A stretch of 59,196 nucleotides of DNA, taken from the IMG/VR virus record IMGVR_UViG_3300025357_000013, positions 1 through 59,196 of that record. One strand, written 5' to 3'. The stretch is from a virus. Lineage: Duplodnaviria > Caudoviricetes. The notes under the pieces are model-generated. The model saw only the letters and a program-made list of their open reading frames with translations. It was not told the origin of the DNA and did no database searches. Shown in pieces: positions 1-59,196 of this stretch. How positions within the stretch are numbered: the first letter of the stretch is position 1; each line of letters begins with the position of its first letter. Made by a program: the position numbers and the translations under genes.

Positions 1-161
1 TGAGCTGCTCGAAGTTGGTGTCCACGATCTTGCCGTCAAACACCATGGCGAGCTTGGGAAGAAGCTGACGTGAAGGCTCGACTGCCGTGCGCTCGGTGTT
101 CTCTGGCAGCCAGCGCGCAATCGCACAATGGCCTGCGCTGGGCTCCAGCGCTTTTTCACCC
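1..161. repeat. Terminal direct repeat (assembly circularisation overlap), left copy
   Basis: 1-161 matches 59036-59196 except position 127 (A vs C). The repeat lies inside a coding sequence whose frame continues across the join. Confidence 0.95.
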
Positions 162-3100
162 GGCAGCAGCTGCAGCCATTCGACCATTTTGAGCCCCAAA
201 GGCTCGGGGGTTGCGAAATAATCCGCCCCTTCCTGCGCCTTGGTTTTGCTGGTCTTTTTCTGGGTTCCGTAATAGAAGGCTTTGGCGCGGTCCCATTCGG
301 TGAGCGCTTCATTGGCCAGGCGGTCGCGTTCCTTTCCGCCCTTGCCCTCATCCTCCATCCCTGCGGGGTAATCTCCAGACTCTTCAAACCCGGCGATAAA
401 CGCATCCTTGAGTGCTCGGGCCTGTTCGCCCATGCCGAGGTTCTCTGCAGCACTGGCGCGCTGCGCGATCGTGGTCGCAAACGCCCACCTCTCCCAGTTG
501 GTTCCAGTGTTGAGGTAACGGAATATGGCGTCCGTAACCTGACCTGTGCGGTAGATACGGCCTTCCTGCTGGATTGCTGTCGTCGGCTGCGTCGGCTGCC
601 CCAGATTCAGAAGTACGCGCTGATGTTTGCCGGTGGTATCGTGAAGACTGATACCCTCCTTGCCTGCCGCTGACTGCACCAGGATCACTTGCGGTCCACT
701 GGCGTCGTCTTGAAACTTTTCAACATTGGCTCTGCGAACCTTTGCGGGAACGTCGCCATTGAAGAGTAAAACGTCTGGGAATTCGCGCCTGAAGACCTCG
801 ATCGGGTTCGGCATCGAGGCGAAATCGATTCCGATCAGATCTTTGAATTCCGTATTGAACTTGTCGAGCGCCTCATTAAAGAGCGGGTTGCTGGTCCGAT
901 TGATCCTGAATGGATGGAATCCGCCGCCTTTCTTGTAGTCATGGAACACCACGACCTTGCGGCCGATCGCCATGTGCTCCTTGACGTGCTTGATGACCTC
1001 AGACGCTTTGATGGCTTCCAAAAGGTATCGACGGGACAGATAGTCGAACTTGTCGCCTACCGCGTCCTCCAATTCGCCTACGCCATTCGGGTCGCCGCCT
1101 TCATCCTTAATCCGATCGGCTTCGTCGTGGAACCATTCCAGCGCTTGATCGATCCGCGTACCGATCGCAGACTCCACCAGAATGAATCGACGATCATAGT
1201 CCGCCGCCACATCCAGCATTCGACCAGAGAGAGATCCGCGCTTTTTGAGCCAGGTATTGAATTGCCGCTGCATCAAACCGCTGTCGACCTTTGCATCCGG
1301 CTTGGTGAGCTTGTTGTAACGCATCCGATAACCGAAATGCGTCATAAAGAATCGGTCTTTATTGCTGCCCTGGTTGTAGCCCCTGAACTCCTTCGATTCG
1401 TCGGATTGCCCTTCGCTGTAATCAAAGAGGTAGCCGTTCGCCCAATCGACCGTGGGCTCATACGCAAACGGGGTGGCTGACAGGAAAAGAGATCGGGGCC
1501 TTGATGCGTTTTGTGAAGCAGCGACGTCGGCCTTCACTTTTTCCAAGGCGGCTGACCACTTGGCTCCCGCAGCTGCGAGCTTGGGCTCAATCACCGCAAG
1601 GAGTTTCTGAAGATCAGCGACGGTCGAATCCATCGTGTCTGAATTCGAAATGGTCTTATTTGCGTTTTCAACCTGTTTACTCAGGTCTTCAATCTCATCC
1701 CGCAGATCCCGGTGCAGCATTTCTGCGCGGCGGTACGCCCCATCCGGATGCTTAGTGATCGCTCGAAGGTTCTGGATGACCTGAGTCGGCTTGCCGCTGC
1801 CATCCTGCATCAGGTAGTGCGCTTCGTCCGTGACGGTCAGATCCCAGTTGCGATCGGCCAGCGCATTGTTTGAGCCAAAATTCGCGTAGGTGGTGATCGT
1901 GATGCCTTTGCCGGCATCCTTGGTGTCATCGAGTCGGTTGATCGGAAGGTTCAGGATCTTTCCTGACTTGATCCAGTCCTCAATGATCTTGTCGTTCGGG
2001 GCAAGAATGATGATGTTGGTTTTGCCAAGATTGGCAAACCGCTTGATGACGCCAAGACCCGTAAAGGTTTTGCCGGTGCCGGTGCCGTTGGTAAACAGCA
2101 TTCCGTAACCATCGGGGGCGCTGAATCGCTTTTCTGCCTTTAGGACGTCTTCCTGTTGTCCCGGGAGGAGCGCTGGCAGGGCGGCCTTAATCTCATCCAG
2201 CCCTTCGCCGTTATGCTTTTGCGCATCGGCTGTCGTCTGTTCGGCTTGGTCTGCCTTTACTTCAGATCGGCTTCGAGCAGCTGCCTTAATTGGTCCTGCT
2301 GCATTGGGTTCAACGGGCGATCCGCTGACGCCAACAAGATCGCCTCCGCTACCGAGACGATCTCCGGCATCGCTGTCCGCAGATTCGGTTGACCCTCGAT
2401 AAATCGTGAGATCGCTAGGTTCTCTAGGAGATACGGTTTCACGTCCATGTAGCTCGCTGCTACCGAGTGTCCGTGCTTCTCCTTCACCTTGTTGTATTCC
2501 TGCCCCTCGAACTCCGCCATTTCGAGCGGATCCAGAGCGAACGCCTTCTTGGCCCAGTCCGTTTTGAGTGTCTGCGTTTTCGCGATCTCGTTCCAGATTG
2601 GAGTCGCTATTCCGGTCAGTGACATTGGTTTCACCCTGATGAATTTCTGCTAGGGATTCTACGCTGACGACGTCTTTCTTCGTATCGGCGCCTTGATCCC
2701 GGTACTTGCCAGACATTGCAATGTAAGAGCCTTGCAGGTGGTCCAGCGTGATCGAATCGGCTGCTGCATCCCCAAACTTGGCGCGAATGGTGTCCAGCGC
2801 AAACTTGGAGGCATCCTTAAATTTGTGATATCCGAGGCGGAATGCGGCATCCAGAAGACGCGCAAGGACCGGAATCAGCTTGGCTTCATCAAGCTCATTG
2901 GTCGGGACCGCTTTTTGCACGAACAGGTTGGCATCGAGGAAAACCTGGCCCAGATCCTTGAGCGCGTCATCAAGATCAGCCTGCGCCTTCTGAGCACCTT
3001 CTGAGGTCGGTGTTGCCGGTTTCTCTGCAGCCTTCAATCGATCGATGCGATTGCTGGGCTCGGAGAATACGTCGGCCTGCCGATTGTCCTGATCAAAGAG

Positions 3101-6100
3101 TCCGCCGGATATTTCCTGACCCGTTGCGTTGCGCTGGCGCGCCTTTTCCTTTGCGTAGGCCTCTACAGCCTCTTTATCGGAGCGCTGCTGATCTTCCTTG
3201 GTGGGTGCGCCAAATAGGTCATCGACCAAATTAGCCGAACCGCCTTTTTGTTTTGACGTTTCCCTTATGCGATCAGCCAGCCGATCTATCCAACCAAATT
3301 CATTGGCCTTGATTTGATTATTGATTTCACCGATGAGGCCTGTATCAAGTCTTTGCCCTATTTCTGAGTTGGCAAACCGTTGCGGCGTGAGCTTTCCTTT
3401 TTTGGCCTCATCGCGCAAAACATCCAATTCAAACAAGGCATCGTCATGCGAAAGAGGCCCAAACGTTTCGTAAGCGGGTTGGCCGGTAATCTGATAGGCG
3501 GCATAGTTGATGTTTTGAATTGGCGCACTGGTTTGGCCAGACAACGCTTGTTCCAGGCTTTTCCGCACCAATGGGAAATACTGGCCCTTGCCGGCCGTCA
3601 TATCTTTGGCGGCTTGCTCAAAGATGCTTTGAACTTTGGCGCTTCCAAATTTGGAAATAGCCTGCTCAATCAGAGCTTCGGTTTCCTTGATATTTTGGTC
3701 GTCTGAGGTTTCTTCTGGCGATAAGGATTCAGCCTTGGATCCTTGATTCAATGGTTTGAGAATGCTCGGTACAACGGCAGGCTGTTTTCCAAACAAATAC
3801 TCTTCAGCAGCGTCTTTCGATGCTTGCGGAACGTCATTGCGACCAATGTCATTTAGGAATTGCCCCGAATTGAATTCGTCCAGGCGATGCAAGGCTTCGT
3901 TGTAGGCGTTTTTGATAAGCCATTGAGTGACTTTGGCTTCACCCTGCCGGCCAATAGCCCCATCCTTTCCGTTAAAGTTCGGGAATGGGCTTGTTTCGCG
4001 ACCTGAAGAAGTTCTGACAACTTCTCCGGGTGAAAGCATCATTCCCACCTGGCCTTGGCGAATCTCGGCTTTATTTGTCCCTACGTCTTGTTTTGCGCTT
4101 CCAGTTCCGCGCCGATCAGCTATGGCTTTCTTGAAATAAGCCAGCGTAATCGGGGGAGGTGCATTAACGGTTTCGTAATGACTTTCGTAATATGCGTATA
4201 ACTCCTCGGGGCTCATGTTGACCCAAGGGGCTCGGGTTTCATCAATGAGGTCATGCGCCCCATCAACATCAATCTGCACCAGCCTGCTTTCAGCGATATT
4301 GCCTCTGGATCCAAGCGGAATGGCTGATACCCCTTCTCGGGTCAACATGCCTTCTGGAAGTTTCTTTAGTTCCTTTTCGGCTTGCGCTATTTCTTTTTCA
4401 ATTCGTTTACGATCATACGCGCCCTTGGTTTTTGTGAGCCTGCGCTCAAGGCTCTCAATGCCCCAAATAAGATCCGCCCTTTGCTGTTCCTGTTCCGGCG
4501 AAGCAAATGACTCTTTGCGCGCCTTTCGCGCAGCGCGGCGCTCCTTGATGGGCGCTAGGGCTTCTTCTCCTCCTTGCCCTTCCTGTTCGCCTCGCTGAAT
4601 TGCTTCAGCGTCTCCTTGTCTTTCTCGTCCGGTTTCTTTCGTCCCATCATTGCCTTCAGGAGACTCGCTCCCTCCGGCGTGTTCCAGCGATTCTTCTTGC
4701 TGTCCACGATACTTCCTCAGTCTGTCGAGGACATCCTGTCGGGTCGCCTTCTGGCGCTCACCGAAAAGATCCTCTCCCGGGTTATTGGATTCTTCAAAGG
4801 CAAAATCAGCGGCGTCGGTCAGCGCCTCGATCGCCATCTTATTGCTTCGGGGATTATCAGCAAAGAGCGCAAGGATGTCTGCAGTCCCTGGCTGATGCGT
4901 GATATCGATCTGCTTTGCGATCTGCTGCATCGTAAGACCGGATCGCTTGCCGTTGACGATCGAGATTGCGGCCTCGGCCACCAGATCACTGATATCTTCA
5001 TAGCCGGTCCCTTCAAGGCGCGCCATTTTTGGAGCTACCCGGGCAAGGGCCGACATGACCAGTCTGGCTTCAGGATCGGCTGCTTGCGAGAAGAGCCGCA
5101 CCAGTTCGTCATTCCGGTAGGCCTTGAAGAATATCGATGCTTTCAGGCGGTCATAGGCGTCTCGGTTTGGGGTTCCGTCAGTATCGAGAAGGGCGCCCTG
5201 CTCGTTTTCCGGCATGGTCCGGACAAATTGCTTGACGGTGCGCTCATTGATTTCGCCGTCATCATTGAAGTCGAGCCCACCCAGATCGATGCGCTGGGAG
5301 TCGTTTTTGGCTTTCTCAAGCGGTGAAAGCTCCAGCCCGTTGCCGATATTTGATTCATCGCCAATATCCTTGGTGAGATCGCTCTCCGACATGACGCGAA
5401 CTAGAATCGGCCTTGACATGACGCCACCGACAACGGTTGGCTCAATGCCGTGTCGATGTTGATCGGAATACATGCCGTGGACGTAATCGAAGGCAGAGCC
5501 TTGCTGATGGGCTTTCTGCAAACCCGCGACCCGGCCATTGCCGGCAATCACCTTGAATTTGCCTTTCGGAATGTCGTCATATTCAGGGTTGGGCGAACCA
5601 TCCGCCTTATGAGACGGCACCAGGTTCCACGCCTCAATGGCGGCGTATTGGAACGGGATCTCGCGGTTTTTAGCGGTGACCGCAATATCCTTGTTGCCGA
5701 GTTGGATGGCAGGGATATTCCCACCGACGACAACGGGCGCTCCGTTGGCAAAATCATTCCCCGGGCCCAGCCGCAAATAATGCGGCCTTGCCGCAATCGA
5801 CTGCATCTGCTGGATCGATGCGGGGTTTGATCGATCACGATTCTGGATGACCGGCGCTTCGGATTCCTTGCGCTTCCCTAGTGAATGTCCACTGTCTCCA
5901 CGATCGCCAGCGTCCCCGGCTCCAGTGGATACAGATTCAGAAACGCCACCAGTTCCGCCGCCAGCTGATCCTCCAGTTGATCCGACAGCTGCAGCTCCAG
6001 TTCCGACACTAGATCTTTCAGTTGCGCGTCTTCCGCCTGAAGTTTTCTCAATTCCGCTTCCAGTGTTTCCTTCGGGATGATCGGCATCTTGATAGACCTC

Positions 6101-8806
6101 TGGAACAAAGTTGCCCATTTCGGCGCGGCGAACAAGGGATTCGAGCGAATCAGCCAGCGCGGTCTCACCGTTGTCTCTTGCGGCGAGAGCCTTTTGCTTT
6201 AATCGCTCGATACCTGCCTGAGTTTCTTCACTCAGTCCTCGATGTCTTCCTGGCTCGGAGCTTTGCCGATCGGTTCCGGCTTCGGCATCGGAGGCGCTTT
6301 CACGTCCGTCCATTCCGGCATTTTGTTTTCCGGGCGCGGAGGAATCCCCTTCCCGTCGTTGTTCCATTCGTTCTGTTCGATTGCCATCTTGGCTCTCCTG
6401 TTCTTGATGTAAACGCTGATTGGCCGCCAATGTGGCATCGAACGCATCGCCTGGATGATCGTGAATGCTTTCGACATTCCCGTTACCAGAGACGACGGCG
6501 AACTTGCCATCCGGGGTTTTCTGGACCGAATACGGGGTTAGCAGCAGCCCTTCTTGCTCTTGGCCGCCTTGGGACGACTCAGACCCGGTGCTGCCGGCAT
6601 GATCTTGTTGGGATTGGTTCGTTTGATCGCCTGCTTGACGGCTTTCGGCTGATCCTGAACTTTGGACAATGGGATTTTCGGCATTGGATACTCCTTGGGT
6701 TTTGGTGCTTTCTTGGATTCCGGGTGATTCAATCTGGCCCGAAATGGAATTTGGCGCAGGCGACAGCGCATCCAGTGCGCGACGTTTTGCCAGTTCTTGA
6801 CGCGCAGCCCGACCGCGTTCGAGGCCGCTGCTGTATTCATTGGTGTCGTTCTGAACGATCTGACGGAATCCGGGATCCGTCCGCAGCACAGACAAAGGCG
6901 TTTTGATCGTGTCGTCGTAGATGGCGCGAGATTCATGCGTCTCACGAACCGGGGCAAACGCATCCGCAAAAGGCTGGTCATGCCGCGCATCGCTTTCCTG
7001 AAGGCGACGATGAACCGCTGCTGCGCTCCCGGGTGCGCCCATCAGGGCGGTCTGGATCACGGTCTGGTGGAGGGTGTCTTTGACCTGCTTGAAAAGATCC
7101 TGGGCCGTTGCTTCGGGGTTCAGGCCGACGCGAGACTTATCGATCCCAAACTGCGCCAGGGTCGTCCCCTCCTCGCCTGCGATCTGTTCCGCCATGGTCT
7201 TGACGAATTGCTTCTCAAAGTCGCGCCAGTTGCCTCCGGCTGCGCGCTTCAGCATGTTGACCTGGTCTTTGAAGCCCAGCTTCTCGCCAAGGTACTCAGC
7301 CGCTCCCATGCCGACGCTTCGGGTGAGCGCTTGGGGCTTACTGAGTCCGTGCTCGATGCCGTTGGCGTACTCATCCCCAGCGACCTGACTGCTCATCATC
7401 AAGAGCGGAATGGTCTGACCGCCCGTAAACAACCCTACGGCATAGCCCGGTGCGTTGGAGATCGTGGACGCGATCGCGCCTTCCAGATTCCGGTTGAAAT
7501 CGTTCGGCGCCTCACCCATTTCGGTTTGGCGCATTCCCAGTCGCTTGCGCGCTTCAAGCTGTGCGCGACCGTAGCCTGCTGCGCCCGGGACACCCAGCGA
7601 TTCACCGACATCGGCCACCATCTTGTTGAGGCCGGCCGCCTGCTGCTTGAGGATGTCCCCGCCTTGAATGACGCCTCGCGTAATGGGGCTTGCGTTTCTG
7701 AGCTCTTTGCTGCGCTCAAAATTGAAATCCGTGGACTGAGCTTGACCCTTGATTGGGGCTGCATTGAAATCCGCTTCACGCTCGGCCATCGCCTGAGCTG
7801 ATTTGGGATCCATGCCATTACTGCGGTTACGGGAAGCAATGTCTTCGACCCGGCCACCAAAATCCTCGTTGGCAATCGATCCGCCCTGGTACTTCTTGTT
7901 GAAGTATCGAGAAACCGCACCCAAAGGTCCGGGCTCGCCCATAAAGCGCTTACGCTGATCGGGTGTTGCCGACTCATAAAGGTCGCGGACACGATCCATG
8001 TATTCAGGCTTGACCGGGACGCCCAGTTCTCGATGAAGCTGGATCAGATCCGGATCTGCCTTGATGCGATCCTTTTCCGGAATGCTTCCAGAATAGGAAG
8101 CCCGATCCAAGCCGACCATCTTGGGCTGGCCGTAGGCGGCGTATTCGGGTGAATTTGGATCTTGGGCCGCAAGGTATTCACGGCGCTGCTCTTTCGAAAC
8201 CGGGAGCTTGAATTGTTCGGCAGGCTCAATGTGCTCTACAGCGGATTTCACTGCGCTCAGGCCGCGCTTGAGTAGGCCAGGCTCTTCGGCCTTGATTGGT
8301 TCAGGTGCTTTCGGTCTTTCAAGCGGCTCAAACTCCATGTCATCGGTGAGCTTGATGCCGGCCGCCAAAGGCGGTTCGGATGCAGGCGTAGGCTGGTATT
8401 CGCCCCGACGACGACGCGCCCCAATCGGCTCAACGTGCCACGGCTCATGCCCCATCGGGAAATGAAGGCCGTAGTTGGCCGCATTTTCATGAACCCACTT
8501 TTTGACGTCGTCACTTTCATACCCAAGATCACTGGCCAGATCATGGTTGTGCATCGAGCGACCGGGAGGCGCGACGTTATGACGCGCAGCCGTTTCCGAC
8601 CCATACTTTTTGATGGCTGCATCGTAAAGCTGGGCCTGACGCTCGTTCGATCGGTATCCCGAATTGACCCATACTTTTCCCGGCGCATCCGAGATCAGTC
8701 GATCAAGGTTGCCGTGAAACTCTGAAGGACCGGCGCTTTCGGGGCGCGAAACGTCTTCTTCAGGAAGGTCTACAGGGTTGCCGCTCTTGAGGTCGAATAC
8801 TGCCAT
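1..8806 (-). CDS. Giant DarB-like polyvalent virion protein, 5' part. Continues across the window end into 59035-54690, about 4,383 aa in total
   Basis: ATG at 8806 (MAVFDLKSG). Same frame as ORF 54690..59081 after circularisation, and the ORF track shows no stop-terminated ORF in this frame. Motifs: M15/VanY peptidase (SGYRS..Q..LY, APPGRSMH..LASD, EPWH; ~8420-8720), DdrB-like ParB (QNRDRS, AGNGR, PILVR, SN..LSPLEKA; ~5260-5850), SF2 helicase (NGTGTGKT ~2066-2089, DEAH ~1817-1829), MTase start (DYFATPE, LEPSAGH). Confidence 0.88.
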   Translation of the reverse strand, partial: MAVFDLKSGNPVDLPEEDVSRPESAGPSEFHGNLDRLISDAPGKVWVNSGYRSNERQAQLYDAAIKKYGSETAARHNVAPPGRSMHNHDLASDLGYESDDVKKWVHENAANYGLHFPMGHEPWHVEPIGARRRRGEYQPTPASEPPLAAGIKLTDDMEFEPLERPKAPEPIKAEEPGLLKRGLSAVKSAVEHIEPAEQFKLPVSKEQRREYLAAQDPNSPEYAAYGQPKMVGLDRASYSGSIPEKDRIKADPDLIQLHRELGVPVKPEYMDRVRDLYESATPDQRKRFMGEPGPLGAVSRYFNKKYQGGSIANEDFGGRVEDIASRNRSNGMDPKSAQAMAEREADFNAAPIKGQAQSTDFNFERSKELRNASPITRGVIQGGDILKQQAAGLNKMVADVGESLGVPGAAGYGRAQLEARKRLGMRQTEMGEAPNDFNRNLEGAIASTISNAPGYAVGLFTGGQTIPLLMMSSQVAGDEYANGIEHGLSKPQALTRSVGMGAAEYLGEKLGFKDQVNMLKRAAGGNWRDFEKQFVKTMAEQIAGEEGTTLAQFGIDKSRVGLNPEATAQDLFKQVKDTLHQTVIQTALMGAPGSAAAVHRRLQESDARHDQPFADAFAPVRETHESRAIYDDTIKTPLSVLRTDPGFRQIVQNDTNEYSSGLERGRAARQELAKRRALDALSPAPNSISGQIESPGIQESTKTQGVSNAENPIVQSSGSAESRQAGDQTNQSQQDHAGSTGSESSQGGQEQEGLLLTPYSVQKTPDGKFAVVSGNGNVESIHDHPGDAFDATLAANQRLHQEQESQDGNRTERMEQRREGDSSAPGKQNAGMDGRESASDAEAGTDRQSSEPGRHRGLSEETQAGIERLKQKALAARDNGETALADSLESLVRRAEMGNFVPEVYQDADHPEGNTGSGIEKTSGGRRATERSSVGTGAAAVGSTGGSAGGGTGGVSESVSTGAGDAGDRGDSGHSLGKRKESEAPVIQNRDRSNPASIQQMQSIAARPHYLRLGPGNDFANGAPVVVGGNIPAIQLGNKDIAVTAKNREIPFQYAAIEAWNLVPSHKADGSPNPEYDDIPKGKFKVIAGNGRVAGLQKAHQQGSAFDYVHGMYSDQHRHGIEPTVVGGVMSRPILVRVMSESDLTKDIGDESNIGNGLELSPLEKAKNDSQRIDLGGLDFNDDGEINERTVKQFVRTMPENEQGALLDTDGTPNRDAYDRLKASIFFKAYRNDELVRLFSQAADPEARLVMSALARVAPKMARLEGTGYEDISDLVAEAAISIVNGKRSGLTMQQIAKQIDITHQPGTADILALFADNPRSNKMAIEALTDAADFAFEESNNPGEDLFGERQKATRQDVLDRLRKYRGQQEESLEHAGGSESPEGNDGTKETGRERQGDAEAIQRGEQEGQGGEEALAPIKERRAARKARKESFASPEQEQQRADLIWGIESLERRLTKTKGAYDRKRIEKEIAQAEKELKKLPEGMLTREGVSAIPLGSRGNIAESRLVQIDVDGAHDLIDETRAPWVNMSPEELYAYYESHYETVNAPPPITLAYFKKAIADRRGTGSAKQDVGTNKAEIRQGQVGMMLSPGEVVRTSSGRETSPFPNFNGKDGAIGRQGEAKVTQWLIKNAYNEALHRLDEFNSGQFLNDIGRNDVPQASKDAAEEYLFGKQPAVVPSILKPLNQGSKAESLSPEETSDDQNIKETEALIEQAISKFGSAKVQSIFEQAAKDMTAGKGQYFPLVRKSLEQALSGQTSAPIQNINYAAYQITGQPAYETFGPLSHDDALFELDVLRDEAKKGKLTPQRFANSEIGQRLDTGLIGEINNQIKANEFGWIDRLADRIRETSKQKGGSANLVDDLFGAPTKEDQQRSDKEAVEAYAKEKARQRNATGQEISGGLFDQDNRQADVFSEPSNRIDRLKAAEKPATPTSEGAQKAQADLDDALKDLGQVFLDANLFVQKAVPTNELDEAKLIPVLARLLDAAFRLGYHKFKDASKFALDTIRAKFGDAAADSITLDHLQGSYIAMSGKYRDQGADTKKDVVSVESLAEIHQGETNVTDRNSDSNLERDRENADTQNGLGQEGVRSGSARNGGVRGAGIQQGEGEARTLGSSELHGRETVSPREPSDLTIYRGSTESADSDAGDRLGSGGDLVGVSGSPVEPNAAGPIKAAARSRSEVKADQAEQTTADAQKHNGEGLDEIKAALPALLPGQQEDVLKAEKRFSAPDGYGMLFTNGTGTGKTFTGLGVIKRFANLGKTNIIILAPNDKIIEDWIKSGKILNLPINRLDDTKDAGKGITITTYANFGSNNALADRNWDLTVTDEAHYLMQDGSGKPTQVIQNLRAITKHPDGAYRRAEMLHRDLRDEIEDLSKQVENANKTISNSDTMDSTVADLQKLLAVIEPKLAAAGAKWSAALEKVKADVAASQNASRPRSLFLSATPFAYEPTVDWANGYLFDYSEGQSDESKEFRGYNQGSNKDRFFMTHFGYRMRYNKLTKPDAKVDSGLMQRQFNTWLKKRGSLSGRMLDVAADYDRRFILVESAIGTRIDQALEWFHDEADRIKDEGGDPNGVGELEDAVGDKFDYLSRRYLLEAIKASEVIKHVKEHMAIGRKVVVFHDYKKGGGFHPFRINRTSNPLFNEALDKFNTEFKDLIGIDFASMPNPIEVFRREFPDVLLFNGDVPAKVRRANVEKFQDDASGPQVILVQSAAGKEGISLHDTTGKHQRVLLNLGQPTQPTTAIQQEGRIYRTGQVTDAIFRYLNTGTNWERWAFATTIAQRASAAENLGMGEQARALKDAFIAGFEESGDYPAGMEDEGKGGKERDRLANEALTEWDRAKAFYYGTQKKTSKTKAQEGADYFATPEPLGLKMVEWLQLLPGEKALEPSAGHCAIARWLPENTERTAVEPSRQLLPKLAMVFDGKIVDTNFEQL
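2257..2625 (-). CDS. Nested 122-aa ORF in the +1 frame of the giant gene
   Basis: AGGGTG-6 nt-ATG. MSLTGIATPIWNEIAKTQTLKTDWAKKAF... has globular helical composition, while the giant frame here reads as an R/G/D/S-rich linker. Confidence 0.65.
   Translation of the reverse strand: MSLTGIATPIWNEIAKTQTLKTDWAKKAFALDPLEMAEFEGQEYNKVKEKHGHSVAASYMDVKPYLLENLAISRFIEGQPNLRTAMPEIVSVAEAILLASADRPLNPMQQDQLRQLLEADLK
4555..4707 (-). CDS. Nested 50-aa basic ORF in the +1 frame of the giant gene
   Basis: GAGGAAG then GTG start. MDSKKNRWNTPEGASLLKAMMGRKKPDEKDKETLKQFSEANRKGKEEKKP, TAG stop. Below the ORF-track size cut-off. Confidence 0.45.
   Translation of the reverse strand: MDSKKNRWNTPEGASLLKAMMGRKKPDEKDKETLKQFSEANRKGKEEKKP
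5878..6087 (-). CDS. Nested 69-aa acidic coiled-coil ORF in the +1 frame of the giant gene
   Basis: GAGGT-8 nt-ATG. MPIIPKETLEAELRKLQAEDAQLKDLVSELELQL... shows a heptad pattern. Confidence 0.55.
   Translation of the reverse strand: MPIIPKETLEAELRKLQAEDAQLKDLVSELELQLSDQLEDQLAAELVAFLNLYPLEPGTLAIVETVDIH
6232..6387 (-). CDS. Nested 51-aa Pro-rich ORF in the +1 frame of the giant gene
   Basis: AGGAG-7 nt-ATG. MAIEQNEWNNDGKGIPPRPENKMPEW... Confidence 0.5.
   Translation of the reverse strand: MAIEQNEWNNDGKGIPPRPENKMPEWTDVKAPPMPKPEPIGKAPSQEDIED
6538..6684 (-). CDS. Nested 48-aa Lys-rich ORF ending in CC, in the +1 frame of the giant gene
   Basis: AAGGAG-6 nt-ATG. MPKIPLSKVQ...AAKSKKGCC. Third codon positions are G/C-rich in this frame. 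Confidence 0.5.
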   Translation of the reverse strand: MPKIPLSKVQDQPKAVKQAIKRTNPNKIMPAAPGLSRPKAAKSKKGCC

Positions 8807-8812
8807 GGGGTG

Positions 8813-10144
8813 TTACTTGCTGGGGGTAACAGGAATCGGTTCGCCAGTTTGGTAGGCGTAACCGTTGTGTTTGATAACGGGGATCTTCTGGGCTGGGTTC
8901 TTTGGATCTTTGATGAATCCACGCTCACCATCCTGAGCTACGCGATGGAGCTTCTCCTGTTTAACGCCCGGGGAGTAATCCATCATGGTCTGAACGTCTC
9001 GGGTCTGGCTGTCGCGTTTTCCCCTGAGATCGTCATCCGCCTCAACGACCTTGTCTCCCATGCCGTTTAGCTGGAAGTAGTCGCTGGCTTTCTTGCTGTT
9101 GAAGGATTCGGGTTTTGGCGGTTTGGATCGGCTGCCTGCCCCCAGGCCGCTGCGGTCGTTTTTGTCCTGATGCGAGACTTCGGTGTTGACCTTTTCGCGA
9201 TAGAGATCCTGCTTGGTCTGCTCAGTGTTTCCTTGTTCGCCATAAAGGCCGGCATGAGCGCTACGCTCACCCGCAAGGGCCCTGTTAGCGCCTTGAACGG
9301 TCCGCTGGGTCTCGGCCTGTTCATTCCTAAGATCGATCAAGGATCGTTTTTCTGGGTTGGTTGAGGCGCGTTCCAGTGAGTCAGCAAGACGCTTGCGCGC
9401 ATCGGGATCTGCTTCCAGTCGGTGATTGAGTGCAACGATGGCCGCATTCGCGTTGAGGATGTGCTTGGCATCTACAAAGGCGTAGGGGTCATTGGGGTCT
9501 GATGTCCCGTCTCGGCTGGCCCATGCGGTATAGCTGTGGGGCTTTCCGGTTTTGACGTCAGTCCCATCGACCTGAATCCGGCCCGTAAAGAGATTGGGAT
9601 CTTCGTGGTGCTGATCGAATCCGATGAGTTTTTTGCTGGTGACCTTGATTCGGGTTCCTGTTTGGGGATCCACGGCTTCAGAGCCAATCCCGCGATTGTT
9701 GACCCGATAACCATGGAAATCGGACATCGTGCTTTGAAATTCTGGATCGTTGACGTCGCGCTTACCCTGGACGACCTCGCCTGTCATTTGCTGCAGGCGC
9801 TGGACCTTGGGGGTGTCTGCAATCATGTCCCACGGAAGGCCGGTCTTGTTGGCCAGGTGATCGAAGTCCTCATCGCTCACATTGCCGCCGATCGCCAATC
9901 GATTTGATATATCGAGGCTGCGGTTGCGGTCGTTCTCATGGTTGAGCTTCTCGGTTTCCGCTTGGATCTTCTGACGCTCGTAGCCCTTGTTGGCAGCTTC
10001 AAGTCCCAGTCGATAGCGACGATCCTGAGCCTCCTGCTGAAGGAGACGATTATGCTCATCCGTCGAGTGCATCCGATGGTAGGCCTCAAGGCCGCCCACC
10101 AGCCCATTCATAAAGCCTTCTGCGCCGAAACCAAGGTCGGACAT
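8813..10144 (-). CDS. Putative internal virion / DNA ejection protein
   Basis: GGAG-ATG (MSDLGFGAEGFMNGLVGG), charged coiled-coil N-terminus, located immediately upstream of the giant gene as in podovirus ejection modules. Confidence 0.6.
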   Translation of the reverse strand: MSDLGFGAEGFMNGLVGGLEAYHRMHSTDEHNRLLQQEAQDRRYRLGLEAANKGYERQKIQAETEKLNHENDRNRSLDISNRLAIGGNVSDEDFDHLANKTGLPWDMIADTPKVQRLQQMTGEVVQGKRDVNDPEFQSTMSDFHGYRVNNRGIGSEAVDPQTGTRIKVTSKKLIGFDQHHEDPNLFTGRIQVDGTDVKTGKPHSYTAWASRDGTSDPNDPYAFVDAKHILNANAAIVALNHRLEADPDARKRLADSLERASTNPEKRSLIDLRNEQAETQRTVQGANRALAGERSAHAGLYGEQGNTEQTKQDLYREKVNTEVSHQDKNDRSGLGAGSRSKPPKPESFNSKKASDYFQLNGMGDKVVEADDDLRGKRDSQTRDVQTMMDYSPGVKQEKLHRVAQDGERGFIKDPKNPAQKIPVIKHNGYAYQTGEPIPVTPSK

Positions 10145-10218
10145 GGGGATCTCCAAGATAACTAAGCGTGATTGGATCGCAGCTTCTTATGTGCGCCAAC
10201 TTCCACGATTTGAGAATG

Positions 10219-10240
10219 AAAAAACCCGCCGAAGCGGGTT
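10219..10240 (-). terminator. Rho-independent terminator
   Basis: AACCCGC-TTCG-GCGGGTT followed by a T-run on the minus strand. Confidence 0.75.
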
Positions 10241-10263
10241 GTGTGGGGTGATTTTGCTGAGGG

Positions 10264-10950
10264 TTATAAAAGACAGGCCAAAAGGGACACAAGCCCTGTG
10301 TCCTCGGCACTTGCCGCAGCGATAGAGGCCATCGCCTCACCAGCTCCTCCGCCTCCTGCAGCGCCTGCAGTTGCCGCCTCTCCGCCCGCAGCTGCAGCTT
10401 CGCCACCAGCTTCCGCACCAACATCTGATCCAACTTCTGCCCCTGTGTCCGCCCCGACCTCTCCTCCTGCGTCTGCAGTCGGCTCCGTCAGGACCGGCTC
10501 ATTGACTTCTTCCACCTCATCCTCGGCTTCAGGCGCTTGAGGCGTACCGTTCTCGGCTTGTGGCTGTGGGGTGCTGGGTTTTGCGTTGAGATCGTTGAGG
10601 CTGGCTCTTGTTTGTGAAACGGCTGGAGGATTAGCTTCATATTGGCTGGCCAGCTGTTCGGTGTCTGCGGTTTCCGCATCCGTTGGGGAGACCTGGCTGT
10701 CCGGTTTAAGCGCGTTCTGCAGGGTGTAACTGGCGCCGAGCTTTCCGGCGGCGTTACTGAGTCCGCCGCTCATGTAACCGCCAGCCCCAAGACCCACTGC
10801 CTGCCCTGCCGCATTCCATTCGCCTGCCGTGCGCTGCGCGTCCATTTCGCGATTGAAGTTCAAGCGCTTCGTTTCGTTTTGAGCGACATTCTTCAATAAA
10901 TCGTTTGCCTGTGTTCGGTAATCCACACCGAGATCGATTAAGCCCGCCAT
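10264..10950 (-). CDS. Putative ejection/pilot protein, Ala/Gly/Glu-rich
   Basis: 228-aa ORF with a GQAVGLGAGG segment and a G/A-rich hydrophobic C-terminus; position in the module. Confidence 0.55.
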   Translation of the reverse strand: MAGLIDLGVDYRTQANDLLKNVAQNETKRLNFNREMDAQRTAGEWNAAGQAVGLGAGGYMSGGLSNAAGKLGASYTLQNALKPDSQVSPTDAETADTEQLASQYEANPPAVSQTRASLNDLNAKPSTPQPQAENGTPQAPEAEDEVEEVNEPVLTEPTADAGGEVGADTGAEVGSDVGAEAGGEAAAAGGEAATAGAAGGGGAGEAMASIAAASAEDTGLVSLLACLL

Positions 10951-10953
10951 GCG

Positions 10954-11358
10954 TTACCTCTGAATCTTGCGATCGAGCGTTGAAAGGCCGCCCGACATCA
11001 CGCCATTGATGCGGTCCCAGACGTCGTTACGCGCCGTGTTTTCAGCGCCTACCGCTGCCGACGCCCGACCAAGGGAAAGATTTTGATCAACCGCCTCTTT
11101 TTGCTGGGGGGTCATAGTCACCCCCATACGGCTCAGATCGCGGGTCATAGCGCCCTGCTGATTCTGGTAAGCCGTATCCATGTTGTTGCCAGCCATTTGC
11201 GCGGACTGATCGTATTGAATCGGGTTGAGGCCCTCATGGATCAGCTTCTGCTCTTCCGGCTGAAACCGATTCTGATAATCCGCCCACTGTTCCCTGGCGA
11301 CATTCGCGAAGGGGAAACTGGCTTCGTAAGATTGTGATGATCCGCCGCCACCGCCCAT
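10954..11358 (-). CDS. Putative ejection/internal virion protein
   Basis: AGGAGG SD, MGGGGGS start, REQWADY...F.P.E motif. Confidence 0.6.
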   Translation of the reverse strand: MGGGGGSSQSYEASFPFANVAREQWADYQNRFQPEEQKLIHEGLNPIQYDQSAQMAGNNMDTAYQNQQGAMTRDLSRMGVTMTPQQKEAVDQNLSLGRASAAVGAENTARNDVWDRINGVMSGGLSTLDRKIQR

Positions 11359-11369
11359 GGTCAGCCTCC

Positions 11370-11942
11370 TTATGATGCTTTTGAGTATTTGTCGTAAGCG
11401 TCGAGCCCAAGACCTACGGCCGTTCCCGCTGCGTTGGCTGGAGCCATTGAGGACAAATGGTTGTATTCCGCGTTGGCTTCAGATTGGCTCAATGCGCTAT
11501 TGGCCACCGAGGACAGACCGCCCATTGCGGTTCCGGCTTGGTTATTGCCCATGGCAACAATGTTTTGCAGGCCTTTGAGGTACTCGTTCTGAGTTCCCAT
11601 GCGAGCCTTGGTGTCCGCGTTTCCAGCCGTTGAAGCCAGATTGTCAGCTACGTCAGCCCGCTTCATGATGGATGCGCCACTTGCGGGGCTAATTCCTGCC
11701 TTGGCCATGCTGGCTTCGGTTTGCTGCGCCAGAGGGGTTCCCTGCTTGTAAACATCACCCGTCGCCATGGTTGAGGCTTCATTTGCAGCCTGTGGCGTCT
11801 TGTACCAGTCGACATTCCCCATGTATTGGTTTTCGACGGGAACCATGTTTTTCTTGTAGTAGTTCCATCGCTCGCCTGCGATCTTGGCCATGGCCTGATC
11901 CCAAGGGCTTTCGTGCAGTTTGGTTGAGTGTGCTGGTGCCAT
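11370..11942 (-). CDS. Putative ejection/internal virion protein
   Basis: Probable start MAPAHSTKLHE. Ala/Gly-rich; ERWNYY..VPVE resembles the neighbouring gene's motif. Confidence 0.55.
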   Translation of the reverse strand: MAPAHSTKLHESPWDQAMAKIAGERWNYYKKNMVPVENQYMGNVDWYKTPQAANEASTMATGDVYKQGTPLAQQTEASMAKAGISPASGASIMKRADVADNLASTAGNADTKARMGTQNEYLKGLQNIVAMGNNQAGTAMGGLSSVANSALSQSEANAEYNHLSSMAPANAAGTAVGLGLDAYDKYSKAS

Positions 11943-11955
11943 AATTGCGCCCCGA

Positions 11956-12342
11956 TTAGAGATCCATGTCGTAGACCGTGTGGGTCTTCCTGAACCCCTT
12001 GTAATCCGAGGGGCCCTTTGCGTGACGATAAAACCGTAGGATGTCGAATTCCTGAGACTTCGCAATGTCCACGATCTGCGGAAGGTATTTGTCGATCAGA
12101 TCATCATCCGACTGACCCCAGGCCATCCAAACCAAAAGGATCTTCTGACCAGAATAATCATCGACTTCCGGCCGAAAGATGACGAAGCCTTCATCTGCCA
12201 GCCATAGGTGCGCGACCTTGTGGACGCAATCTGCGTAGACGTCCTCAAAGCGCCACGTCCCACCTCGGAGTTTCTTGACCTCCTTGAGTCCATCCAAAAC
12301 AAAAGGCCAACAGGATCGGATATAGGCAGGTTTAAGGCTCAT
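11956..12342 (-). CDS. Putative GNAT-like virion-assembly acetyltransferase
   Basis: 128 aa between tail and ejection genes, GF at the C-terminus; same position as T7 gp13/P22 gp14-like genes. Confidence 0.45.
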   Translation of the reverse strand: MSLKPAYIRSCWPFVLDGLKEVKKLRGGTWRFEDVYADCVHKVAHLWLADEGFVIFRPEVDDYSGQKILLVWMAWGQSDDDLIDKYLPQIVDIAKSQEFDILRFYRHAKGPSDYKGFRKTHTVYDMDL

Positions 12343-12770
12343 TGCATCCAGGGTGGTGGGGTTGGAAAGGATTCGCTGAAATCGCCAGACGTCGGCCAGT
12401 CACGAAGGGCTTGGCGGTAGATCATCAGTTCAGTGAATTGCTCTGGCGTCAGCGACGTGGGGATGCCCGCTTCGATCTGATCGCGATGTCTAATCGAAAA
12501 CCAATCGGTGTTCCCGAGAAGCGTCACTCTCTGGTCTTTCAGGATCGGGATGTTGGGCAGAGGGTCTTTAACACGAAGAATTCCGTCCGCAACATAAACT
12601 TTTGATCCGTCGACAAGCCGATTTGCTACCGTCGGTATCGTCGCATCTGGATCAACTTCTATTACGCCAAACTTTGTTTTGTCGACGTATAAGTCGGCCG
12701 CCTCTAGCGAACCCGTCGTGGAATGGTCAATAGCGCCTGAAGAAAGCAGATAAACAACGGTCTGCCTCAT
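12339..12770 (-). CDS. Tail fibre assembly chaperone
   Basis: C-terminal LLGNTDW..RHRDQ...YRQALRDWP...P.PP.W motif (Phage_tail_APC type). Confidence 0.8.
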
Positions 12771-14116
12771 AACAGTTGCTCCGTAATATAAAAATTGGCT
12801 TGCCCGCTAGTGCCGCCATCGCCCGAATGAGCAATGTATGCGTTGAACCACAAGAATTGATTTGCAGGAACCGTGACGTAATAAACAATCGAAGAATAAA
12901 GATGCCGTTGCTGGATCTGATTTCCCCATTTGTAATAGGCATCCCACCCAAGCCCCCATCCATCCACAGACCAAAGGTCCATGTGGGCACTGGTCAGGTT
13001 CAAAGCACTCAACATTTCCCATTCCAGCCTTAGCAGGACCGGACGGCCGGGGCTATTGTTAAAGGAATACCCCCAACTTTCGGCTAAAGTCGATTGCCCT
13101 GACGCGCTGTAGGTTCCACCTTGGTAATACGGTTGCGTTCTTGCAATGCTGCCCGACCAGATCTTTTCCGCGTGGAGATCCGAGATCTTGGCGTTGTTGA
13201 TTGCTGCGTCTTGGATTTTTGCCGTCGAAATTTCGGCATCCTTAATCAAAGCATTGGTAATTGCTGCGGTAGCGATCTTTGCTGTATCGATCGAGGCGTT
13301 CGCTATGGCCGCATGTTTGATGTATACGCCCGGAGGATTCCCATGGATATCCGTGGTTCCAAGAACCACAAAGGGGACATTTGGATCTGTCGTTGGATCC
13401 CCATAAGCGCTGGGATTAGGATCTGAATCGCCAGGGCTTCCTATTGCAAACTTGTCCGCTCGCACATAGAAGCGAGACCCCAGAGAGTTATTTATGATGC
13501 CGTACCCAGCAACAACGCCATTAACGTCAGTCTTAATGTATTGCTGCGCCGTCAATCCATAGGTTGGGTCGTACAGCGTTTGATTAAGGGTTTCGAGTTT
13601 GGCGTTTTGATTGCCGATCGTCGTCTGCAATCCAAGCCACCATGCTGCACTGGTCGGCGTTGTTGATAAAAGGTTGGTAACAGTTGATTCCGTGTTGCCC
13701 TGACGAGTGCCAAGAGCTGTTATCAATGTCGCCTGCGAATCAGTGACGGACTGAAGGGTAATGATTGCGCTGCCATTGGCGCTAATTTTTGTTTCGAGCT
13801 GATTGTGCACATCAGCCAATTGCCCTCTGACGGATTGAGGAAGCGAGGCTGGGCCATTGATGACATCAACCTGCTGGCCAAGCAACTGAAAGAAGGGGTC
13901 GTTAATGACGTCGGAAATGACTTGATCAACGATATCCGACACTTGGCCGGGCGGAAGAAACCCCGGCGGCAGCCCGCCGTTTGCGGCACTAACGGCCGCA
14001 TTGATGATTTCCGTTCTGACCGAAGCCGGAACGCCACCCTCAACAGCTTGACGCAAGTCGCGCAGGAATCCGTCCAGCGCTGGATTCAGGCCGGATGGTA
14101 CTTGGCGAAGACCCAT
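12767..14116 (-). CDS. Tail tip/fibre protein (DUF1983-like)
   Basis: [13 protein letters not shown]...[10 protein letters not shown]...PFVV...GVYIKHAAI followed by I..AKI..A.I repeats. Confidence 0.75.
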
Positions 14117-16428
14117 TAGACTTCCTTCAGTTCAGAGACGGATGTGGCGACCGACACCATTTTGATGCGCGCCGATCCAATGAGCGTGATTTGATAATTC
14201 AGGCAACGATACCCTGACGGCAGGCGGAAAGGATCGTTACTGCTGACTGATACATTCGTCAGAAGGTTTCCGTCACCGTAGAGATTGAACGTGATGGGAT
14301 TACCCGAAGATGCTTCGGAAATCACCTGAGCCGCGCCAAAGTTACTCGGCAACGGAAGCTGAAATAGCTTGCTGGTCCATGTGTAGGTCAGATACGAAGA
14401 TCCGCGTTCCCACGAGACAATCGAACCATCTGACTGAAGGGCATACAACGTATCCGTCAGAGGGTCTGAGTAAAACGCCGAAAAGATCTGATCAACCTCG
14501 ACAAAATCCTTGGTCGCCGGATTGAACACAAAAGACATGGATCCATTCGATCCAAAGTATTTCTGTTCGTAAAAAGCGCCTGTGATATTGGAGGGAATGA
14601 AGTTCTGCCATTGGGTTCTTGAGAAAATCGATTCGGTCGCCACCTGGGGATTGTTTTGATCAATCGCCACCAAACCAAAGGGACTGGCGTACAGGGCATA
14701 GTCGCCCATATCCACAATTGATCTTGCGCTGGCGCAGGCCTGATAGGACTCCAATTTGACCGCAGACCAGCTGGCCGGGTCCGTTCCAACAATCAGCGCC
14801 GGGAATCCTTCCGTCAGGACGATGATGCCGGCAGCCGTTAGTGAGAGCCCCACAATGGGATAGTCGACGTTTACCTGATATTCGACCGGCCACGCTGAAG
14901 GAATGTAGGGATAACAGGCGTAAACCGTTTTCCCAACAAAGCCCACAATGACGCCACCCGGCATGACAATGATGCCTTTGAGGTTTGACGGCGGCTCATA
15001 CCATCCAATCGTTGGAATCACTTCCGCGAGCTGCGTGTCGGTCGCGTAATCGACAAAGGTCGCTGTGGGTGAGTACGGGATATCGTAAATGACGTTCCCA
15101 CTGGAATCGGTGACCAGATTGCCGCTGGAATCCGTTTTAGGGACCAGTCGATAGTTGCCATTGATGTCCGTTCGATAAAGGCGGATCGAGGCAATGTTGT
15201 AGTCGTAAGGGCCATTCAACGACGTCGTAGGCAAGGCATTGAATGTCACTGCCGTTCCCTGCGTCATAGCGCGGTCTGGCGTCGGATTTGAAGGCGGGCC
15301 CTCCTCTCCGTATCCATTCACGAACGTCGCAACGTAGACGCGATCTCGGAGCGAAGACGCGATATCCGTTTTTGTCCAGGTATTGCGATTGGTCGATGAA
15401 TCCGCTGATGCGATCAGAACAAATTCAGTCCCTGTCCATGCCCACGTCGGAAGACTTGAGAAAGCCCCGGATCCGTCTGTATTGGTTCCATAAAAAGGAT
15501 CCGCCGCATCTTGCAAGCAAACCGCGACTTGATGGGTCTGATTCAGGATCTTATAAGGCGGCGAATGGCTTGAGCTCCAATCGGTTCCGCCCAGCTGGAA
15601 ATGCCCTGTGTCCTGATAGCCCACCTGATAGGCATAGGTATCCGCGACAATCTGGGTTCCATGGCTGTTGTTGGTTTGAGTGCTATTGCTGCCCCAATGA
15701 ACAACAACCGTGTCGCCATCGTTGAATGGATGGCTGTTGGCTGCAACCACGACGTTATAGGGCCCGTTGGTAGTGTCGTCTTTCTGCTTCTGGATGCTGC
15801 TCCAGTTTGCCATCTTGATATTGAATCCGCGGATCCTGAACTCATTTGTCGCGCAGTCCGTCGTCAGGACAACTGTATAAGGCCCCTGCGACGCAAAGCC
15901 AGGAACATTCAGGATGATCGAATCGTTGTTCTTGAGTCCGTGATCGCCCGAACATGAAACTTTGGGCAGTTTGGCGTTGCTGGCGTCGTGCGTGTATTCA
16001 ATCGTGACCGTGTTGACCGTACCCGTCCCGGCTTGCGTGAAGGAATACATGGGCAGCGCAGGAACCGGAAGACCGATATTTCTGGAATTAGCTGGGGCCC
16101 CACTCCCTCCGCCCAGGATGTTTTGATCCGTGACGCGGAAATTGCTGCCATCGGCATAGTAGATCCGGTTCAATGAATCCGTGGCCAAGGGCGCTCGAAC
16201 CACGTTGACCTTGCCATTCCACGCCAACCAACGCGAAGGATGTTTGTAGATCGTGTCGTTCCCAGACGGTGAGATCCCTGACGCTGCGGCGTAGGCCGTC
16301 GTCTTGAACGCAATCAAGTCCCCGCTTTGAATGAGACAGTTCTTCGCCTCGGTTGCCTGAGAATCCTGAAGGCGTTGTGGCGCGACGACAGAGACCTGTC
16401 CTTGAAACCCTGGCACCGTGATCCGCAT
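14116..16428 (-). CDS. Tail tubular/nozzle (packaged-DNA stabilisation) protein
   Basis: 770 aa with [22 protein letters not shown] and YASPFGLV motifs typical of 933W-like podovirus tail proteins. Confidence 0.7.
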
Positions 16429-16610
16429 TAGTCCGTTCCTCCGACCGCTTGATCGGACTCCTCGATTTCTTCGACTTGCTTGGGCGCAACCTGGGGACCG
16501 ACCTCGTCATGGACCGCATTGATGATGCTGTTCACTTCTTCCCAAGGCCGCTTGGCGAGATACCCCATCATGAGGTTCAGCGTCTGAATCGTCAGTTCGA
16601 CTGTTGGCAT
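16428..16610 (-). CDS. Small hypothetical virion-associated protein
   Basis: AAGGAG SD, MPTVELTIQTLNLMMGYLAKRPWEEV. Confidence 0.6.
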   Translation of the reverse strand: MPTVELTIQTLNLMMGYLAKRPWEEVNSIINAVHDEVGPQVAPKQVEEIEESDQAVGGTD

Positions 16611-16620
16611 GGGGGTCTCC

Positions 16621-17922
16621 TTAGAGGGCATAGCGAATGATGACAATGCCGGAGCCGCCGTTGCCTCCGTCCCCGCCGCCAGTGGCGCCTTGACCTATGC
16701 CGCCAGCACCTCCGCCACCTCCACCGGTGTTCGATGTTCCAGAAACACCGTTCCCGCTAATAGCACCAGCGCCACCGCCGCCAGCACCGCCAACTCCAGC
16801 AGGGAGGCCGGGACTAGTATAGATACCGCCGCCACCTCCACCGCCGTAATAAGTGGCTACCCCGGAAATAGAGGATGAGATCCCAATACCGCCTCCGCCA
16901 CCAGCACCAGAGCTGCCGCCAGCGGCCCCAGCCCCGCCTGCACCGCCGCCTCCGCCACCACGATAAATGTTTCCAGTTGATGGGGCTCCCCCCGCGTATC
17001 CTTGGCCGGTTGTGCCAGCGCCACCAGAAGAAAACGCACCGGTTGTTTCGCCGCCAGCGCCACCGCCTGACCCTCCGGCTCCCGGATAAAACGTATTACC
17101 GTATGGAGCGCCCCCGCCCCCTCCTATGGTTGAAACCAAAGAGCCAAGAGATGACGCAGCCCCATTTCCTCCTGTTGCTATAACCCCTTGCCCGGAAGCG
17201 CCAGAGCCACCGGCTCCAATGGTAATTGTCTGCGTGGCGTTGATAGTCGCGGAGCCTTGAAGTACGCCGCCAGCCCCGCCGGCTCCGGCGTAAGGACGAC
17301 CACCACCGGCACCACCAGCAACGACTAAATAATCTGCTGTTGCAGAAAATCCGTTCGGAATTGCAAATGTTCCAGATGATGTAAAGGTGTGAATACGGTA
17401 GTTGCCGACAGTTGTAATAGTTCCGCCTGTAGGAGGGCTGATTACAGTGGCAGTTGTACTGGGAGAAACCCCGCCATCAGCATTGGCGACGGTAATGGAT
17501 ACCGAGGAAGACGCAGACAAGCCGTAGATTGCTGATGGTACGGAGACAACTAAGGAAGCACCGGCGTTTGTTGGAGTCCCCGTCGCCGTTGCAGTTGTAG
17601 CGCCCGATGTGAAAGTCACAGTGGCTACCCCAGAACCAAAGTTCAATCCTGCGAAGGTGAGGGTTGAAGCAGCCCCGGCGTAAATGTTTCCTGTAATCGA
17701 AGAGATCGTGGGAATCGCCACGGAAATCTTCAGCCACCCGTTCGACGTATAGTTCTCCATCGCCCCGGTGTCGGTGTTGTACCGCTGATACCCGATGGCT
17801 GGATTTGAAGGTCTTTGCGCCGTCGTACCTGAAGGGATCTGTGCAGCACCCGTGTTTGAGTCTTTAAGAACAACCCCACCGCCGCCAGAGAGAAGGGATG
17901 CAATGCTTCGTGCAAGTGACAT
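16621..17922 (-). CDS. Glycine-rich tail fibre/adhesin protein
   Basis: PSGTTAQRPS module, IPT-like beta domain, YRIHTFTSSG, YLVVAGGAGG...GGSGIVIIRY glycine-rich domain. Confidence 0.75.
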   Translation of the reverse strand: MSLARSIASLLSGGGGVVLKDSNTGAAQIPSGTTAQRPSNPAIGYQRYNTDTGAMENYTSNGWLKISVAIPTISSITGNIYAGAASTLTFAGLNFGSGVATVTFTSGATTATATGTPTNAGASLVVSVPSAIYGLSASSSVSITVANADGGVSPSTTATVISPPTGGTITTVGNYRIHTFTSSGTFAIPNGFSATADYLVVAGGAGGGRPYAGAGGAGGVLQGSATINATQTITIGAGGSGASGQGVIATGGNGAASSLGSLVSTIGGGGGAPYGNTFYPGAGGSGGGAGGETTGAFSSGGAGTTGQGYAGGAPSTGNIYRGGGGGGAGGAGAAGGSSGAGGGGGIGISSSISGVATYYGGGGGGGIYTSPGLPAGVGGAGGGGAGAISGNGVSGTSNTGGGGGGAGGIGQGATGGGDGGNGGSGIVIIRYAL

Positions 17923-17934
17923 GGTTTGCTCCTG

Positions 17935-19506
17935 TTAGGCGGTGTAGCTGCCGGATGATTTGAAAATCATCACTGTGTTTGCCCCATTCGTTACTACCGT
18001 TGGGGAACCTGTCGTGAATCCTGTATAGCTGGTAGTAGGGACTAAAAGGATGACTACGCCGGAACCGCCTGAGCGAGATGCTGCGTTGTTACTAGAACCA
18101 CCTGCACCGCCTCCAGAATTTACAGAGCCTGCGACACCTGCTCCGCTAGAACCACCAGCGCCACCGCCGCCTAAGCCACCCGCTCCGCCCGTGCCCGTAC
18201 TGCTGCTGCCGCCGCCGCCACCAGCAAAATAAACACTAGCCCCGCTGACCTGCCCAACTGAATTTGCCGTTGCTTGGGTTGTTGTAATCAGAGAATTGAT
18301 AGCGCCGATACCGCCAGCGCCGCCCGTTGAACCACTGTAATTTCCACCGACAGCTCCAGCGCCTCCACCGCCACCACCCATACGCGGGTACGAAGCGGTA
18401 TTTGAACCATAACCTCCGGCATAACCTTGCCCTGTAGTTCCTGATCCGGGGGTCGGGAACTGAGTGTAGCCATCGCCTCCACCCCCTGAACCTCCTGACC
18501 CCGCAGCGTTATTCGTTACGCCTGATCCCAGCCCCCCGCCTATCGCTGTGAGAGAAAGTCCAGTTGAGCTGGAACCGTTTACGGCACCTGCGCCTCCACC
18601 GCCACCTGCGCCGCCCGCACCTACTGTGAATGAGTAAGTAGTTCCAGGAGTAACCGTAGTAGTACCAGACAAAAGACCGCCAGCGCCGCCGCCGCCTGTA
18701 CCATTATTTTGGTCTGCATAGTACCCGCCACCACCGCCAGCGACGATAAGGTAGGAAGCCGAATAGGGCACGAACGGAACCGAGGCCGCGTTACCAATCG
18801 TTAAATCCACCCATCCTTGAGTTGAATCAACGTAAATCAGAGTAACGGAGGCCCTTACTGCTGAAATAACAGCATTTGCGCCATAGCCATTAATCTTTCC
18901 CCCGTTAAAGTTGATCGTAATCGCGTTAGTACCTGCCGTCCCAGCGTAGTCAAAGAAATTAACCTGCTGTCCTGCCGTAGCAGACGCGGGAAGTGTCGCG
19001 GTTACTGCGCCCGAGGTCGTGTTGATTGGGTAAGAGTTTCCGGCTACTGCGGTGAAGCTCGTGGTCTGCACGGACTGCATGACCAACCCGCCGCCGGTCT
19101 GCCAGGAAGAACCATTCCACGATTCAAGGGTTCCGAGAGTCGTGTTGTATCCAGCAGTTCCCACTTGAGGACTTGAAGGCCGACCCGCCGTCGTCCATGT
19201 CGGCATATTGATCTGACCATTGAAGGTCGTTGTCCCCGTAAACGTCATCCCTACAAGCTGGAACGGGACGTTCGCGATGATCTCAATGATGTCGTTCGCG
19301 TTTGCTGCTGATGCCAGAGTAATCGAGGCCCCATCCGTTGCCGTGTAGTCGGTCCCATTCACGAGCTTGACGCCGTTCATGTAGACATCGACGTACCCTG
19401 GCTGATACCCAGAGGTAGTGATGGAGGTCAGGCCGGCAGTGGCCGTAACAGTCTGCCGGTGCTGCGTTGCTTGTGGAACGGGCTGCGGCCCGAGATACCC
19501 TGACAT
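17935..19506 (-). CDS. Glycine-rich tail fibre/adhesin protein
   Basis: DVYMNGVKL..GTDYTA domain, SFTAVAGNSYPINTT..TLPAS, YLIVAGGGGG...GGSGVVIL. Confidence 0.75.
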   Translation of the reverse strand: MSGYLGPQPVPQATQHRQTVTATAGLTSITTSGYQPGYVDVYMNGVKLVNGTDYTATDGASITLASAANANDIIEIIANVPFQLVGMTFTGTTTFNGQINMPTWTTAGRPSSPQVGTAGYNTTLGTLESWNGSSWQTGGGLVMQSVQTTSFTAVAGNSYPINTTSGAVTATLPASATAGQQVNFFDYAGTAGTNAITINFNGGKINGYGANAVISAVRASVTLIYVDSTQGWVDLTIGNAASVPFVPYSASYLIVAGGGGGYYADQNNGTGGGGAGGLLSGTTTVTPGTTYSFTVGAGGAGGGGGAGAVNGSSSTGLSLTAIGGGLGSGVTNNAAGSGGSGGGGDGYTQFPTPGSGTTGQGYAGGYGSNTASYPRMGGGGGGAGAVGGNYSGSTGGAGGIGAINSLITTTQATANSVGQVSGASVYFAGGGGGSSSTGTGGAGGLGGGGAGGSSGAGVAGSVNSGGGAGGSSNNAASRSGGSGVVILLVPTTSYTGFTTGSPTVVTNGANTVMIFKSSGSYTA

Positions 19507-19512
19507 AGTGGC

Positions 19513-19896
19513 TTACTCCTGAACCGGAACTTCTACCCAAGAAGTCGTGGCTTCGTCCCAAACGTAGTGCTTGCCGTCAGTCGGATAAGCAACGGGTGCT
19601 TCCCAGAGGCAAGAGGTTTCGTTGAGAGTCCATGAAGCGAACGGCTTGGGGGGAATGAACGCATCGCGTTCCCGGTCGTAGGTGAAACCGATTCCTGGAT
19701 AATTTTTGCGGAGGGCCTTGGTTTGATCTTCAGACGGCTCCCCGGTTTCCGGGTTGTAGTGAACACCGCCCCGAGTGTTGTAAGACCCTTGGATCCATTC
19801 ACCGGGAGAAGAATCGACAAAGGTTTCGAAAAACTCAGGTTCGGCCACAATAACTTGGACCACAGTACCGTCTACGCACTTCGCGAAATGAGACAT
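19513..19896 (-). CDS. Fibre-associated protein (MxHFA...RKNYxGIG family)
   Basis: MSHFAK...QVIVAE...SYNT...LRKNYPGIGFTYD..RDAFIPPKPF.SW.L.E....W.AP motif, commonly found beside glycine-rich fibres in aquatic phages. Confidence 0.75.
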   Translation of the reverse strand: MSHFAKCVDGTVVQVIVAEPEFFETFVDSSPGEWIQGSYNTRGGVHYNPETGEPSEDQTKALRKNYPGIGFTYDRERDAFIPPKPFASWTLNETSCLWEAPVAYPTDGKHYVWDEATTSWVEVPVQE

Positions 19897-19907
19897 TTGA
19901 TTGCTCC

Positions 19908-21287
19908 TTATGCTGTGTAACTTCCAGAGGAAGTGAATGTGAGGATGGTGTTAGAGCCGGATGTGGTTACGGCTGGGGAACCCGTAGTAACGCCGGAATA
20001 GTTGATAGTCGGAACAGAAAGGATCACGACGCCTGAGCCACCGTTACCCCCGGATGTGCTTGTAGCACCTGATCCGCCACCGCCGCCGCCAGTATTGCTA
20101 GACCCTGCGCCCGGAGCATTGGGAGCCACGCTTCCCGCACCGCCGCCACCCGATCCGCCAGTTCCTGCGGGAGAGTAGTAAGTGCCACCGCCTCCGCCTC
20201 CGGCGTAGTAGATTGATGAACCCGTAATCGAAGAGGCAAGCCCTACCCCACCATTACCCGTAGTTCCTCCGCCGTTTGCGCCAACACCGCCTGCTCCACC
20301 GCCGCCGCCGCCAGAGTACGGCGATACATACGACCCGTTATATGAACCACCGGCATAACCTTGACCTGTAGTTCCAGAACCACCATATTCGGATGAAGTT
20401 GCTCCAGCACAAGCGGCCCCGCCGCCAGACCCTCCAGATACCCCGAAAGCATTGCCGGATCCGTTCCAATAAGAAGCCCCGCCACCGCCGCCGACACAAG
20501 TCAAACCAAAAACGGTTGAATTTGATCCGTTATTGCCCTTGTTTGTAGAGGTTCCGGAAACCCCGATGCCGCCAGCTCCGCCAGCCCCAACTGTAATGAC
20601 GTAATTCGTCTTTAGTTGAACAGAGAGGGAGCCGCTTAAAAGTCCGCCAGCGCCGCCGCCGCCAGCCTGATACCCTTCTCCGCCGCCACCGCCGCCAGCA
20701 ACAATAAGATAGGAAGCCGAATAATTCTGGGGCAGGTAGGTCGAGTTTCCAACTGAAACATCAACCCATCCCTGCGTGGAATCCACAAACACCAAAGTCA
20801 TGGATGCGCGGGTAGTCGAAACTACGGCACCTGCCGCAATACCATTGATATTTCCGCCATTCGGATTAATGATGATCGGATTCGTCGCAGCAGTACCCGC
20901 GTAATCAAGGATCCCGACTTTCTGCCCCGCAGTCGGAGACGCAGGAAGCGTGACCGTGATTGCCGCAGAGGTCGTATTGACCGGGTAAGAGTTACCCGCA
21001 ACCGCAGTAAAGCTCGCCGTCTGAACCGCCTGAAGTACCAAGCCGCCTGACGTTACCCAAGCCGTGCCGTTCCACGTTTCGACTGCGCCAATCGAGGTGT
21101 TAAAACGGGTATATCCCGAGTTGGGGTTCGAAGGGCGCTGCGCCGTCGTACCTGAAGGAAGGTCGAACGCTCCGGTCGAATTGTTGTCCTTGTCGGAGAC
21201 GTTCGTCGGCGTCAGCTTTGCGTCAGTCTGACTCTGCGTGTACCCATCAACCTGAGTTGCAATACCCGGACCGATATACCCGCCCAT
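19908..21287 (-). CDS. Glycine-rich tail fibre/adhesin protein
   Basis: Paralog of 17935-19506 and 16621-17922 sharing the same modules. Confidence 0.75.
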   Translation of the reverse strand: MGGYIGPGIATQVDGYTQSQTDAKLTPTNVSDKDNNSTGAFDLPSGTTAQRPSNPNSGYTRFNTSIGAVETWNGTAWVTSGGLVLQAVQTASFTAVAGNSYPVNTTSAAITVTLPASPTAGQKVGILDYAGTAATNPIIINPNGGNINGIAAGAVVSTTRASMTLVFVDSTQGWVDVSVGNSTYLPQNYSASYLIVAGGGGGGEGYQAGGGGAGGLLSGSLSVQLKTNYVITVGAGGAGGIGVSGTSTNKGNNGSNSTVFGLTCVGGGGGASYWNGSGNAFGVSGGSGGGAACAGATSSEYGGSGTTGQGYAGGSYNGSYVSPYSGGGGGGAGGVGANGGGTTGNGGVGLASSITGSSIYYAGGGGGGTYYSPAGTGGSGGGGAGSVAPNAPGAGSSNTGGGGGGSGATSTSGGNGGSGVVILSVPTINYSGVTTGSPAVTTSGSNTILTFTSSGSYTA

Positions 21288-21592
21288 TACGCTTGCTCCA
21301 GTACGCTCACGAAGGCGTCGATTGCGGAGTTAGCAGAGGACGTTACGGTCATCGCCTGACCCGCCGTCATGATCAGCTTCCCATCAAGACCTGAGAACGA
21401 AGACCCGGCAGGAATCGGAACCTGATAGAGGATGTTGGACGACCCAATCGTTACGGTCGCAGTCACCTGACTTGCGCTCTTGTTGCAGAGCATCAAACCG
21501 ATGATGACCGTGGTCGTTGAGGCCGGAACCGTGTAGACCGCAAGACCTGAAGTGGTCGCCGTCCCGGAAGCGTTTTTGAATGTGTTACTCAT
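21287..21592 (-). CDS. Small beta-rich virion protein
   Basis: MSNTFKN...YTVPASTTTVIIGL...N family usually found upstream of such fibres. Confidence 0.65.
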   Translation of the reverse strand: MSNTFKNASGTATTSGLAVYTVPASTTTVIIGLMLCNKSASQVTATVTIGSSNILYQVPIPAGSSFSGLDGKLIMTAGQAMTVTSSANSAIDAFVSVLEQA

Positions 21593-21595
21593 GAT

Positions 21596-22081
21596 TTATC
21601 CCAAGGCTACCGACAAAGCTAGGGCTATCCCGGCAGGATCAACCGTGACACCAATAGCAGAGGTTTTAAGGATGGTTGGGTCGTACCCTTGAACAGTCAC
21701 GCCGATGGCTGCAGATTTGAGCGTGGTTGCGTCGTAGGCTTGAACGACGTTGTTGTTGATCGCGTCCGTGATGGCATCCAGCTTGATCTGATCCAAAGCG
21801 GCCTTGGTCAGATAGTTCGCAGCGGTCGCGCCGACCGGGAACGTGTTGGGTGCTGTGCCTTCCTGTCCTCGAACAACCGTAAAGACATCCCCTGAAACCG
21901 CCGTGACCTTGACGATCTCCATCGCGGATCCATTAACCAGCGTCAGGTAAAAGACATCGCTCCCACTCAGCGTTGGGAACAAAGCGCCTTGTCCTGTGGC
22001 GACAGTCAAAGAGGTTGCTGAAGTCAAGGTGATCGCGACGCCCAATGAAGAGATCGCGTTATTTGCATACCGGACGGCCAT
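21596..22081 (-). CDS. Tail fibre-proximal virion protein
   Basis: ANNA.S.L...GQGALFP...EIVKVT...VVRGQEGT motif. Confidence 0.65.
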   Translation of the reverse strand: MAVRYANNAISSLGVAITLTSATSLTVATGQGALFPTLSGSDVFYLTLVNGSAMEIVKVTAVSGDVFTVVRGQEGTAPNTFPVGATAANYLTKAALDQIKLDAITDAINNNVVQAYDATTLKSAAIGVTVQGYDPTILKTSAIGVTVDPAGIALALSVALG

Positions 22082-23520
22082 TAAGCTGCCTCCTCCCAGT
22101 TGATGTAATCAGCAGTTGCGGTCATGGTGATCTGCTCCGCGTAGGCCGAAAGCGTGATGTCGTCTGCGGTTGTCGCCCCAATAACGATGCCGTCGACCGT
22201 GACGTCGATAAGGATCGTGTGACCTGGGAACACCCGGATGTAAACCGGAGCGAAAGTTCCGGTCGCTGAAGCCGCACCCGCGAGAAGCTTGGCAAGACGA
22301 AGCGTTCCCTGCCCGGTCCCAACCGCAGCAATCGCCGCTTCGAGGGGTTTGGAAAGAAAGATCGTTGCCGCAGCGACGGAGCCTTGAGCGGTAATCGCAG
22401 CAGAGAGCTGCTCTGCAAGCGTCAGCGATGCCGGGAAAACCTGAGCGGCTGCCGAGATCGGCTGGCCGTTGAGCGGCATGACAAGTGATGCCGTACCCCA
22501 AACACTGGCTGCAGACTGAAGCGCCCCGCCCAAAGTCATCGAAAGTGACGGGATACCCGATGCTGCGCTTGAGACCAGTACGGATCCAGTCAGATTTTCT
22601 TGGAGCAACAGGGATGCTGGAGACACCAAAGCCTGAGCCAAGATCGGACTGCCGAGCTTGAACCCGTTCAGGACGCCCGCATTCAGGGCAAACGTATTAA
22701 GGACCGGACCCTTGTTGTCGTAGAGCGCCGTGCCGTAGATGACAACCGTTCGCTGAAGATCCCCGACAACCAAGGCAGAAGCCGAAGCCTGACCTGCCAG
22801 GACAAACTGATCCGTGAGCGTCGCCGTTCCGATAGCTGAGGCAGATCCGGAGCCGTAGATCAGCTTGCTCAGTGCAGCAGATCCCGAGGTGTAGGCGTAA
22901 GCCGAAGCTGCGCCGTTCAGGGTCATCGAGAGGTTGGCGGTTGCTTGAACTGACGTCAGCGCAGTGATCGAGCCTGCGATGTTGAGCGTGTTGGTAACTG
23001 CGCCCGTAACCGTAGACGAAACCGATGCCGCACCCGCGAGGTTGTGGACTTCAGAAAGAAGCCCTGTCACCGTAGCTGTCGAAGCGATCGATCCCGCGAG
23101 GGACATTGAGAGCGATGCAGACCCTGTGAGGGATGACGATTCCGACAAGGAACCTGCAAGGCTCAAGGTATCTGTGATCGCGCCCAGAACCGCAGACGAA
23201 GCAGAGAGCGATCCTGCAAGAGGATACGAATCCGAGACTGCGCCTGAAATGGAAGCGGTCGACGCGACAGATCCTGCCAAGGACATCGAGAGGGAAGCCG
23301 CACCCGTAATGGACGAGACTTCCGAAACCGTTGCCGCAAGGTTCAGGATGTCAGTGACCGCTCCTGTGATCGCTGCGCTTGAGGTGATAACCCCAGCGAG
23401 GCTTTCCGTAACCGACAGCGCACCCGTAACCGCAGCAGAGCTAGACGACGTACCGGCCAGATAGACCTTGTACGCGTTGGCAAGCGCTGTGGTGTTAAGT
23501 GCGACGCGGTTAAGAAGCAT
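22081..23520 (-). CDS. Ala/Ser/Thr-rich repeat virion protein
   Basis: 479 aa with LAG(S)-anchored repeats of about 20 aa. Confidence 0.65.
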   Translation of the reverse strand: MLLNRVALNTTALANAYKVYLAGTSSSSAAVTGALSVTESLAGVITSSAAITGAVTDILNLAATVSEVSSITGAASLSMSLAGSVASTASISGAVSDSYPLAGSLSASSAVLGAITDTLSLAGSLSESSSLTGSASLSMSLAGSIASTATVTGLLSEVHNLAGAASVSSTVTGAVTNTLNIAGSITALTSVQATANLSMTLNGAASAYAYTSGSAALSKLIYGSGSASAIGTATLTDQFVLAGQASASALVVGDLQRTVVIYGTALYDNKGPVLNTFALNAGVLNGFKLGSPILAQALVSPASLLLQENLTGSVLVSSAASGIPSLSMTLGGALQSAASVWGTASLVMPLNGQPISAAAQVFPASLTLAEQLSAAITAQGSVAAATIFLSKPLEAAIAAVGTGQGTLRLAKLLAGAASATGTFAPVYIRVFPGHTILIDVTVDGIVIGATTADDITLSAYAEQITMTATADYINWEEAA

Positions 23521-23524
23521 CGGT

Positions 23525-23965
23525 TTAGCTCAGGGTGACGCTCAAAGATCCTGCCGGGAAGCTCACGACGTCGGCCTGGTTGATCGTCTTTGGAATGGTC
23601 AGCGGTCCCCACCAAAGGAGGTTGCCGCCAGAGGCTGCATCAAAAAGACCGAACCACTGGACGTTGCCCCAAGAAGCTGAAGGGGTCGGGAAGTTCAGAG
23701 CGTTGACGTTGGTCGTGTTGCCTGAAGTACCAGAGGAAGCAGCGGAGCTGCCGCCCTGCGTTGCGGTCCAATCGCCCAAGCCCTGCGAGGTGCTGGCTGC
23801 GGTCTTTACGCGAGCGTAAGCATTGCCGGAAACTTCCGTACCGCCGCCTGCAGCAGAAGGAGCTGCGGTGAAAAGGCCGACATAGACGGTCGGAGCCGTA
23901 TAAGCCTGACCCCTGAAAAGGAGATCGAGGATCTTGTTCTCGGTGTAATTGCTGATCTGTGACAT
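23525..23965 (-). CDS. Phage tail fibre-associated structural protein
   Basis: SNY.EN.ILD..F...Y..P..YVGLFT..P...GGGTEVSG..YAR...FP...WG...FGLFDA..GGNLL motif. Confidence 0.75.
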   Translation of the reverse strand: MSQISNYTENKILDLLFRGQAYTAPTVYVGLFTAAPSAAGGGTEVSGNAYARVKTAASTSQGLGDWTATQGGSSAASSGTSGNTTNVNALNFPTPSASWGNVQWFGLFDAASGGNLLWWGPLTIPKTINQADVVSFPAGSLSVTLS

Positions 23966-23973
23966 GGAGTTAC

Positions 23974-24300
23974 CTATCGTTGACGGACGTAGAACTTGAG
24001 GAGGTCATAGATCGTCTGCGTCTCGCCTCCGCCAAAATTGACAACAACCTCCCCTTCGTAAGCCCCTGGCTCTACGTTGAGTACGCCGTTATCGAAGTTG
24101 AATCGAACCTGACCCGTTGAGCCGCCGCCGACCTTGACCGTTGAAATGGTGCTGAGGGTCGTGGTGGATCCGGAGGCCCTGAAGAGAACTTGAACCGTGA
24201 CACTGGCGTCCGAAACATCAAGGACCGTGCCGTCTGATTTGGTCAGACTCAGATTGATGTAAGGCAGCGTGTCGCCCTGAACGAGGTTGATCTTGGCCAC
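23974..24300 (-). CDS. BppU-like Ig-fold virion protein
   Basis: LVQGDT.P...L......D......PG.YEGEV.V.F..G..QT motif. Confidence 0.6.
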   Translation of the reverse strand: MAKINLVQGDTLPYINLSLTKSDGTVLDVSDASVTVQVLFRASGSTTTLSTISTVKVGGGSTGQVRFNFDNGVLNVEPGAYEGEVVVNFGGGETQTIYDLLKFYVRQR

Positions 24301-24303
24301 GGC

Positions 24304-24963
24304 TTATCCTTCCGAAGCCGTGCGGCCTGAGTAAATGTTGGCTTTGTTTGGGCTGCTGGCTAGCGTAATTTGTGCGCCAGCATTCAAGGCATCCTGGAAA
24401 AGCTGATAGTGGGCTGATGCTCGATTCGCATTTCCAGCGTATTCAGAGTCCTTGCTGAATGCTCTGTAGCAGACGTAGTCCACCATGGCGCCTGTGTAGG
24501 CGTTTTCAAAGACACTCAATGTTGACGAAGCCGTCAGATCCGTTGGGGCCTGCTGATAGATGATTTCTACCTGAGCCGATGTCGTTGCCGGAGGGTATAC
24601 CCAGAAATTACTGGGATACCGTTCATCCAGCATGAAGTGCATGATCGTTGATGCCGCAGTCATTTGGTGCCAGCTTGGATTCTGTTGATCCAGAAATCCG
24701 CGCTTTGTCAGCGTGATAGCGGGACCGCTTACATTCCTTGGGATATCCATCAAGCGGACGCCATCTGCAGGGATTTGCTGCTGCGCCCCGGCGGCCAACG
24801 TAAGAGTTGTTGCCGTTGAATAAATGTCGGGTCTTACCGCGGCAATAGCTCGGCGGCAGTCATTGACCCAGTTGATCAATTCTGTAGCTGGCCAACGAAC
24901 ATTGGTCAGATCCTGGATGATCATGGATGCGCGATCCATAATGTTCTGCGCGGTCAATGACAT
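24304..24963 (-). CDS. Head-tail adaptor / tail tubular protein (DUF6682-like)
   Basis: QD..NVRW...EL..W.ND...RPD...FWVYPP...DYV.YRAFSKD.E motif. Confidence 0.75.
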   Translation of the reverse strand: MSLTAQNIMDRASMIIQDLTNVRWPATELINWVNDCRRAIAAVRPDIYSTATTLTLAAGAQQQIPADGVRLMDIPRNVSGPAITLTKRGFLDQQNPSWHQMTAASTIMHFMLDERYPSNFWVYPPATTSAQVEIIYQQAPTDLTASSTLSVFENAYTGAMVDYVCYRAFSKDSEYAGNANRASAHYQLFQDALNAGAQITLASSPNKANIYSGRTASEG

Positions 24964-24990
24964 CGTAGTCTCCCGACTAGGTTTGAAAAA

Positions 24991-25689
24991 TTAGCGCCAA
25001 TAATTCATGCGACGGACCCCCTGCCAGTTGGGGTGCCCGACGGTGAAATCAGGTGTGCTGCGGAGTTTTTTGCGGGTGCCATCTTTAATGGCAATCGCGC
25101 CAAAAGAACCAATCAAGGTTTCAAACTGGCCGCGATGGAATTCAGCCAAGGAAAGATCCGTCCAGGGCCTGTTCCGAATCGACATGAGCTTGTAGTTCGC
25201 TCCATGCTCGATGGCCTCCCAACAGTTGTCGTATAGGAAGCTCGGGAGCGTGGTGGCTTTACGGGTCGGTGTAAGGATCAAATTGACTTCAAGCGATCCC
25301 GCAGCAGCCGGAGGCGGAATCAGCCGAAGCGTATTGGGTGAAGGCCTGAAATAGCCCTTGGGGATTCCGATAGGTTCCCGGACCAACCATTCGGCGGCTT
25401 CCTCTCGGGTCCATGGATCCAACGGGATCGGTTTGGTCGGGGTTGAGCCAGGCGTCCAGTAAACCGAATCAATGTCACTGAGAATAGCGTCATCCGTTGA
25501 GAACAGCGCGATATCGTTCTGATTGGTGACAGTGATCTTTGTTTTGTTGGCGTAGATCAGAGTGCGCCGGCAGAATTCGATGGCTGCCCAAAGAATCCCC
25601 TGCGATGCGATGGGAACAGGACAGTCAAGCATCAAAGGCCCGACAAGGCTTGCGATATTGACGGTATCGTCACTCTGAATGAATGCCAT
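24991..25689 (-). CDS. Head-tail adaptor protein
   Basis: CP.P.......AAIEFC..T...LP..L...AI..GA..L......PW motif. Confidence 0.65.
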   Translation of the reverse strand: MAFIQSDDTVNIASLVGPLMLDCPVPIASQGILWAAIEFCRRTLIYANKTKITVTNQNDIALFSTDDAILSDIDSVYWTPGSTPTKPIPLDPWTREEAAEWLVREPIGIPKGYFRPSPNTLRLIPPPAAAGSLEVNLILTPTRKATTLPSFLYDNCWEAIEHGANYKLMSIRNRPWTDLSLAEFHRGQFETLIGSFGAIAIKDGTRKKLRSTPDFTVGHPNWQGVRRMNYWR

Positions 25690-25692
25690 GGG

Positions 25693-26094
25693 TTAGCCTC
25701 GGCCGTAGAGCTTCTGGCCCATCAGATCCTGGATCAGTTTCCGGGCTCTGTCGGCGGACCATTTTGCATCGATCTGCTGACCAAATTCGCGGAGCGCGTA
25801 AGCGGTCAACGCGGCCTTGTCCATCATGTTGATATCGACAAGCGAAGGCATTTCGGCTTTTTCCTTCTCTTCAAGGTCTTCAACCTCTTCGATCTGGACA
25901 GCCTTTTCAGTCTTTTTGCCTTTGACCTCGGCAAGGACTTCAAACACATCGCTGTGCTCAGTTGCCTTCCGGGCAAGTTCTTCTGGAACGACCTGAGTGT
26001 CGCCCTTGCCTGACCATGTCACCACGGTCTTGCCGACGCGAAGGCTCTGCGCCTCGCGATCCAGAATGAGACGAACGCTAAAGTAAGCGGTCAT
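25693..26094 (-). CDS. Hypothetical head-associated protein
   Basis: 133-aa ORF with SD in the capsid operon. Confidence 0.55.
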   Translation of the reverse strand: MTAYFSVRLILDREAQSLRVGKTVVTWSGKGDTQVVPEELARKATEHSDVFEVLAEVKGKKTEKAVQIEEVEDLEEKEKAEMPSLVDINMMDKAALTAYALREFGQQIDAKWSADRARKLIQDLMGQKLYGRG

Positions 26095-26150
26095 GGGGAA
26101 TCCTCTTGGGTGAAAAGGCGGGGTTGCCCCCGCCCTCTCGATACAGCGTC

Positions 26151-26585
26151 TTACTTGACGCCGATGACGTTGCCGGCAGCGCGAATACCCAGCGCGCCAC
26201 TAGCACCACCAGAGACGGTGCCAAAGGTCACAGCCAGGAAGCTGTCGGTTTCAACAATCACCGGAGACGCCAGAATGACGTCGTACAGTGAGCCGGCTAC
26301 GGTTGCGGTGCCAAAGTCATACGACGCAAACAGCGCAGACGGGCTGGCCGTTGAGCCATCCACCGGAATCAGGCCGATCGATGCAGGAACCGTAGTTCCC
26401 AGATCAGCGTTCTGGATGGACAGGAACTGAATAACCGTACCTGCGGGGACGATGAAGAGCTCTGCGATATCGCCCGTTGAAGGGGTCAGAGTCACAGTGC
26501 CAGTGTCGTTCCACGCGATACCCCATTCGCCGGCAACCGGCGATTTCTTGAACGCATTCAAGGTAGTGGCTTGAGTAATGGCCAT
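26151..26585 (-). CDS. Putative capsid decoration protein
   Basis: Beta-rich 144 aa directly after the major capsid gene, GAGGT SD. Confidence 0.55.
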   Translation of the reverse strand: MAITQATTLNAFKKSPVAGEWGIAWNDTGTVTLTPSTGDIAELFIVPAGTVIQFLSIQNADLGTTVPASIGLIPVDGSTASPSALFASYDFGTATVAGSLYDVILASPVIVETDSFLAVTFGTVSGGASGALGIRAAGNVIGVK

Positions 26586-26611
26586 TGGAGATACCTCTTG
26601 TTGAATCAGGT

Positions 26612-26640
26612 AAAGGAAAGCCCGCGCAAGGCGGGCTTCC
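26612..26640 (-). terminator. Hairpin/terminator after the major capsid gene
   Basis: AAGCCCGC-CTTGC-GCGGGCTTTCCTTT. Confidence 0.55.
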
Positions 26641-26659
26641 TATGTGGGTGCTTGAGTTC

Positions 26660-27991
26660 TTACAGCTTCACTGCAGAGTCAATCGCCATCACGCCGTAGT
26701 CGGTCGGGATGGTGTTGCCGGTCGCCGGATCAGTGAAGTTGAAGCGGAGCTTGGACATACCAAACATCGCATCACCTGCTACTTCCGTGGCGCGCTCGAA
26801 GTTGTAGAGTCTTTCGTGCCAACTGAAATAATAACCTGAAGAATTATTCCGGCCGTAGCACATCGCCAGAGACTGGCCGCCCGTAAGGATGGCGCGCTCA
26901 ACCGCATAAGCCGCATTCAGTGAGCCATTGATCTGCTGGGCAGATTCAACCGCGCTGTATTGGTTAGCGGAGGTAACGATGTTGGTGTATTCGCCCGGAG
27001 CGAACCGCACCGTGAAGCGCGGGAGCTTACGAACGAGGATGCCGTTCCAGAGACCCGGTTCACCAGAGAACAGCGGGTGCTTGGTGCCGTAAGACTTACG
27101 ATGCCAAGCGTTCTGGAGGAAGGTACGCCAGTTGGTGTTAGAACCGCCTGACTCGGTCTGGACGTTGTACCACTGACGCGGAGTCAGCCAGAGGACCGCC
27201 TTGATCGGCTCATCGTTGGCTGCAGGATCATCTGCAACCTTGACGTTGGGCAGCGGGAAAGGCAGGTCATCCAGAAGCAGCGACAAGCTGTCGATGGTTT
27301 CCAGAGTGAAGGTATCGGTCGATGCAATCGAACCGAGCTGCTGACCGCCTTGGGTGATGCCACCCGTTGAGCTGCCGTTGTTCACGACAAAGTGACGGTT
27401 GTAGGTCGGTGCCAGTACCGGATTGACCGCGATATCAGTGAAATCGGGGTTTACGGTGCTGCCTGCAGTTGACTGGAACTGCAGAGGTACAATCCAGTCA
27501 CGGTTGACCATCGAACCACGGGCGCCTGCCATGTGGACGATAGACAGCTGATCGTAGAGACGGGGGAAGTAACCTTCCAGCTGGGCCATCGCAATACCAC
27601 GAAGGTTATGGATGGTGCGCTGTGCGGTCATCTTGCCGCCGGCATCGACAACCTTGGTCAGAAGGTCGATCCGGATATCCATTGAAGAGGAGACGAGCTT
27701 TTCGCCTCGGCCTTCAGCCTGACGGTCACCGACAATCGGCTGACCCATGATGGTGTCGAAAAGGTCAACGGAGACCTTGTCGCCCTGGGTCTTGGAAAGA
27801 TCGGTTACGCGCACGATAGGCATCGTGGATGCGGTCTGACCCTTGAGCTTGGCTTCGGCATCACCCTGCTGGGGAGATTCACCGATCAAAGCTCGGGTAA
27901 AGGCCGGAGCCTGAATGACGCGAGCAAACAAGGCTGCGCCGTAAATTTTGCGGGCTAATGCTGAACCCGCTGCAATCTGCGTTTGTGCCAT
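26660..27991 (-). CDS. Major capsid protein (N4-gp56/DUF4043-like)
   Basis: PIVRVTDLSK..GD.V..D.F, GD...EGRGE.L, DAGGKM..QRT.HNLR, HMAGARG, HPLF.G..G.WNGILV, DYGVMAID. Confidence 0.9.
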   Translation of the reverse strand: MAQTQIAAGSALARKIYGAALFARVIQAPAFTRALIGESPQQGDAEAKLKGQTASTMPIVRVTDLSKTQGDKVSVDLFDTIMGQPIVGDRQAEGRGEKLVSSSMDIRIDLLTKVVDAGGKMTAQRTIHNLRGIAMAQLEGYFPRLYDQLSIVHMAGARGSMVNRDWIVPLQFQSTAGSTVNPDFTDIAVNPVLAPTYNRHFVVNNGSSTGGITQGGQQLGSIASTDTFTLETIDSLSLLLDDLPFPLPNVKVADDPAANDEPIKAVLWLTPRQWYNVQTESGGSNTNWRTFLQNAWHRKSYGTKHPLFSGEPGLWNGILVRKLPRFTVRFAPGEYTNIVTSANQYSAVESAQQINGSLNAAYAVERAILTGGQSLAMCYGRNNSSGYYFSWHERLYNFERATEVAGDAMFGMSKLRFNFTDPATGNTIPTDYGVMAIDSAVKL

Positions 27992-28034
27992 TGGGGTTTC
28001 CTGCTACGGGAAGGGCGTCTCACGACGCGGGCAT

Positions 28035-28063
28035 AAAAAAACCGCTTCTCAGCGGTGGGTTTT
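28035..28063 (-). terminator. Terminator-like hairpin between scaffold and capsid genes
   Basis: ACCGCT-GAGA-AGCGGT followed by a T-run. Confidence 0.5.
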
Positions 28064-28065
28064 CG

Positions 28066-29076
28066 TTAAAGCCTTTTCAGCAGATCCAGAGGATCCATCT
28101 TCGAAAGCTGCTCATAAGGGATGTTTTGCAACATCGCCCCAATTTCAGCTGCCGTCGCGTTCTCCAGATTTGCTGCAGGAGACTCGGGAGCGCTGCCGCC
28201 TTTAAGGTCTGATAGCGTGTTGATCCGGGGCTGCTGCTCCGTTTCAGTCGCTCTCGGCCTAGGCTTTTGCGTGTCCCTGACAGGTGACGACTGGTAGGAC
28301 GCCGGGAGATTTACGCTCCCAAAGTCTTCTTCCAGCCGCTCGACAACCTTGGCGAATCGTTCCGCGATGGGCTTATCGCGCCATTGCGGTGAATTTTCCA
28401 GTCGGGCATCGATTTCTACGGCCGCTTTCCAGAGCTCATTCCCTTCATCCCGAAGGTAGCGAAGGGTTGGATTGGCATCGATCGCCGTATTGATTTGGGC
28501 GACTTCAGCCTGTTGCTTCTGCTGCTGATCCCTTTCCCAATGCGAGGTCATCACCTCGACGCGGTCCCTGAACTGATTCAATTCCTGGCGAAGCCGTTGG
28601 TTCTCCGCTCGGGTTGCCTTATTGAGTTTGGCAATCTCAGGAAATTCTTCTTCAAGGGCCTTGAGCTCCGGGTCTTCCGGGTCAAGATCAGGGATCTCCG
28701 GATTGGCCTGTCCGGGTTGCAGCTTTAGCTCATCCAGTTGCTTCCGGAGAGCGGCATTTTCAGCTTCCATGGTTTGCCGCGATTCCCGTTCCCTGCGGAG
28801 GACCGCGAAAGGAATCGTGTGCTTGCCATCGGCCGAAAGGACTGGCGCTTCTTCTTCCTGATTAAAATCGGTGGACGGGTCCGAATCTTGTGGATTTACG
28901 TCCGTTGTCGGATCAGTTTCTTCGTTTTCCTTTGGATCGGCATCGGCCTTTCCATTGAGGAGCTCTAGGAGCTTCTCGGGATCACTCGGAAGGTTATCCG
29001 GGTCCAGGGAGGCGAGATCTAAGTTCTCGCCAGCGTCATTGAGGACGTCTTCTGTCGTCACTTGCTTGTCTGCCAC
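28066..29076 (-). CDS. Capsid scaffolding protein
   Basis: Acidic coiled-coil protein with a LSADGKHTIPF.VL motif, directly upstream of the major capsid gene. Confidence 0.75.
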   Translation of the reverse strand: MADKQVTTEDVLNDAGENLDLASLDPDNLPSDPEKLLELLNGKADADPKENEETDPTTDVNPQDSDPSTDFNQEEEAPVLSADGKHTIPFAVLRRERESRQTMEAENAALRKQLDELKLQPGQANPEIPDLDPEDPELKALEEEFPEIAKLNKATRAENQRLRQELNQFRDRVEVMTSHWERDQQQKQQAEVAQINTAIDANPTLRYLRDEGNELWKAAVEIDARLENSPQWRDKPIAERFAKVVERLEEDFGSVNLPASYQSSPVRDTQKPRPRATETEQQPRINTLSDLKGGSAPESPAANLENATAAEIGAMLQNIPYEQLSKMDPLDLLKRL

Positions 29077-29165
29077 TTATCGCAGTTGGCTCGCGTGTTG
29101 AGGAACCGTTGTTCCGCTCCGCTTCCCAGCGGTGCATGTCGCCTCACGGCGAGATCGGTGAGCAC

Positions 29166-29189
29166 AAAAAAACCTGCACTAGGCAGGCC
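29166..29189 (-). terminator. Rho-independent terminator
   Basis: CCTGC-CTAGT-GCAGG followed by T7. Confidence 0.6.
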
Positions 29190-29246
29190 TTTGGGCTGAA
29201 ACTGGGTCTTCCGATATTGTTTCGGCGTCGGAAGAGCGCTTGTCCG

Positions 29247-29669
29247 TTACCTGAACTCAGCAGGTAGCTTGAGCTTGTATGCAGGCTCATATTTATTGAA
29301 GTAATCTTTCAGCTTCTGTATGTCGCTGTGCGTGTGCGTCAGCATGGTGACGGAGGGCGTGTAGCTTTTTGGGTTGTCAGACCATTGGCCGCCGACATAA
29401 GAGCCCCAGGGCGCTTCGGCGCCGTGATATTGAGACTCGTTGCTAAACGACGGATGATTTGGCTTCTTATAGCGATCGTTGCCGTGACCGTTATCCGCAA
29501 ACTCTTCCTTGTTCTTCCAGAATCCACGGAGGTCGTAATCGATCGTCTCCAGATCCGGATTCTTGCCGTGCTCTTGCGCCCAGCCTTGGAACTTCTGCTC
29601 TTCTTCCGGGGTGAGCGGGGTATTGAAGTTGTCGTGGAAGTATTGGTCTTCCGGGTGTAATTCAGCCAT
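29247..29669 (-). CDS. Conserved phage hypothetical protein (DYDLRG...KKPNHPxFSxES)
   Basis: 140 aa, overlapping the upstream stop codon; conserved-looking aromatic/His motif. Confidence 0.65.
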   Translation of the reverse strand: MAELHPEDQYFHDNFNTPLTPEEEQKFQGWAQEHGKNPDLETIDYDLRGFWKNKEEFADNGHGNDRYKKPNHPSFSNESQYHGAEAPWGSYVGGQWSDNPKSYTPSVTMLTHTHSDIQKLKDYFNKYEPAYKLKLPAEFR

Positions 29670-30379
29670 TAGCGCATCGCCAGTCTGGGATTCATCTTCT
29701 CGCCATAGAGCTTCAGGATGCCTCGGGCCTTGGCCTGACGGCTTTCAAGGTGCGAGACGGCTGAGTTCGGACGTTCATAGCTATTCATGAACTTCTCGGT
29801 TGCTGCATCGACATCGTGTGCGTTACGCATCGAGGCGAGATACCGGGGATTCTGCTGCAGCTCCTGGGCGAGGTAGCCGTAGTTGGCTTTATCCGAGGCG
29901 GGCTTCAGCTTGTTGGCTTTGGCGTAGGCGACAAAGTTAGCGCGCCTTGGCTCCCACTCGTTGTCGGTCCATTGCATCCAGCCGTAACCACCTTTTCCTT
30001 TGGTGTATTTGGACTTGTCTTCATCGAGGTTTCTGAACCAGTCCGATTCGTGAGCGCCATTCCCAAGGACGGCGGCTGCTCGATGAGGAGGCATCCCAAA
30101 GTCAGTGATCAGGCGGCGCATACTGTTGAGGACCGTGCCGTGTTTTTCAGTAGGGACGGTCTCCGCAACAATCTCAACCTTCTTGACCGGGGCCGGCTTT
30201 GCCTTCGCTTCGGGTGTGGGTTTGAATCCATCACGCGATTGCGCCGGTTCAACGGGCTGATCTTTGTTGAAGTACGCCTGGATATCGCGACCGACCTGAG
30301 TCAGGCTGGGCTTTTCGGGCTCCGGCAGCATGACGTCATTGGCCTCATCAGGGAGGCGCGCATTCGCAAGGCCTGCCAT
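29669..30379 (-). CDS. Phage tail lysozyme (Phage_lysozyme2-like)
   Basis: AAAVLGN..HES, GYGWMQWT...RR, EL, A...F...YERP motifs. Confidence 0.8.
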   Translation of the reverse strand: MAGLANARLPDEANDVMLPEPEKPSLTQVGRDIQAYFNKDQPVEPAQSRDGFKPTPEAKAKPAPVKKVEIVAETVPTEKHGTVLNSMRRLITDFGMPPHRAAAVLGNGAHESDWFRNLDEDKSKYTKGKGGYGWMQWTDNEWEPRRANFVAYAKANKLKPASDKANYGYLAQELQQNPRYLASMRNAHDVDAATEKFMNSYERPNSAVSHLESRQAKARGILKLYGEKMNPRLAMR

Positions 30380-32448
30380 TACATGGACTCCAATTCGTTT
30401 TCGAGCCGGATCTTCTGCGTTTCGGCTTCGATCTTGGCGATCTGGGCTGCAGTCAGCTGCTGATCCATGGCGATCTCTGCTTTGGCTTTCCTGGCATTGA
30501 TCTGCGCTTCTTGTGCCCTGGCCTGAGCCTGTACCGTTTGAGGCGCGCTCTTCAGCTGCTCGATGGCCTGCTCGGCCTGCTGGAGTTTCTGCTGAAGCGC
30601 TGCAATCTGGGGATCTTGTCCCGGGTCAGTCTGTTGCAGTCCCAAAGATTGCTTGACCTGATCCGCCAGCTGCTGACGCTCCGGAAGGTCTGACATTTCA
30701 ATAAAGGTCGGCGCCAATGTGGCCTGAGCCTGCGGCGGCATGGCTCTCACGATATCCGTGAGCATCTGCAGCTGCTGCATCCGGTATGCCGGTGTGGCTG
30801 GGACGTCTTCCAGTGCCACCTTGACGTTGCTCGATGCGACGTCGTTTTGAATCGTGATCGATCCATCCTGATTCCGGACGGGATTGTTCAGGATGACCGT
30901 GCGCTTGACCGATCCCTCCCCAACCACGATCTGAATGGGTTTGCCCACCAGATCATCGCGGATCATGTCGACCATCATTTCACCGACCATGTGACGGCTG
31001 TAACGATAGTTGTCGTTGATCTCGGCCAGCGTGGTCATGCCCTGCTCGACCAGGCTATTGATAGCCAGACCTGAAGAGGCATTGGATTTATCGCCCAGCA
31101 TCGCCTGATAGACGCCGCCTGCCTTCTGGATCGACTCCTGAGCATCGCGCATCACTTCAAACTGCTGCTGTGCAAGGCCCATGTCGGTTTCAACCCGGAG
31201 CCCATCCCCATTGCGGCGATTCGGATTCAGGACAATCACCGAATCAGGACGCGAAACCTCTTCAAGGACATCCTGAAAATCATTGACGGCCAGATCCAGC
31301 GAATCAGAGTCTGCTATCACCCGCTTGGATGAAAGGATATTCATCAGCTTGCGGCGACGGGCATTCACCTCATCCTGGGGGCTGATCATGGATCGGATCA
31401 GACCATAGGGAACGCCCGTCAGATCTTCCCGGTAGCCCCAGAAAGGCACATACGGGCAGCGTTTCTTGCTGGTCGGGGAATCCTGCAGTCGATGCGGACC
31501 CGCCCAGACGGAAAGGTTCATGCGCGCATAGATCGCGGTCTCTGGCTTCACCAGGCCCTGCTCGATCGCATAGCGATGGAGCTTGTTCCGTGGATCGAAC
31601 TCAACCACACGATCAGGGAGCTTGAGGATCTTCCCTTTCTGGAAGGTGCGATACCAGATCTCAAAGAGCGCAATACGCTGCCGGCGAGGATTGATCCACT
31701 CAAAATCGGAGATTGTGGACCCTCGCTGCTGATCAAACGCATTAGCCAAGTAGGCATTCTCGGTCGCAGCCGTGATCCAGTTGCCACCCCAGCGCCCAAG
31801 GGCCGCTGAAAGGAGGCTGGCTTTCTCTGGCCAATACAGCGCGACGTGATCGATGTCATACCAGCGCTTACGGATAATGTAGCGCGCATCTGAAAGGTCG
31901 GGCTTTCTTGCGGTCCAGTCCCAGAACATTTCCCGGCGATGCACGAAGTCAGCGCGGTACTTGTATTCGAAGGGGTCCGCGTTGCGGCTTACTTCAACCC
32001 ATCCCAAGCCTGCCTTGATCTGGCCTGCATAGGCATCTGAACAGGCGCGATCAACGTGGGTTTCGCGCTGGGCTTCCTTCAGTTTCTGGCTGATTCCCTC
32101 TGCGACGTCCGCGTATTCATCAAAATCCGCGGTGACGCGCCAATCGGAGCGGGTCTTGGCTTCAATCCCTAAAACGACATCGATGGTGGGCTTGATAAAG
32201 TTGGTGAGGAGCGGGGCCATGCCCTTCTCTTCAAGCTCTGCCAACGTCTCGGGATCCAGCTGGTTGCCATCGTAATAGTCGGCAACCTTGTCCGCTTCCT
32301 GACGCCAGTTGGGCTGATAACGCACCTCTTCAATCATGCGCTGGTACTGCATGAAGTCGAGACCGCCCTTCGGAGACGTGATCGGCTGCTGGTTATAGGG
32401 TTCGTGCTCCTGATAGAGCTCGTTGAGCGTGTCGAATTCGGTACTCAC
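30379..32448 (-). CDS. Portal protein (P22/933W-like)
   Basis: 689 aa after terL, with YYDGNQL, N.IKPTID.VLG.E, G.GWVEV, PYVPFWGYRED.TG.PYGLIR and SGLAI motifs. Confidence 0.9.
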   Translation of the reverse strand: MSTEFDTLNELYQEHEPYNQQPITSPKGGLDFMQYQRMIEEVRYQPNWRQEADKVADYYDGNQLDPETLAELEEKGMAPLLTNFIKPTIDVVLGIEAKTRSDWRVTADFDEYADVAEGISQKLKEAQRETHVDRACSDAYAGQIKAGLGWVEVSRNADPFEYKYRADFVHRREMFWDWTARKPDLSDARYIIRKRWYDIDHVALYWPEKASLLSAALGRWGGNWITAATENAYLANAFDQQRGSTISDFEWINPRRQRIALFEIWYRTFQKGKILKLPDRVVEFDPRNKLHRYAIEQGLVKPETAIYARMNLSVWAGPHRLQDSPTSKKRCPYVPFWGYREDLTGVPYGLIRSMISPQDEVNARRRKLMNILSSKRVIADSDSLDLAVNDFQDVLEEVSRPDSVIVLNPNRRNGDGLRVETDMGLAQQQFEVMRDAQESIQKAGGVYQAMLGDKSNASSGLAINSLVEQGMTTLAEINDNYRYSRHMVGEMMVDMIRDDLVGKPIQIVVGEGSVKRTVILNNPVRNQDGSITIQNDVASSNVKVALEDVPATPAYRMQQLQMLTDIVRAMPPQAQATLAPTFIEMSDLPERQQLADQVKQSLGLQQTDPGQDPQIAALQQKLQQAEQAIEQLKSAPQTVQAQARAQEAQINARKAKAEIAMDQQLTAAQIAKIEAETQKIRLENELESM

Positions 32449-33989
32449 TACGCTCTCCAGTTCCGCTTACGGCCATGATCAATCCGAGCCTTACGCGAAG
32501 CCATCATGCTGGACGCAGGAATAGCGAACGTCAGCGCCAGGGCATCGGCCCGGTCGGGTGATTTCAGTCCGCGTTTCTTCATCTGCTCTTTGGATTCCAG
32601 CTTTAGCCGTCGGCTTGAGTCGTAAGAATGTTGAGGGCCCGTCAGGTCGGCCATGAGTCGTGTGTCTTCTGGGATGGCTGCTGGTTTATCCATTAGCCAA
32701 TCGCGCATTTCGCCCCACATTTCGTCGCGGCGAATGCCATAAATCTCGTCTTGAATGGCGCGTTCGCCAAAATGAATTCGGTTGACCGGGTATCCAAGCT
32801 CAATCAATCGGTCCGCAACCCCAGATCCAACGCCAGTGCAATCGACGTTGATGATGTCTGGCAGGGTGCGATCGGCTTCTCTTGAAACCAGACCCACTAC
32901 TTCCATCGGTCCTCGGCCATGCCATGAGCGCATTTCGGTAACCGCTCGGCCTTGTCGGATACAGAGCGCCGTGTCATCAGCGCCGTATTCCGCAGGATCG
33001 ACGCCCATGATGATTGCGCCGGCAGGTTCGACATTGCCGGACTTCTCAGCTGCGACTGCAGCAAGGACCAGATCCATCGGGATCAGTGGATCGCCATCGA
33101 CCCGCTTGAATGCAAGCGCTGGAGATCCTGGGTATTCCTGATCGAAGAGGGAACGATCCGCCCTGAAGTCGGTGAGGATCTTCTGGTACATCCAGTAGGT
33201 CTGCTCGATCGAGAGGCCAAATGCTCTCTGATATTCGGCGTCATCCCCCGTTGGCTCCCATCCGACCGGAGGTTGTTTGGTGTATTCCTCTTGCCAGAAC
33301 CACGGCACGAAAACCGGAAGGTATTCTGAAAGGCCCGCTTCGGCATCCTGCCACATCCCATGAAAGAGATTGCCGACACCGTTAGCGGTGGATTCGAGAA
33401 TGATCTCGGTGCCTGGCGCATCAGGGACAATCTGCCCGATCCCGGCCATGTGATCCGCGGCATTCGGCCAGAAAGACACCTCAGATCCATGGAAATACTG
33501 CGCGGTTGCGGATCGGCCCGTTCCCGAGCTCCCAGCGGTGGCGACACTGAACTCGGACTGAAGGTCATCGAACATCAACCGGGTGCCGGAATTGGCTGCG
33601 GTACTGGGCTTCACGACTTCGGGGCAAAGATCGTGATACCGGCGAGTCATGCCGAAAAGGTTTGATGTCGCTTCAGCCAGGTGCGTCAGGATATATGCGC
33701 GTTTACCGGCTGTTGTGGACGTCTTCCAGTAGAAACGACCCTCAGTGTAGGTCGAGAATCCCTGCTGGCGTCCTTTGAGCCCAATGACGCGGACCTTTCC
33801 GGTTTCCCGAAGCTGATCCTCGATCCGTTGATTCAGGTATTCCTGCGCCCGGTTCATCCGAAACGGAATGATCGTTCCGTCCTTACCTCGGATCTTCAAG
33901 CATCGTGGCGCATATTCAGAAAAATCTTGCGTCAGAATCCGAAGGATCCCTTGCGCTTCATCATCCAGCTTGACTGCTGCCATCACCAT
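32448..33989 (-). CDS. terL: Terminase large subunit
   Basis: Walker A KGRQQGFST, FHGSEVSFW, ESTANG, nuclease motifs GVDPA..G.D and SPDRADALALTF. Confidence 0.93.
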   Translation of the reverse strand: MVMAAVKLDDEAQGILRILTQDFSEYAPRCLKIRGKDGTIIPFRMNRAQEYLNQRIEDQLRETGKVRVIGLKGRQQGFSTYTEGRFYWKTSTTAGKRAYILTHLAEATSNLFGMTRRYHDLCPEVVKPSTAANSGTRLMFDDLQSEFSVATAGSSGTGRSATAQYFHGSEVSFWPNAADHMAGIGQIVPDAPGTEIILESTANGVGNLFHGMWQDAEAGLSEYLPVFVPWFWQEEYTKQPPVGWEPTGDDAEYQRAFGLSIEQTYWMYQKILTDFRADRSLFDQEYPGSPALAFKRVDGDPLIPMDLVLAAVAAEKSGNVEPAGAIIMGVDPAEYGADDTALCIRQGRAVTEMRSWHGRGPMEVVGLVSREADRTLPDIINVDCTGVGSGVADRLIELGYPVNRIHFGERAIQDEIYGIRRDEMWGEMRDWLMDKPAAIPEDTRLMADLTGPQHSYDSSRRLKLESKEQMKKRGLKSPDRADALALTFAIPASSMMASRKARIDHGRKRNWRA

Positions 33990-34536
33990 TCCACAGGTCT
34001 TTTAGTGCCTGGGCAAAATCGATTTTGTGATTGTGGTTGACCTCATCCTTGAACATGCCAAGGTGTTTGCCGATATCAACCAGTGCGGCCCTTTTGTCGG
34101 CCAGCTTGAATTTGACTCTTCTCACGTCGCGGATGTCTTCACCACGCCCATCGCGGAAATCTTCTATCGTGACCTCAGTGAGCGCTGCAGCCTGATCGCG
34201 GGTCAGACTGGAGAAATCGAGGTAAGGATCACCGTCCTTTGTCGATTTCATGTAGTCCTGCATGTTGGAAAAGCCGATCTTTGCCAGCTCTCGAAGGACC
34301 ATGTCCTGAGTGATTTCAGTGCGCTCTGATCGTTTAGCCATTGCTTCTTCAATCGCGGCGCTAATGTCAGGTTTTGCCAGGTTCTCTGTTGCAATCTGTC
34401 GGGCTGTCTTTTCGCTATACCCGGCGCGAATCGCGGCCTGGGTGGCGTTAAGATCGATCAGGTATTCTTTAACAAATTGCTTTTGTTTAGCGTTGAGCTT
34501 TGTATTGGCATCCTTGCCTTTGGCTTTTGTGGCCAT
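33961..34536 (-). CDS. terS: Terminase small subunit
   Basis: KQKQFVKEYLIDLNATQAAIRAGYSEKTA (Terminase_2). Confidence 0.95.
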   Translation of the reverse strand: MATKAKGKDANTKLNAKQKQFVKEYLIDLNATQAAIRAGYSEKTARQIATENLAKPDISAAIEEAMAKRSERTEITQDMVLRELAKIGFSNMQDYMKSTKDGDPYLDFSSLTRDQAAALTEVTIEDFRDGRGEDIRDVRRVKFKLADKRAALVDIGKHLGMFKDEVNHNHKIDFAQALKDLWNGDGSSQAG

Positions 34537-34551
34537 ACACTTGTGTTGGGG

Positions 34552-34752
34552 TTATCTCGGGAGCCTCGCGACTTCGAGCTTCAGATCCATCAGGGTTTTC
34601 TGAATGGTTTCGTATTGCTCTTCGTGCTTGGTGAGGTGGGTTTCAAGGGTGCTTTCAATCTTGTCGAGCCGGTATTCGTGCTGCTGAACCATCGACCATG
34701 TGAGGATTCCGTACCCGATCAGGGCAACGCCCAGCTTTAACCAGTCACTCAT
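34552..34752 (-). CDS. Small membrane-anchored coiled-coil protein (holin/antiholin or i-spanin-like)
   Basis: GGAG SD, MSDWLKLGVALIGYGILTWSMV (one TM segment) followed by a coiled coil. Confidence 0.55.
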   Translation of the reverse strand: MSDWLKLGVALIGYGILTWSMVQQHEYRLDKIESTLETHLTKHEEQYETIQKTLMDLKLEVARLPR

Positions 34753-34899
34753 GAGGAGTCTCCGTAACCTCTCGACAATCAAATCCAAAAGTGAATCCAC
34801 AGGGTGGCGTGTTGGGAGAAAGGCCATGCGACAAGTCCTTAAAGAGCAAAGTACCCGAGGGCTTGCAGGAATATCCCGCAACCTTCACCTGACATCCCA

Positions 34900-35121
34900 T
34901 CAGCGCAGTAGAGAGCGCGCACGAACATATCCCCTGAGCAATAAATCTCCCCCATCGTCGTACATCAGCTTGTCGCCATCGATCTGAAGGTAAACCTTCT
35001 GGGGGACAGGAGGCAGGGAGAGGCGCGGACACTCCTTCACAGGCTCCGGGAGCTTTAGGTTCGGCGCGACAGGCGCGTTTACGCAGCCTGTCAGCAGCAG
35101 GAAAGGCATCATGCGGATCAC
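34900..35121 (-). CDS. Lipoprotein, o-spanin (Rz1-like)
   Basis: GTGA overlap with the endolysin stop, lipobox LLTGC, Pro-rich mature region. Confidence 0.6.
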   Translation of the reverse strand: MIRMMPFLLLTGCVNAPVAPNLKLPEPVKECPRLSLPPVPQKVYLQIDGDKLMYDDGGDLLLRGYVRARSLLR

Positions 35122-35597
35122 GCGGTATCCCTTTGTGCGTTCTTGAATGCAACCAGGAGTCGGTCTAAACGGTTTTCGTGTTGGCCGTACCCTGCGCCGG
35201 GGAATGACGCCCAGATATTCGCGCACTTTGCTATCGCCGCACGGATTCTCCCAGCCTCAACGTCTTCAAGCCCCCGTTGTTCGCGAATCATCTGGATTGC
35301 AATGCGGTCTTGAGATTCCGGCGAAAAGTCTTTCAGCCCGAGCATCTTTTGGTATGCAATCGCGTACTTGTAGAGGACTTGATAGCGCCCAGCCGCCGTG
35401 GATTTCAGTCCGGGTTTGAGCCTAACCAGAATCTTGGGGTGCTTTGAGTAGTCGTGGAATGTCGTAAAACCGACGATCACGTTGTAACCGTCATCGCCTT
35501 TTCCTGCTGTCCCTTCAGAGACAGCGATCATGTCCAAAAACGCGCTCAGGTTTCGGCTGATACCGGAAAGCCTAGCCACGTTCTCGCCCATCCCCAA
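35118..35597 (-). CDS. Endolysin, lambda R-type lytic transglycosylase (GH104)
   Basis: AFLDMIAVSEGT, DYSKHP, STAAGRYQ, DFSPESQD..A, WAS.PGAGYGQ. Confidence 0.93.
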   Translation of the reverse strand: MGMGENVARLSGISRNLSAFLDMIAVSEGTAGKGDDGYNVIVGFTTFHDYSKHPKILVRLKPGLKSTAAGRYQVLYKYAIAYQKMLGLKDFSPESQDRIAIQMIREQRGLEDVEAGRIRAAIAKCANIWASFPGAGYGQHENRLDRLLVAFKNAQRDTA

Positions 35598-35814
35598 GAA
35601 CGTCTTTCAGTTCCTTGGCGGTATCGAGAAGCTCTTGCCCCTTTTCTGGGCTGATTCCGGATCCCTTGGTGGCAAAAGACACGGCCGCCATGCAGAGGAG
35701 GCAAATGATTAAGAGGGTTGTCTTCGATCCGCCTTCGGGCATCGCAATGATTGCGCCCATGGCTAACTGGAAAACGCCCTGCCAATCGGTTCCGGCTGCG
35801 GTTGAGAGCTTCAT
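35572..35814 (-). CDS. Putative holin
   Basis: 80 aa with two hydrophobic segments and a charged tail, directly upstream of the endolysin. Confidence 0.55.
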   Translation of the reverse strand: MKLSTAAGTDWQGVFQLAMGAIIAMPEGGSKTTLLIICLLCMAAVSFATKGSGISPEKGQELLDTAKELKDVLGDGRERG

Positions 35815-36056
35815 GCGCTGGCCTTGTTCACCATGCGGAGGGTCAGGATCAACCAGTCAATGACCTGATCCGACACATTCCCCGCCAGTTCCTTAATTAA
35901 CTTAGCCGCTTCTTCACGCTTGATGGTTTTGTCGATCGCTTTACCTTCGAGCTCCTGCACTAACCCTTTGATGCGAGAAATCTCTGTGGGAGTAATCTCA
36001 ACGCTGGTAATCCAGTGGACGATGAAGGCCAGGGCGCTTGAAAGAAGGAAGTGCAT
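35811..36056 (-). CDS. Lysis-module hypothetical protein
   Basis: N-terminal hydrophobic segment, ATGA coupling to the next gene. Confidence 0.55.
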   Translation of the reverse strand: MHFLLSSALAFIVHWITSVEITPTEISRIKGLVQELEGKAIDKTIKREEAAKLIKELAGNVSDQVIDWLILTLRMVNKASA

Positions 36057-36070
36057 AAGTCACCAGAAAT

Positions 36071-36099
36071 AAAAAAGGCCGCTCTGAGGGGGTGCGGCC
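36071..36099 (-). terminator. Late-leader terminator (tR'-like)
   Basis: GGCCGC...GCGGCC followed by T6, just upstream of the lysis genes. Confidence 0.6.
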
Positions 36100-36190
36100 A
36101 GGTGGTGTTTCAGCGAGAAACACTCAATAAGAGAGGTAGCTCAGAGCGTATTCGCTCCAGCTTGGGGAAATCCTGCACTATGAAAGACAC

Positions 36191-36568
36191 TTAGTCCTCA
36201 TTATCGATTTTCCGAAGGCGGGATTTCATCCATAGAAGGGTCACTGCATGCTCTGCCCGGTTGATCTGGCGACCGGACACATCCTCCTGGGCAACGTATC
36301 GCTTTCGGAGGAGCCGGTAGTAAACCTCCCCTGCCCTCGATGTTTCACGCATTAGCGCCACAAGGCGGCACATCAGCTGCACATCCCCGGGGATCCATAC
36401 CGGAGGCAGTGGGCGTCCATCCCCAGTGGGGCGTGAATCACCCATGCGTCCCAGCATGGAGCGCTGCGCCCGGGCTGAATAGAGCCCAAGCGCCTCGTAT
36501 TCGCCCCAGCTCGTCAGCATCGAGCGGACGATGTCGCGGGGTGTCTTCCTACGACGGGAGTCGGCCAT
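36191..36568 (-). CDS. Putative late antiterminator (Q-like position)
   Basis: L..WG.Y N-terminus; last gene before the late leader and lysis genes. Confidence 0.4.
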   Translation of the reverse strand: MADSRRRKTPRDIVRSMLTSWGEYEALGLYSARAQRSMLGRMGDSRPTGDGRPLPPVWIPGDVQLMCRLVALMRETSRAGEVYYRLLRKRYVAQEDVSGRQINRAEHAVTLLWMKSRLRKIDNED

Positions 36569-36836
36569 ACTTTTTCCTGATCGCGATCATCAGATCGATT
36601 TCATGTTTGGCTTTTTCCAGATCCTTGAGCCCATCCTTGGATTCCCAGCGACATAAACGCTTGATGACACACCCAGGAAGAAAGCCAATCCCATTGGCCT
36701 CACAGAATTCTGCCGGCTGGATCACGAATCCTTTGTAGTGACCCCCGCCAACCTGTACGTCCAGAGCCGATGACATTGCCTTGAACGCCTCTTCTTCCTC
36801 TTCGGTCGGATCAATGTAGGCGCGATCAAACGTCAT
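36549..36836 (-). CDS. DUF3310 family protein (T7 gp1.7-like)
   Basis: QVGGGHYK...IQP.EF......F..G.VIK...R...KDG..DLEKA.H. Confidence 0.85.
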   Translation of the reverse strand: MTFDRAYIDPTEEEEEAFKAMSSALDVQVGGGHYKGFVIQPAEFCEANGIGFLPGCVIKRLCRWESKDGLKDLEKAKHEIDLMIAIRKKYGRLPS

Positions 36837-37270
36837 TCTTCGATCCCCCAGCTTTCTTTGACGACCTTCAGCAAGTTGGGTCGCCTGAACATAAATGGTT
36901 TCAAAATTTTGCCGTCCTCACGGCGTTTCACCTCGCCGGTATCCGGGTCGATCTTGGTCATGTTGGATTCATGGACTTCGGACCAGGCCAGATCGCCCTT
37001 GATCCCCAGCGAGTGAAGCATCCCGCAGCAGACGTAGATCGTGTCGATCAGCCCGTCTACAACCTCCGTGATGGATTTCGCGGGGTCATAGCCCTCTTTC
37101 TCCATCGCTTCAACGGCTGCGTTCCACGCCTCAAAGGTTTCTTGCGTCTCTTCCGCAATCAGGTTCAAGTAAAGCGCAGCCTGATCCCCGTTCGGATAAT
37201 CAACCGACTGCCCACACGCCACCATAAAGGCGGCCTGCTGCTCAAAAATCGAATACTTCTCTTCCGCCAT
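36833..37270 (-). CDS. MazG-like NTP pyrophosphohydrolase
   Basis: LI.EE..E, E.VD.L.D..YV..G, EVH.SNM.K, RREDGKILKP. Confidence 0.88.
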   Translation of the reverse strand: MAEEKYSIFEQQAAFMVACGQSVDYPNGDQAALYLNLIAEETQETFEAWNAAVEAMEKEGYDPAKSITEVVDGLIDTIYVCCGMLHSLGIKGDLAWSEVHESNMTKIDPDTGEVKRREDGKILKPFMFRRPNLLKVVKESWGIEE

Positions 37271-37492
37271 TTAAGCCCCCCGGCCTTTTTTCAAAATGAA
37301 TTCCTTGTCTTCGGGTGAATGTTTCGGTAGCCCCGCGCACCAATCCCATTCACACCCTTCATACCAAACCCCAATCACGGCAGCGCCATGGTCGGACTTG
37401 AAAAGCATCTTTGCGCCCTTGGGCGGCCTCGACTTGTCGATCCTCTTCCAGGTTGGCGCAAACTCCGTTTTAGGTGCGTATCTATCTTCCAC
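37271..37492 (-). CDS. Hypothetical protein
   Basis: Probable GTG start; W..I....PP.G......G.W motif typical of nin-region ORFs. Confidence 0.55.
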   Translation of the reverse strand: MEDRYAPKTEFAPTWKRIDKSRPPKGAKMLFKSDHGAAVIGVWYEGCEWDWCAGLPKHSPEDKEFILKKGRGA

Positions 37493-37754
37493 TCGGCACC
37501 GTCCTTTTGGCCCATGACCTGGCTGCCAGCGTCGACATTTGTTCTTTCTGATAGCAGCCACATGAAACGCTTGTGCCGCCCTTGAGGTGCTGAACCAAAA
37601 CGGAACGCACGGTCCCGCATTCGCACTTTGCAACCACCACGCGATATCGGTAGGTCTTTCCTTTCCGAACGGCGACCTTGTCTTCGGAGTCGCTCAGGAC
37701 CGTCCAGCGCCCAAAAATCAACCCATCAAGACTTTCCCTGACGGAATACCTCAT
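37482..37754 (-). CDS. Zn-binding domain of the HNH/AP2-associated type
   Basis: FGRWTVL...CECG......L..G...SCGC, with no nuclease domain following. Confidence 0.65.
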   Translation of the reverse strand: MRYSVRESLDGLIFGRWTVLSDSEDKVAVRKGKTYRYRVVVAKCECGTVRSVLVQHLKGGTSVSCGCYQKEQMSTLAARSWAKRTVPSGR

Positions 37755-37846
37755 TTAATCGCCCCCACCACAAGCACCAGAATCGGGACCACAAGGAACA
37801 TGCCGAGCCAAAACGCTGCAAACAGGAGCGCTAGTAGTGTTCGCAT
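37751..37846 (-). CDS. 31-aa membrane peptide
   Basis: MRTLLALLFAAFWLGMFLVVPILVLVVGAIK, ATGA-coupled to the next gene. Confidence 0.45.
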   Translation of the reverse strand: MRTLLALLFAAFWLGMFLVVPILVLVVGAIK

Positions 37847-37962
37847 GTCCAATCCAGCCACGTCACCTGAATCCACCCAAGAACGGTCACCCCCGCGTAG
37901 GTCATCACCGCTGACTCAGGCCCCACAATCCACCAGACCGCCATCACCAGGGCAAACTTCAT
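37831..37962 (-). CDS. 43-aa membrane peptide
   Basis: TGATG overlap with the ssb stop, MKFALVMAVWWIVG... Confidence 0.45.
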   Translation of the reverse strand: MKFALVMAVWWIVGPESAVMTYAGVTVLGWIQVTWLDWTCEHY

Positions 37963-38423
37963 CAGTACGGCCCTCTCACGCGATCGAAAGGAATGTCATC
38001 GTCAAAGTCGCCGCCCGAAGATTGCTCTGGTTGCTGCGCCTGCTGATAGGTTTGCTGTGTTGGCTTTTCTTGCGACTGGTTCGGATCTCTGCGCTCCAGG
38101 ATCTGAGCTTCATCCGCCACGATCTCGGTCGTGTATTGATCCTTGCCGTCCTTGTCCTGCCATTTGCGGGTGCGAAGGCGACCCGTCACCAAGACCCGAT
38201 TCCCTTTGCGCGCATAGTTTCCAAAGAATTCTGCGGTCTTCCCGAAGATGGTGACCCGATGCCATTCGGTCTCGTCTTCCCAGTTTCCGCTCTGCCCTTT
38301 TCGCGAATGAACCGTGGCGATGCGGAGGGATCCGATCTGCATCCCGGTTTGCGTTGCCCGAATCTCAGGCTCTGCGCCGAGATTCCCAACCAGAGTGACC
38401 TGGTTCAAAGTGCCTTTTGCCAT
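37962..38423 (-). CDS. ssb: Single-stranded DNA-binding protein
   Basis: N.V.LVGNLG.EPE.R, TEWHRV..FG, GRLRTRKW.D.DG...YTTEI, DFDDDIPF. Confidence 0.95.
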   Translation of the reverse strand: MAKGTLNQVTLVGNLGAEPEIRATQTGMQIGSLRIATVHSRKGQSGNWEDETEWHRVTIFGKTAEFFGNYARKGNRVLVTGRLRTRKWQDKDGKDQYTTEIVADEAQILERRDPNQSQEKPTQQTYQQAQQPEQSSGGDFDDDIPFDRVRGPY

Positions 38424-38432
38424 TTCTTGTCC

Positions 38433-38780
38433 TCAGAATTCTTCAACATCCCAGCCGCCACCGTCTTTTTTCTTCCTTGGCATGAACGCCAAGAATCGAA
38501 ACGGGTAAAGATCAGCGGCGATCTTGATCTTTGCCCTCGCATCGTCCCTCCAAAACCCTTTTACTTCGTGCATTTCCATTTGCCCACAGGGAAGCATCAC
38601 GGCAAAGTCGGGGGTGTAGAACGTGTTATCAGCCAATCTCAGCTTGACGCCCTCAAACTTGTACCAAGCGACCGTTCCAAGGTGTTTCCGGTTCGCCAGC
38701 TGGGCCTCGTAAAGCGCTTCGGTTTTATTCATTTGGCCGGTCTTTAGGCGACCCAAAGCCAACAGCCCTTTATTTGCCAT
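38433..38780 (-). CDS. PD-(D/E)XK endonuclease (DUF1064-like)
   Basis: MNKTE..Y, YTPDF, HEVKG.W.DD...K.K. Confidence 0.8.
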   Translation of the reverse strand: MANKGLLALGRLKTGQMNKTEALYEAQLANRKHLGTVAWYKFEGVKLRLADNTFYTPDFAVMLPCGQMEMHEVKGFWRDDARAKIKIAADLYPFRFLAFMPRKKKDGGGWDVEEF

Positions 38781-39033
38781 ACAGCGCCTCCAGCGTCCGA
38801 GCCAAAAGATCCATCTCGCTAACCTTCTGGATCCTAAGCAACGATTTATCCCCATGGATACCTAATGGCCCACGGTGACAGTCGGCACAGGCCGCAATGG
38901 TCAGCCAGTCATTTGCTCGTTGACTCATTCCAAGACCTTCGCGCGCATGGTGTGCCTCAACTGGGGTTGCGCCACAGAGAACGCAAGGAACCTCATGCAC
39001 CCGGGCAAGATGACGTTTGGCGGCGGCGCTCAT
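38770..39033 (-). CDS. Zn-finger/HNH-like protein (DUF968/Ref-like)
   Basis: PCVLCG...EAHH.....G...R..D...I..C..CH.G..GIH. Confidence 0.7.
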   Translation of the reverse strand: MSAAAKRHLARVHEVPCVLCGATPVEAHHAREGLGMSQRANDWLTIAACADCHRGPLGIHGDKSLLRIQKVSEMDLLARTLEALYGK

Positions 39034-39770
39034 GCGAAAAGATCCTGCTGGACGGGTGTGCCAACCCATGAAGGCGAAGAACTGTAGTTTTCGATTCGGT
39101 CTGCGATTACCGATGCTCTTTGAGAAGACGTAACGGGGACATAGCTCCCAAACCGAGCAATAGATCCCGCATTAACTGCCGCATTTGTTGAATCGGCTGA
39201 CGCTAGAGGCAGATGGGTAAAAATGTTCGGGTCAAGCATCCTCAAACCATGAAGTTTGCACTTTGGACGGCCATCCGCATCGCAAGCAACCGACATTGCT
39301 TCGGACATCCTGTTCCACCATGAAAAAGTTCCGGGCGAAGACCATTCCCCAGATGAGCCAAGAGCAACGGTCTGGAAATTTCCTACGAGCCATTCGAGCC
39401 ATTCAAGCGATTCGTGCAAATGCCAAACAGGAACCGATTTGACTTTGCAGCCCATACGAAGCCACAGGGTGACGAGGTCTTGGTTTTGTTTTTCTGATCC
39501 ATCGATTTTGTCTGGGATCAGACACCAATCAAGACCAGGATGACCCGCAAGCGAACTCACCCATGCGTGATAAGTAGGGACATCAACGTCGCCTTCTCCA
39601 GCCCTCCAGTAGCTGAACGCGGAATTGTCGAGAACAAAACTCTGGCAAAACTCCATGACGGCCGAAAGATCATCCTGTCGCTTGAACGGCACGAGGCCAT
39701 GCCTGCCAACCAAAAATCGGCAGACGTTGTCCTTAGATCCGCCAACAGGGGTTCCGTGGTAATGGATCAC
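39030..39770 (-). CDS. Queuine tRNA-ribosyltransferase (TGT/DpdA)-like protein
   Basis: GGAGG SD and GTG start MIHYHGTP; LDNSAFS, IPD.I.G, VPVWH, ALG, LHGL and SADS motifs match the TGT barrel signature. Confidence 0.65.
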   Translation of the reverse strand: MIHYHGTPVGGSKDNVCRFLVGRHGLVPFKRQDDLSAVMEFCQSFVLDNSAFSYWRAGEGDVDVPTYHAWVSSLAGHPGLDWCLIPDKIDGSEKQNQDLVTLWLRMGCKVKSVPVWHLHESLEWLEWLVGNFQTVALGSSGEWSSPGTFSWWNRMSEAMSVACDADGRPKCKLHGLRMLDPNIFTHLPLASADSTNAAVNAGSIARFGSYVPVTSSQRASVIADRIENYSSSPSWVGTPVQQDLFA

Positions 39771-40153
39771 GCAGACCTCCCCCTCATCAATCTCAAAGCA
39801 GCCTGCCTTGCATCCTCTTGCGTGAGCTGGCCCTTCCGCATCAGGTCGAACACTTTCTCCGCAAACCAATCTGCGTCGATAATCGACACGTCGTCCTGTT
39901 GTTGCGCCTGAAGCCAGGCAATGTCTTCTTCCCAATGATCGATGTCAGTCATTAGTTTTGGTCCCAAAATCCGTTTCTCATTGATGACGACCCATGTTTT
40001 TTCTGGTTTGCCAAAGGCCTGATTGACCTCAAGAAGAAAAGCAGCAAGTTCCGGAGATTCGTCCTGAATGAATTTCCATTTGCGTTTGCGCTCTTCCTGA
40101 ATTTCTTCGGTTTTTGCTTTGAGCCTCGCGAAACTTGCATCAAAATCACTCAA
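39767..40153 (-). CDS. Hypothetical protein
   Basis: 128 aa with 4-nt overlaps at both ends. Confidence 0.55.
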   Translation of the reverse strand: MSDFDASFARLKAKTEEIQEERKRKWKFIQDESPELAAFLLEVNQAFGKPEKTWVVINEKRILGPKLMTDIDHWEEDIAWLQAQQQDDVSIIDADWFAEKVFDLMRKGQLTQEDARQAALRLMRGRSA

Positions 40154-40398
40154 GCGGCCTTTTTCCTGCGCTTTTTCTCAGTCTTTGGCGTCTCATGCCG
40201 CTTTTCAGTAATTCCGGATTCGAGCATTCGCTGGTTCCACTCGGCGCAATGCGGACAGGTATGCTCCAGAACGACATATCGAGAATGGTTTTCCCCGTAT
40301 TTCACCTCCGTCAGGGGGCAGGTACACCCAACGGGATCGAAATCATCAAGCGGCTTTTCCACTCTCACCCTCCTGCAGCTTTCGATCTTTCTCCTCAA
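40150..40398 (-). CDS. Small Cys-containing hypothetical protein
   Basis: CxC...CxxC and a basic tail; true start probably downstream of 40398. Confidence 0.45.
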   Translation of the reverse strand: MRRKIESCRRVRVEKPLDDFDPVGCTCPLTEVKYGENHSRYVVLEHTCPHCAEWNQRMLESGITEKRHETPKTEKKRRKKAA

Positions 40399-41089
40399 CC
40401 TCTTTTCGGACCCGATCCATATCGATCGAAGCCACAGGAGAAACCAATGACCCCTTCAGCTTTGCGAGGAACTCTCTGGCCCTATCTTCATTTGCCGTCC
40501 CCTTCGTGCCCGTCAAAAGTCCAGCGATCATTGGGGCGTGATATTCAATCTCGCTCAAAACCGGAGCCGCATCCTCTGGCTTTAGGCGACCAAGCCGAAG
40601 CGCTTCGGTGACCACTGATCCAAGCGATTTCTTATCCCAGCCGCGACTAATAACCCACTTGATCGGAATGCCCTTGGCTCTGGATTCATCGCAGATGCGG
40701 TTGTAGGCATCCTTGAACGCCATCCGAGCGCCGATCTTGTCCCCGTCGTGAAGCATTGGCGCAGCGACCGAATACGCTTTGAGCATTTCTTCCGTGAGTA
40801 CCGCGCTGCTGTGCTCATCCTTGGGAATCATTCCCCAGGCCTCATCCGCTCCAGGACGTTGTCCAGATCCAGTCGTAGACTCGATTTTGTCGATGATCTC
40901 TGCGGGTGAAGCCATGAACTTCGAAGTCCTGATGTGCGCCGTAAACGCAGCTCTGACCTGGCTCATTTCGTAGCCCGAAAGTGCGGCCCAAAAGATCTTG
41001 AGCAAATTTTGAGTGGCTTCCTTTCCGTAGGCTTCAGCGGTTCCGCGAAGGATCTCTGCGAATTCCTGCTTGTTGGCGTCAATTAACAT
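40346..41089 (-). CDS. Putative replicative helicase loader/inhibitor
   Basis: Follows the initiator gene; F...PAEI, PGADEAW and GARMAFKDAY motifs. Confidence 0.6.
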   Translation of the reverse strand: MLIDANKQEFAEILRGTAEAYGKEATQNLLKIFWAALSGYEMSQVRAAFTAHIRTSKFMASPAEIIDKIESTTGSGQRPGADEAWGMIPKDEHSSAVLTEEMLKAYSVAAPMLHDGDKIGARMAFKDAYNRICDESRAKGIPIKWVISRGWDKKSLGSVVTEALRLGRLKPEDAAPVLSEIEYHAPMIAGLLTGTKGTANEDRAREFLAKLKGSLVSPVASIDMDRVRKEVEEKDRKLQEGESGKAA

Positions 41090-41966
41090 CGATGATCCCC
41101 ATTGGCGTTGAACCGTAGACAAACTCATCAACAGCCCTTTGCGCTCTGGCCTCCCGATAGCTGGAAAGGTTTGGTGTCGAAGGGGGCTTGGGCTCAAACA
41201 AGCCCTGCCAGCCGTTCTGGATGCTGGTGGAGATGATCGAAGCTGGCGAGTTGCCGATCAGGTTTTGGCCGACAAGGAACTCGATCTGCTCGTACCAGGT
41301 GGACTCGACGGTTTTGAATTTCCGGTCCCTTCGGTACTTGACCCATTTTTGCCATGCGTCATGGGGAATGGACTCGGGTAGCGCGATTTGTGCTGGGTCG
41401 AAAACCGAGCGCGGTTTTGCGCGCGTTGTTTTCTGCTCCTGCTCTTGTTCCTGTTCTTGCTCTTGTTCCTGTTCTTGGCTTACAAGGGGCTCCGAAGGGG
41501 CTTGCAAGGGGCTTAGGTTTTGCTGTGGGTTTTCTGACTCTGATGTGCGGCAACCCGTCATGCGGAAAGCCTTGCTGTATCTGGTGTAGAACGATTCCAG
41601 GAAGGGATTGTCAGGCAGCGAGTCATACTCTGTCTGGACCCCCTTTATGCGGTTGTCCTTATCCGCTAGGGATTCACCAATTTGGTATGAGGCCATTTCT
41701 GGAACATAAACGACCTCTGAAGTGGCGTCGTAATAACAAAACCCCGCTTCAATGGCCCTTTGAAGGCCCTTCGAAGCCCCTTCCATGCCCAGCCCGGTCT
41801 CATGCGAAATGAACATCAGCGGACAGTAATAAAGGCCCAGCATGTTGGCGTGAGGCGAAGTCAGAAGGTACATGGCAACAATCTGGGTTTCTGCACCCAT
41901 CACTCTGAGTCTTTTCCCTGTATTGCCTATCCAAAACTTTGGGGAAATCTTTGAGTAGTCACGCAT
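41079..41966 (-). CDS. Replication initiator protein (lambda O-like role)
   Basis: MRDYSKISPKFW...YLLTSPH.N..GLY wHTH, (QE)n linker, C-terminal SIQNGWQGLF. Confidence 0.8.
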   Translation of the reverse strand: MRDYSKISPKFWIGNTGKRLRVMGAETQIVAMYLLTSPHANMLGLYYCPLMFISHETGLGMEGASKGLQRAIEAGFCYYDATSEVVYVPEMASYQIGESLADKDNRIKGVQTEYDSLPDNPFLESFYTRYSKAFRMTGCRTSESENPQQNLSPLQAPSEPLVSQEQEQEQEQEQEQEQKTTRAKPRSVFDPAQIALPESIPHDAWQKWVKYRRDRKFKTVESTWYEQIEFLVGQNLIGNSPASIISTSIQNGWQGLFEPKPPSTPNLSSYREARAQRAVDEFVYGSTPMGIIDVN

Positions 41967-42309
41967 TACGCTCACCACCTGCGGACTTAAAGTGCGCTTT
42001 CATTTTTGCGAGTAAAGCCTTGCCGGTCTCGTAATCAAGCGGCTTACCCTTTTCCTTCTGTTCGTCTTTTTTATGTCTCGCCTCATGGCAGGTTTCGCAA
42101 AGACATTCGAGGTCCTTGTTGTCGTATTCCCAGGGACTTCTGCCGCGAACGTAGAACTTGTGGTGGACGTTAAGTGTTACGTCCTTGTTGCCGCATTGGG
42201 CGCATACAAAGCCAGCCTCAGACATCACCTCAAGTCGCTTTTTCTGCCAATTCGGGTGCCTGTATTTGGCAAAGAATTCGGACCTTTTGGTATAATTCCG
42301 CCTAGTCAT
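41959..42309 (-). CDS. HNH endonuclease
   Basis: P.WQKKRLE......C..CG.....LNVHH..Y....PWEY...DL..LC..CH...H. Confidence 0.85.
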   Translation of the reverse strand: MTRRNYTKRSEFFAKYRHPNWQKKRLEVMSEAGFVCAQCGNKDVTLNVHHKFYVRGRSPWEYDNKDLECLCETCHEARHKKDEQKEKGKPLDYETGKALLAKMKAHFKSAGGERNA

Positions 42310-42381
42310 TCGTCTTCTCCTTTTCAGTTGACGCTTGATAGAAACCCTCGGCTGCACACCGGGGGTTTTGCTTTTGAGGGC

Positions 42382-42681
42382 TCACCAGTCCCTCCGTTTT
42401 TCAGCCAAACCAAGCCGCCACGCCCTGGCATAAATGGCCCCGACCGTGCGGTTTGGTAAGTTCTTGATGATTGCTGAGACGCCCACGACCCCATAACAGA
42501 GTCGGACGATAAGATCCTCGGCTTTCGACCATGACGAACGGTCGGTGATGCCGAGCTGAAGGGCTCGACCGTGGATGGCCTGCGGTGATCGATTGATAAT
42601 CCGCGCAAGCCGCTTGGCGCCGAGCTTTTGATAGCTTTCAAGGATGACTGCATCCTCTTCTTTGCGCCATAATCTGACCAC
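42382..42681 (-). CDS. Myb/SANT-like tandem-repeat DNA-binding protein
   Basis: Two W..eED..l...Y......la..l.R...ai..rA..LG repeats; start uncertain. Confidence 0.6.
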   Translation of the reverse strand: MVRLWRKEEDAVILESYQKLGAKRLARIINRSPQAIHGRALQLGITDRSSWSKAEDLIVRLCYGVVGVSAIIKNLPNRTVGAIYARAWRLGLAEKRRDW

Positions 42682-42682
42682 C

Positions 42683-42865
42683 TCATACCACCCAGCCGAT
42701 CGCGGATCGTTGAGGGGTATTACCAGTCTCAACGTAGTGTTGCCACGCTTCGCAATCTGGCCGTTTCTTCGCGCAGAAGTCCTGCATACAAACCGTGCAT
42801 TGCTCACAAGGAGGAATGCCCACGGATGCTTTCATCGCAGCAGCAGATTTATTCTCAATTTGCAT
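42683..42865 (-). CDS. Small Cys-rich hypothetical protein
   Basis: AGGA SD, PPCEQC..C...C.....DC..W..YV.TG. Confidence 0.5.
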   Translation of the reverse strand: MQIENKSAAAMKASVGIPPCEQCTVCMQDFCAKKRPDCEAWQHYVETGNTPQRSAIGWVV

Positions 42866-42908
42866 CAGGAAAGTTCCTTATAGAACCTAATCAACACCGA
42901 AAGCTGAC

Positions 42909-43103
42909 CTATTCGTACCTGTCCATATCAATAGCTTCGTCCGATACTTTCATCAGGCCTCGGCGCTTGAGATCAGCACGAATCAGATTCCTGACATAGC
43001 CGGATCGGGTTTCGCCATCCTGTGAAGAGGCTTTAACGATGCCGCGCCACATGTGCTCGGCAACCTGAAACATCACTTTGATATCGAGTGGTTCTTCATT
43101 CAT
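42909..43103 (-). CDS. Ribbon-helix-helix regulator (CII position)
   Basis: VMFQV....W..I..AS..DG.TRSGYVRNLI..DL. Confidence 0.6.
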   Translation of the reverse strand: MNEEPLDIKVMFQVAEHMWRGIVKASSQDGETRSGYVRNLIRADLKRRGLMKVSDEAIDMDRYE

Positions 43104-43114
43104 AGGAGTAGCTC

Positions 43115-43417
43115 ATGGTCATCAAACCAAGACAATCAGGTGTGGTAGCAATCTGCGACTGTGGATCCAAACAATTCATTCCTTCCGAGTCGGCCATTCG
43201 CACCGGAATCCTGTATTGCCCCTGTGGGCAAATCGAAAAAGTTGGAATGGATGTGTTCAACAAAATCTTTTCCATAAAGATTCACTCCCACGCCTCAAAA
43301 AAAACCGGCCAAACATTCCGCCCGACCGGACAGAGGGAGGAGAAAGGTCGCAGTTACCGGAGCGACCAAGCCGGAATCCGAAAGCAGGTGGAAATGAACT
43401 TCGTTCCCCTCTCATGA
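43115..43417 (+). CDS. Possible antisense Zn-ribbon protein
   Basis: AGGAG SD, CDCG...CPCG. Confidence 0.3.
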   Translation: MVIKPRQSGVVAICDCGSKQFIPSESAIRTGILYCPCGQIEKVGMDVFNKIFSIKIHSHASKKTGQTFRPTGQREEKGRSYRSDQAGIRKQVEMNFVPLS

Positions 43418-43648
43418 CTAGGCGGCCTTTCCGTCGCGCCGAATCACATGCCATGGAACATCTGGACGCAAGGATTCAGCAGTCACAGCACCGTTACTGG
43501 CCTCTTCGATCCGCACCGCAAGTTCCGCACTCGGATGCTTGGCTCGGTACGCGACAAACTTGAGGTGTGACAGCGATGCTCCACAGCGATCAGAGAAATC
43601 CCTCTTTTCATCTGCGGAGAGGGTCCGCATGTAATCTTTTAGGCTCAT
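43418..43648 (-). CDS. cro: Cro/YdaS-like repressor
   Basis: HTH with PS.ELA..IE.AS.G.VT..SLRPD..W, divergent from cI. Confidence 0.88.
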   Translation of the reverse strand: MSLKDYMRTLSADEKRDFSDRCGASLSHLKFVAYRAKHPSAELAVRIEEASNGAVTAESLRPDVPWHVIRRDGKAA

Positions 43649-43654
43649 GCGGAG

Positions 43655-43698
43655 ATAGTACCCTTACGGGTATTGTTCGCGCAATACCCTTTTGGAGA
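43655..43698 (-). promoter_or_regulatory. PR promoter with two operators (OR)
   Basis: TTGCGC-18-TACTAT ending 6 nt before the cro ATG. Operators TACCCTTACGGGTA (43659-43672) and TACCCTTTTGGAGA (43685-43698). Confidence 0.75.
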
Positions 43699-43734
43699 AT
43701 CCCCAGCGCGATTTTTTTGAGGTCTAATCAGGAG

Positions 43735-44499
43735 ATGGAAATCATCAAACACTGCAGAAGAGATCGGGTTCTGCTTCTGATCAAAGATCGTTTTGATGGC
43801 AACAAAGCTGCGTTTGCAAAAGCCATCGGAAGGCCTGCGCCTAATGTCCATCGAATGTTGGCCATAGGATCTGGAAAAGATCAAAGAGGCATCGGTGAGG
43901 ATCTTGCTCGCGACATCGAAAAAACTTTGGGTTTGCCTCATTTGTGGCTGGATCAGCCAACCGAAATCGGTATCTCGTCTTTGGCCAACATTCGCCCAAT
44001 TACCCCACCCAAATTCGTTACTGACGACACGTCCAGCGCCACAGCATCATCCGTTAATGTTTCCGAAACGCTTTCAGTAGGTAAGCGCGTACCTTTGATT
44101 TCTTGGGTACAAGCAGGAAACTGGAGCCAAATCGCTGATTATCTTTCGCCTGGAGACGGGGATGATTGGCTTCCTGTGTATCAAGAAGTGGGCAAACACA
44201 CATTTGCTCTGGTCATTAAAGGTGACTCTATGCAGCCCGAATTCCACGATGGGGACACAATCATTGTGGATCCTGATGTGCTACCGGGCCCAGGCGATTA
44301 CGTTGTAGCCAAAAACAGTGAAGAGGAAGCGACCTTCAAGAAGTACCGTCCACGCGGACTTAACGAAAAGGGCGAATCTTATTTTGAGCTGATTCCTCTA
44401 AATGAGGATTACGAACCAATGCGCTCGGATTTCCAGAAGATCAAGATCATCGGAACCGCAGTCGATCACATACGGAGACTGCGTCGGAGAGGAACCTAA
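43735..44499 (+). CDS. cI: CI repressor (HTH plus S24 peptidase)
   Basis: HTH, VPLISWVQAG cleavage site, GDSM.P catalytic Ser, ATFKK catalytic Lys. Confidence 0.93.
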   Translation: MEIIKHCRRDRVLLLIKDRFDGNKAAFAKAIGRPAPNVHRMLAIGSGKDQRGIGEDLARDIEKTLGLPHLWLDQPTEIGISSLANIRPITPPKFVTDDTSSATASSVNVSETLSVGKRVPLISWVQAGNWSQIADYLSPGDGDDWLPVYQEVGKHTFALVIKGDSMQPEFHDGDTIIVDPDVLPGPGDYVVAKNSEEEATFKKYRPRGLNEKGESYFELIPLNEDYEPMRSDFQKIKIIGTAVDHIRRLRRRGT

Positions 44500-44534
44500 A
44501 CCCTCTTCCAACACCATCATTTGTTGAGTCCCAT

Positions 44535-44556
44535 CCCGCTTCGGCGGGTTTTTTTT
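44535..44556 (+). terminator. Terminator after cI
   Basis: CCCGC-TTCG-GCGGG followed by T8. Confidence 0.85.
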
Positions 44557-44573
44557 GCTCCCAAGAAAACAAA

Positions 44574-44617
44574 TACCCTTTTGGGTATTGACTACTGATT
44601 ACCCTTTTGGGTAGCAT
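44574..44617 (+). promoter_or_regulatory. PL promoter with two operators (OL)
   Basis: TTGACT-18-TAGCAT. TACCCTTTTGGGTA at 44574-44587 and 44600-44613. Confidence 0.8.
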
Positions 44618-44728
44618 TTCTTTCGCCCCCTAGCTGCCCAGGCCAGCGCCGGATGCAACAAGGGCCTGTCAGTTGAATGGCTTCATTCAGGACACACAAG
44701 GACAGGGGGTGTTTTTTTGGAGAACCTG

Positions 44729-44860
44729 ATGGAACGCACAACAGAAAACCATGTGATTGCCCTGCTTGTGATGCTGGGCTGTCTTATTGCGCTAGGCCGA
44801 ATGGATCAGCTTGAAGCGGAAAAAATGGAACAAGGATCCGTTCAGGTGGCGCAGAAATGA
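44729..44860 (+). CDS. Small membrane protein
   Basis: GGAG SD, MERTTENHVIALLVMLGCLIALG... Confidence 0.55.
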   Translation: MERTTENHVIALLVMLGCLIALGRMDQLEAEKMEQGSVQVAQK

Positions 44861-45033
44861 CCTGGAACTACCTCTGGAAACTAGCCAAGCGCTCAGGCTT
44901 CCATCCCAAGCGCTTTGTTTATGAGGCGCGCATCGATGCCCTCAAATCCCTTTCTTACGAATTCGAAAGTCACGACTTTTACAGCGAGGCGCAGAAAGTC
45001 AACGCTTTCATTCGGACGGAGCCCAAACCATGA
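44857..45033 (+). CDS. Small hypothetical protein
   Basis: ATGA coupling at both ends, MTWNYLWKLAKRSG... Confidence 0.55.
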   Translation: MTWNYLWKLAKRSGFHPKRFVYEARIDALKSLSYEFESHDFYSEAQKVNAFIRTEPKP

Positions 45034-45161
45034 GAACGATTCGGCGGATCTACATCCGATATCTCACTTGGCAGTTTGAGCGGCAGTTTGCCAAAGCATA
45101 CAGCGCGGTACAGAAGTCGCGCACAGCAGAGTGCAAATTGATTACAGCCAGACGCGCTTAG
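45030..45161 (+). CDS. Small basic hypothetical protein
   Basis: GGAG SD, MRTIRRIYIRYLTWQF... Confidence 0.5.
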   Translation: MRTIRRIYIRYLTWQFERQFAKAYSAVQKSRTAECKLITARRA

Positions 45162-45289
45162 CGTGAGCTACGGCGGTTAGAGGCTTATCCCGCAGACCGG
45201 ACAGAGAGCCAGTTAGCCCTCCGAGGCAGTTCCCTGGAAAACGTGGGCCGGTCAATTACAAAGAATTCGATCAATCAGCGAGAACAAAC

Positions 45290-46039
45290 ATGAGCAACGC
45301 GCTTACGACTTTAACGAATCAGCTTGCAACCAAGCTGAACATGGGTGACGGCAGCCAGCTGATCGACACCCTCAAGGCAACCGCATTCAAAGGTCAGGTC
45401 TCTGACGCCCAAATGACGGCATTGATGGTGGTTGCGAATCAGTACGGGCTGAATCCTTGGACCCGAGAAATCTACGCCTTTCCAGATAAAAACAACGGCA
45501 TTGTTCCGGTTGTTGGCGTGGATGGCTGGAGCAGAATCATTAACGAGCACTCTCAGTTTGACGGTCTGGAGTTTGAGCAGACTGACGAGGCTTGCACTTG
45601 CATCGTATACCGCAAGGATCGCAGCCGACCGATCAAGGTCACCGAATACATGTCCGAGTGCAAGCGCGCCAACGTCGGGCCTTGGGTATCACACCCCAAG
45701 AGAATGCTGCGACACAAGGCTTTGATACAGGCTGCGCGCCTTGCTTTTGGATACACCGGAATCTACGACCAGGACGAAGCTGATCGCATCCTTGAAGCAT
45801 CAGAAAAGGTCATTCCATCCGCTCAACCCGAGCCTTCAAGAACCGCAGATTTATTGCCCGGTTACACCGATGAGGCATTTATTGGAGCCGTTCCTAAATT
45901 TGAAGGATGGATCAGGAAAGGCAAAACAGCTGAAGAGGTCATTGGTTTCGTATTAACGAAAAACACCCTGACAGAACATCAGGTCAACGCGATCTACGAC
46001 ATCGAGCTGGCTATCAAAAGCGAAGGAGAAGCAGCGTGA
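45290..46039 (+). CDS. bet: Recombination protein Bet
   Basis: TLKATAFKG..SDAQM.AL..VANQYGLNPWT.EIYAFPDK.NGIVPVVGVDGWSRIIN, PW.SHP.RMLRHKA.IQ.ARLAFG. Confidence 0.95.
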   Translation: MSNALTTLTNQLATKLNMGDGSQLIDTLKATAFKGQVSDAQMTALMVVANQYGLNPWTREIYAFPDKNNGIVPVVGVDGWSRIINEHSQFDGLEFEQTDEACTCIVYRKDRSRPIKVTEYMSECKRANVGPWVSHPKRMLRHKALIQAARLAFGYTGIYDQDEADRILEASEKVIPSAQPEPSRTADLLPGYTDEAFIGAVPKFEGWIRKGKTAEEVIGFVLTKNTLTEHQVNAIYDIELAIKSEGEAA

Positions 46040-47601
46040 GGAAAACACACACCCTAGTTCAAGGTTCGGGAGAGTGGCATCAATTCCGTGCCGAACATTT
46101 TGGCGCAAGCGAAGCCAGCGCCATGCTGGGAATCAGTCCTTACATGTCGCGCACCGACCTTTTGAAGCTAAAGAAAACAGGGGTTGCGCCTGACGTATCC
46201 CCTGCCCTTCAAAAGATCTTTGATCGCGGACATGAGGTTGAGCCTTTAGGGCGCGTCATTGCCGAAAAGATTATTGGTGAAGACCTTTTTCCGGCTACTT
46301 ACTCATACGGACACCTTTCGTGTTCTTGCGACGGCATCACGATGATGGAAGACGTGGCATGGGAGCATAAACAGTTCAATCGCGAACTTGCTGAATCACT
46401 CCGCAATGGGGTGCTGCCAGATCATCATTGGCCGCAAGCACAGCAGATCCTGCTAATTACTGGCGCTGAAAAGCTGCTCTTCATGACATCCGATGGGACT
46501 GAAGATAACTGCGAATACATGTGGGTCATTCCGCATCAGGAATATCAGCAGCGAATCCGTGATGGCTGGGATCAGTTTCAGCTAGATCTGGATGCTTTCG
46601 AACACACTGAAACGCAGACCGCTGCAGTAGGCAAGGCCCCTGAAGCCCTCCCTGCCCTTCGGATCGAAGTTACGGGCATGGTCACGGCTTCGAACATCGA
46701 TGTTTTCAAGGCCCACGCGGTTTCGGTATTCGATGGGATCAAGACCGACCTTGAGTCAGACGAGGATTTCGCGGACGCGGAAAAGACCGTTAAATTTTGC
46801 AAGGAAGTTGAGGATCGTCTAGCTGCAGCCAAGGATCATGCGCTGTCACAGACCGAATCGATTGACGCCCTCTTCCGCGCCATCGATGAGATCAGCGAGA
46901 TAGCCCGTCAAAAGCGATTGACGCTCGACAAACTGGTAAAGACCCGCAAGGAAGCGATCCGCCTGGAGCTGGTTCAAAAGGCTCAGAAAGCGCTAGACGA
47001 GTACGTCAAAACGATTTTCGATCGAATCGGTTTTATTGCCTGGAATATCTCTGCGCCATTTGCTGACGCGATCAAGGGCAAGAAGACCGTTGCCAGCATC
47101 AAGGATGCGCTTGCTACCGTTTTAGCCAATGCCAAGATCGAGGCAAACGACAAGGCGCGACTGATCGAGGCTAACAGGGAAGCTGCCAAGGATCACAAGC
47201 ACCTGTTCCCCGATTTTGCAGCCCTCTGCCTCAAGCCCACGGATGATTTCAACGCCATCCTTCAGCTGCGGATCCGCGAAGAGCAAGAGCGACAAGAAGC
47301 AGAGATCCAGAAGAAGCAGAAAGAGATCGAAGCTCAGATCGAGGCCCAGCGCAAAGAGCGTGAGCAGGCTGCTGCAGCTGCGGTTATTACTGAAGTTGCC
47401 GCGGAGTCGGTTGTTGCAGCGCCCGCTGAAGCCCCGAAAGCCGATACCGCAGAGATCAAGCAGGCGGCCGTCATTGATCACCAGCCGCACATTCTCGAAT
47501 TCCTGAAGCTCCATGACTTCAAGGATCACTCTCGTATCAGGGGAATCCTGATCGAGTACGAAAAGTTCAAATCTCAAACAGACATTAAGGAGGCAGCGTG
47601 A
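46036..47601 (+). CDS. exo: YqaJ-like exonuclease with coiled-coil extension
   Basis: QGS.EW...R....GASEA..MLG.SPY, GH..E, S.DG, WEHK, Q.QQ.L. Confidence 0.9.
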   Translation: MRKTHTLVQGSGEWHQFRAEHFGASEASAMLGISPYMSRTDLLKLKKTGVAPDVSPALQKIFDRGHEVEPLGRVIAEKIIGEDLFPATYSYGHLSCSCDGITMMEDVAWEHKQFNRELAESLRNGVLPDHHWPQAQQILLITGAEKLLFMTSDGTEDNCEYMWVIPHQEYQQRIRDGWDQFQLDLDAFEHTETQTAAVGKAPEALPALRIEVTGMVTASNIDVFKAHAVSVFDGIKTDLESDEDFADAEKTVKFCKEVEDRLAAAKDHALSQTESIDALFRAIDEISEIARQKRLTLDKLVKTRKEAIRLELVQKAQKALDEYVKTIFDRIGFIAWNISAPFADAIKGKKTVASIKDALATVLANAKIEANDKARLIEANREAAKDHKHLFPDFAALCLKPTDDFNAILQLRIREEQERQEAEIQKKQKEIEAQIEAQRKEREQAAAAAVITEVAAESVVAAPAEAPKADTAEIKQAAVIDHQPHILEFLKLHDFKDHSRIRGILIEYEKFKSQTDIKEAA

Positions 47602-47846
47602 AGCAGGTAACCCGCTACGAAACCAGCGACGGGGAGTTGTTTGTCAACGAATTGGGGGCCATAGCCCATGAGGAGCACCTCACGATTTCGCGTCGTGTTG
47701 GCGCTTACGTTATCGCACTAGGCTTGATTCCTCCGGCATCAACCCGGGTAACAAACGATCTGACCAGCTTCTTGAATTGGGAGCTTGAACAGATTCATGC
47801 CGAAACGAAGAAGGTCGTTGAATCTCTGGATAAGGAAGCAGCGTAA
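47598..47846 (+). CDS. Hypothetical protein
   Basis: AGGAGG SD, Y.TSDG..F.....A..HE motif. Confidence 0.65.
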   Translation: MKQVTRYETSDGELFVNELGAIAHEEHLTISRRVGAYVIALGLIPPASTRVTNDLTSFLNWELEQIHAETKKVVESLDKEAA

Positions 47847-48058
47847 TGAGCAGATCACTTTTCCACGTTGTTGCTTCACAAAAGCTGAAAGGAAAACGTG
47901 ACGTTTTGATTGAGGCCAGAAAGAAAAAACGCATCATCGAGTACCGATTGAAGATCAATGGCCTTGTTTGGCGTGACTGGTTTCCACGTTTGGATCCATT
48001 TGGCGACAAGCATCTTCAGGCATTCATTCGGGAAAACATGAAACCGGGGGTTGCGTAA
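47846..48058 (+). CDS. Hypothetical protein
   Basis: TAATG coupling. Confidence 0.55.
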   Translation: MSRSLFHVVASQKLKGKRDVLIEARKKKRIIEYRLKINGLVWRDWFPRLDPFGDKHLQAFIRENMKPGVA

Positions 48059-48312
48059 TGAATAACGTCAATCTGACCGCTCTTAAAGAGTGCATCCCGG
48101 AGCTTTTAGCTCTCAACACGGAGCGCGCCGATGCGGCCCTGAAGTTCACGGCAGGCATCGAATCCGTCAGCAAAGCGACGTTTGTCGACAAGTCGATTCT
48201 GCGAAAGGTCATTAAGGCCCTGGCTGCTGACAAGACCGAAGACACCAAAAGCGAGGCCGACAACATCAGCGAGCTCTTGGTCGAGCTTCAGGAGTTTGCA
48301 GGCGCTGAATGA
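48058..48312 (+). CDS. Hypothetical helical protein (possibly GapR/DsbA-like dsDNA binder)
   Basis: Helical; DK.ILRKVIK resembles GapR-like proteins. Confidence 0.4.
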   Translation: MNNVNLTALKECIPELLALNTERADAALKFTAGIESVSKATFVDKSILRKVIKALAADKTEDTKSEADNISELLVELQEFAGAE

Positions 48313-48761
48313 GCGAGGAAAGAAGCCAGCGCTTCATTTTGCGAAACCCATGGGATGCAGAGGCGCTCTGGGGCATTTTGAAATGCTGGCAAGGCCAGGC
48401 TGAGTCTGGGGCCCCTTTAGAGGTAACGGTTGGGGTCCATGAAAAACTGCGAAACGTGGACCAAAACCGCCTTTTGTGGCGAGTCCTGACCGCGTTTTCG
48501 CAGCAGATCGAGTGGCCCATCAATGGCGTCATGCAGAAGATCAGCAAGGAAGATTGGAAAGTAATCCTTTCAGCCAGCTTCAGGGCTGAAATGGCAAGAC
48601 TGACGCAGACCACGGATGGTCGGATCGTCATGCTGGGGGTCAGTACCAGCCGCATGAGGAAGCGGGAGTTCACTGAGTTTATCGAGTTTCTTTTAGCCGT
48701 CGCCGCAGAGCGCGGCGTGGATCTTGATGAGGATGAAAAAGAGACAGAGGAAGCAGCATGA
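48309..48761 (+). CDS. ninB: NinB-like recombination protein
   Basis: RN.DQN.LLW..L...S.Q..W, EDWK, G.STSRM...EF.E.IE. Confidence 0.88.
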   Translation: MSEERSQRFILRNPWDAEALWGILKCWQGQAESGAPLEVTVGVHEKLRNVDQNRLLWRVLTAFSQQIEWPINGVMQKISKEDWKVILSASFRAEMARLTQTTDGRIVMLGVSTSRMRKREFTEFIEFLLAVAAERGVDLDEDEKETEEAA

Positions 48762-48958
48762 CCGAGCTACGCAAACAGATCCTGAAGCACATTGTTGGTC
48801 GCCAAGTATCGGCGGCTCAGATGGCTTTCATTCTTGGGAAGACAAGCAGGGAGGTTGCCAAGGAAATGGCTGACCTTCATCGAGAGCGACTGATCGAGGG
48901 AACCTGGGACAGTCTGGGTTATTGGATCTACGAAGCGGTTACCGATCCCACGGTATAG
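48758..48958 (+). CDS. Small winged-helix protein
   Basis: IL..I....SA.QMA..LG.....V...M..L....LIE. Confidence 0.55.
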   Translation: MTELRKQILKHIVGRQVSAAQMAFILGKTSREVAKEMADLHRERLIEGTWDSLGYWIYEAVTDPTV

Positions 48959-48985
48959 CGCATATCAATTACAGGAGAAACGTAA

Positions 48986-49480
48986 GTGAATCCAGAAATG
49001 AAGCAATACATCGGCACAAAGCGAATCAACGCAAAGCCGATGACCCGCTTGGAATACAACATTTTCAGGGGCTGGGAGCTTCCTGAAGACGAAGACGGCT
49101 CCGACGAAGGGTTCCTTGTTGAGTACGTCGATGGCGGAAAAGCAAACACCGGAGCCTTTGAAGGTTACGTCAGCTGGTCGCCCAGTGAAGTATTCGAGCG
49201 GGCCTACCGCGAGATTAGCGGCATGACGTTTGGCGCAGCCATCGAGGCGCTAAAGACTGGCGAGAGGGTTGCCCGGGCCGGATGGAATGGCAAGGGCATG
49301 TTCATCTACTACGTTCCCGCTAATTCATATCCAGCGCAGACGGATGCAGCCAGAAGCGTATTTGGCGACATGGTTCCCTACCGAGCCTACCTCGCTATGA
49401 AAACCGTCAATGACGAAGTCGTCCCTTGGCTCGCATCCCAGTCCGACATCCTCGAAGACGATTGGGAGATCGTTCCGTGA
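48986..49480 (+). CDS. Tad2-like (DUF2829) sponge fused to an N-terminal YIGTK...SWSP domain
   Basis: C-terminal MTFG.AIEALK.G.RVAR.GWNGKGMF...Y.AMKT......PW.ASQ.D.L..DW is DUF2829. Confidence 0.85.
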   Translation: MNPEMKQYIGTKRINAKPMTRLEYNIFRGWELPEDEDGSDEGFLVEYVDGGKANTGAFEGYVSWSPSEVFERAYREISGMTFGAAIEALKTGERVARAGWNGKGMFIYYVPANSYPAQTDAARSVFGDMVPYRAYLAMKTVNDEVVPWLASQSDILEDDWEIVP

Positions 49481-49794
49481 ACATGGGTATCGGAATAAAA
49501 ATCACTCGGGAGCGCATTGAGTCCCGGATCGACAAGGTCCGTTATTCGATCATCCCGGACACCACCACGACGATCTGCGCGATCACCATGATCAACGGCT
49601 TTGTTGTGACGTCTTCTTCTGCCTGCATCGATCCTGCGGTTTTTGATCGCAAAACAGGCGAAGAGATTGCTTACGAGAACGCGCTGGAAAAGATCTGGGA
49701 TCTTGAAGGATACCTGTTGAAAGAGCGGATTTACCAAGATCGTAAGTCGGATCCGACAAGGTCAAAGATTGTTTGGATTGAGGACGCCGTCTAG
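49477..49794 (+). CDS. N4 Gp49/Sf6 gp66 family protein (Acb4-like sponge)
   Basis: GTGA overlap; T.TIC.I...NGF.V...SAC.DP..FD...GE.IA..NA..KIW.LEGYLLKE. Confidence 0.85.
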   Translation: MNMGIGIKITRERIESRIDKVRYSIIPDTTTTICAITMINGFVVTSSSACIDPAVFDRKTGEEIAYENALEKIWDLEGYLLKERIYQDRKSDPTRSKIVWIEDAV

Positions 49795-50150
49795 GTCCGG
49801 ACAGCAAGCCACCGCTGTAAGTGTGGTGCGAGATGGGGATCTTGCGAAAGCCCCTGGCAGCCGGGAATTAGACCGGCACTTATAAGAGATGGGACTGGAA
49901 GATTCAGGGACCGCCTGAATATGGGATAGGGAATAAAAGGTAATCGATCGTAAAGCCTGTGACCTAAAGATCCTCGAATACTGGGCTGATCTCCAGAGGA
50001 AGAGGTGAACTGGAATAACGATCTCGGTCGCCAGCCCGATGTGTGAAAGATCACGAAAACAGTCCCATCCCTTATGAGCTTTATACGAAAGCGCATCATC
50101 GCCCGGTTCTGGCGATCACGGGATTTCAAAGGATGGTGCGCTTCCTTATA
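49795..50150 (+). ncRNA. Candidate structured non-coding RNA
   Basis: 19-bp long-range stem 49879-49897/50060-50078, 12-bp stem 50089-50100/50132-50143 and several local hairpins. Confidence 0.45.
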
Positions 50151-50159
50151 GGAGGAAAT

Positions 50160-50363
50160 ATGAACGCACCGAAGAAGATTTGGGTCTGGGATTACGCCGC
50201 CGATCAGATGGTCAATGAAAATCCAGATTCGACTGACGTTCCCTACATAAGAGCAGACTTAGTGGATGGGTTGGTATTCGCGTTGGAAGGATTGCAGGAA
50301 TGGGTAAATGGAACGGCTTATGACAAAGCCCGAGCCGCACTGAAAGCGTTGGAGGAAGCATGA
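50160..50363 (+). CDS. Hypothetical protein
   Basis: GGAGG SD, MNAPKKIWV...YIRADL. Confidence 0.65.
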   Translation: MNAPKKIWVWDYAADQMVNENPDSTDVPYIRADLVDGLVFALEGLQEWVNGTAYDKARAALKALEEA

Positions 50364-50563
50364 CTTGTAGGTATTGCGATGACGGGGACGGATTTTGCGC
50401 TTTCCCGCATTACGGTGTTGCTCCTCATGTTTCTGATGGGCTTGCCCCAAGCAGGATTCTCCCAGAAGAGGACTGGCCAGAAAATTTCGTGCAGGACAAG
50501 GACAACCCCGGTTGCGGGACTTATACCCACTGCCCTGAATGCGGAGACGGAGATAAACCATGA
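50360..50563 (+). CDS. Small Zn-finger protein
   Basis: CxxC...CxxC, ATGA coupling. Confidence 0.6.
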   Translation: MTCRYCDDGDGFCAFPHYGVAPHVSDGLAPSRILPEEDWPENFVQDKDNPGCGTYTHCPECGDGDKP

Positions 50564-51249
50564 GTACCGCAACCGAACTGCTGAGACGGGCGCTTGATAA
50601 ATGGGATGCAGAAACAGCTAGTTGGACCGACCTTTTTGAAGAAATCCGCGCTTTCCTCGCCGCCGAGCCAGAAGCGGATAAGCCTGTGGCGTGGATGAGA
50701 ACAACGCCTAATGGAGATCAAATAATATCTTTCCATCAAGTCGATGGTTTTGAACCCCTCTACACCAGACCCGAGCCATCAAGGCCGATGACGGAGGAAT
50801 ACATCAGGATTTTGTACGGTGATGACAATAACTTTGAGCTTACTGCGCCATACGTTATTGCGTTTGCCAGAGCGGTAGAACGGTATCACGGTATAAAAAA
50901 AGATGATGAATTTTGCGACAGTCATTGCACATGGCTTGACCATCATCCTGATTGCAAACAATTTATACCTAAGACAGAAGCAAAAAATCCTCCATTAGCA
51001 ACTGCAATAGGGCAGGCGGTAAAGATAACTGAAAACGGCGATCACATTGCTTATGAAATTTTTGACGGAGATAAGTGGTTGAGATTAGAGCCAGCCATTA
51101 GGAAGCCGATGACGGAGGAGGAGATACAGAAAGGGGTTAAACGCCTTAAAGAAATGGTAGGAAACAAATCGTCAGAAGTTTATGCAGCGTTTGAGGTTGG
51201 CATTCGCGTAGCAGAAAAATATCACGAGATAGGAGGGGGTGATGAGTGA
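50560..51249 (+). CDS. Mosaic Eaa-like hypothetical protein
   Basis: KPVAWM...PLYT.P and a duplicated PMTEE.I...A.E.YH.I module. Confidence 0.65.
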   Translation: MSTATELLRRALDKWDAETASWTDLFEEIRAFLAAEPEADKPVAWMRTTPNGDQIISFHQVDGFEPLYTRPEPSRPMTEEYIRILYGDDNNFELTAPYVIAFARAVERYHGIKKDDEFCDSHCTWLDHHPDCKQFIPKTEAKNPPLATAIGQAVKITENGDHIAYEIFDGDKWLRLEPAIRKPMTEEEIQKGVKRLKEMVGNKSSEVYAAFEVGIRVAEKYHEIGGGDE

Positions 51250-51439
51250 AACAAATATCCTTCCCAAACCTGATGCCTTGTATCGACACCACAGCGGTAA
51301 GGTCTATCAAGTTCTTGAGATTGCCAAGATGGAAGCAACCGGAGAGGTGGTGATTGTCTACCGTGAGCGTGGCTCAATAGACAACGTGTGGGTGCGCCCT
51401 GCGTCTGAGTGGTGGGATAAGTTTAGGGAGTTGGTGTGA
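51239..51439 (+). CDS. DUF1653-like SH3-fold protein
   Basis: YRH..G..YQV..IA...ATGE..IVYR.......WVRP..EW..KF. Confidence 0.75.
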   Translation: MMSETNILPKPDALYRHHSGKVYQVLEIAKMEATGEVVIVYRERGSIDNVWVRPASEWWDKFRELV

Positions 51440-51663
51440 TGAGTAAGAGAGTAATCGTAAACGCGGCCGACCTTAGAGGGGCTCTTTTGGCAACCATGGA
51501 AGGTGTATTAGAAGGTCGCGTAACAGTTGCCCAGGCAAACGCTGTTGCACAGCTTTCAGGGGAACTTCACAAGAGTATCCGCCAAGAATGGGATATGCGC
51601 GTCTATGCCAATGAGCATTTGACCTTAGAGGCCGGTCGCGTAATTGAACTGCTGGAAGGATAA
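51436..51663 (+). CDS. Hypothetical protein
   Basis: Coupled ORF with DLR..L...M.....G.....QANAVA. Confidence 0.6.
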   Translation: MMSKRVIVNAADLRGALLATMEGVLEGRVTVAQANAVAQLSGELHKSIRQEWDMRVYANEHLTLEAGRVIELLEG

Positions 51664-52246
51664 AGGCGTCTCGATGTCAATTAGAGTTTCAGAAAAAATG
51701 GCAAATGACCTTATCTCTGACATCACGAAAGGCTGTCCTTTTGGTGTTGTTGAATATCCCAGCGGATACCTTTATGCGAGTAAAACAAAAACAGACCTCG
51801 ACATCGTAATCGCCAAAACAGGAGAAACGACAGGTCTTTTTTTGATGCGCGGGTCAAAAGAGTACCGCAACGTAAAATCTAACTATACGCGATATGGTTA
51901 CCAGTATTTGGTTGCCGAAAAATTCGGTATACGGCTGGCGCGCTGGATGAAGCGGACAGGCAAAAGAGTATTTGCCCACAAATTCGTTTCACCCAAATAT
52001 CGATGGACGGCGCTGGATATGCACCAGTGCGAAAAAAAAGTACGCGACGAATTTTCTAATGGGTTTTTTACGGAAGGTGAAAAACTTGGAATCACCCGGC
52101 CCGAAGATGGATGGCTTTATCCTGGGCCTTTACGCATGCACATCGATAAAAATGGCGTATTGATTGCACTTGATCCGGAAAAAATGATTCCGTATCAGGT
52201 CATGCACACGTTTGTTGACTCGATGAGGTTGGAGAGACTGCCATGA
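51644..52246 (+). CDS. Hypothetical protein
   Basis: About 190-200 aa, AT-richer, ATGA-coupled to xis; start uncertain. Confidence 0.6.
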   Translation: MNCWKDKGVSMSIRVSEKMANDLISDITKGCPFGVVEYPSGYLYASKTKTDLDIVIAKTGETTGLFLMRGSKEYRNVKSNYTRYGYQYLVAEKFGIRLARWMKRTGKRVFAHKFVSPKYRWTALDMHQCEKKVRDEFSNGFFTEGEKLGITRPEDGWLYPGPLRMHIDKNGVLIALDPEKMIPYQVMHTFVDSMRLERLP

Positions 52247-52569
52247 TGCTCACGACAAAGGATGTCGCGGACAGGTTAAATGTCAGCACCAGGACTGTTC
52301 AGGTCTGGGTTTCGAGTGGTGAGCTGCCTGCGTTTCAAGTGGGGAAAGTGATTCGGATTGACGAAAAGGTACTGGATGAGTTCATACTTTCCGGATGCCG
52401 TACAAGCAAAAAGACAGTTCGATCTGGTGGATCTCGTACACCGATGCGACGGGCAAACGCATTAGGCGATCTTCTGGGACCACCGTCCACGCGGACGCGA
52501 AAGCGGAAGAGCAAAAGCTTAGATCAGCCTTCCACACCTTCAAACGCCGCTCAGGAGGCGCAGAAGTAG
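52243..52569 (+). CDS. xis: Excisionase (HTH_17)
   Basis: LT..DVA..L.VS.RTV..W...G.LPA..VG...RI; the tail overlaps int. Confidence 0.8.
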   Translation: MMLTTKDVADRLNVSTRTVQVWVSSGELPAFQVGKVIRIDEKVLDEFILSGCRTSKKTVRSGGSRTPMRRANALGDLLGPPSTRTRKRKSKSLDQPSTPSNAAQEAQK

Positions 52570-53384
52570 CTGACGTTTTAGCGGAATACCTGAAGCGCAA
52601 TAATCGGCTCGTCCCTAGAAACATATCCATAGGGAGAGCGCTGGACAGTTACTTCGCGGGTATCGATGCCGCAAGCGTCGATTCAACCGAAATCCACGGA
52701 TACATAGATCACCGACGCGAAGCTGGCGTCGAGGATCCAACCATCAAGCGAGAGCTCACGGTTCTCAGCGCCGCCATCGTTGAATACAACAGCCGATTTG
52801 GGACCAGCATCCCGAATGAGGTTCGGTCAGTTAAGGTGGAAGAACCTCCTGGTCGCGTCAGGTGGATCACCAAAGAAGAGGCCTCTCGCCTTATTCAAAA
52901 CGCATCGCCAGTCGTTGCCGATTTCATAAAGATCGGGATTTACACCGGGCTTCGCACACGCGACATTCTCACGCTTGATTGGAAAAAGGTCGATCTTGAG
53001 CGAGATCGCATCATTATTGAGGTGACTAGCAACCGCACCAAGCGGAAGCGCACCATCACGATTCCCATCCACCCGGTTGCAAAACTGGCATTTCTCAGCT
53101 GTAAAGACCGAGACCCGAAAAGTCCCTATGTCTTTCCGGGGAAGTCAGGTGTCATAGGAAGTTTGAAAAAGGGGTTTGCCGGAGCTTGTCGCAGAGCTGG
53201 AATCTTGGACTTCACTCCGCATGATCTTAGGCATACCTGCGCGTCATGGTTGGTCATGGCGGGTGTCCCTCTCTACGAGGTTCGGGATATACTTGGCCAC
53301 GCTTCCATCAAGTCGACGGAAAGGTACGCGCACCTTGCGCCAGAGAACCTTGTCGGCGCGATCGGTAAGCTCGGCCTTCTATGA
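52395..53384 (+). CDS. int: Tyrosine integrase
   Basis: TGLR, HDLRHT.ASW, LGH.S...T.RY catalytic motifs. Confidence 0.95.
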   Translation: MPYKQKDSSIWWISYTDATGKRIRRSSGTTVHADAKAEEQKLRSAFHTFKRRSGGAEVADVLAEYLKRNNRLVPRNISIGRALDSYFAGIDAASVDSTEIHGYIDHRREAGVEDPTIKRELTVLSAAIVEYNSRFGTSIPNEVRSVKVEEPPGRVRWITKEEASRLIQNASPVVADFIKIGIYTGLRTRDILTLDWKKVDLERDRIIIEVTSNRTKRKRTITIPIHPVAKLAFLSCKDRDPKSPYVFPGKSGVIGSLKKGFAGACRRAGILDFTPHDLRHTCASWLVMAGVPLYEVRDILGHASIKSTERYAHLAPENLVGAIGKLGLL

Positions 53385-53604
53385 CATCCACTATGACACC
53401 GGCTATGATTGCGCCGCTAAGTCATTGTTCTTTATGTGGACGAAATGCGCGATATGCGTCATAGTAGAGACATAGAAAGTCAGTGAAACCCATACGCCCC
53501 GGTAGCTCAGCTGGATAGAGCATTCCCCTCCTAAGGGAATCGACCGCTCCGGAGGCCGCGTAAACAAAGGCTTCCAGACTTCTATGACATCAAACTATGA
53601 CATC
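53379..53604 (+). mobile_element. attP with arm-type repeats
   Basis: CTATGACA(T/C)C at 53379, 53391, 53582 and 53595 (partial at 53403), flanking a tRNA fragment. Confidence 0.8.
53496..53540 (+). tRNA. 5' fragment of tRNA-Arg(CCT), the att core; not a full tRNA
   Basis: GCCCCGG-TAGCTCAGCTGGATAGAGC-ATTCCC-CTCCTAA-GGGAAT, with no T-arm or 3' acceptor strand after it. Confidence 0.85.
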
Positions 53605-53614
53605 GAGGTTTTGA

Positions 53615-53902
53615 ATGAAAGCGCTATTTTTGGCTCTTCTATTTGCTGCTGACGCACATGCCGTCCGCTACGTTCCCACCATTCCCGGAACCGATGTTCC
53701 ATATCCCGGCGCTGAGGCCTTAGTGGTACGAGGCAATGAGGCGTATTACACGCTGCCCAACCTGAACGCGCGCGATTTGAGCCGTGGCGGTTACTACCGC
53801 CAGGGTAATGAATGGATCCCGACCCTCCCCTCCTCTCATGCCAGAGACTGGTCAGAGCCGGCGATCAAGATGGAGGGAGACGGATTTTGGGATGATTTTT
53901 AA
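53615..53902 (+). CDS. Secreted moron protein
   Basis: GAGG SD, signal peptide ending AHA, three (P/Y)T(I/L)P..rD repeats. Confidence 0.65.
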   Translation: MKALFLALLFAADAHAVRYVPTIPGTDVPYPGAEALVVRGNEAYYTLPNLNARDLSRGGYYRQGNEWIPTLPSSHARDWSEPAIKMEGDGFWDDF

Positions 53903-53981
53903 GCTGAGGGATTGACTGCGTTTCGGGTCGGTTGATACCTTCCGACTCGGATCCCCCAATCCACGTTCAGCGAGAAAAACA

Positions 53982-54236
53982 ATGCGAAGAATTACAGTCG
54001 CCCTGATGATTGGCTTAATGGCGTCCGCCTGTAGCCCTGTTCCATTCAAGATTTCCAGCGCACCTGCCAACAAAACCCCTGAGCAGAAAAGTCTGGACAA
54101 TCTTGAGTGCAACAAGTCATCAGAAGTTCAGGGCCCATGGCTGTTTGGTATCGGAACACTGGCATACAGAAGAATGGCAGCCAGTGGCTACGAAAAGTGC
54201 ATGAATGCCAGGGGCTATAAGGTCGAAGAGCAATAG
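53982..54236 (+). CDS. Lipoprotein moron
   Basis: Lipobox ASAC, D..EC...Y..CM.ARGY motif. Confidence 0.75.
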   Translation: MRRITVALMIGLMASACSPVPFKISSAPANKTPEQKSLDNLECNKSSEVQGPWLFGIGTLAYRRMAASGYEKCMNARGYKVEEQ

Positions 54237-54237
54237 C

Positions 54238-54693
54238 CTAGATTTGGGCTGCCAGATAGTTCTGCAGCCCAATCTCATCAATGATGCCGAGCTGGGCGGT
54301 ATACCATTCGATATCGTCTTCGGTGTCATTGGTGAGTTTCTGCAGCACCTTGAACGTCTGCCAATCCTGTTCGTCATCGTCGGCGGACTGCATGAGGTCC
54401 GTAAGGCTACGAAGAACGCGGGTCTCGGTGGCAAGGTCCGCCTCAAACATGGCTTTCACGTCCCAGCTGGATTGTGCCTTAACGGGCAGTTGCGGGATGT
54501 AATCAGGCCAGCCTCCCAGCTGCTGAATCCTCCGAATCACTCGATTCGCGTGTCCGCGCTCTTCCTTTGCCGATTCTTCATATCGTTTGGCCAGCTTTTC
54601 ATAGCCGCGAAACTTCAGAATCTGGGCCTGTCCCGCATAGCGGACATTGGCGCTGATTTCGAGGGGAAGATGCTTGTTCAGCTGATCAATCAT
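54238..54693 (-). CDS. bfr: Bacterioferritin-like protein
   Basis: Colinear with Bfr: LN..L..E..A...Y, ES..E..HA...I.RI..L.G.P, M...DLA.E, W...L..I..IGLQNYL.AQI. Confidence 0.85.
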   Translation of the reverse strand: MIDQLNKHLPLEISANVRYAGQAQILKFRGYEKLAKRYEESAKEERGHANRVIRRIQQLGGWPDYIPQLPVKAQSSWDVKAMFEADLATETRVLRSLTDLMQSADDDEQDWQTFKVLQKLTNDTEDDIEWYTAQLGIIDEIGLQNYLAAQI

Positions 54694-57600
54694 TTTGCTA
54701 CCTGCTTAACCTGGTCGTTGAAATCCTTCATCAGATCGGAGATCCGGCTTTCGACCTTCTTGATCTCATCCTTTGAATCGCCCTTTCTCTGAAGGAATCG
54801 TTTTCTGGCATTGAGTAAGGAAAGGCGCCGCTCGACGTCATCCGCTTTTCGGATCAGCTTGGATTCGGGGTGCGACTCCTTGAATGCCTTCAATTCATCC
54901 TGTTTGTGCGCCTTTTTGAGCCCTTCGATTTCGTTCTGGGTCACGTTGAGCTCAGTTACGTTCCGGTAGAACCGATCGCGTTCAGCTGAAGCGGAATGCG
55001 CGTTTCCATAGAATCGACCCGCCAGAGGGATCTTGTACGGTGGCAGCTGTTCGCCAGTGAACAAGCTACCGACCGCCTGCTCGGCTTTGATGGCTTCTCG
55101 ACCGACGCCGCCCGTTGCCTGACCGATCAGGTAATCGATCTGATCCGGTGTCGGAGAAACGCGCCCAGGTTTGTAGTCATCCCCTCCGGTGAGCGTGTTG
55201 ATCACCTTCGCAAACCACTTCCCAAAGAGGCTGGCCGTATCCTTGGACCGCGTGAATCCGGGTGTCGGATCCAGTCCGCTTCGATCCTGCTTGGCGATCG
55301 GCCGACCAAATGCGTCGGTGTTACGCTCCAGCGCCACGATCGGATCGGTAATCGTTGGAGAGAGCACCTCAGAGATCGATTTGCCTGATCCCATCGGATT
55401 GAAGGACTCGATATAGGCCGCCATCAGGTCAAAGACCTTATCGCCTGCATGTTTGCCGCCACTCAGGACAAGCTCCATCAGGATGCGCCCGGTGTTCGGA
55501 AGAACGTGATAGCCCAGCGCATAAGGGACCGAGAAGTATTTGTCGCCTACCGGAATCACGAAATTGCGTTCGCGGGTGAACTGCGGCGGCTCATCATCGT
55601 CATAACCGGCTGCTGCCATCATCACAGCTTGGAGAACGCCCACCAGAAGACCGCCAGCAATGATTTTCTTGCCGGCCGGCCCATTCAGCGTCTCAAGGAT
55701 TCTCGCGGTTCCTTGCGCGTTGGCGTTGAAGAACGCATAGAGCGCCCCGAGTTGGGAAGCCAGCTGACCCTTCTTGTTGAAATTGACGGTCAGGTTCTTG
55801 GCGATCGCTGCGGCTTTGTCGGTGGAGATCCCTGCATCGATGGCCACTTTATAGGCTGACAAGCGAATCGCGTTTTCCGTGGTCTCATTGAAATCGGACA
55901 GCCATCCCGACAGTGGGGTGACCAGCGGGGATGCCGCTTTGCGGACCATTTCCATCGGGACTTTTAGGCGACCGTCTGCCGTAAAGAAACGACCCAGACC
56001 GTGATCTGCCCATGAGGAAGGATCCAGCATTCTCTGAATCGCTATGGCTCGATCTTCGGATGTCCGGTAATTATCGCGATAACCCGTTTTGCCTCCGTGC
56101 TCTTGGAAATCTTCCCAGAGCTTTGCCCACTGGCCGGCCGAGCGGGGTCGCCCTGCCCTGTCAGCCCGCAGATCCGCATAGATCCCGACAATCGCCGGCC
56201 CTACATGAGCCAGGACGTCTTTTTCTTTGCCGGCAATTTCCGTGCTGGTGAGATTGAGCGCGCCCGCACCCAAGTCTCTCAGCAGGTTCACCACGCCAAA
56301 GATCGGGTTGTATTGCGTATTCATCGAGGCGAACGCATGAGTAAACATGCGGACCCCAGACAGGAATGATCCCAGCTGATCAGAATCGAGGTTCTTGAGC
56401 GACTCAACCATCCGAGCGGCTCTTGGATCCCCGGTATTAAAGAAGATGAATCGATCTTTTCCGTTGACGCGCACGGCAAGGACATTGTCCCTATTGCGGA
56501 GCGCCGGGTTGATCCTGGCTGCCACAAGACCCGTCTGTTGATCGATATATCGCGTCGCCGGTTCGCGCATCAGGCCATCAATCTCATCAGGCTGCAGCCC
56601 CATCATTTGGAGCTCGTTCCGGGTGCGTCTGGGCGCTCGAATCGCTTCGGGATTGACCGGCAGCCAGAAGTTCGGATTCTCGTTCTGGATGGCAAGACCA
56701 TAAAGCGCTACGCCGACCCGGTTCTTTTCTGCGCGGACGATCGTCCTTTCGCGCTGCATCAGGATGTTGGCAATGATATCCACGACCGGCTTATCTGAGC
56801 CCATGGCCCGTTTGCTGGCTGGGCCCCTGACCGAGAAACCCTGTCCGGTTCCGTTGCCACGGTTAGAAATATCCGACTCACCACGCATCAGTGGGACGTA
56901 GAACTTATAAGCCTCATCCCATGCTGCAATCGTTTCGGGTACTTCAAGGCCTGAATCGATCAGGATCTTCTTGGTGTTGCTGTTGATCTTGTCGACCAGC
57001 CCTGCCAGCGCCTCAAGATCCTTTTGCTTTTCGGGTGACAAACCCTTCAGGTAATCCTGAGCATCTTGCGTCAGAATGCCGGATCCGCCATCGAGCATCT
57101 TGGGATTGATCTTGGCGATTTGTTCGTTTCGCTCCTGGGCATGACGGTTCCAAAGGTAGGTCTCAAGCTCATCCATCGAGACGCCCTTGTCCTGCATGGC
57201 CTTTACCAGCGGCTTGACCTCATTGGTCAGGAAATCTTCCGTCTGCTTGGCGGCGCGACCGTGGTAGAGCATTTCCTTCTGGTAGGGATTCCATTCATCC
57301 TCGATGCCCTTGATCGCTTCCTGTACCCGCTTGGTGTCGATCAGCTTGTCCTGCATCCGGTAGATGAAGTCATCCAGCGACGTTGCGCCTGGGGACGTCC
57401 ATGTGGCAAGAGGCTCTTCACCAAGGACATTTTTCTTACTGAACGCCGGGTCGTGAGAACTCCAGCTGTTATCACCATTGATGGGCGCATTGCCATCACG
57501 GAGCTTGGTGAATATCCCTGCAATGAGATCAGCGGCCTCCTGTGTTGGGCGTGTAGTTTTCCATTCTTCAGACGCCTCTTTGTACCCATACTTTTCGGCA

Positions 57601-59196
57601 AGTCGAGAAATCCAGTTGGATATAGCTCTGATGGCACGTCTGATTCTGCCGACTTTTTTTTGCGCTTCTCGTTGAGACCCAATGAGCTCTGCAAGGTACG
57701 CCAGCGCTTCGTCAACGCCTCTGGCTCTAAGGTAGGATCTGGATTCGCTGCTTTTTACAATTTCAGCGGCGTCATCGCTTTGTATCCAAAGGTCGGCTCT
57801 TTCTCTAATCCATGGATCCTTGTTGTAAAGGTCATTCATGGCTTCGATATACTGACTCTTGGTCATAAATCGCCGCAAGCCAAAATGGAGCAACTCATGC
57901 CAAAGAGTTTTGACAACATCCGACCTGTTGGCGAGTCCATTCCTGAAGAGGTACAGGCTACCGTTGAAGAGAAGCCCAGAAGCTCCGTTGCTCTCTTCGT
58001 TTACCCCGGCCACGTCAATGACCGAATCTTCAATTCGAAGGGGGATTGCAGTGGCAAATGGCTTGAGGAGATGGCTCGTGATTTCCCGGATGTCCTCGGA
58101 TGACATCCATTGATCTTCTGGCAGCGGTTCCAAAATATCGTTTTTGAAAACCTTTTCTTCGGATCCAGGACGATCCACATGCTTCATTCGGATGAAGAAT
58201 CCGCCATCCTTTTTCCATGTGTAAGGATCGATGGCTTGCGCTTCTTCCGCTGTCAGATCGCGAGCAATGACGCCCTCGATCGTTTTTCCCTTCATCGTGG
58301 TGTGCGTTATGGCCGGCGCATCGGTGACGTATCGATTGCCTTCGACCTGGCCTTTTGGAGTCGGCTTAGTTTCTGAATCAACCTGATCCGCCAGCGACGT
58401 CGCTTCCTTGCCGATACGCGCAGGCAGTGAGGATTCCTCGATGCGGTCAAAGAACTCATTGATGTCTTTTGCGCCTGAGTAATCCCTGCTCGATTGCTGG
58501 ATCCGCTTTGCCTTTTCGGGATCTTCCTGCTTTTCGAGAACAACAATGTGCGTGTTGACGCTGGTTCCCGCCCGCTCAAACACGGATGACGGCAAATAGA
58601 TATCAGCTACGGTGTAAAGGTTTTCAGACCGGCGCGCCACCTTCTCACGGCGACCAGTCGCATTGAGCTCAGTCACCCATTCTGGGTTTACGGCCGTTGC
58701 ATGGTTTGCGCCCGTCCTGCGAACAAGTAGCTGATCCCCCTGCGTCCCAATGACTTTACCTTCAGGCATCCATGCGTAGGATGTCTTGATCGTGTCGCCC
58801 ACATAAACTGGACCCAGCTCTTTTGTGCGCGCAGTAGGTTCAATCGGCGTCCGGGTTTCATCGTGAAGGAATTTATCCAGCTGCTTGTCGGCAGCGGGCC
58901 CTGCAGGAATCAAAGCCACAATGCGGCCGCCATCCCGAAGGTGCTGTGCGGCTTTTGCCAGATGATCAACCGCCGTTTTCCCACCGCTTCCGAACGGGGG
59001 GTTCATCACGATCCCGTCAAACTTATTGACGATATTGAGCTGCTCGAAGTTGGTGTCCACGATCTTGCCGTCAAACACCATGGCGAGCTTGGGAAGAAGC
59101 TGACGTGAAGGCTCGACTGCCGTGCGCTCGGTGTTCTCTGGCAGCCAGCGCGCAATCGCACCATGGCCTGCGCTGGGCTCCAGCGCTTTTTCACCC
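54690..59196 (-). CDS. Giant DarB-like polyvalent virion protein, 3' part (continuation of 8806-1)
   Basis: LEPSAGHG motif I, VMNPPFG motif IV and F..AGT.V.T (N6-MTase); WHELLH...DEALA zincin; LPD38-like C-terminus (AKNLTVNFNKKG, FFNA..QG, N.DAFGRPI, SP..IDYL....TGG.G). Confidence 0.9.
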   Translation of the reverse strand, partial: GEKALEPSAGHGAIARWLPENTERTAVEPSRQLLPKLAMVFDGKIVDTNFEQLNIVNKFDGIVMNPPFGSGGKTAVDHLAKAAQHLRDGGRIVALIPAGPAADKQLDKFLHDETRTPIEPTARTKELGPVYVGDTIKTSYAWMPEGKVIGTQGDQLLVRRTGANHATAVNPEWVTELNATGRREKVARRSENLYTVADIYLPSSVFERAGTSVNTHIVVLEKQEDPEKAKRIQQSSRDYSGAKDINEFFDRIEESSLPARIGKEATSLADQVDSETKPTPKGQVEGNRYVTDAPAITHTTMKGKTIEGVIARDLTAEEAQAIDPYTWKKDGGFFIRMKHVDRPGSEEKVFKNDILEPLPEDQWMSSEDIREITSHLLKPFATAIPLRIEDSVIDVAGVNEESNGASGLLFNGSLYLFRNGLANRSDVVKTLWHELLHFGLRRFMTKSQYIEAMNDLYNKDPWIRERADLWIQSDDAAEIVKSSESRSYLRARGVDEALAYLAELIGSQREAQKKVGRIRRAIRAISNWISRLAEKYGYKEASEEWKTTRPTQEAADLIAGIFTKLRDGNAPINGDNSWSSHDPAFSKKNVLGEEPLATWTSPGATSLDDFIYRMQDKLIDTKRVQEAIKGIEDEWNPYQKEMLYHGRAAKQTEDFLTNEVKPLVKAMQDKGVSMDELETYLWNRHAQERNEQIAKINPKMLDGGSGILTQDAQDYLKGLSPEKQKDLEALAGLVDKINSNTKKILIDSGLEVPETIAAWDEAYKFYVPLMRGESDISNRGNGTGQGFSVRGPASKRAMGSDKPVVDIIANILMQRERTIVRAEKNRVGVALYGLAIQNENPNFWLPVNPEAIRAPRRTRNELQMMGLQPDEIDGLMREPATRYIDQQTGLVAARINPALRNRDNVLAVRVNGKDRFIFFNTGDPRAARMVESLKNLDSDQLGSFLSGVRMFTHAFASMNTQYNPIFGVVNLLRDLGAGALNLTSTEIAGKEKDVLAHVGPAIVGIYADLRADRAGRPRSAGQWAKLWEDFQEHGGKTGYRDNYRTSEDRAIAIQRMLDPSSWADHGLGRFFTADGRLKVPMEMVRKAASPLVTPLSGWLSDFNETTENAIRLSAYKVAIDAGISTDKAAAIAKNLTVNFNKKGQLASQLGALYAFFNANAQGTARILETLNGPAGKKIIAGGLLVGVLQAVMMAAAGYDDDEPPQFTRERNFVIPVGDKYFSVPYALGYHVLPNTGRILMELVLSGGKHAGDKVFDLMAAYIESFNPMGSGKSISEVLSPTITDPIVALERNTDAFGRPIAKQDRSGLDPTPGFTRSKDTASLFGKWFAKVINTLTGGDDYKPGRVSPTPDQIDYLIGQATGGVGREAIKAEQAVGSLFTGEQLPPYKIPLAGRFYGNAHSASAERDRFYRNVTELNVTQNEIEGLKKAHKQDELKAFKESHPESKLIRKADDVERRLSLLNARKRFLQRKGDSKDEIKKVESRISDLMKDFNDQVKQVAK
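59036..59196. repeat. Terminal direct repeat, right copy
   Basis: Matches 1-161. Confidence 0.95.

Follow-up and report, generated by a model that had tools for sequence, protein, structure and literature searches.

Sequence evidence that at least one, and probably three, small genes are embedded out of frame in the inter-domain linkers of a DarB-like polyvalent phage gene

Giant proteins of the polyvalent and DarB-like kind are used widely by phages and plasmids as counter-defence weapons, and they are annotated as single genes. The locus described here raises the question of whether the linkers between the domains of such a protein can also encode separate small proteins in a second reading frame. 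The window, that is, the whole stretch of 59,196 nucleotides analyzed, is a complete tailed-phage genome (~59 kb). A first-pass annotation had proposed that its uninterrupted 13-kb giant gene contains five SD-led ORFs in the +1 frame, and that the linkers are dual-coding and hide small genes. On recomputation, the coordinates, strand, and common +1 frame of all five ORFs were correct, the SD-like motifs quoted ahead of them are present as stated, and the giant frame is indeed unbroken. The five ORFs lie on the minus strand and encode 48, 51, 69, 50, and 122 amino acids (aa) (ORF1 to ORF5, respectively). Our comparisons support at least one of them as a gene, and probably three: ORF5 is the most certain, followed by the probable ORF4 and ORF3, while the proposal does not stand for ORF1 and ORF2, which evolve almost neutrally and have no homologue in the relatives searched.

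The giant gene is 13,152 nt long and encodes 4,383 aa on the minus strand, running from 8806 to 1 and then from 59035 to 54690, with its stop codon at 54690–54692. Positions 1–161 of the contig overlap 59036–59196, and this terminal overlap of 161 nt with one mismatch points to a circular or circularly permuted assembly, in which the giant gene continues across the join. The 5′ two thirds (2–8806, aa 1–2935) carry Pfam domains VanY peptidase (aa 45–126), ddrB-ParB (aa 986–1139), ResIII (aa 2215–2346), and Helicase_C_4 (aa 2692–2786), and the 3′ third after circular closure (54690–59035, aa 2936–4383) carries a methyltransferase small domain (MTS) and LPD38; every one of VanY, ddrB-ParB, ResIII/Helicase_C_4, MTS, and LPD38 is over the Pfam cut-offs. 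Several unrelated conflict-type enzymatic or DNA-binding domains are thus joined to an LPD in one phage polypeptide, the make-up that characterizes polyvalent proteins. The product would consist of peptidase, ParB-like, SNF2-type helicase, methyltransferase, and LPD38 domains connected by hydrophilic, disordered linkers. The phage context is given by matches to portal, major head protein, terminase, and internal virion protein, and the giant gene is the final gene of the (late) virion operon. Its nearest cultured homologues (47% identity) carry the product name ‘DarB-like antirestriction protein’, and we call the gene DarB-like, in the style of P1 DarB, from these product names and the helicase-plus-methylase composition alone.

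The first-pass annotation treated an open frame preceded by an SD motif as evidence of a gene, an argument that does not survive comparison with synonymous shuffles. Taken alone, this combination is no more than chance would give and does not discriminate. The giant gene contains 108 stops in the +1 frame versus 111.8 ± 6.0 expected from 2000 synonymous shuffles, nine +1 open runs of at least 100 codons versus 8.5 ± 1.9, and seven SD-led +1 ORFs of at least 45 codons versus 5.7 ± 1.9. Given the amino acid sequence of the giant protein, the probability that the +1 frame is open is 0.94 for ORF1, 1.00 for ORF2, 0.57 for ORF3, 0.94 for ORF4, and 0.11 for ORF5. Moreover, the five ORFs are a selected subset of the 41 open runs of at least 40 codons in this frame, and the longest two (211 and 202 codons) fall within domains.

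Codon usage is the informative part of that first-pass evidence. The giant-frame reading across the five ORFs is a G/S/R/D/E/Q-rich linker between Pfam domains, as had been noted, and a switch of G/C-ending codons to the nested frame, previously seen by eye, was borne out by calculation: giant-frame GC3 in the five segments is 0.26–0.47 versus ~0.6 expected from the amino acids and the gene’s own codon usage (z = −2.0, −2.6, −6.2, −3.3, and −5.6 for ORF1 to ORF5). A codon model prefers the +1 frame in all five ORFs, a result matched by equal-length windows elsewhere in at most 0.03% of cases, with one false positive at 57751–57601. A second measure comes from 116 control windows elsewhere in the gene, where the median +1-frame pN/pS is 1.68, no window drops under 0.75, and the value is never lower than that of the giant frame. 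In the comparisons that follow, purifying selection acts on the +1 frame and not the giant frame beyond reasonable doubt in ORF5, and probably in ORF4 and ORF3.

ORF5 (2257–2625; ATG at 2625–2623, stop codon at 2259–2257) encodes an all-helical protein of 122 aa and is preceded by a weak SD-like GGTGA (2631–2635), 5 nt before the ATG. Read in the giant frame, the same DNA (2237–2650, aa 2053–2190) gives a disordered G/S/D/E/R-rich linker that is stop-free in all embedded copies. In tblastn searches, the nested-frame score exceeded the giant-frame score in each of the first six relatives. When 70 alternative-frame runs were used as controls, a consistent win for the alternative frame was found solely in the ORF5 run, where it was ahead in 32 of 32 loci (3772 versus 1789 bits). 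The conservation of the +1 frame expected by the first-pass annotation is found for ORF5 in 28 of these 32 related loci, where a homologue lies in the +1 frame within a giant open frame of 761–5383 codons; the +1 frame is open for 126–210 codons in the 28 loci, and ORF5 itself measures 120–129 codons among embedded copies.

The two frames can be compared in 25 distinct embedded copies, which form 300 pairs. The most variable class of sites is the third position of the nested codons in 275 pairs and the third position of the giant codons in just one. Likewise, amino acid identity is 0.48 in the nested frame versus 0.31 in the giant frame, and the nested value is the higher one in 299 of 300 pairs. 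The giant frame contains no stops in any of the 25 copies, versus 0.5–6.5 expected from shuffles, and the equivalent frame of standalone ORF5 copies has 1–17 stops. Judged from these alignments, this is true dual coding, in which the giant frame over ORF5 is merely held stop-free. All 29 distinct family members have the ATG, and 25 of them carry an SD-like core at the same place (four are without it). Measured against the close relative L002, pN/pS is lower in the +1 frame (0.50) than in the giant frame (1.22). AlphaFold (AF2) predicts a confident fold for the nested product (pLDDT 91.8, pTM 0.85) versus a pLDDT of 50.6 and pTM of 0.11 for the giant-frame reading of the same DNA. Together, the alignments and models establish ORF5 as a conserved, independently initiated, 122-aa predicted protein with a predicted fold, and we regard it as almost certainly a real embedded gene.

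The ORF5 family comprises 559 clusters (50% identity) at E ≤ 1e−3; the best 150 of these are 105–566 aa long, and none is a giant protein. Some copies stand alone in bacteria, including one within a Lacibacter type I R-M locus. We found no Pfam match for ORF5 at E ≤ 1 and none recorded among the 120 relatives listed, no PHROG family common to more than one of 47 members, and no matching fold in the PDB (best Foldseek E = 1.4), BFVD (best E = 0.19), or VIA (best Z = 4.4, rmsd 3.7, 79 aligned residues). The claim that standard gene callers would miss such ORFs holds for long contigs, such as Serratia phage Parlo and Ruegeria phage 45A6, where the ORF5 homologue is without annotation; it is also absent from the feature listings of Klebsiella phage ZX1 and two Vibrio phages, which are all that was consulted for these three. 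The claim fails for short metagenome contigs, in which gene callers predicted ORF5 homologues hundreds of times. The neighborhood of ORF5 is nearly constant: the N-terminus of the helicase comes next in 26 of 28 embedded loci (two loci have no helicase there), and the helicase-methylase module starts 55–100 nt after ORF5. The identity of ORF5 correlates with that of the helicase (r = 0.80, matched by none of 2000 permutations), which points to vertical co-inheritance rather than homing.

Two other ways of producing the ORF5 arrangement were weighed. A programmed +1 ribosomal frameshift could give the giant protein an alternative folded C-terminus, or a frameshift error could have arisen in assembly; both frames are open, and so are a few codons of the +1 frame before the ORF5 ATG. 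However, most copies have a +1-frame stop 2–43 codons before the conserved methionine, which is universal and usually accompanied by the SD-like core, and standalone copies begin at the same methionine. An artefact is excluded because the two-frame arrangement recurs across 25 distinct assemblies made independently and is also present in finished phage genomes. We consider this explanation scarcely credible. Alternatively, the segment may be a mobile insertion with its own selfish gene, read through in the host frame in the manner of the ShiLan endonuclease gene, which has the same architecture of a complete out-of-frame ORF over a host frame kept open as a loop or linker (PMC11855218). The occurrence of the family outside giant genes and the two embedded loci without a following helicase are compatible with mobility, but the absence of a nuclease or other Pfam domain from ORF5, its fixed position ahead of the helicase, and the parallel divergence of the two make such an origin very unlikely. 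The preferred reading remains a gene initiated at its own ATG.

Evidence for selection on the two shorter candidates comes from one informative relative, L002, and a 332-nt fragment, L062. ORF4 (4555–4707) encodes a Lys/Glu-rich peptide of 50 aa from a GTG preceded by GAGGAAG, and lies at a mosaic junction. L002 retains the GTG, an AAGGAG, and the identical stop, with 78% peptide identity. Only 4 of 33 synonymous sites differ (baseline 0.467, P = 2.7e−5), making ORF4 the strongest window of the entire gene, and the +1 frame has a pN/pS of 0.27 where the giant frame has 0.96. In L062, which is 97% identical, both substitutions within ORF4 leave the nested amino acids unaltered and alter those of the giant frame, while five of six substitutions upstream of ORF4 fall at giant codon position 3. 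ORF3 (5878–6087) encodes a Leu/Glu/Asp-rich, helical-looking peptide of 69 aa that is kept in L002, where its ATG, stop, and C-terminal motif are retained despite a 21-codon in-frame deletion. The +1 frame of ORF3 has a pN/pS of 0.53, compared with 0.83 for the giant frame; synonymous-site suppression reaches P = 0.02, a level to be read against the ordinary helicase region, which also has windows with P = 1.4e−3. The start and stop codons of both ORFs sit in motifs conserved in the giant frame too, so the retention of the ORFs is not independent evidence. Among 5.8 billion proteins, ORF3 has no homologue besides its own and ORF4 is represented by four proteins, that of the window included; further homologue searches found no loci of either beyond L002 and L062. 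Nevertheless, the +1-frame pN/pS of both is lower than in all 116 controls, which indicates that both are probably real. As lineage-specific genes, we rate ORF4 as quite probable and ORF3 as somewhat less so.

ORF1 (6538–6684, 48 aa) and ORF2 (6232–6387, 51 aa) have a weak codon-usage signal and a codon-usage signal alone, respectively. Compared to L002, their only close relative, purifying selection on the +1 frame is absent (pN/pS 0.92 and 0.99 in a saturated comparison), pN/pS is 0.8–1.0 whichever frame is read, and each of the three codon positions differs at 0.49–0.64; tblastn of relatives (32 loci) returned no homologue of either peptide. Both frames being almost neutral, each of the two is unsupported and unlikely to be a gene, although the saturation leaves room for a very fast-evolving peptide. 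Both would be by-products of linker composition.

Could all five ORFs be by-products of this kind? Hydrophilic linkers lack codons with T at position 2, which leaves the +1 frame free of TAA, TAG, and TGA; their purine-rich Gly/Glu/Lys/Arg codons produce SD-like strings, and N/D/H followed by G/A/V/D/E produces ATG. The synonymous shuffles match the number and length of open runs and SD-led ORFs, the amino acid sequence nearly guarantees an open frame in ORF1, ORF2, and ORF4, the stops of ORF1, ORF2, and ORF3 coincide with the first Leu codon past the linker, and ORF1 and ORF2 are unconstrained in either frame. Composition does not account, however, for the better conservation of the +1 frame in ORF5, for which a chance origin is already refuted, or for its 559-cluster family with standalone members and its pLDDT-92 fold; nor does it account for the low +1-frame pN/pS of ORF3, ORF4, and ORF5 relative to every control, or for a GC3 deficit that persists after amino acid correction. 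Chance as the source of all five is highly improbable. The opposite extreme is a hidden operon of five expressed genes, with ORF1 and ORF2 as fast-evolving, disordered, lineage-specific peptides. Codon usage favors the +1 frame in all five, with the top score in ORF2 (0.26 per codon), L002 has Met-initiated +1 ORFs at the positions of ORF1 and ORF2 with the same end point, and only 2 of 16 synonymous sites differ in ORF1 (P = 0.0045). Against this stand the near-neutral evolution of both ORFs and their lack of homologues; furthermore, the codon model does not flag the L002 counterparts, whose positional stops derive from conserved giant-frame Leu codons, and related strains show a 3-nt deletion at the ORF1 stop codon. 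A five-gene operon is therefore improbable.

ORF3 and ORF4 face a separate alternative, in which synonymous suppression reflects a nucleotide-level element, either a conserved recombination joint or an RNA structure. The mosaic junctions at the ORF4 linker make it a serious alternative that the nucleotide sequence is conserved there for the sake of recombination. L062 shares only its 332 nt (97%) centered on ORF4 before a different downstream module, strains of runs X7 and X8 replace 3655–4482 directly after ORF4, strains of run X7 replace 6094–6230 directly before ORF3, and P0125 shares just the C-terminal half of the ORF4 peptide. Differences in ORF4 at nested positions 3, 1, and 2 number 13, 6, and 8 of 51, a bias that is not significant by a hand chi-square estimate. 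Yet such an element fails to predict low pN/pS in the +1 frame of ORF4 and ORF3 with a giant frame near 1, a +1 codon usage that matches the genome, or the nested-silent nature of both L062 substitutions in ORF4, and dual coding already operates in the same gene at ORF5. We regard a nucleotide-level element as unlikely. The best explanation, held with good confidence from sequence comparison, is that the three linkers containing ORF5, ORF4, and ORF3 are dual-coding inside a DarB-like polyvalent gene.

Under dual coding, one late mRNA would be read twice: translation of the giant frame would produce the linker, and an internal SD with an ATG or GTG would direct the synthesis of a separate small protein in the +1 frame. 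The same stretch of DNA would then be both an inter-domain linker and a still-expressed small gene. A search for RNA runs containing the stretch listed none. We infer that neighboring genes were fused by read-through of an older small gene in its −1 frame, in which, owing to how the genetic code is built, any ordinary coding sequence carries purines at codon position 2 and consequently yields a polar, flexible peptide. The first-pass annotation had put forward chaperones, inhibitors, or anti-defence effectors as candidate roles; for ORF5, what bears on function is its position next to the helicase module and a complex prediction. The ORF5 protein may act with the helicase module as a partner, assembly factor, or regulator, a tentative suggestion to which we give a little less than even weight. 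A weakly supportive complex prediction for the two scored 0.49 (runs of 0.49, 0.52, and 0.00) versus 0.00 for the best of three controls, with contact agreement of at least 0% and partner pLDDT of at least 78 across runs; of 80 solved complexes, 58 attain the mark for such predictions, as do 2 of 110 mismatched pairs, and passing scores of 0.60 or below include 7 of the 80 solved complexes and both passing mismatches. If the association is real, the DarB-type helicase-methylase would have a dedicated partner in the ORF5 family. The linkers of relatives L004/L006, L024–L026, and L010 also contain +1 ORFs that look like proteins and show this signature of selection and codon usage, but are unrelated. 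A broader and rather doubtful reading is that giants are built by −1-frame read-through and that their linkers conceal expressed small genes, each partnering the adjoining enzyme module as a stoichiometric partner, packaging chaperone, or inhibitor; the linkers of giants would then generally conceal, and perhaps give rise to, small proteins that escape annotation.

The outcome is at least one conserved, predicted-folded protein family encoded out of frame within polyvalent giants. Devoid of Pfam, PHROG, or known-fold assignments and placed directly before the helicase-methylase module, this family is a candidate extra component of a known anti-restriction system, for which genetics is feasible in cultured phages. 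It also offers a concrete route for gene fusion without loss of the intervening gene. Current gene callers exclude such embedded genes by design, and a cheap comparative recipe for finding them elsewhere is a dip in giant-frame GC3 combined with a +1-frame pN/pS lower than that of the host frame.

The giant gene resembles the polyvalent proteins of phages and conjugative elements, including P1 DarB-type helicase-methylase proteins (Iyer, Burroughs, Anand, de Souza, Aravind 2017, PMC5512222), in joining VanY, ddrB-ParB, ResIII/Helicase_C, methyltransferase, and LPD38 in one polypeptide. Unlike here, embedded linker genes are not part of the class as described in the passages of that paper matched by a term search, where ‘overlap’, ‘frameshift’, and ‘linker’ were not found and second-frame coding does not appear. 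The dar operon of P1 does contain an annotated ORF, iddB, within ddrB, the product of which is related to the ParB-like domain of the giant; iddB lies on the opposite strand with no listed function and is not comparable to the same-strand +1 genes described here. DdrA of P1 (121 aa), considered as a relative of the ORF5 family, was rejected (hhalign probability 0.1).

ShiLan-type out-of-frame HNH endonuclease insertions sit in phage DNA methylase genes (Arsenault, Gosselin, Gogarten 2025, PMC11855218). ShiLan shares with ORF5 a complete out-of-frame ORF with its own start and stop over a stop-free host frame, which forms a loop presumed harmless in ShiLan and an inter-domain linker in ORF5. 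ShiLan is, however, a homing HNH nuclease and a sporadic mobile insertion (PMC11855218), whereas ORF5 has no nuclease domain, is fixed, and co-diverges with the helicase. ORF5 was accordingly rejected as a ShiLan-type homing insertion for its lack of an HNH or homing nuclease match, its fixed pre-helicase site, and its correlation with the helicase.

The Rz/Rz1 spanin genes of lambdoid phages and the embedded genes of phiX174 are textbook examples of +1-frame embedding, in which one mRNA gives both products. As in the giant gene, a phage gene lies wholly within the +1 frame of another. In those pairs, however, both proteins are small and coupled in function, whereas here the linker that hosts a folded 122-aa protein is a disordered part of a multi-enzyme protein of 4,383 aa; ORF5 differs further in being the more conserved frame and in having standalone homologues. 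The usual model of overprinting in viruses is that a new disordered protein is born within an old gene. Viral overprinting and the ORF5 locus have in common two same-strand frames, one disordered product, and a codon usage that indicates the older frame. Here, unlike the usual case, it is the large host gene that has the disordered reading and the small embedded one that has the folded, codon-adapted reading, which suggests an origin by read-through fusion rather than de novo birth.

The assembled phage genome closes on itself. Its first 161 nt (1-161) are repeated at the end (59036-59196) with one mismatch (A/C, 115 versus 59150), so the molecule closes to ~59,035 bp; this marks the assembly as circular or circularly permuted, with the giant gene crossing the junction. 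PHROG matches to a portal, a major head protein, a large terminase, an internal virion protein, and tail fibres identify the source as a tailed phage. Placed after the structural genes on the minus strand, the giant gene runs from 8806 to 1 and then from 59035 to 54690 as a single open frame of 13,152 nt (4,383 aa). Its product contains Pfam domains for a VanY peptidase, ddrB-ParB, ResIII and Helicase_C_4, a small methyltransferase domain, and LPD38, which makes it a polyvalent protein as defined by Iyer et al. 2017 (PMC5512222). The best cultured homologues, named ‘DarB-like antirestriction protein’ or ‘PLxRFG protein’, share 47% identity from aa 2206 onward, and positions 1-8806 gave no megablast match to phages or to plasmids. 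A ~100-aa module of the giant protein (aa 1752-1851; window about 3253-3552) is 53% identical to aa 813-909 of the giant protein of a related contig, L002, where it occupies a different place; this displacement indicates module shuffling within polyvalent genes. Elsewhere in the genome, three consecutive paralogous genes (16621-17922, 17935-19506, and 19908-21287) all match phrog_2295 (function unknown), two of them also phrog_31104, which suggests triplication of a virion or tail-associated gene.

The first-pass annotation had placed five Shine-Dalgarno (SD)-led ORFs in the +1 frame of the giant gene, all on the minus strand (ORF1, 6684-6538; ORF2, 6387-6232; ORF3, 6087-5878; ORF4, 4707-4555; ORF5, 2625-2257), and proposed that they form a hidden operon in its linkers. 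The observation is confirmed: positions and frame are as described, SD-like strings are present at all five, and the ORFs lie over G/S/R/D/E/Q-rich stretches between the giant's domains. A +1-frame stop requires T at host codon position 2, i.e., a Phe, Leu, Ile, Met, or Val codon, so in linkers that lack these residues an open +1 frame is unremarkable by itself. Against 2000 shuffles of the giant gene that kept its protein and codon usage, the number of +1 stops (108 vs 111.8 +/- 6.0), open runs of at least 100 codons (9 vs 8.5 +/- 1.9) or at least 50 codons (30 vs 29.8 +/- 2.8), and SD-led +1 ORFs of at least 45 codons (7 vs 5.7 +/- 1.9) were all ordinary. The ORF1, ORF2, ORF3, ORF4, and ORF5 segments stayed open in 94%, 100%, 57%, 94%, and 11% of shuffles, respectively. 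The longest +1 runs (211 and 202 codons) fall in domains, and antisense frames reach 357 codons.

Codon usage is a different matter. The switch of G/C-ending codons to the nested frame, noticed by eye, proved a real anomaly when GC3 was computed: giant-frame GC3 over ORF1 to ORF5 is 0.47, 0.42, 0.26, 0.35, and 0.36, where the same amino acids predict ~0.6 (z = -2.0 to -6.2). When 24 other genes of the phage were used to train a codon model, all five ORFs scored in favor of the +1 frame (+0.02 to +0.26 per codon), as compared to -0.35 per codon over the rest of the giant gene. Beyond the five, the model prefers the +1 frame at one place only, 57751-57601. This candidate sixth embedded gene was rejected: variation there is highest at giant position 3, the normal substitution phase, and the +1 frame is interrupted by stops in L002, so the region is a false positive of the codon model. 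Pfam and PHROGs returned nothing below E 0.09 for the five peptides, and no RNA run was among the sequencing runs listed as carrying this stretch. Frame-specific selection, described below, divides the set: it favors ORF5, ORF4, and ORF3 as genes and not ORF1 and ORF2, so the dual-coding reading of the linkers is partly supported by sequence comparison, for three of the five.

For ORF5, homologues bear out both the +1-frame conservation and the SD conservation that the annotation had looked to. The flanking giant-frame protein, used as query, recovered eleven relatives from IMG/VR; six of them span the segment, and in each of these the +1 peptide outscores the giant-frame translation of that DNA (e.g., 162 vs 105 bits and 143 vs 60 bits). 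As a control, every alternative-frame open run of 40 codons or more, 70 in total, was treated like ORF5, and the alternative frame won only for ORF5 (32/32 loci, 3772 vs 1789 bits). An alignment of seven nested ORFs has 33 invariant columns and an invariant Met. This Met lies 8-9 residues ahead of an invariant IWN motif in 33/33 sequences; the start is ATG in 29/29 distinct copies, 25 of which keep an SD-like core 10-14 nt upstream. In 28 of 32 profile-fetched loci, the ORF lies in the +1 frame inside a giant open frame of 761-5383 codons, with 126-210 codons open. A pairwise phase test on 25 distinct embedded copies (300 pairs) found the most variable site at nested position 3 in 275 pairs and at giant position 3 in one. 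Identity averages 0.48 for the nested frame and 0.31 for the giant frame, the nested value being the higher in 299/300 pairs. None of the 25 copies has a giant-frame stop over ORF5, where shuffles of their own codons give 0.5-6.5, and standalone family copies have 1-17 stops in the corresponding frame. The lack of giant-frame stops, together with nested-frame conservation, implies that both frames are maintained, with protein-level selection on the small gene. Comparison to L002 agrees, with 10/57 synonymous differences (P = 3.9e-6; baseline 0.467) and a Nei-Gojobori pN/pS of 1.22 in the giant and 0.50 in the +1 frame. On this comparative evidence, we regard ORF5 as a real embedded gene.

The ORF5 family is large and anonymous. 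At least 200 proteins matched a family profile, mostly of 122-127 aa and without a Pfam domain. A full HMMER search returned 559 clusters (50% identity), of which 423 have E<=1e-10; lengths among the best 150 run from 105 to 566 aa, and none of these is giant. PHROGs gave two single-member matches for 47 members, longer members (309-566 aa) gave one DUF6794 match and nothing else, the ESM Atlas gave unnamed clusters (best score 0.86), and plasmids gave no match to the ORF5 protein. P1 DdrA, a dar operon protein of the same size, was compared as a possible relative and found to be unrelated. In P1, the ddrB product is related to the ParB-like domain of the window giant, and an opposite-strand ORF with no function listed, iddB (L064:4492-4890), is annotated inside ddrB. 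A tblastn search located ORF5 homologues in five cultured phages (Serratia phage Parlo, Klebsiella phage ZX1, Ruegeria phage 45A6, and two Vibrio phages). In all five, the giant gene is the only feature listed under the match, in line with the expectation that standard gene callers would miss ORF5; in Parlo and 45A6 the homologue proved to be an ATG-led ORF of 129 and 122 aa, respectively, in frame +1 relative to the annotated giant CDS, which in Parlo is CPT_Parlo_081.

AlphaFold, supplied with 47 homologues, predicts a seven-helix globule for the ORF5 protein (pLDDT 91.8, pTM 0.85). The giant-frame reading of the same DNA, with 18 homologues, has one invariant column and essentially no predicted secondary structure (pLDDT 50.6, pTM 0.11). 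Searches of solved and predicted viral structures found no match to the fold (best values: PDB Foldseek, E 1.4; VIA wide, Z 4.4; BFVD, E 0.19). For ORF5, then, both frames are maintained with selection acting on the small one, every copy has the start, and the predicted fold is confident.

What the protein does may be approached through its neighbors. The helicase N-terminus starts 55-100 nt after ORF5 in 26 of 28 embedded loci, and the divergence of the two goes together (r = 0.80, reached by 0/2000 permutations). Complex prediction with the helicase module gave a score of 0.49 (runs 0.49, 0.52, and 0.00) against 0.00 for the best of three controls; the mark used is reached by 58/80 solved complexes and 2/110 mismatches, and those that reach it with a score of 0.60 or under comprise seven of the 80 solved complexes plus both mismatches that passed. 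Contact agreement between runs is at least 0%, partner pLDDT is at least 78, and the model lends weak support to the pairing. The four non-embedded loci among the 32 are Lacibacter cauensis, two MAG contigs on which the gene stands alone, and one ambiguous GC-rich locus. In the L. cauensis chromosome (L043:7317-17429), a standalone gene of 128 aa (10001-10387) lies in the order hsdR, ORF5-family gene, a 310-aa gene of unknown function, hsdM, hsdS, and a 1008-aa reverse-transcriptase protein, a type I R-M and defence island. This context may hint at the function of the family. Our preferred reading, held tentatively and at somewhat less than even weight, is that the ORF5 protein acts as a partner or regulator of the DarB-type module.

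Evidence on ORF4 and ORF3 comes from one relative, L002 (the contig also fetched as L012, L044, and L063), and from a fragment, L062. L002 is the sole contig sharing the N-terminal architecture, at 56-73% amino acid identity; over ~3,700 aligned codons, mismatch is 0.23, 0.17, and 0.505 at positions 1, 2, and 3, and, saturated stretches aside, position 3 changes fastest everywhere except in ORF3, ORF4, and ORF5. ORF4 keeps its GTG, AAGGAG, and stop in L002, with a 78% identical peptide; ORF3 keeps its ATG and stop, with a 21-codon in-frame deletion and 67% identity. Synonymous differences among identical residues fall to 4/33 in ORF4 (P = 2.7e-5), the strongest suppression window of the whole gene, and to 8/30 in ORF3 (P = 0.02; baseline 0.467 for both). 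Nei-Gojobori pN/pS in the giant and +1 frames is 0.96 and 0.27 for ORF4, and 0.83 and 0.53 for ORF3. In 116 control windows elsewhere, the giant median is 0.20 and the +1 median 1.68 (minimum 0.75), and the +1 value never falls below the giant one. With +1 values below all controls, ORF4 and ORF3 are probably genes; their starts and stops sit in motifs that are conserved in the giant frame too. A large protein database contains four ORF4 and one ORF3 proteins. For the ORF3-ORF4 region, neither a single-protein scan of viral contigs nor an alignment scan of metagenomes found any relative, and the alignment scan of viral contigs found only ParB-module relatives whose matches end at the linkers.

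Less probably, the ORF4 linker, which is located at mosaic joints, is conserved as a recombination or RNA element. Apart from the L002 contig, scans for ORF4 found only L062, a metagenome contig of 1,185 nt (1-1185) with 97% identity over just 332 nt around ORF4. The two substitutions that fall within ORF4 alter the giant-frame product and leave the nested one unchanged, and five of six upstream of it fall on giant position 3. Beyond the shared 332 nt, the giant frame of L062 runs into a different module, and upstream it has stops; L062 is either a recombinant or an assembly chimera. Strain mosaic joints adjoin the linkers that hold ORF4 and ORF3. Among the differences listed for public sequencing runs with related strains, 3655-4482 is replaced by 472 other letters in two freshwater runs (X7 and X8), and 6094-6230 is swapped for 147 other letters in X7.

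ORF1 and ORF2 fared otherwise. Compared to L002, the difference rate is 0.49-0.64 at every codon position and both frames have a pN/pS of ~1, i.e., neutral-rate change, which speaks against the two as genes. L002 does have positional +1 ORFs there, with stops on conserved Leu codons; their peptides have no recognisable similarity to ORF1 or ORF2, and the codon model does not flag them. No relative closer than L002 was found in scans of viral contigs and metagenomes, and a 26-nt exact pattern from ORF2 had no match in viral contigs. A 3-nt deletion at 6540, at the ORF1 stop codon, is among the differences listed for X7, X8, and, in part, a third run, X3. ORF1 and ORF2 are treated here as by-products, with their codon-usage oddity left over.

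Other polyvalent giants appear to carry embedded ORFs as well. The codon model flags the ORF5-family site in the giants of 16/16 relatives, plus 0-5 further linker segments each. A pairwise scan of 54 giant frames (+1 pN/pS <0.6 with giant pN/pS >0.7) flagged 921 windows, used for location only: the ORF5-family site in nearly every pair, ORF3 and ORF4 in the window-L002 pair, and additional sites in the relatives L004/L006, L024-L026, and L010/L011. Three of these are protein-like +1 ORFs with an SD and ATG over disordered giant-frame linkers (L004:9657-9869, 70 aa; L025:8945-9172, 75 aa; L010:10416-10715, 99 aa), with +1 pN/pS of 0.13-0.21 in close pairs. An all-against-all +1 peptide comparison, noisy in GC-rich genomes and used only for runs with coding-like codon usage, found no relation between them and the window's ORFs.

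How could a gene come to lie inside a linker? One route would be fusion, in which a small gene between two modules was read through without loss. Read in the -1 frame, the purine-rich first codon position of a gene becomes the new second position, which would yield Gly, Ser, Arg, Asp, Glu, Asn, Lys, and Gln, an ideal linker; stops would be rare because of G/C-ending codons, and the intervening gene could therefore survive the read-through. Translation of the small protein would then begin internally on the late mRNA. Such an origin fits both the existence of standalone homologues and the native codon usage of the nested frame, with escape of the small gene from giants as the alternative direction. 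Embedded +1 genes are familiar in phages, as in Rz/Rz1 and phiX174. Literature searches turned up no account of genes nested within polyvalent or DarB-like genes, and a term search of the polyvalent-protein paper (PMC5512222) met no mention of overlap. The closest published analogue is an HNH insertion that lies out of frame in a phage methylase gene, which reads through it (PMC11855218). Unlike that insertion, ORF5 encodes no nuclease, holds a fixed position, and is co-inherited with the neighboring module; moreover, its segment serves as a linker of a polyvalent protein, and conservation lies with the embedded frame.

What the first reader, a model, noticed from the sequence alone, without database searches (positions are those of the whole stretch)
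2257..2625. 122-aa nested protein directly upstream of the helicase domain
Seen: this is the longest nested ORF, with Trp/Tyr/Phe and amphipathic helices (IWNEIAK..LKTDWAKKAF...). It stops about 170 nt before the helicase Walker A. Inference: a folded partner or regulator of the adjacent helicase-MTase unit, co-translated from inside its own gene.
Basis: partly seen in the sequence, partly recalled or inferred. Interest (0 to 1): 0.7.

Follow-up and report, generated by a model that had tools for sequence, protein, structure and literature searches.

The report
Conserved gene hidden inside giant phage gene
A 122-residue, well-folded protein is encoded in a shifted reading frame inside the flexible linker of a giant phage anti-restriction-like gene, is conserved across many phages, is missing from the phage annotations checked, and probably works with the helicase next to it.

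Summary
The ORF at 2257-2625 (-) is real and is almost certainly a genuine gene. It lies in the +1 frame of a giant ORF of more than 4,400 codons, over a Gly/Ser/Asp/Arg-rich linker, and ends 177 nt before the helicase Walker A.

Homologues sit in the same +1 frame, at the same place, in 6 cultured phages and in 54 of 58 fetched loci. In this stretch the embedded frame is the one under selection:
- Its wobble position is the most variable in 164 of 173 pairs.
- A sliding scan over 6.6 kb flags only this ORF.
- Its protein is better conserved than the linker in 901 of 903 pairs.

The host frame is also kept open against expectation, so both frames are read. All 65 loci have an ATG at the homologous place, usually with a Shine-Dalgarno motif, though the window's own is weak. 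The family has 543 cluster representatives. It folds with high confidence (pLDDT 95.6) into a seven-helix domain with no Pfam match and no clear match to a solved structure.

A role as partner of the helicase-methylase rests on fixed position, one-to-one co-occurrence and a weak complex prediction. No expression data were available. The scan noted this ORF before only on this same window.

The parts
2257..2625 (-). Embedded gene: ATG at 2625-2623, 122 codons, TAA at 2259-2257. It is in the +1 frame of the giant ORF and encodes a seven-helix protein of a family without a name.
   Evidence: ORF. (same frame and place in relatives). (selection follows this frame). (family and fold).
2631..2636 (-). 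Weak Shine-Dalgarno-like GGGTGA, 5 nt before the ATG.
   Evidence: upstream sequence. (duplex energy -3.9 kcal/mol here, against a family mean of -7.16). (here only the 31st local percentile, so weak in this copy).
2255..2626 (-). Host-frame codons laid over the embedded gene (about residues 2061-2184 of the giant protein). This is a linker that is 75% G/S/D/E/R/N/Q/T/P and 15% hydrophobic.
   Evidence: composition. (the frame is kept open although resampling leaves it open in a mean 5% of trials).
2..8806 (-). Host gene, first 2935 codons: VanY-type peptidase, ddrB-ParB domain, linker, SF2 helicase (ResIII/Helicase_C), and the start of an N6-adenine methylase-like domain.
2066..2080 (-). Helicase Walker A (GTGKT) in the host frame, 177 nt after the embedded stop.
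   Evidence: offset of 182 codons. (165-239, mostly 178-188, in 45 of 49 distinct copies).
54690..59195 (-). Rest of the same giant gene at the other end of the record: remainder of the methylase and the C-terminal domains.
   Evidence: DNA methyltransferase PHROGs at residues 1-113; C-terminal parts of phrog_10691 and phrog_14770. (the window is one whole virus record).

Best explanation
The ORF at 2257-2625 (-) is a real protein-coding gene lying entirely inside the giant virion-type helicase-methylase gene, in its +1 frame. The same DNA is read twice. Ribosomes on the giant frame read it as a flexible linker between an upstream helical domain and the helicase (shown by conservation). Ribosomes that start at the internal ATG read it as a compact 122-residue seven-helix protein (inferred, because no expression data exist). 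In this stretch the embedded frame carries most of the selection, and the linker sequence is largely its by-product. The most likely role, which is inferred and weaker, is as a separate subunit, chaperone or regulator that docks on the helicase-methylase part of the giant protein. Embedding would then ensure the two are inherited and made together. My estimate is about 0.9 that it is a real gene and about 0.45 that it is a helicase-methylase partner.
For: 1. Same frame elsewhere. tblastn of the protein hit 6 records of 5 phages, all inside annotated giant CDSs. In each, the offset from the CDS start is 1 mod 3, and the frame is open. A sixth phage, Skulduggery, shows the same. Of 58 fetched loci, 54 have the ORF embedded in a long host frame.

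2. Selection follows the embedded frame.
- The BLOSUM score is higher for the embedded frame than for the host frame in 45 of 45 pairs.
- Identity is higher in 901 of 903 pairs, mean 0.40 against 0.26.
- The embedded frame's third position is the most variable in 164 of 173 pairs, and the host frame's in 1. In the helicase the host third position is the most variable in 173 of 173.
- In a sliding scan of window 26-6625 against 11 relatives, the only 7 bins where the host third position is not the most variable span 2665-2186.
- Codon usage fits the rest of the giant gene better in the embedded frame in 40 of 45 loci. GC3 is 0.77 for the embedded frame, 0.40 for the host frame and 0.73 for the reference.

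3. Start signals. An ATG lies within 12 codons upstream of the conserved Trp in 64 of 65 loci by script, and in the 65th by eye. The anti-SD duplex energy averages -7.16 kcal/mol, against -2.72 for 5663 other ATGs. The median local rank is 0.078.

4. Both frames are kept. The host frame stays open in a mean 5% (median 1%) of synonymous resamplings, yet it is open in 45 of 45.

5. A real family that folds. There are 543 cluster representatives at E<=1e-3. The model has pLDDT 95.6 and pTM 0.87.

6. Intact copies survive outside the giant frame in 4 of 58 loci.

7. Partner role.
- Walker A lies 165-239 (mostly 178-188) host codons after the ATG in 45 of 49 distinct copies.
- The helicase segment and the small protein hit the same 8 phage records.
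- Pairwise identities of the two correlate (Spearman 0.46).
- One database protein (P0157) carries the domain in frame with the pre-helicase motif, 15 of 27 identical, E 1e-4.
- Complex prediction gave 'weak support': score 0.57, best of 3 controls 0.00. The mark was reached by 58 of 80 solved complexes and 2 of 110 mismatched pairs. At 0.60 or under it was reached by only 7 of those 80 and by both mismatches that passed. The runs agree in at least 56% of contacts, and partner pLDDT is at least 82.
Against: There is no direct evidence of expression: no RNA run was listed, and no peptide data were seen.

The window's own Shine-Dalgarno motif is weak (-3.9 kcal/mol, 31st local percentile). No promoter-like site lies upstream of it.

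In the window itself, synonymous-codon fit is equal in the two frames (0.007 against 0.011), although GC3 differs.

An open +1 frame over this linker is not rare by itself (mean 31%).

On the partner role:
- The complex score falls in the band the tool calls 'more often wrong than right unless the guess was likely beforehand'.
- Four free copies have no helicase of this kind downstream, so the protein may work without it.
- The fused forms P0026 and P0157 were seen only as database proteins. Their DNA could not be fetched, so assembly frameshifts cannot be excluded.
- Many loci are related to each other, so counts of loci and pairs overstate the number of independent events.
Confidence: 0.5

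Rival explanations
1. It is a real embedded gene, but its product works independently of the helicase-methylase. It could be, for example, an anti-defence or host-takeover factor, or an assembly factor for another part of the virion. It would sit in the linker only because that is the one place in the giant gene that tolerates a second frame.
For: All the evidence for a real gene applies. Four intact free copies lack this helicase downstream, and they lie in varied contexts. One is next to a Type III restriction-modification pair, one is next to DUF3987 and Toprim primase genes, and two are beside housekeeping genes. No known fold or family points to helicase binding. The complex score is only 'weak support'.
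Against: The position relative to Walker A is nearly fixed in 45 of 49 copies. The ORF co-occurs one-to-one with this helicase subfamily in cultured phages, 8 of 8 records. The complex score was 0.57 against 0.00 in three controls. Two of the four free copies are recent derivatives of embedded ones.
Confidence: 0.35
2. The small domain is not made as a separate protein. It is joined to the giant protein, or to a shorter helicase-methylase isoform, by programmed ribosomal frameshifting into or out of the +1 frame.
For: One database protein (P0157) has the domain in frame with the pre-helicase motif, and another (P0026) has it in frame with the domain that precedes the linker. So polypeptides that join these parts may exist.
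Against: A canonical X_XXY_YYZ slippery heptamer in the embedded frame occurs in only 4 of 49 distinct copies, never near the 3' end, and not in the window. Stops flank the ORF in its own frame in every locus, and in several the upstream stop abuts the ATG. An ATG is conserved in 65 of 65 loci, with enriched Shine-Dalgarno motifs.
Confidence: 0.04
3. It is a chance open frame, and its apparent conservation is only the shadow of conservation in the giant frame.
For: The +1 frame of this Gly/Asp/Glu/Arg-rich linker stays open in a mean 31% of resamplings. Longer +1-frame ORFs exist elsewhere in the same gene. The window's own ribosome-binding motif is weak.
Against: The host frame's third position is the least variable here and its first is the most variable, the opposite of the flanks. 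The embedded protein is better conserved than the host linker in 901 of 903 pairs. The family alignment gives a pLDDT 95.6 fold. Intact copies persist where the host frame is broken (L065, L067).
Confidence: 0.03

Closest known systems
Embedded spanin gene pair of phage lambda (Rz1 inside Rz, +1 frame). The lambda details are recalled from general knowledge. The Parlo genome announcement PMC6606913 (passages read) mentions 'embedded spanin genes'.
   Same: A complete gene with its own start lies wholly inside another gene on the same strand, in the +1 frame, in a tailed phage. Both frames are kept, and the two products are thought to act together.
   Different: Here the host gene is a giant multi-enzyme protein, and the overlap is confined to an inter-domain linker. 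The embedded frame is the more constrained one. The embedded product is a 122-residue helical domain rather than a short lipoprotein. The interaction is not shown.
Overprinted genes of small viruses such as phiX174 E, K and B. The phiX174 details are recalled. The review PMC8227390 was seen only in a search listing.
   Same: Two proteins are read from one DNA stretch in different frames. One of the pair is structured and the other is low in complexity.
   Different: The usual picture is a young, disordered protein overprinted on an old gene. Here the embedded ORF has the typical codon usage (40 of 45 loci) and a confident fold, while the host frame is the disordered one. The genome is about 59 kb of double-stranded DNA, with no obvious pressure on size.
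P1 DarB and the polyvalent proteins of phages and conjugative elements (Iyer et al. 2017, PMC5512222; passages read).
   Same: The host gene is a very large multi-domain protein that combines an SF2 helicase with an adenine-methylase-like domain, a ddrB-ParB domain and a peptidase. Relatives are annotated 'DarB-like antirestriction'.
   Different: The passages describe the methylase fused at its C terminus to the helicase. Here the helicase comes first. The text holds no occurrence of 'overlapping' or 'frameshift' and no mention of a gene inside a polyvalent gene. The embedded protein matches no Pfam LPD family above threshold.

Membership tests
Embedded out-of-frame phage gene (Rz/Rz1-type architecture) | The ORF lies wholly inside another gene, on the same strand, in a different frame. 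| tested here: met
   2257-2625 lies inside 2..8806 (-), with an offset of 1 mod 3. The same holds in 6 cultured phages and in 54 of 58 loci.
Embedded out-of-frame phage gene (Rz/Rz1-type architecture) | The ORF has its own start codon with a ribosome-binding site. | tested here: met
   An ATG is present in 65 of 65 loci. SD-like duplex energy averages -7.16 against -2.72 kcal/mol. In the window itself the motif is weak (-3.9, 31st local percentile).
Embedded out-of-frame phage gene (Rz/Rz1-type architecture) | Both reading frames are under selection. | tested here: met
   The embedded frame is shown. The host frame is open in 45 of 45 loci, although resampling leaves it open in a mean 5% of trials.
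Embedded out-of-frame phage gene (Rz/Rz1-type architecture) | The embedded product is made, and it acts with the product of the host gene. | tested here: inconclusive
   No expression data were available. The complex prediction gave 'weak support': 0.57 against a best control of 0.00.
De novo overprinted gene (a young frame laid over an older gene) | The embedded frame has atypical codon usage, low complexity or disorder, and a narrower distribution than the host frame. | tested here: not met
   The embedded frame fits the gene's codon usage better in 40 of 45 loci, with GC3 of 0.77 against 0.40. It folds at pLDDT 95.6. It occurs in every cultured phage that has this helicase, 8 of 8 records. 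The host-frame linker is the disordered one.
Programmed ribosomal frameshift product | A conserved slippery site, and no independent start. | tested here: not met
   Slippery heptamers occur in 4 of 49 copies and none lies near the 3' end. The ATG is conserved in 65 of 65 loci.
Pfam domains of polyvalent proteins (LPD families) or any other Pfam family | A match above the family's gathering score. | tested here: not met
   The window's protein matched 0 families. Among 121 family members, LPD3 matched 1 member at E 0.012 and PrmC_N matched 3 members with a best E of 0.0015. Nothing was consistent.
Known protein fold | A clear structural match to a solved or predicted viral structure. | tested here: inconclusive
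   Foldseek against PDB and BFVD gave no match with E<=0.001. VIA-align against 48,161 chains gave a best Z of 4.3.
P1 DarB-type methylase-helicase dyad (the host gene) | An adenine methylase fused at its C terminus to an SF2 helicase, with LPD36 at the N terminus (Iyer 2017 passage). | tested here: not met
   The helicase lies at residues 2215-2786, and the methylase-like matches start near 2848 and continue at 54690-59195. The order is therefore reversed. No LPD36 match was listed.

The most novel reading that the evidence does not exclude
The embedded gene may be older than the frame that hosts it. On this reading the giant protein's linker is itself the overprint. An upstream polyvalent gene and a helicase-methylase gene became one reading frame by reading through a resident small gene in another frame. 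The small gene kept its own start, fold and selection. This would be a way for giant phage proteins to grow by swallowing a gene without losing it, and the 'conserved motifs' in such linkers would be mere shadows of the hidden gene.
Probability: 0.3. Interest if true: 0.85.

Novelty: new variant of a known kind. Interest (0 to 1): 0.75.

Why it matters
Gene callers and curators discard ORFs that lie inside longer genes. None of the 8 GenBank phage records that hold this gene (6 phages) lists it; each lists only the giant CDS under the match. Yet it defines a family of at least 543 sequence clusters with a confident fold and no clear relative among solved structures.

It is an unusually clean case of dual coding in a double-stranded DNA phage, and the usual roles are reversed. 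The hidden frame is the ordered, constrained one, and the visible frame is a disordered linker shaped by it.

It gives a concrete, testable candidate for an accessory subunit of the large helicase-methylase proteins that relatives' records annotate as DarB-like antirestriction proteins. It also warns that conserved motifs in linkers of giant proteins, and in profile families built from them, may be shadows of another frame.

Several cultured phages carry it, including one on a harmless laboratory Pseudomonas, so experiments are straightforward.

Tried and rejected
- **Chance ORF or shadow conservation:** rejected.
- **Frameshift fusion:** rejected.
- **Strongly acidic DNA mimic:** not supported. 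The median pI is 5.15 and the median net charge is -4.3.
- **Known families:** Pfam, PHROGs (only phrog_7866 at E 0.084), PADLOC (1 of 16 members at E 0.0023) and PDB sequences (best E 0.6) gave nothing usable.
- **Folds:** Foldseek against PDB and BFVD on the first, poorer model, Foldseek against PDB on the good model and VIA-align wide (best Z 4.3) gave no clear relative.
- **ESM Atlas:** best score 0.86, to unnamed clusters. This is a lead only.
- **Plasmids:** tblastn found no match.
- **Expression:** no RNA holder was listed for window 1800-3200.
- **Promoter scan of 1900-3300:** one promoter-like site on the - strand at 2037-2010, which is downstream of the ORF, and none upstream.
- **RNA fold around the start:** z-score 0.09, nothing special.
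- **Pfam on ten longer family members:** 0 families.
- **DNA of the fused forms P0157 and P0026:** not found in metagenome contigs or viral contigs. They remain protein-level observations.
- **False positives:** L010 and L011. P0031 is a repeat artefact.
- **Ancestral three-gene arrangement** (upstream gene, free small gene, helicase gene): not seen in any of the 58 loci. The tree puts two free copies (L065, L067) inside embedded clades and leaves L068 and L069 unresolved, so the direction of origin stays open.
- **Other +1 ORFs of the giant gene:** the scan shows no dual-coding signature, but relatives are near saturation upstream of about 3000, so this says little.
- **Literature:** (listings and abstract starts), plus term searches inside PMC5512222 and PMC6606913, found no description of this gene. 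Subscription journals and supplements were not searchable.
Full report
**What is in the window.** The window is one whole virus record of 59,196 bases. Its - strand carries a giant ORF, 2..8806, of 2935 codons that runs off the record. This ORF holds a VanY-type peptidase, a ddrB-ParB domain, an SF2 helicase (residues 2215-2786) and the start of an adenine-methylase-like domain. The rest of the gene is the ORF at 54690..59195 (-) at the other end of the record.

The finding is an ATG-started ORF of 122 codons at 2257-2625 (-), in the +1 frame of the giant ORF. It covers host residues of about 2061-2184. In the host frame these are 75% G/S/D/E/R/N/Q/T/P and 15% hydrophobic. The embedded protein is 33% hydrophobic. 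The embedded stop lies 177 nt before the Walker A motif.

**Relatives carry it in the same frame and place.** tblastn of the 125-aa translation against 50,697 phage records gave 6 records of 5 phages, with E from 5e-14 to 3e-7. Each hit lies inside an annotated giant CDS named DarB-like antirestriction protein, PLxRFG protein, N-6 adenine-specific DNA methylase or hypothetical protein. The distance from CDS start to match start is 4447, 4786, 4768, 2986 and 2974, and every one is 1 mod 3. Direct translation shows an open +1 frame of about 120-131 codons that starts at an ATG soon after a stop. Queries with two of these copies added Pseudomonas phage Skulduggery, again at an offset of 1 mod 3 (4267). 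No plasmid matched.

Scans of IMG/VR and of species-representative genomes with the family alignment gave 50 and 8 loci. By script, the host frame is open across the whole small ORF in 52 of these 58. Reading the six exceptions shows that L045 and L060 are also embedded: one has upstream stops in the giant gene, and the other ends at a contig end. That makes 54 of 58 embedded.

**Which frame is selected.**
- For ten loci, the embedded-frame proteins align with a higher BLOSUM62 score than the host-frame proteins of the same DNA in 45 of 45 pairs (mean 210 against 115). Identity is higher in 41 of 45.
- In 43 loci, identity is higher in 901 of 903 pairs. The means are 0.40 for the small protein, 0.26 for the linker and 0.47 for 500 residues of helicase.
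- Substitutions by codon position are decisive. Among 173 pairs with 45-95% identity, the embedded frame's third position is the most variable in 164 and the host frame's third position in 1. In the helicase of the same pairs, the host third position is the most variable in 173 of 173 (first seen in 9 pairs).
- A sliding scan of window 26-6625 against 11 relatives flags only the 7 bins spanning 2665-2186. There the host third-position variability falls from about 0.65 to 0.25-0.35.
- Codon usage tells the same story. The embedded frame fits the rest of the giant gene better than the host frame in 40 of 45 loci. GC3 is 0.77 for the embedded frame, 0.40 for the host frame and 0.73 for the reference. 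In the window itself the synonymous fit is equal, but GC3 is 0.72 against 0.36, with a reference of 0.68.

**Both frames are kept, and there is a start.** If the small protein is kept and its codons are resampled, the host frame stays open in a mean 5% (median 1%) of trials, yet it is open in 45 of 45 loci. The converse figure is a mean 31%. So the host frame is also under selection to stay open, as expected if the helicase must remain joined to the N-terminal part.

An ATG lies within 12 codons upstream of the conserved Trp in 64 of 65 loci by script and in the 65th by eye. The predicted pairing with the 16S rRNA tail upstream of it averages -7.16 kcal/mol, against -2.72 for 5663 other ATGs of the same loci. 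Against positions within 400 nt, its median rank is 0.078, and 33 of 56 distinct loci fall in the top tenth. The window's own motif (GGGTGA, 5 nt before the ATG) is weak, at -3.9 kcal/mol and the 31st local percentile.

No promoter-like site lies upstream, so translation would start internally on the giant gene's mRNA. This step is inferred. Slippery heptamers for a -1 shift back into the host frame occur in 4 of 49 distinct copies, none near the 3' end, so a frameshift product is unlikely.

**The protein.** A word-indexed search found 13 proteins of 124-139 aa. A full HMMER scan of 1.84 billion representatives with a 16-sequence profile found 543 at E<=1e-3, 416 at E<=1e-10 and 38 at E<=1e-30. 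Of the 150 listed, 107 are 112-145 aa long and 104 of those begin with Met. One (P0031) is a repeat artefact.

With 16 sequences, AlphaFold2 gave pLDDT 68.8. With 121 sequences it gave pLDDT 95.6 and pTM 0.87, as seven helices. Nearly invariant residues include W11, N12, A15, P64, E68, A71, I72, P87, E94 and A95. The family is mildly acidic, with a median pI of 5.15.

No Pfam, PADLOC or PDB sequence match is usable. No structural search gave a clear relative; the best Z was 4.3. Weak PrmC_N hits in 3 of 121 members (best E 0.0015) are a lead only.

**Link to the helicase-methylase.**
- Walker A follows the ATG by 165-239, mostly 178-188, host codons in 45 of 49 distinct copies.
- In cultured phages, a tblastn with the helicase-methylase segment at E<=1e-20 returns exactly the 8 records that hold the small ORF.
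- Some database proteins carry the domain in frame with neighbouring modules. In P0026 it precedes the domain that lies just upstream of the linker in the window (E 3e-10). In P0157 it precedes the pre-helicase motif (15 of 27 identical, E 1e-4). Their DNA could not be fetched.
- A complex prediction of the small protein with host residues 2151-2935, both given as alignments, gave 'weak support': score 0.57 (runs 0.67, 0.50, 0.57), best of 3 controls 0.00. The mark was reached by 58 of 80 solved complexes and 2 of 110 mismatched pairs. At 0.60 or under it was reached by only 7 of those 80 and by both mismatches that passed. The runs agree in at least 56% of contacts, and partner pLDDT is at least 82. 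No interface was given.

**Free copies and origin.** Four loci, all on bacterial MAG contigs, hold an intact small ORF without a continuous host frame.
- **L065:** the host frame stops inside the linker and no helicase follows.
- **L067:** a short relic with a host-frame stop.
- **L068:** a free gene that converges on a Type III restriction-modification pair.
- **L069:** a free gene near DUF3987 and Toprim primase genes.

In a maximum-likelihood tree of 57 small proteins, L065 is sister to embedded copies (support 100/97) and L067 groups with embedded copies. L068 and L069 are unresolved. So at least two free copies derive from embedded ones, and they kept the small frame while the host frame decayed. 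No locus shows a split three-gene arrangement. Order, constraint and codon usage suggest the small gene is the older frame, but the tree does not settle it.

**Comparison with what is known.** The architecture is that of embedded out-of-frame phage genes, as in the lambda Rz/Rz1 pair (recalled). It differs in three ways: the overlap sits in an inter-domain linker of a giant multi-enzyme protein, the hidden frame dominates selection, and the hidden product is a sizeable folded domain of an unnamed family. It does not fit the usual picture of a young, disordered overprinted gene.

The host gene resembles the polyvalent DarB-like proteins (Iyer et al. 2017, passages read), but the helicase comes before the methylase. 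That paper's text has no occurrence of 'overlapping' or 'frameshift', and the Parlo announcement does not mention the gene. Six literature searches found no description of it. Subscription journals and supplements could not be searched.

**Limits.**
- All evidence for translation is comparative.
- Loci are phylogenetically related, so counts of loci and pairs are not counts of independent events.
- The function is unknown, and the partner role rests on position, co-occurrence and a weak prediction.

Noticed in passing
window 54690-59195 (-) together with 2-8806 (-): The giant gene is split by the ends of the record. The ORF at the right end starts with the rest of the methylase and matches the C-terminal parts of phrog_10691 and phrog_14770, so the whole protein is roughly 4,400 residues.
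   Followed up: partly
window 7435-7992, 6538-6990, 5878-6684 and 4555-4707 (-): Other ORFs in the same +1 frame of the giant gene, two of them longer than the finding. The sliding codon-position scan shows no dual-coding signature there, but the available relatives are near saturation upstream of about 3000, so this is not informative.
   Followed up: partly
window 2255-2626 (-), host frame: The PHROG profiles of the giant protein (phrog_10691, phrog_5143) align straight through the linker. The recurring linker motifs, such as the 'LERD' and 'IY.G' words, are the out-of-frame shadows of the embedded protein's most conserved motifs. Profile families built from such giant proteins therefore contain conservation that belongs to another gene.
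   Followed up: partly
L068:3938-8329: In a Burkholderiales MAG contig, a free-standing homologue with its own Shine-Dalgarno motif converges on a Type III restriction-modification pair (a Res helicase of 898 aa and an N6/N4 methylase) and follows a 517-aa ORF with no family.
   Followed up: partly
L067:1-1300: In a Desulfamplus MAG contig, the relic small gene is flanked on both sides by copies of a repeated element: the same peptide words recur in the translations upstream and downstream. The nature of the repeat is unknown.
   Followed up: no
window 16621-17922, 17935-19506 and 19908-21287 (-): Three tandem paralogues that all match phrog_2295 (unknown function) lie between the tail-fibre-like and internal-virion-protein genes and the head genes.
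   Followed up: no
family alignment A2: Three of 121 family members give weak hits to PrmC_N, the helical N-terminal domain of PrmC/HemK-type methyltransferases (best E 0.0015). This is intriguing beside a methylase, but it is at noise level.
   Followed up: no
L063, L064, L066: Nearly identical copies of the embedded gene and its host frame occur on short contigs binned into MAGs of three different phyla (Kiritimatiellota, Pseudomonadota, Chloroflexota). Phage contigs mis-binned into MAGs would explain this more simply than three true hosts.
   Followed up: no
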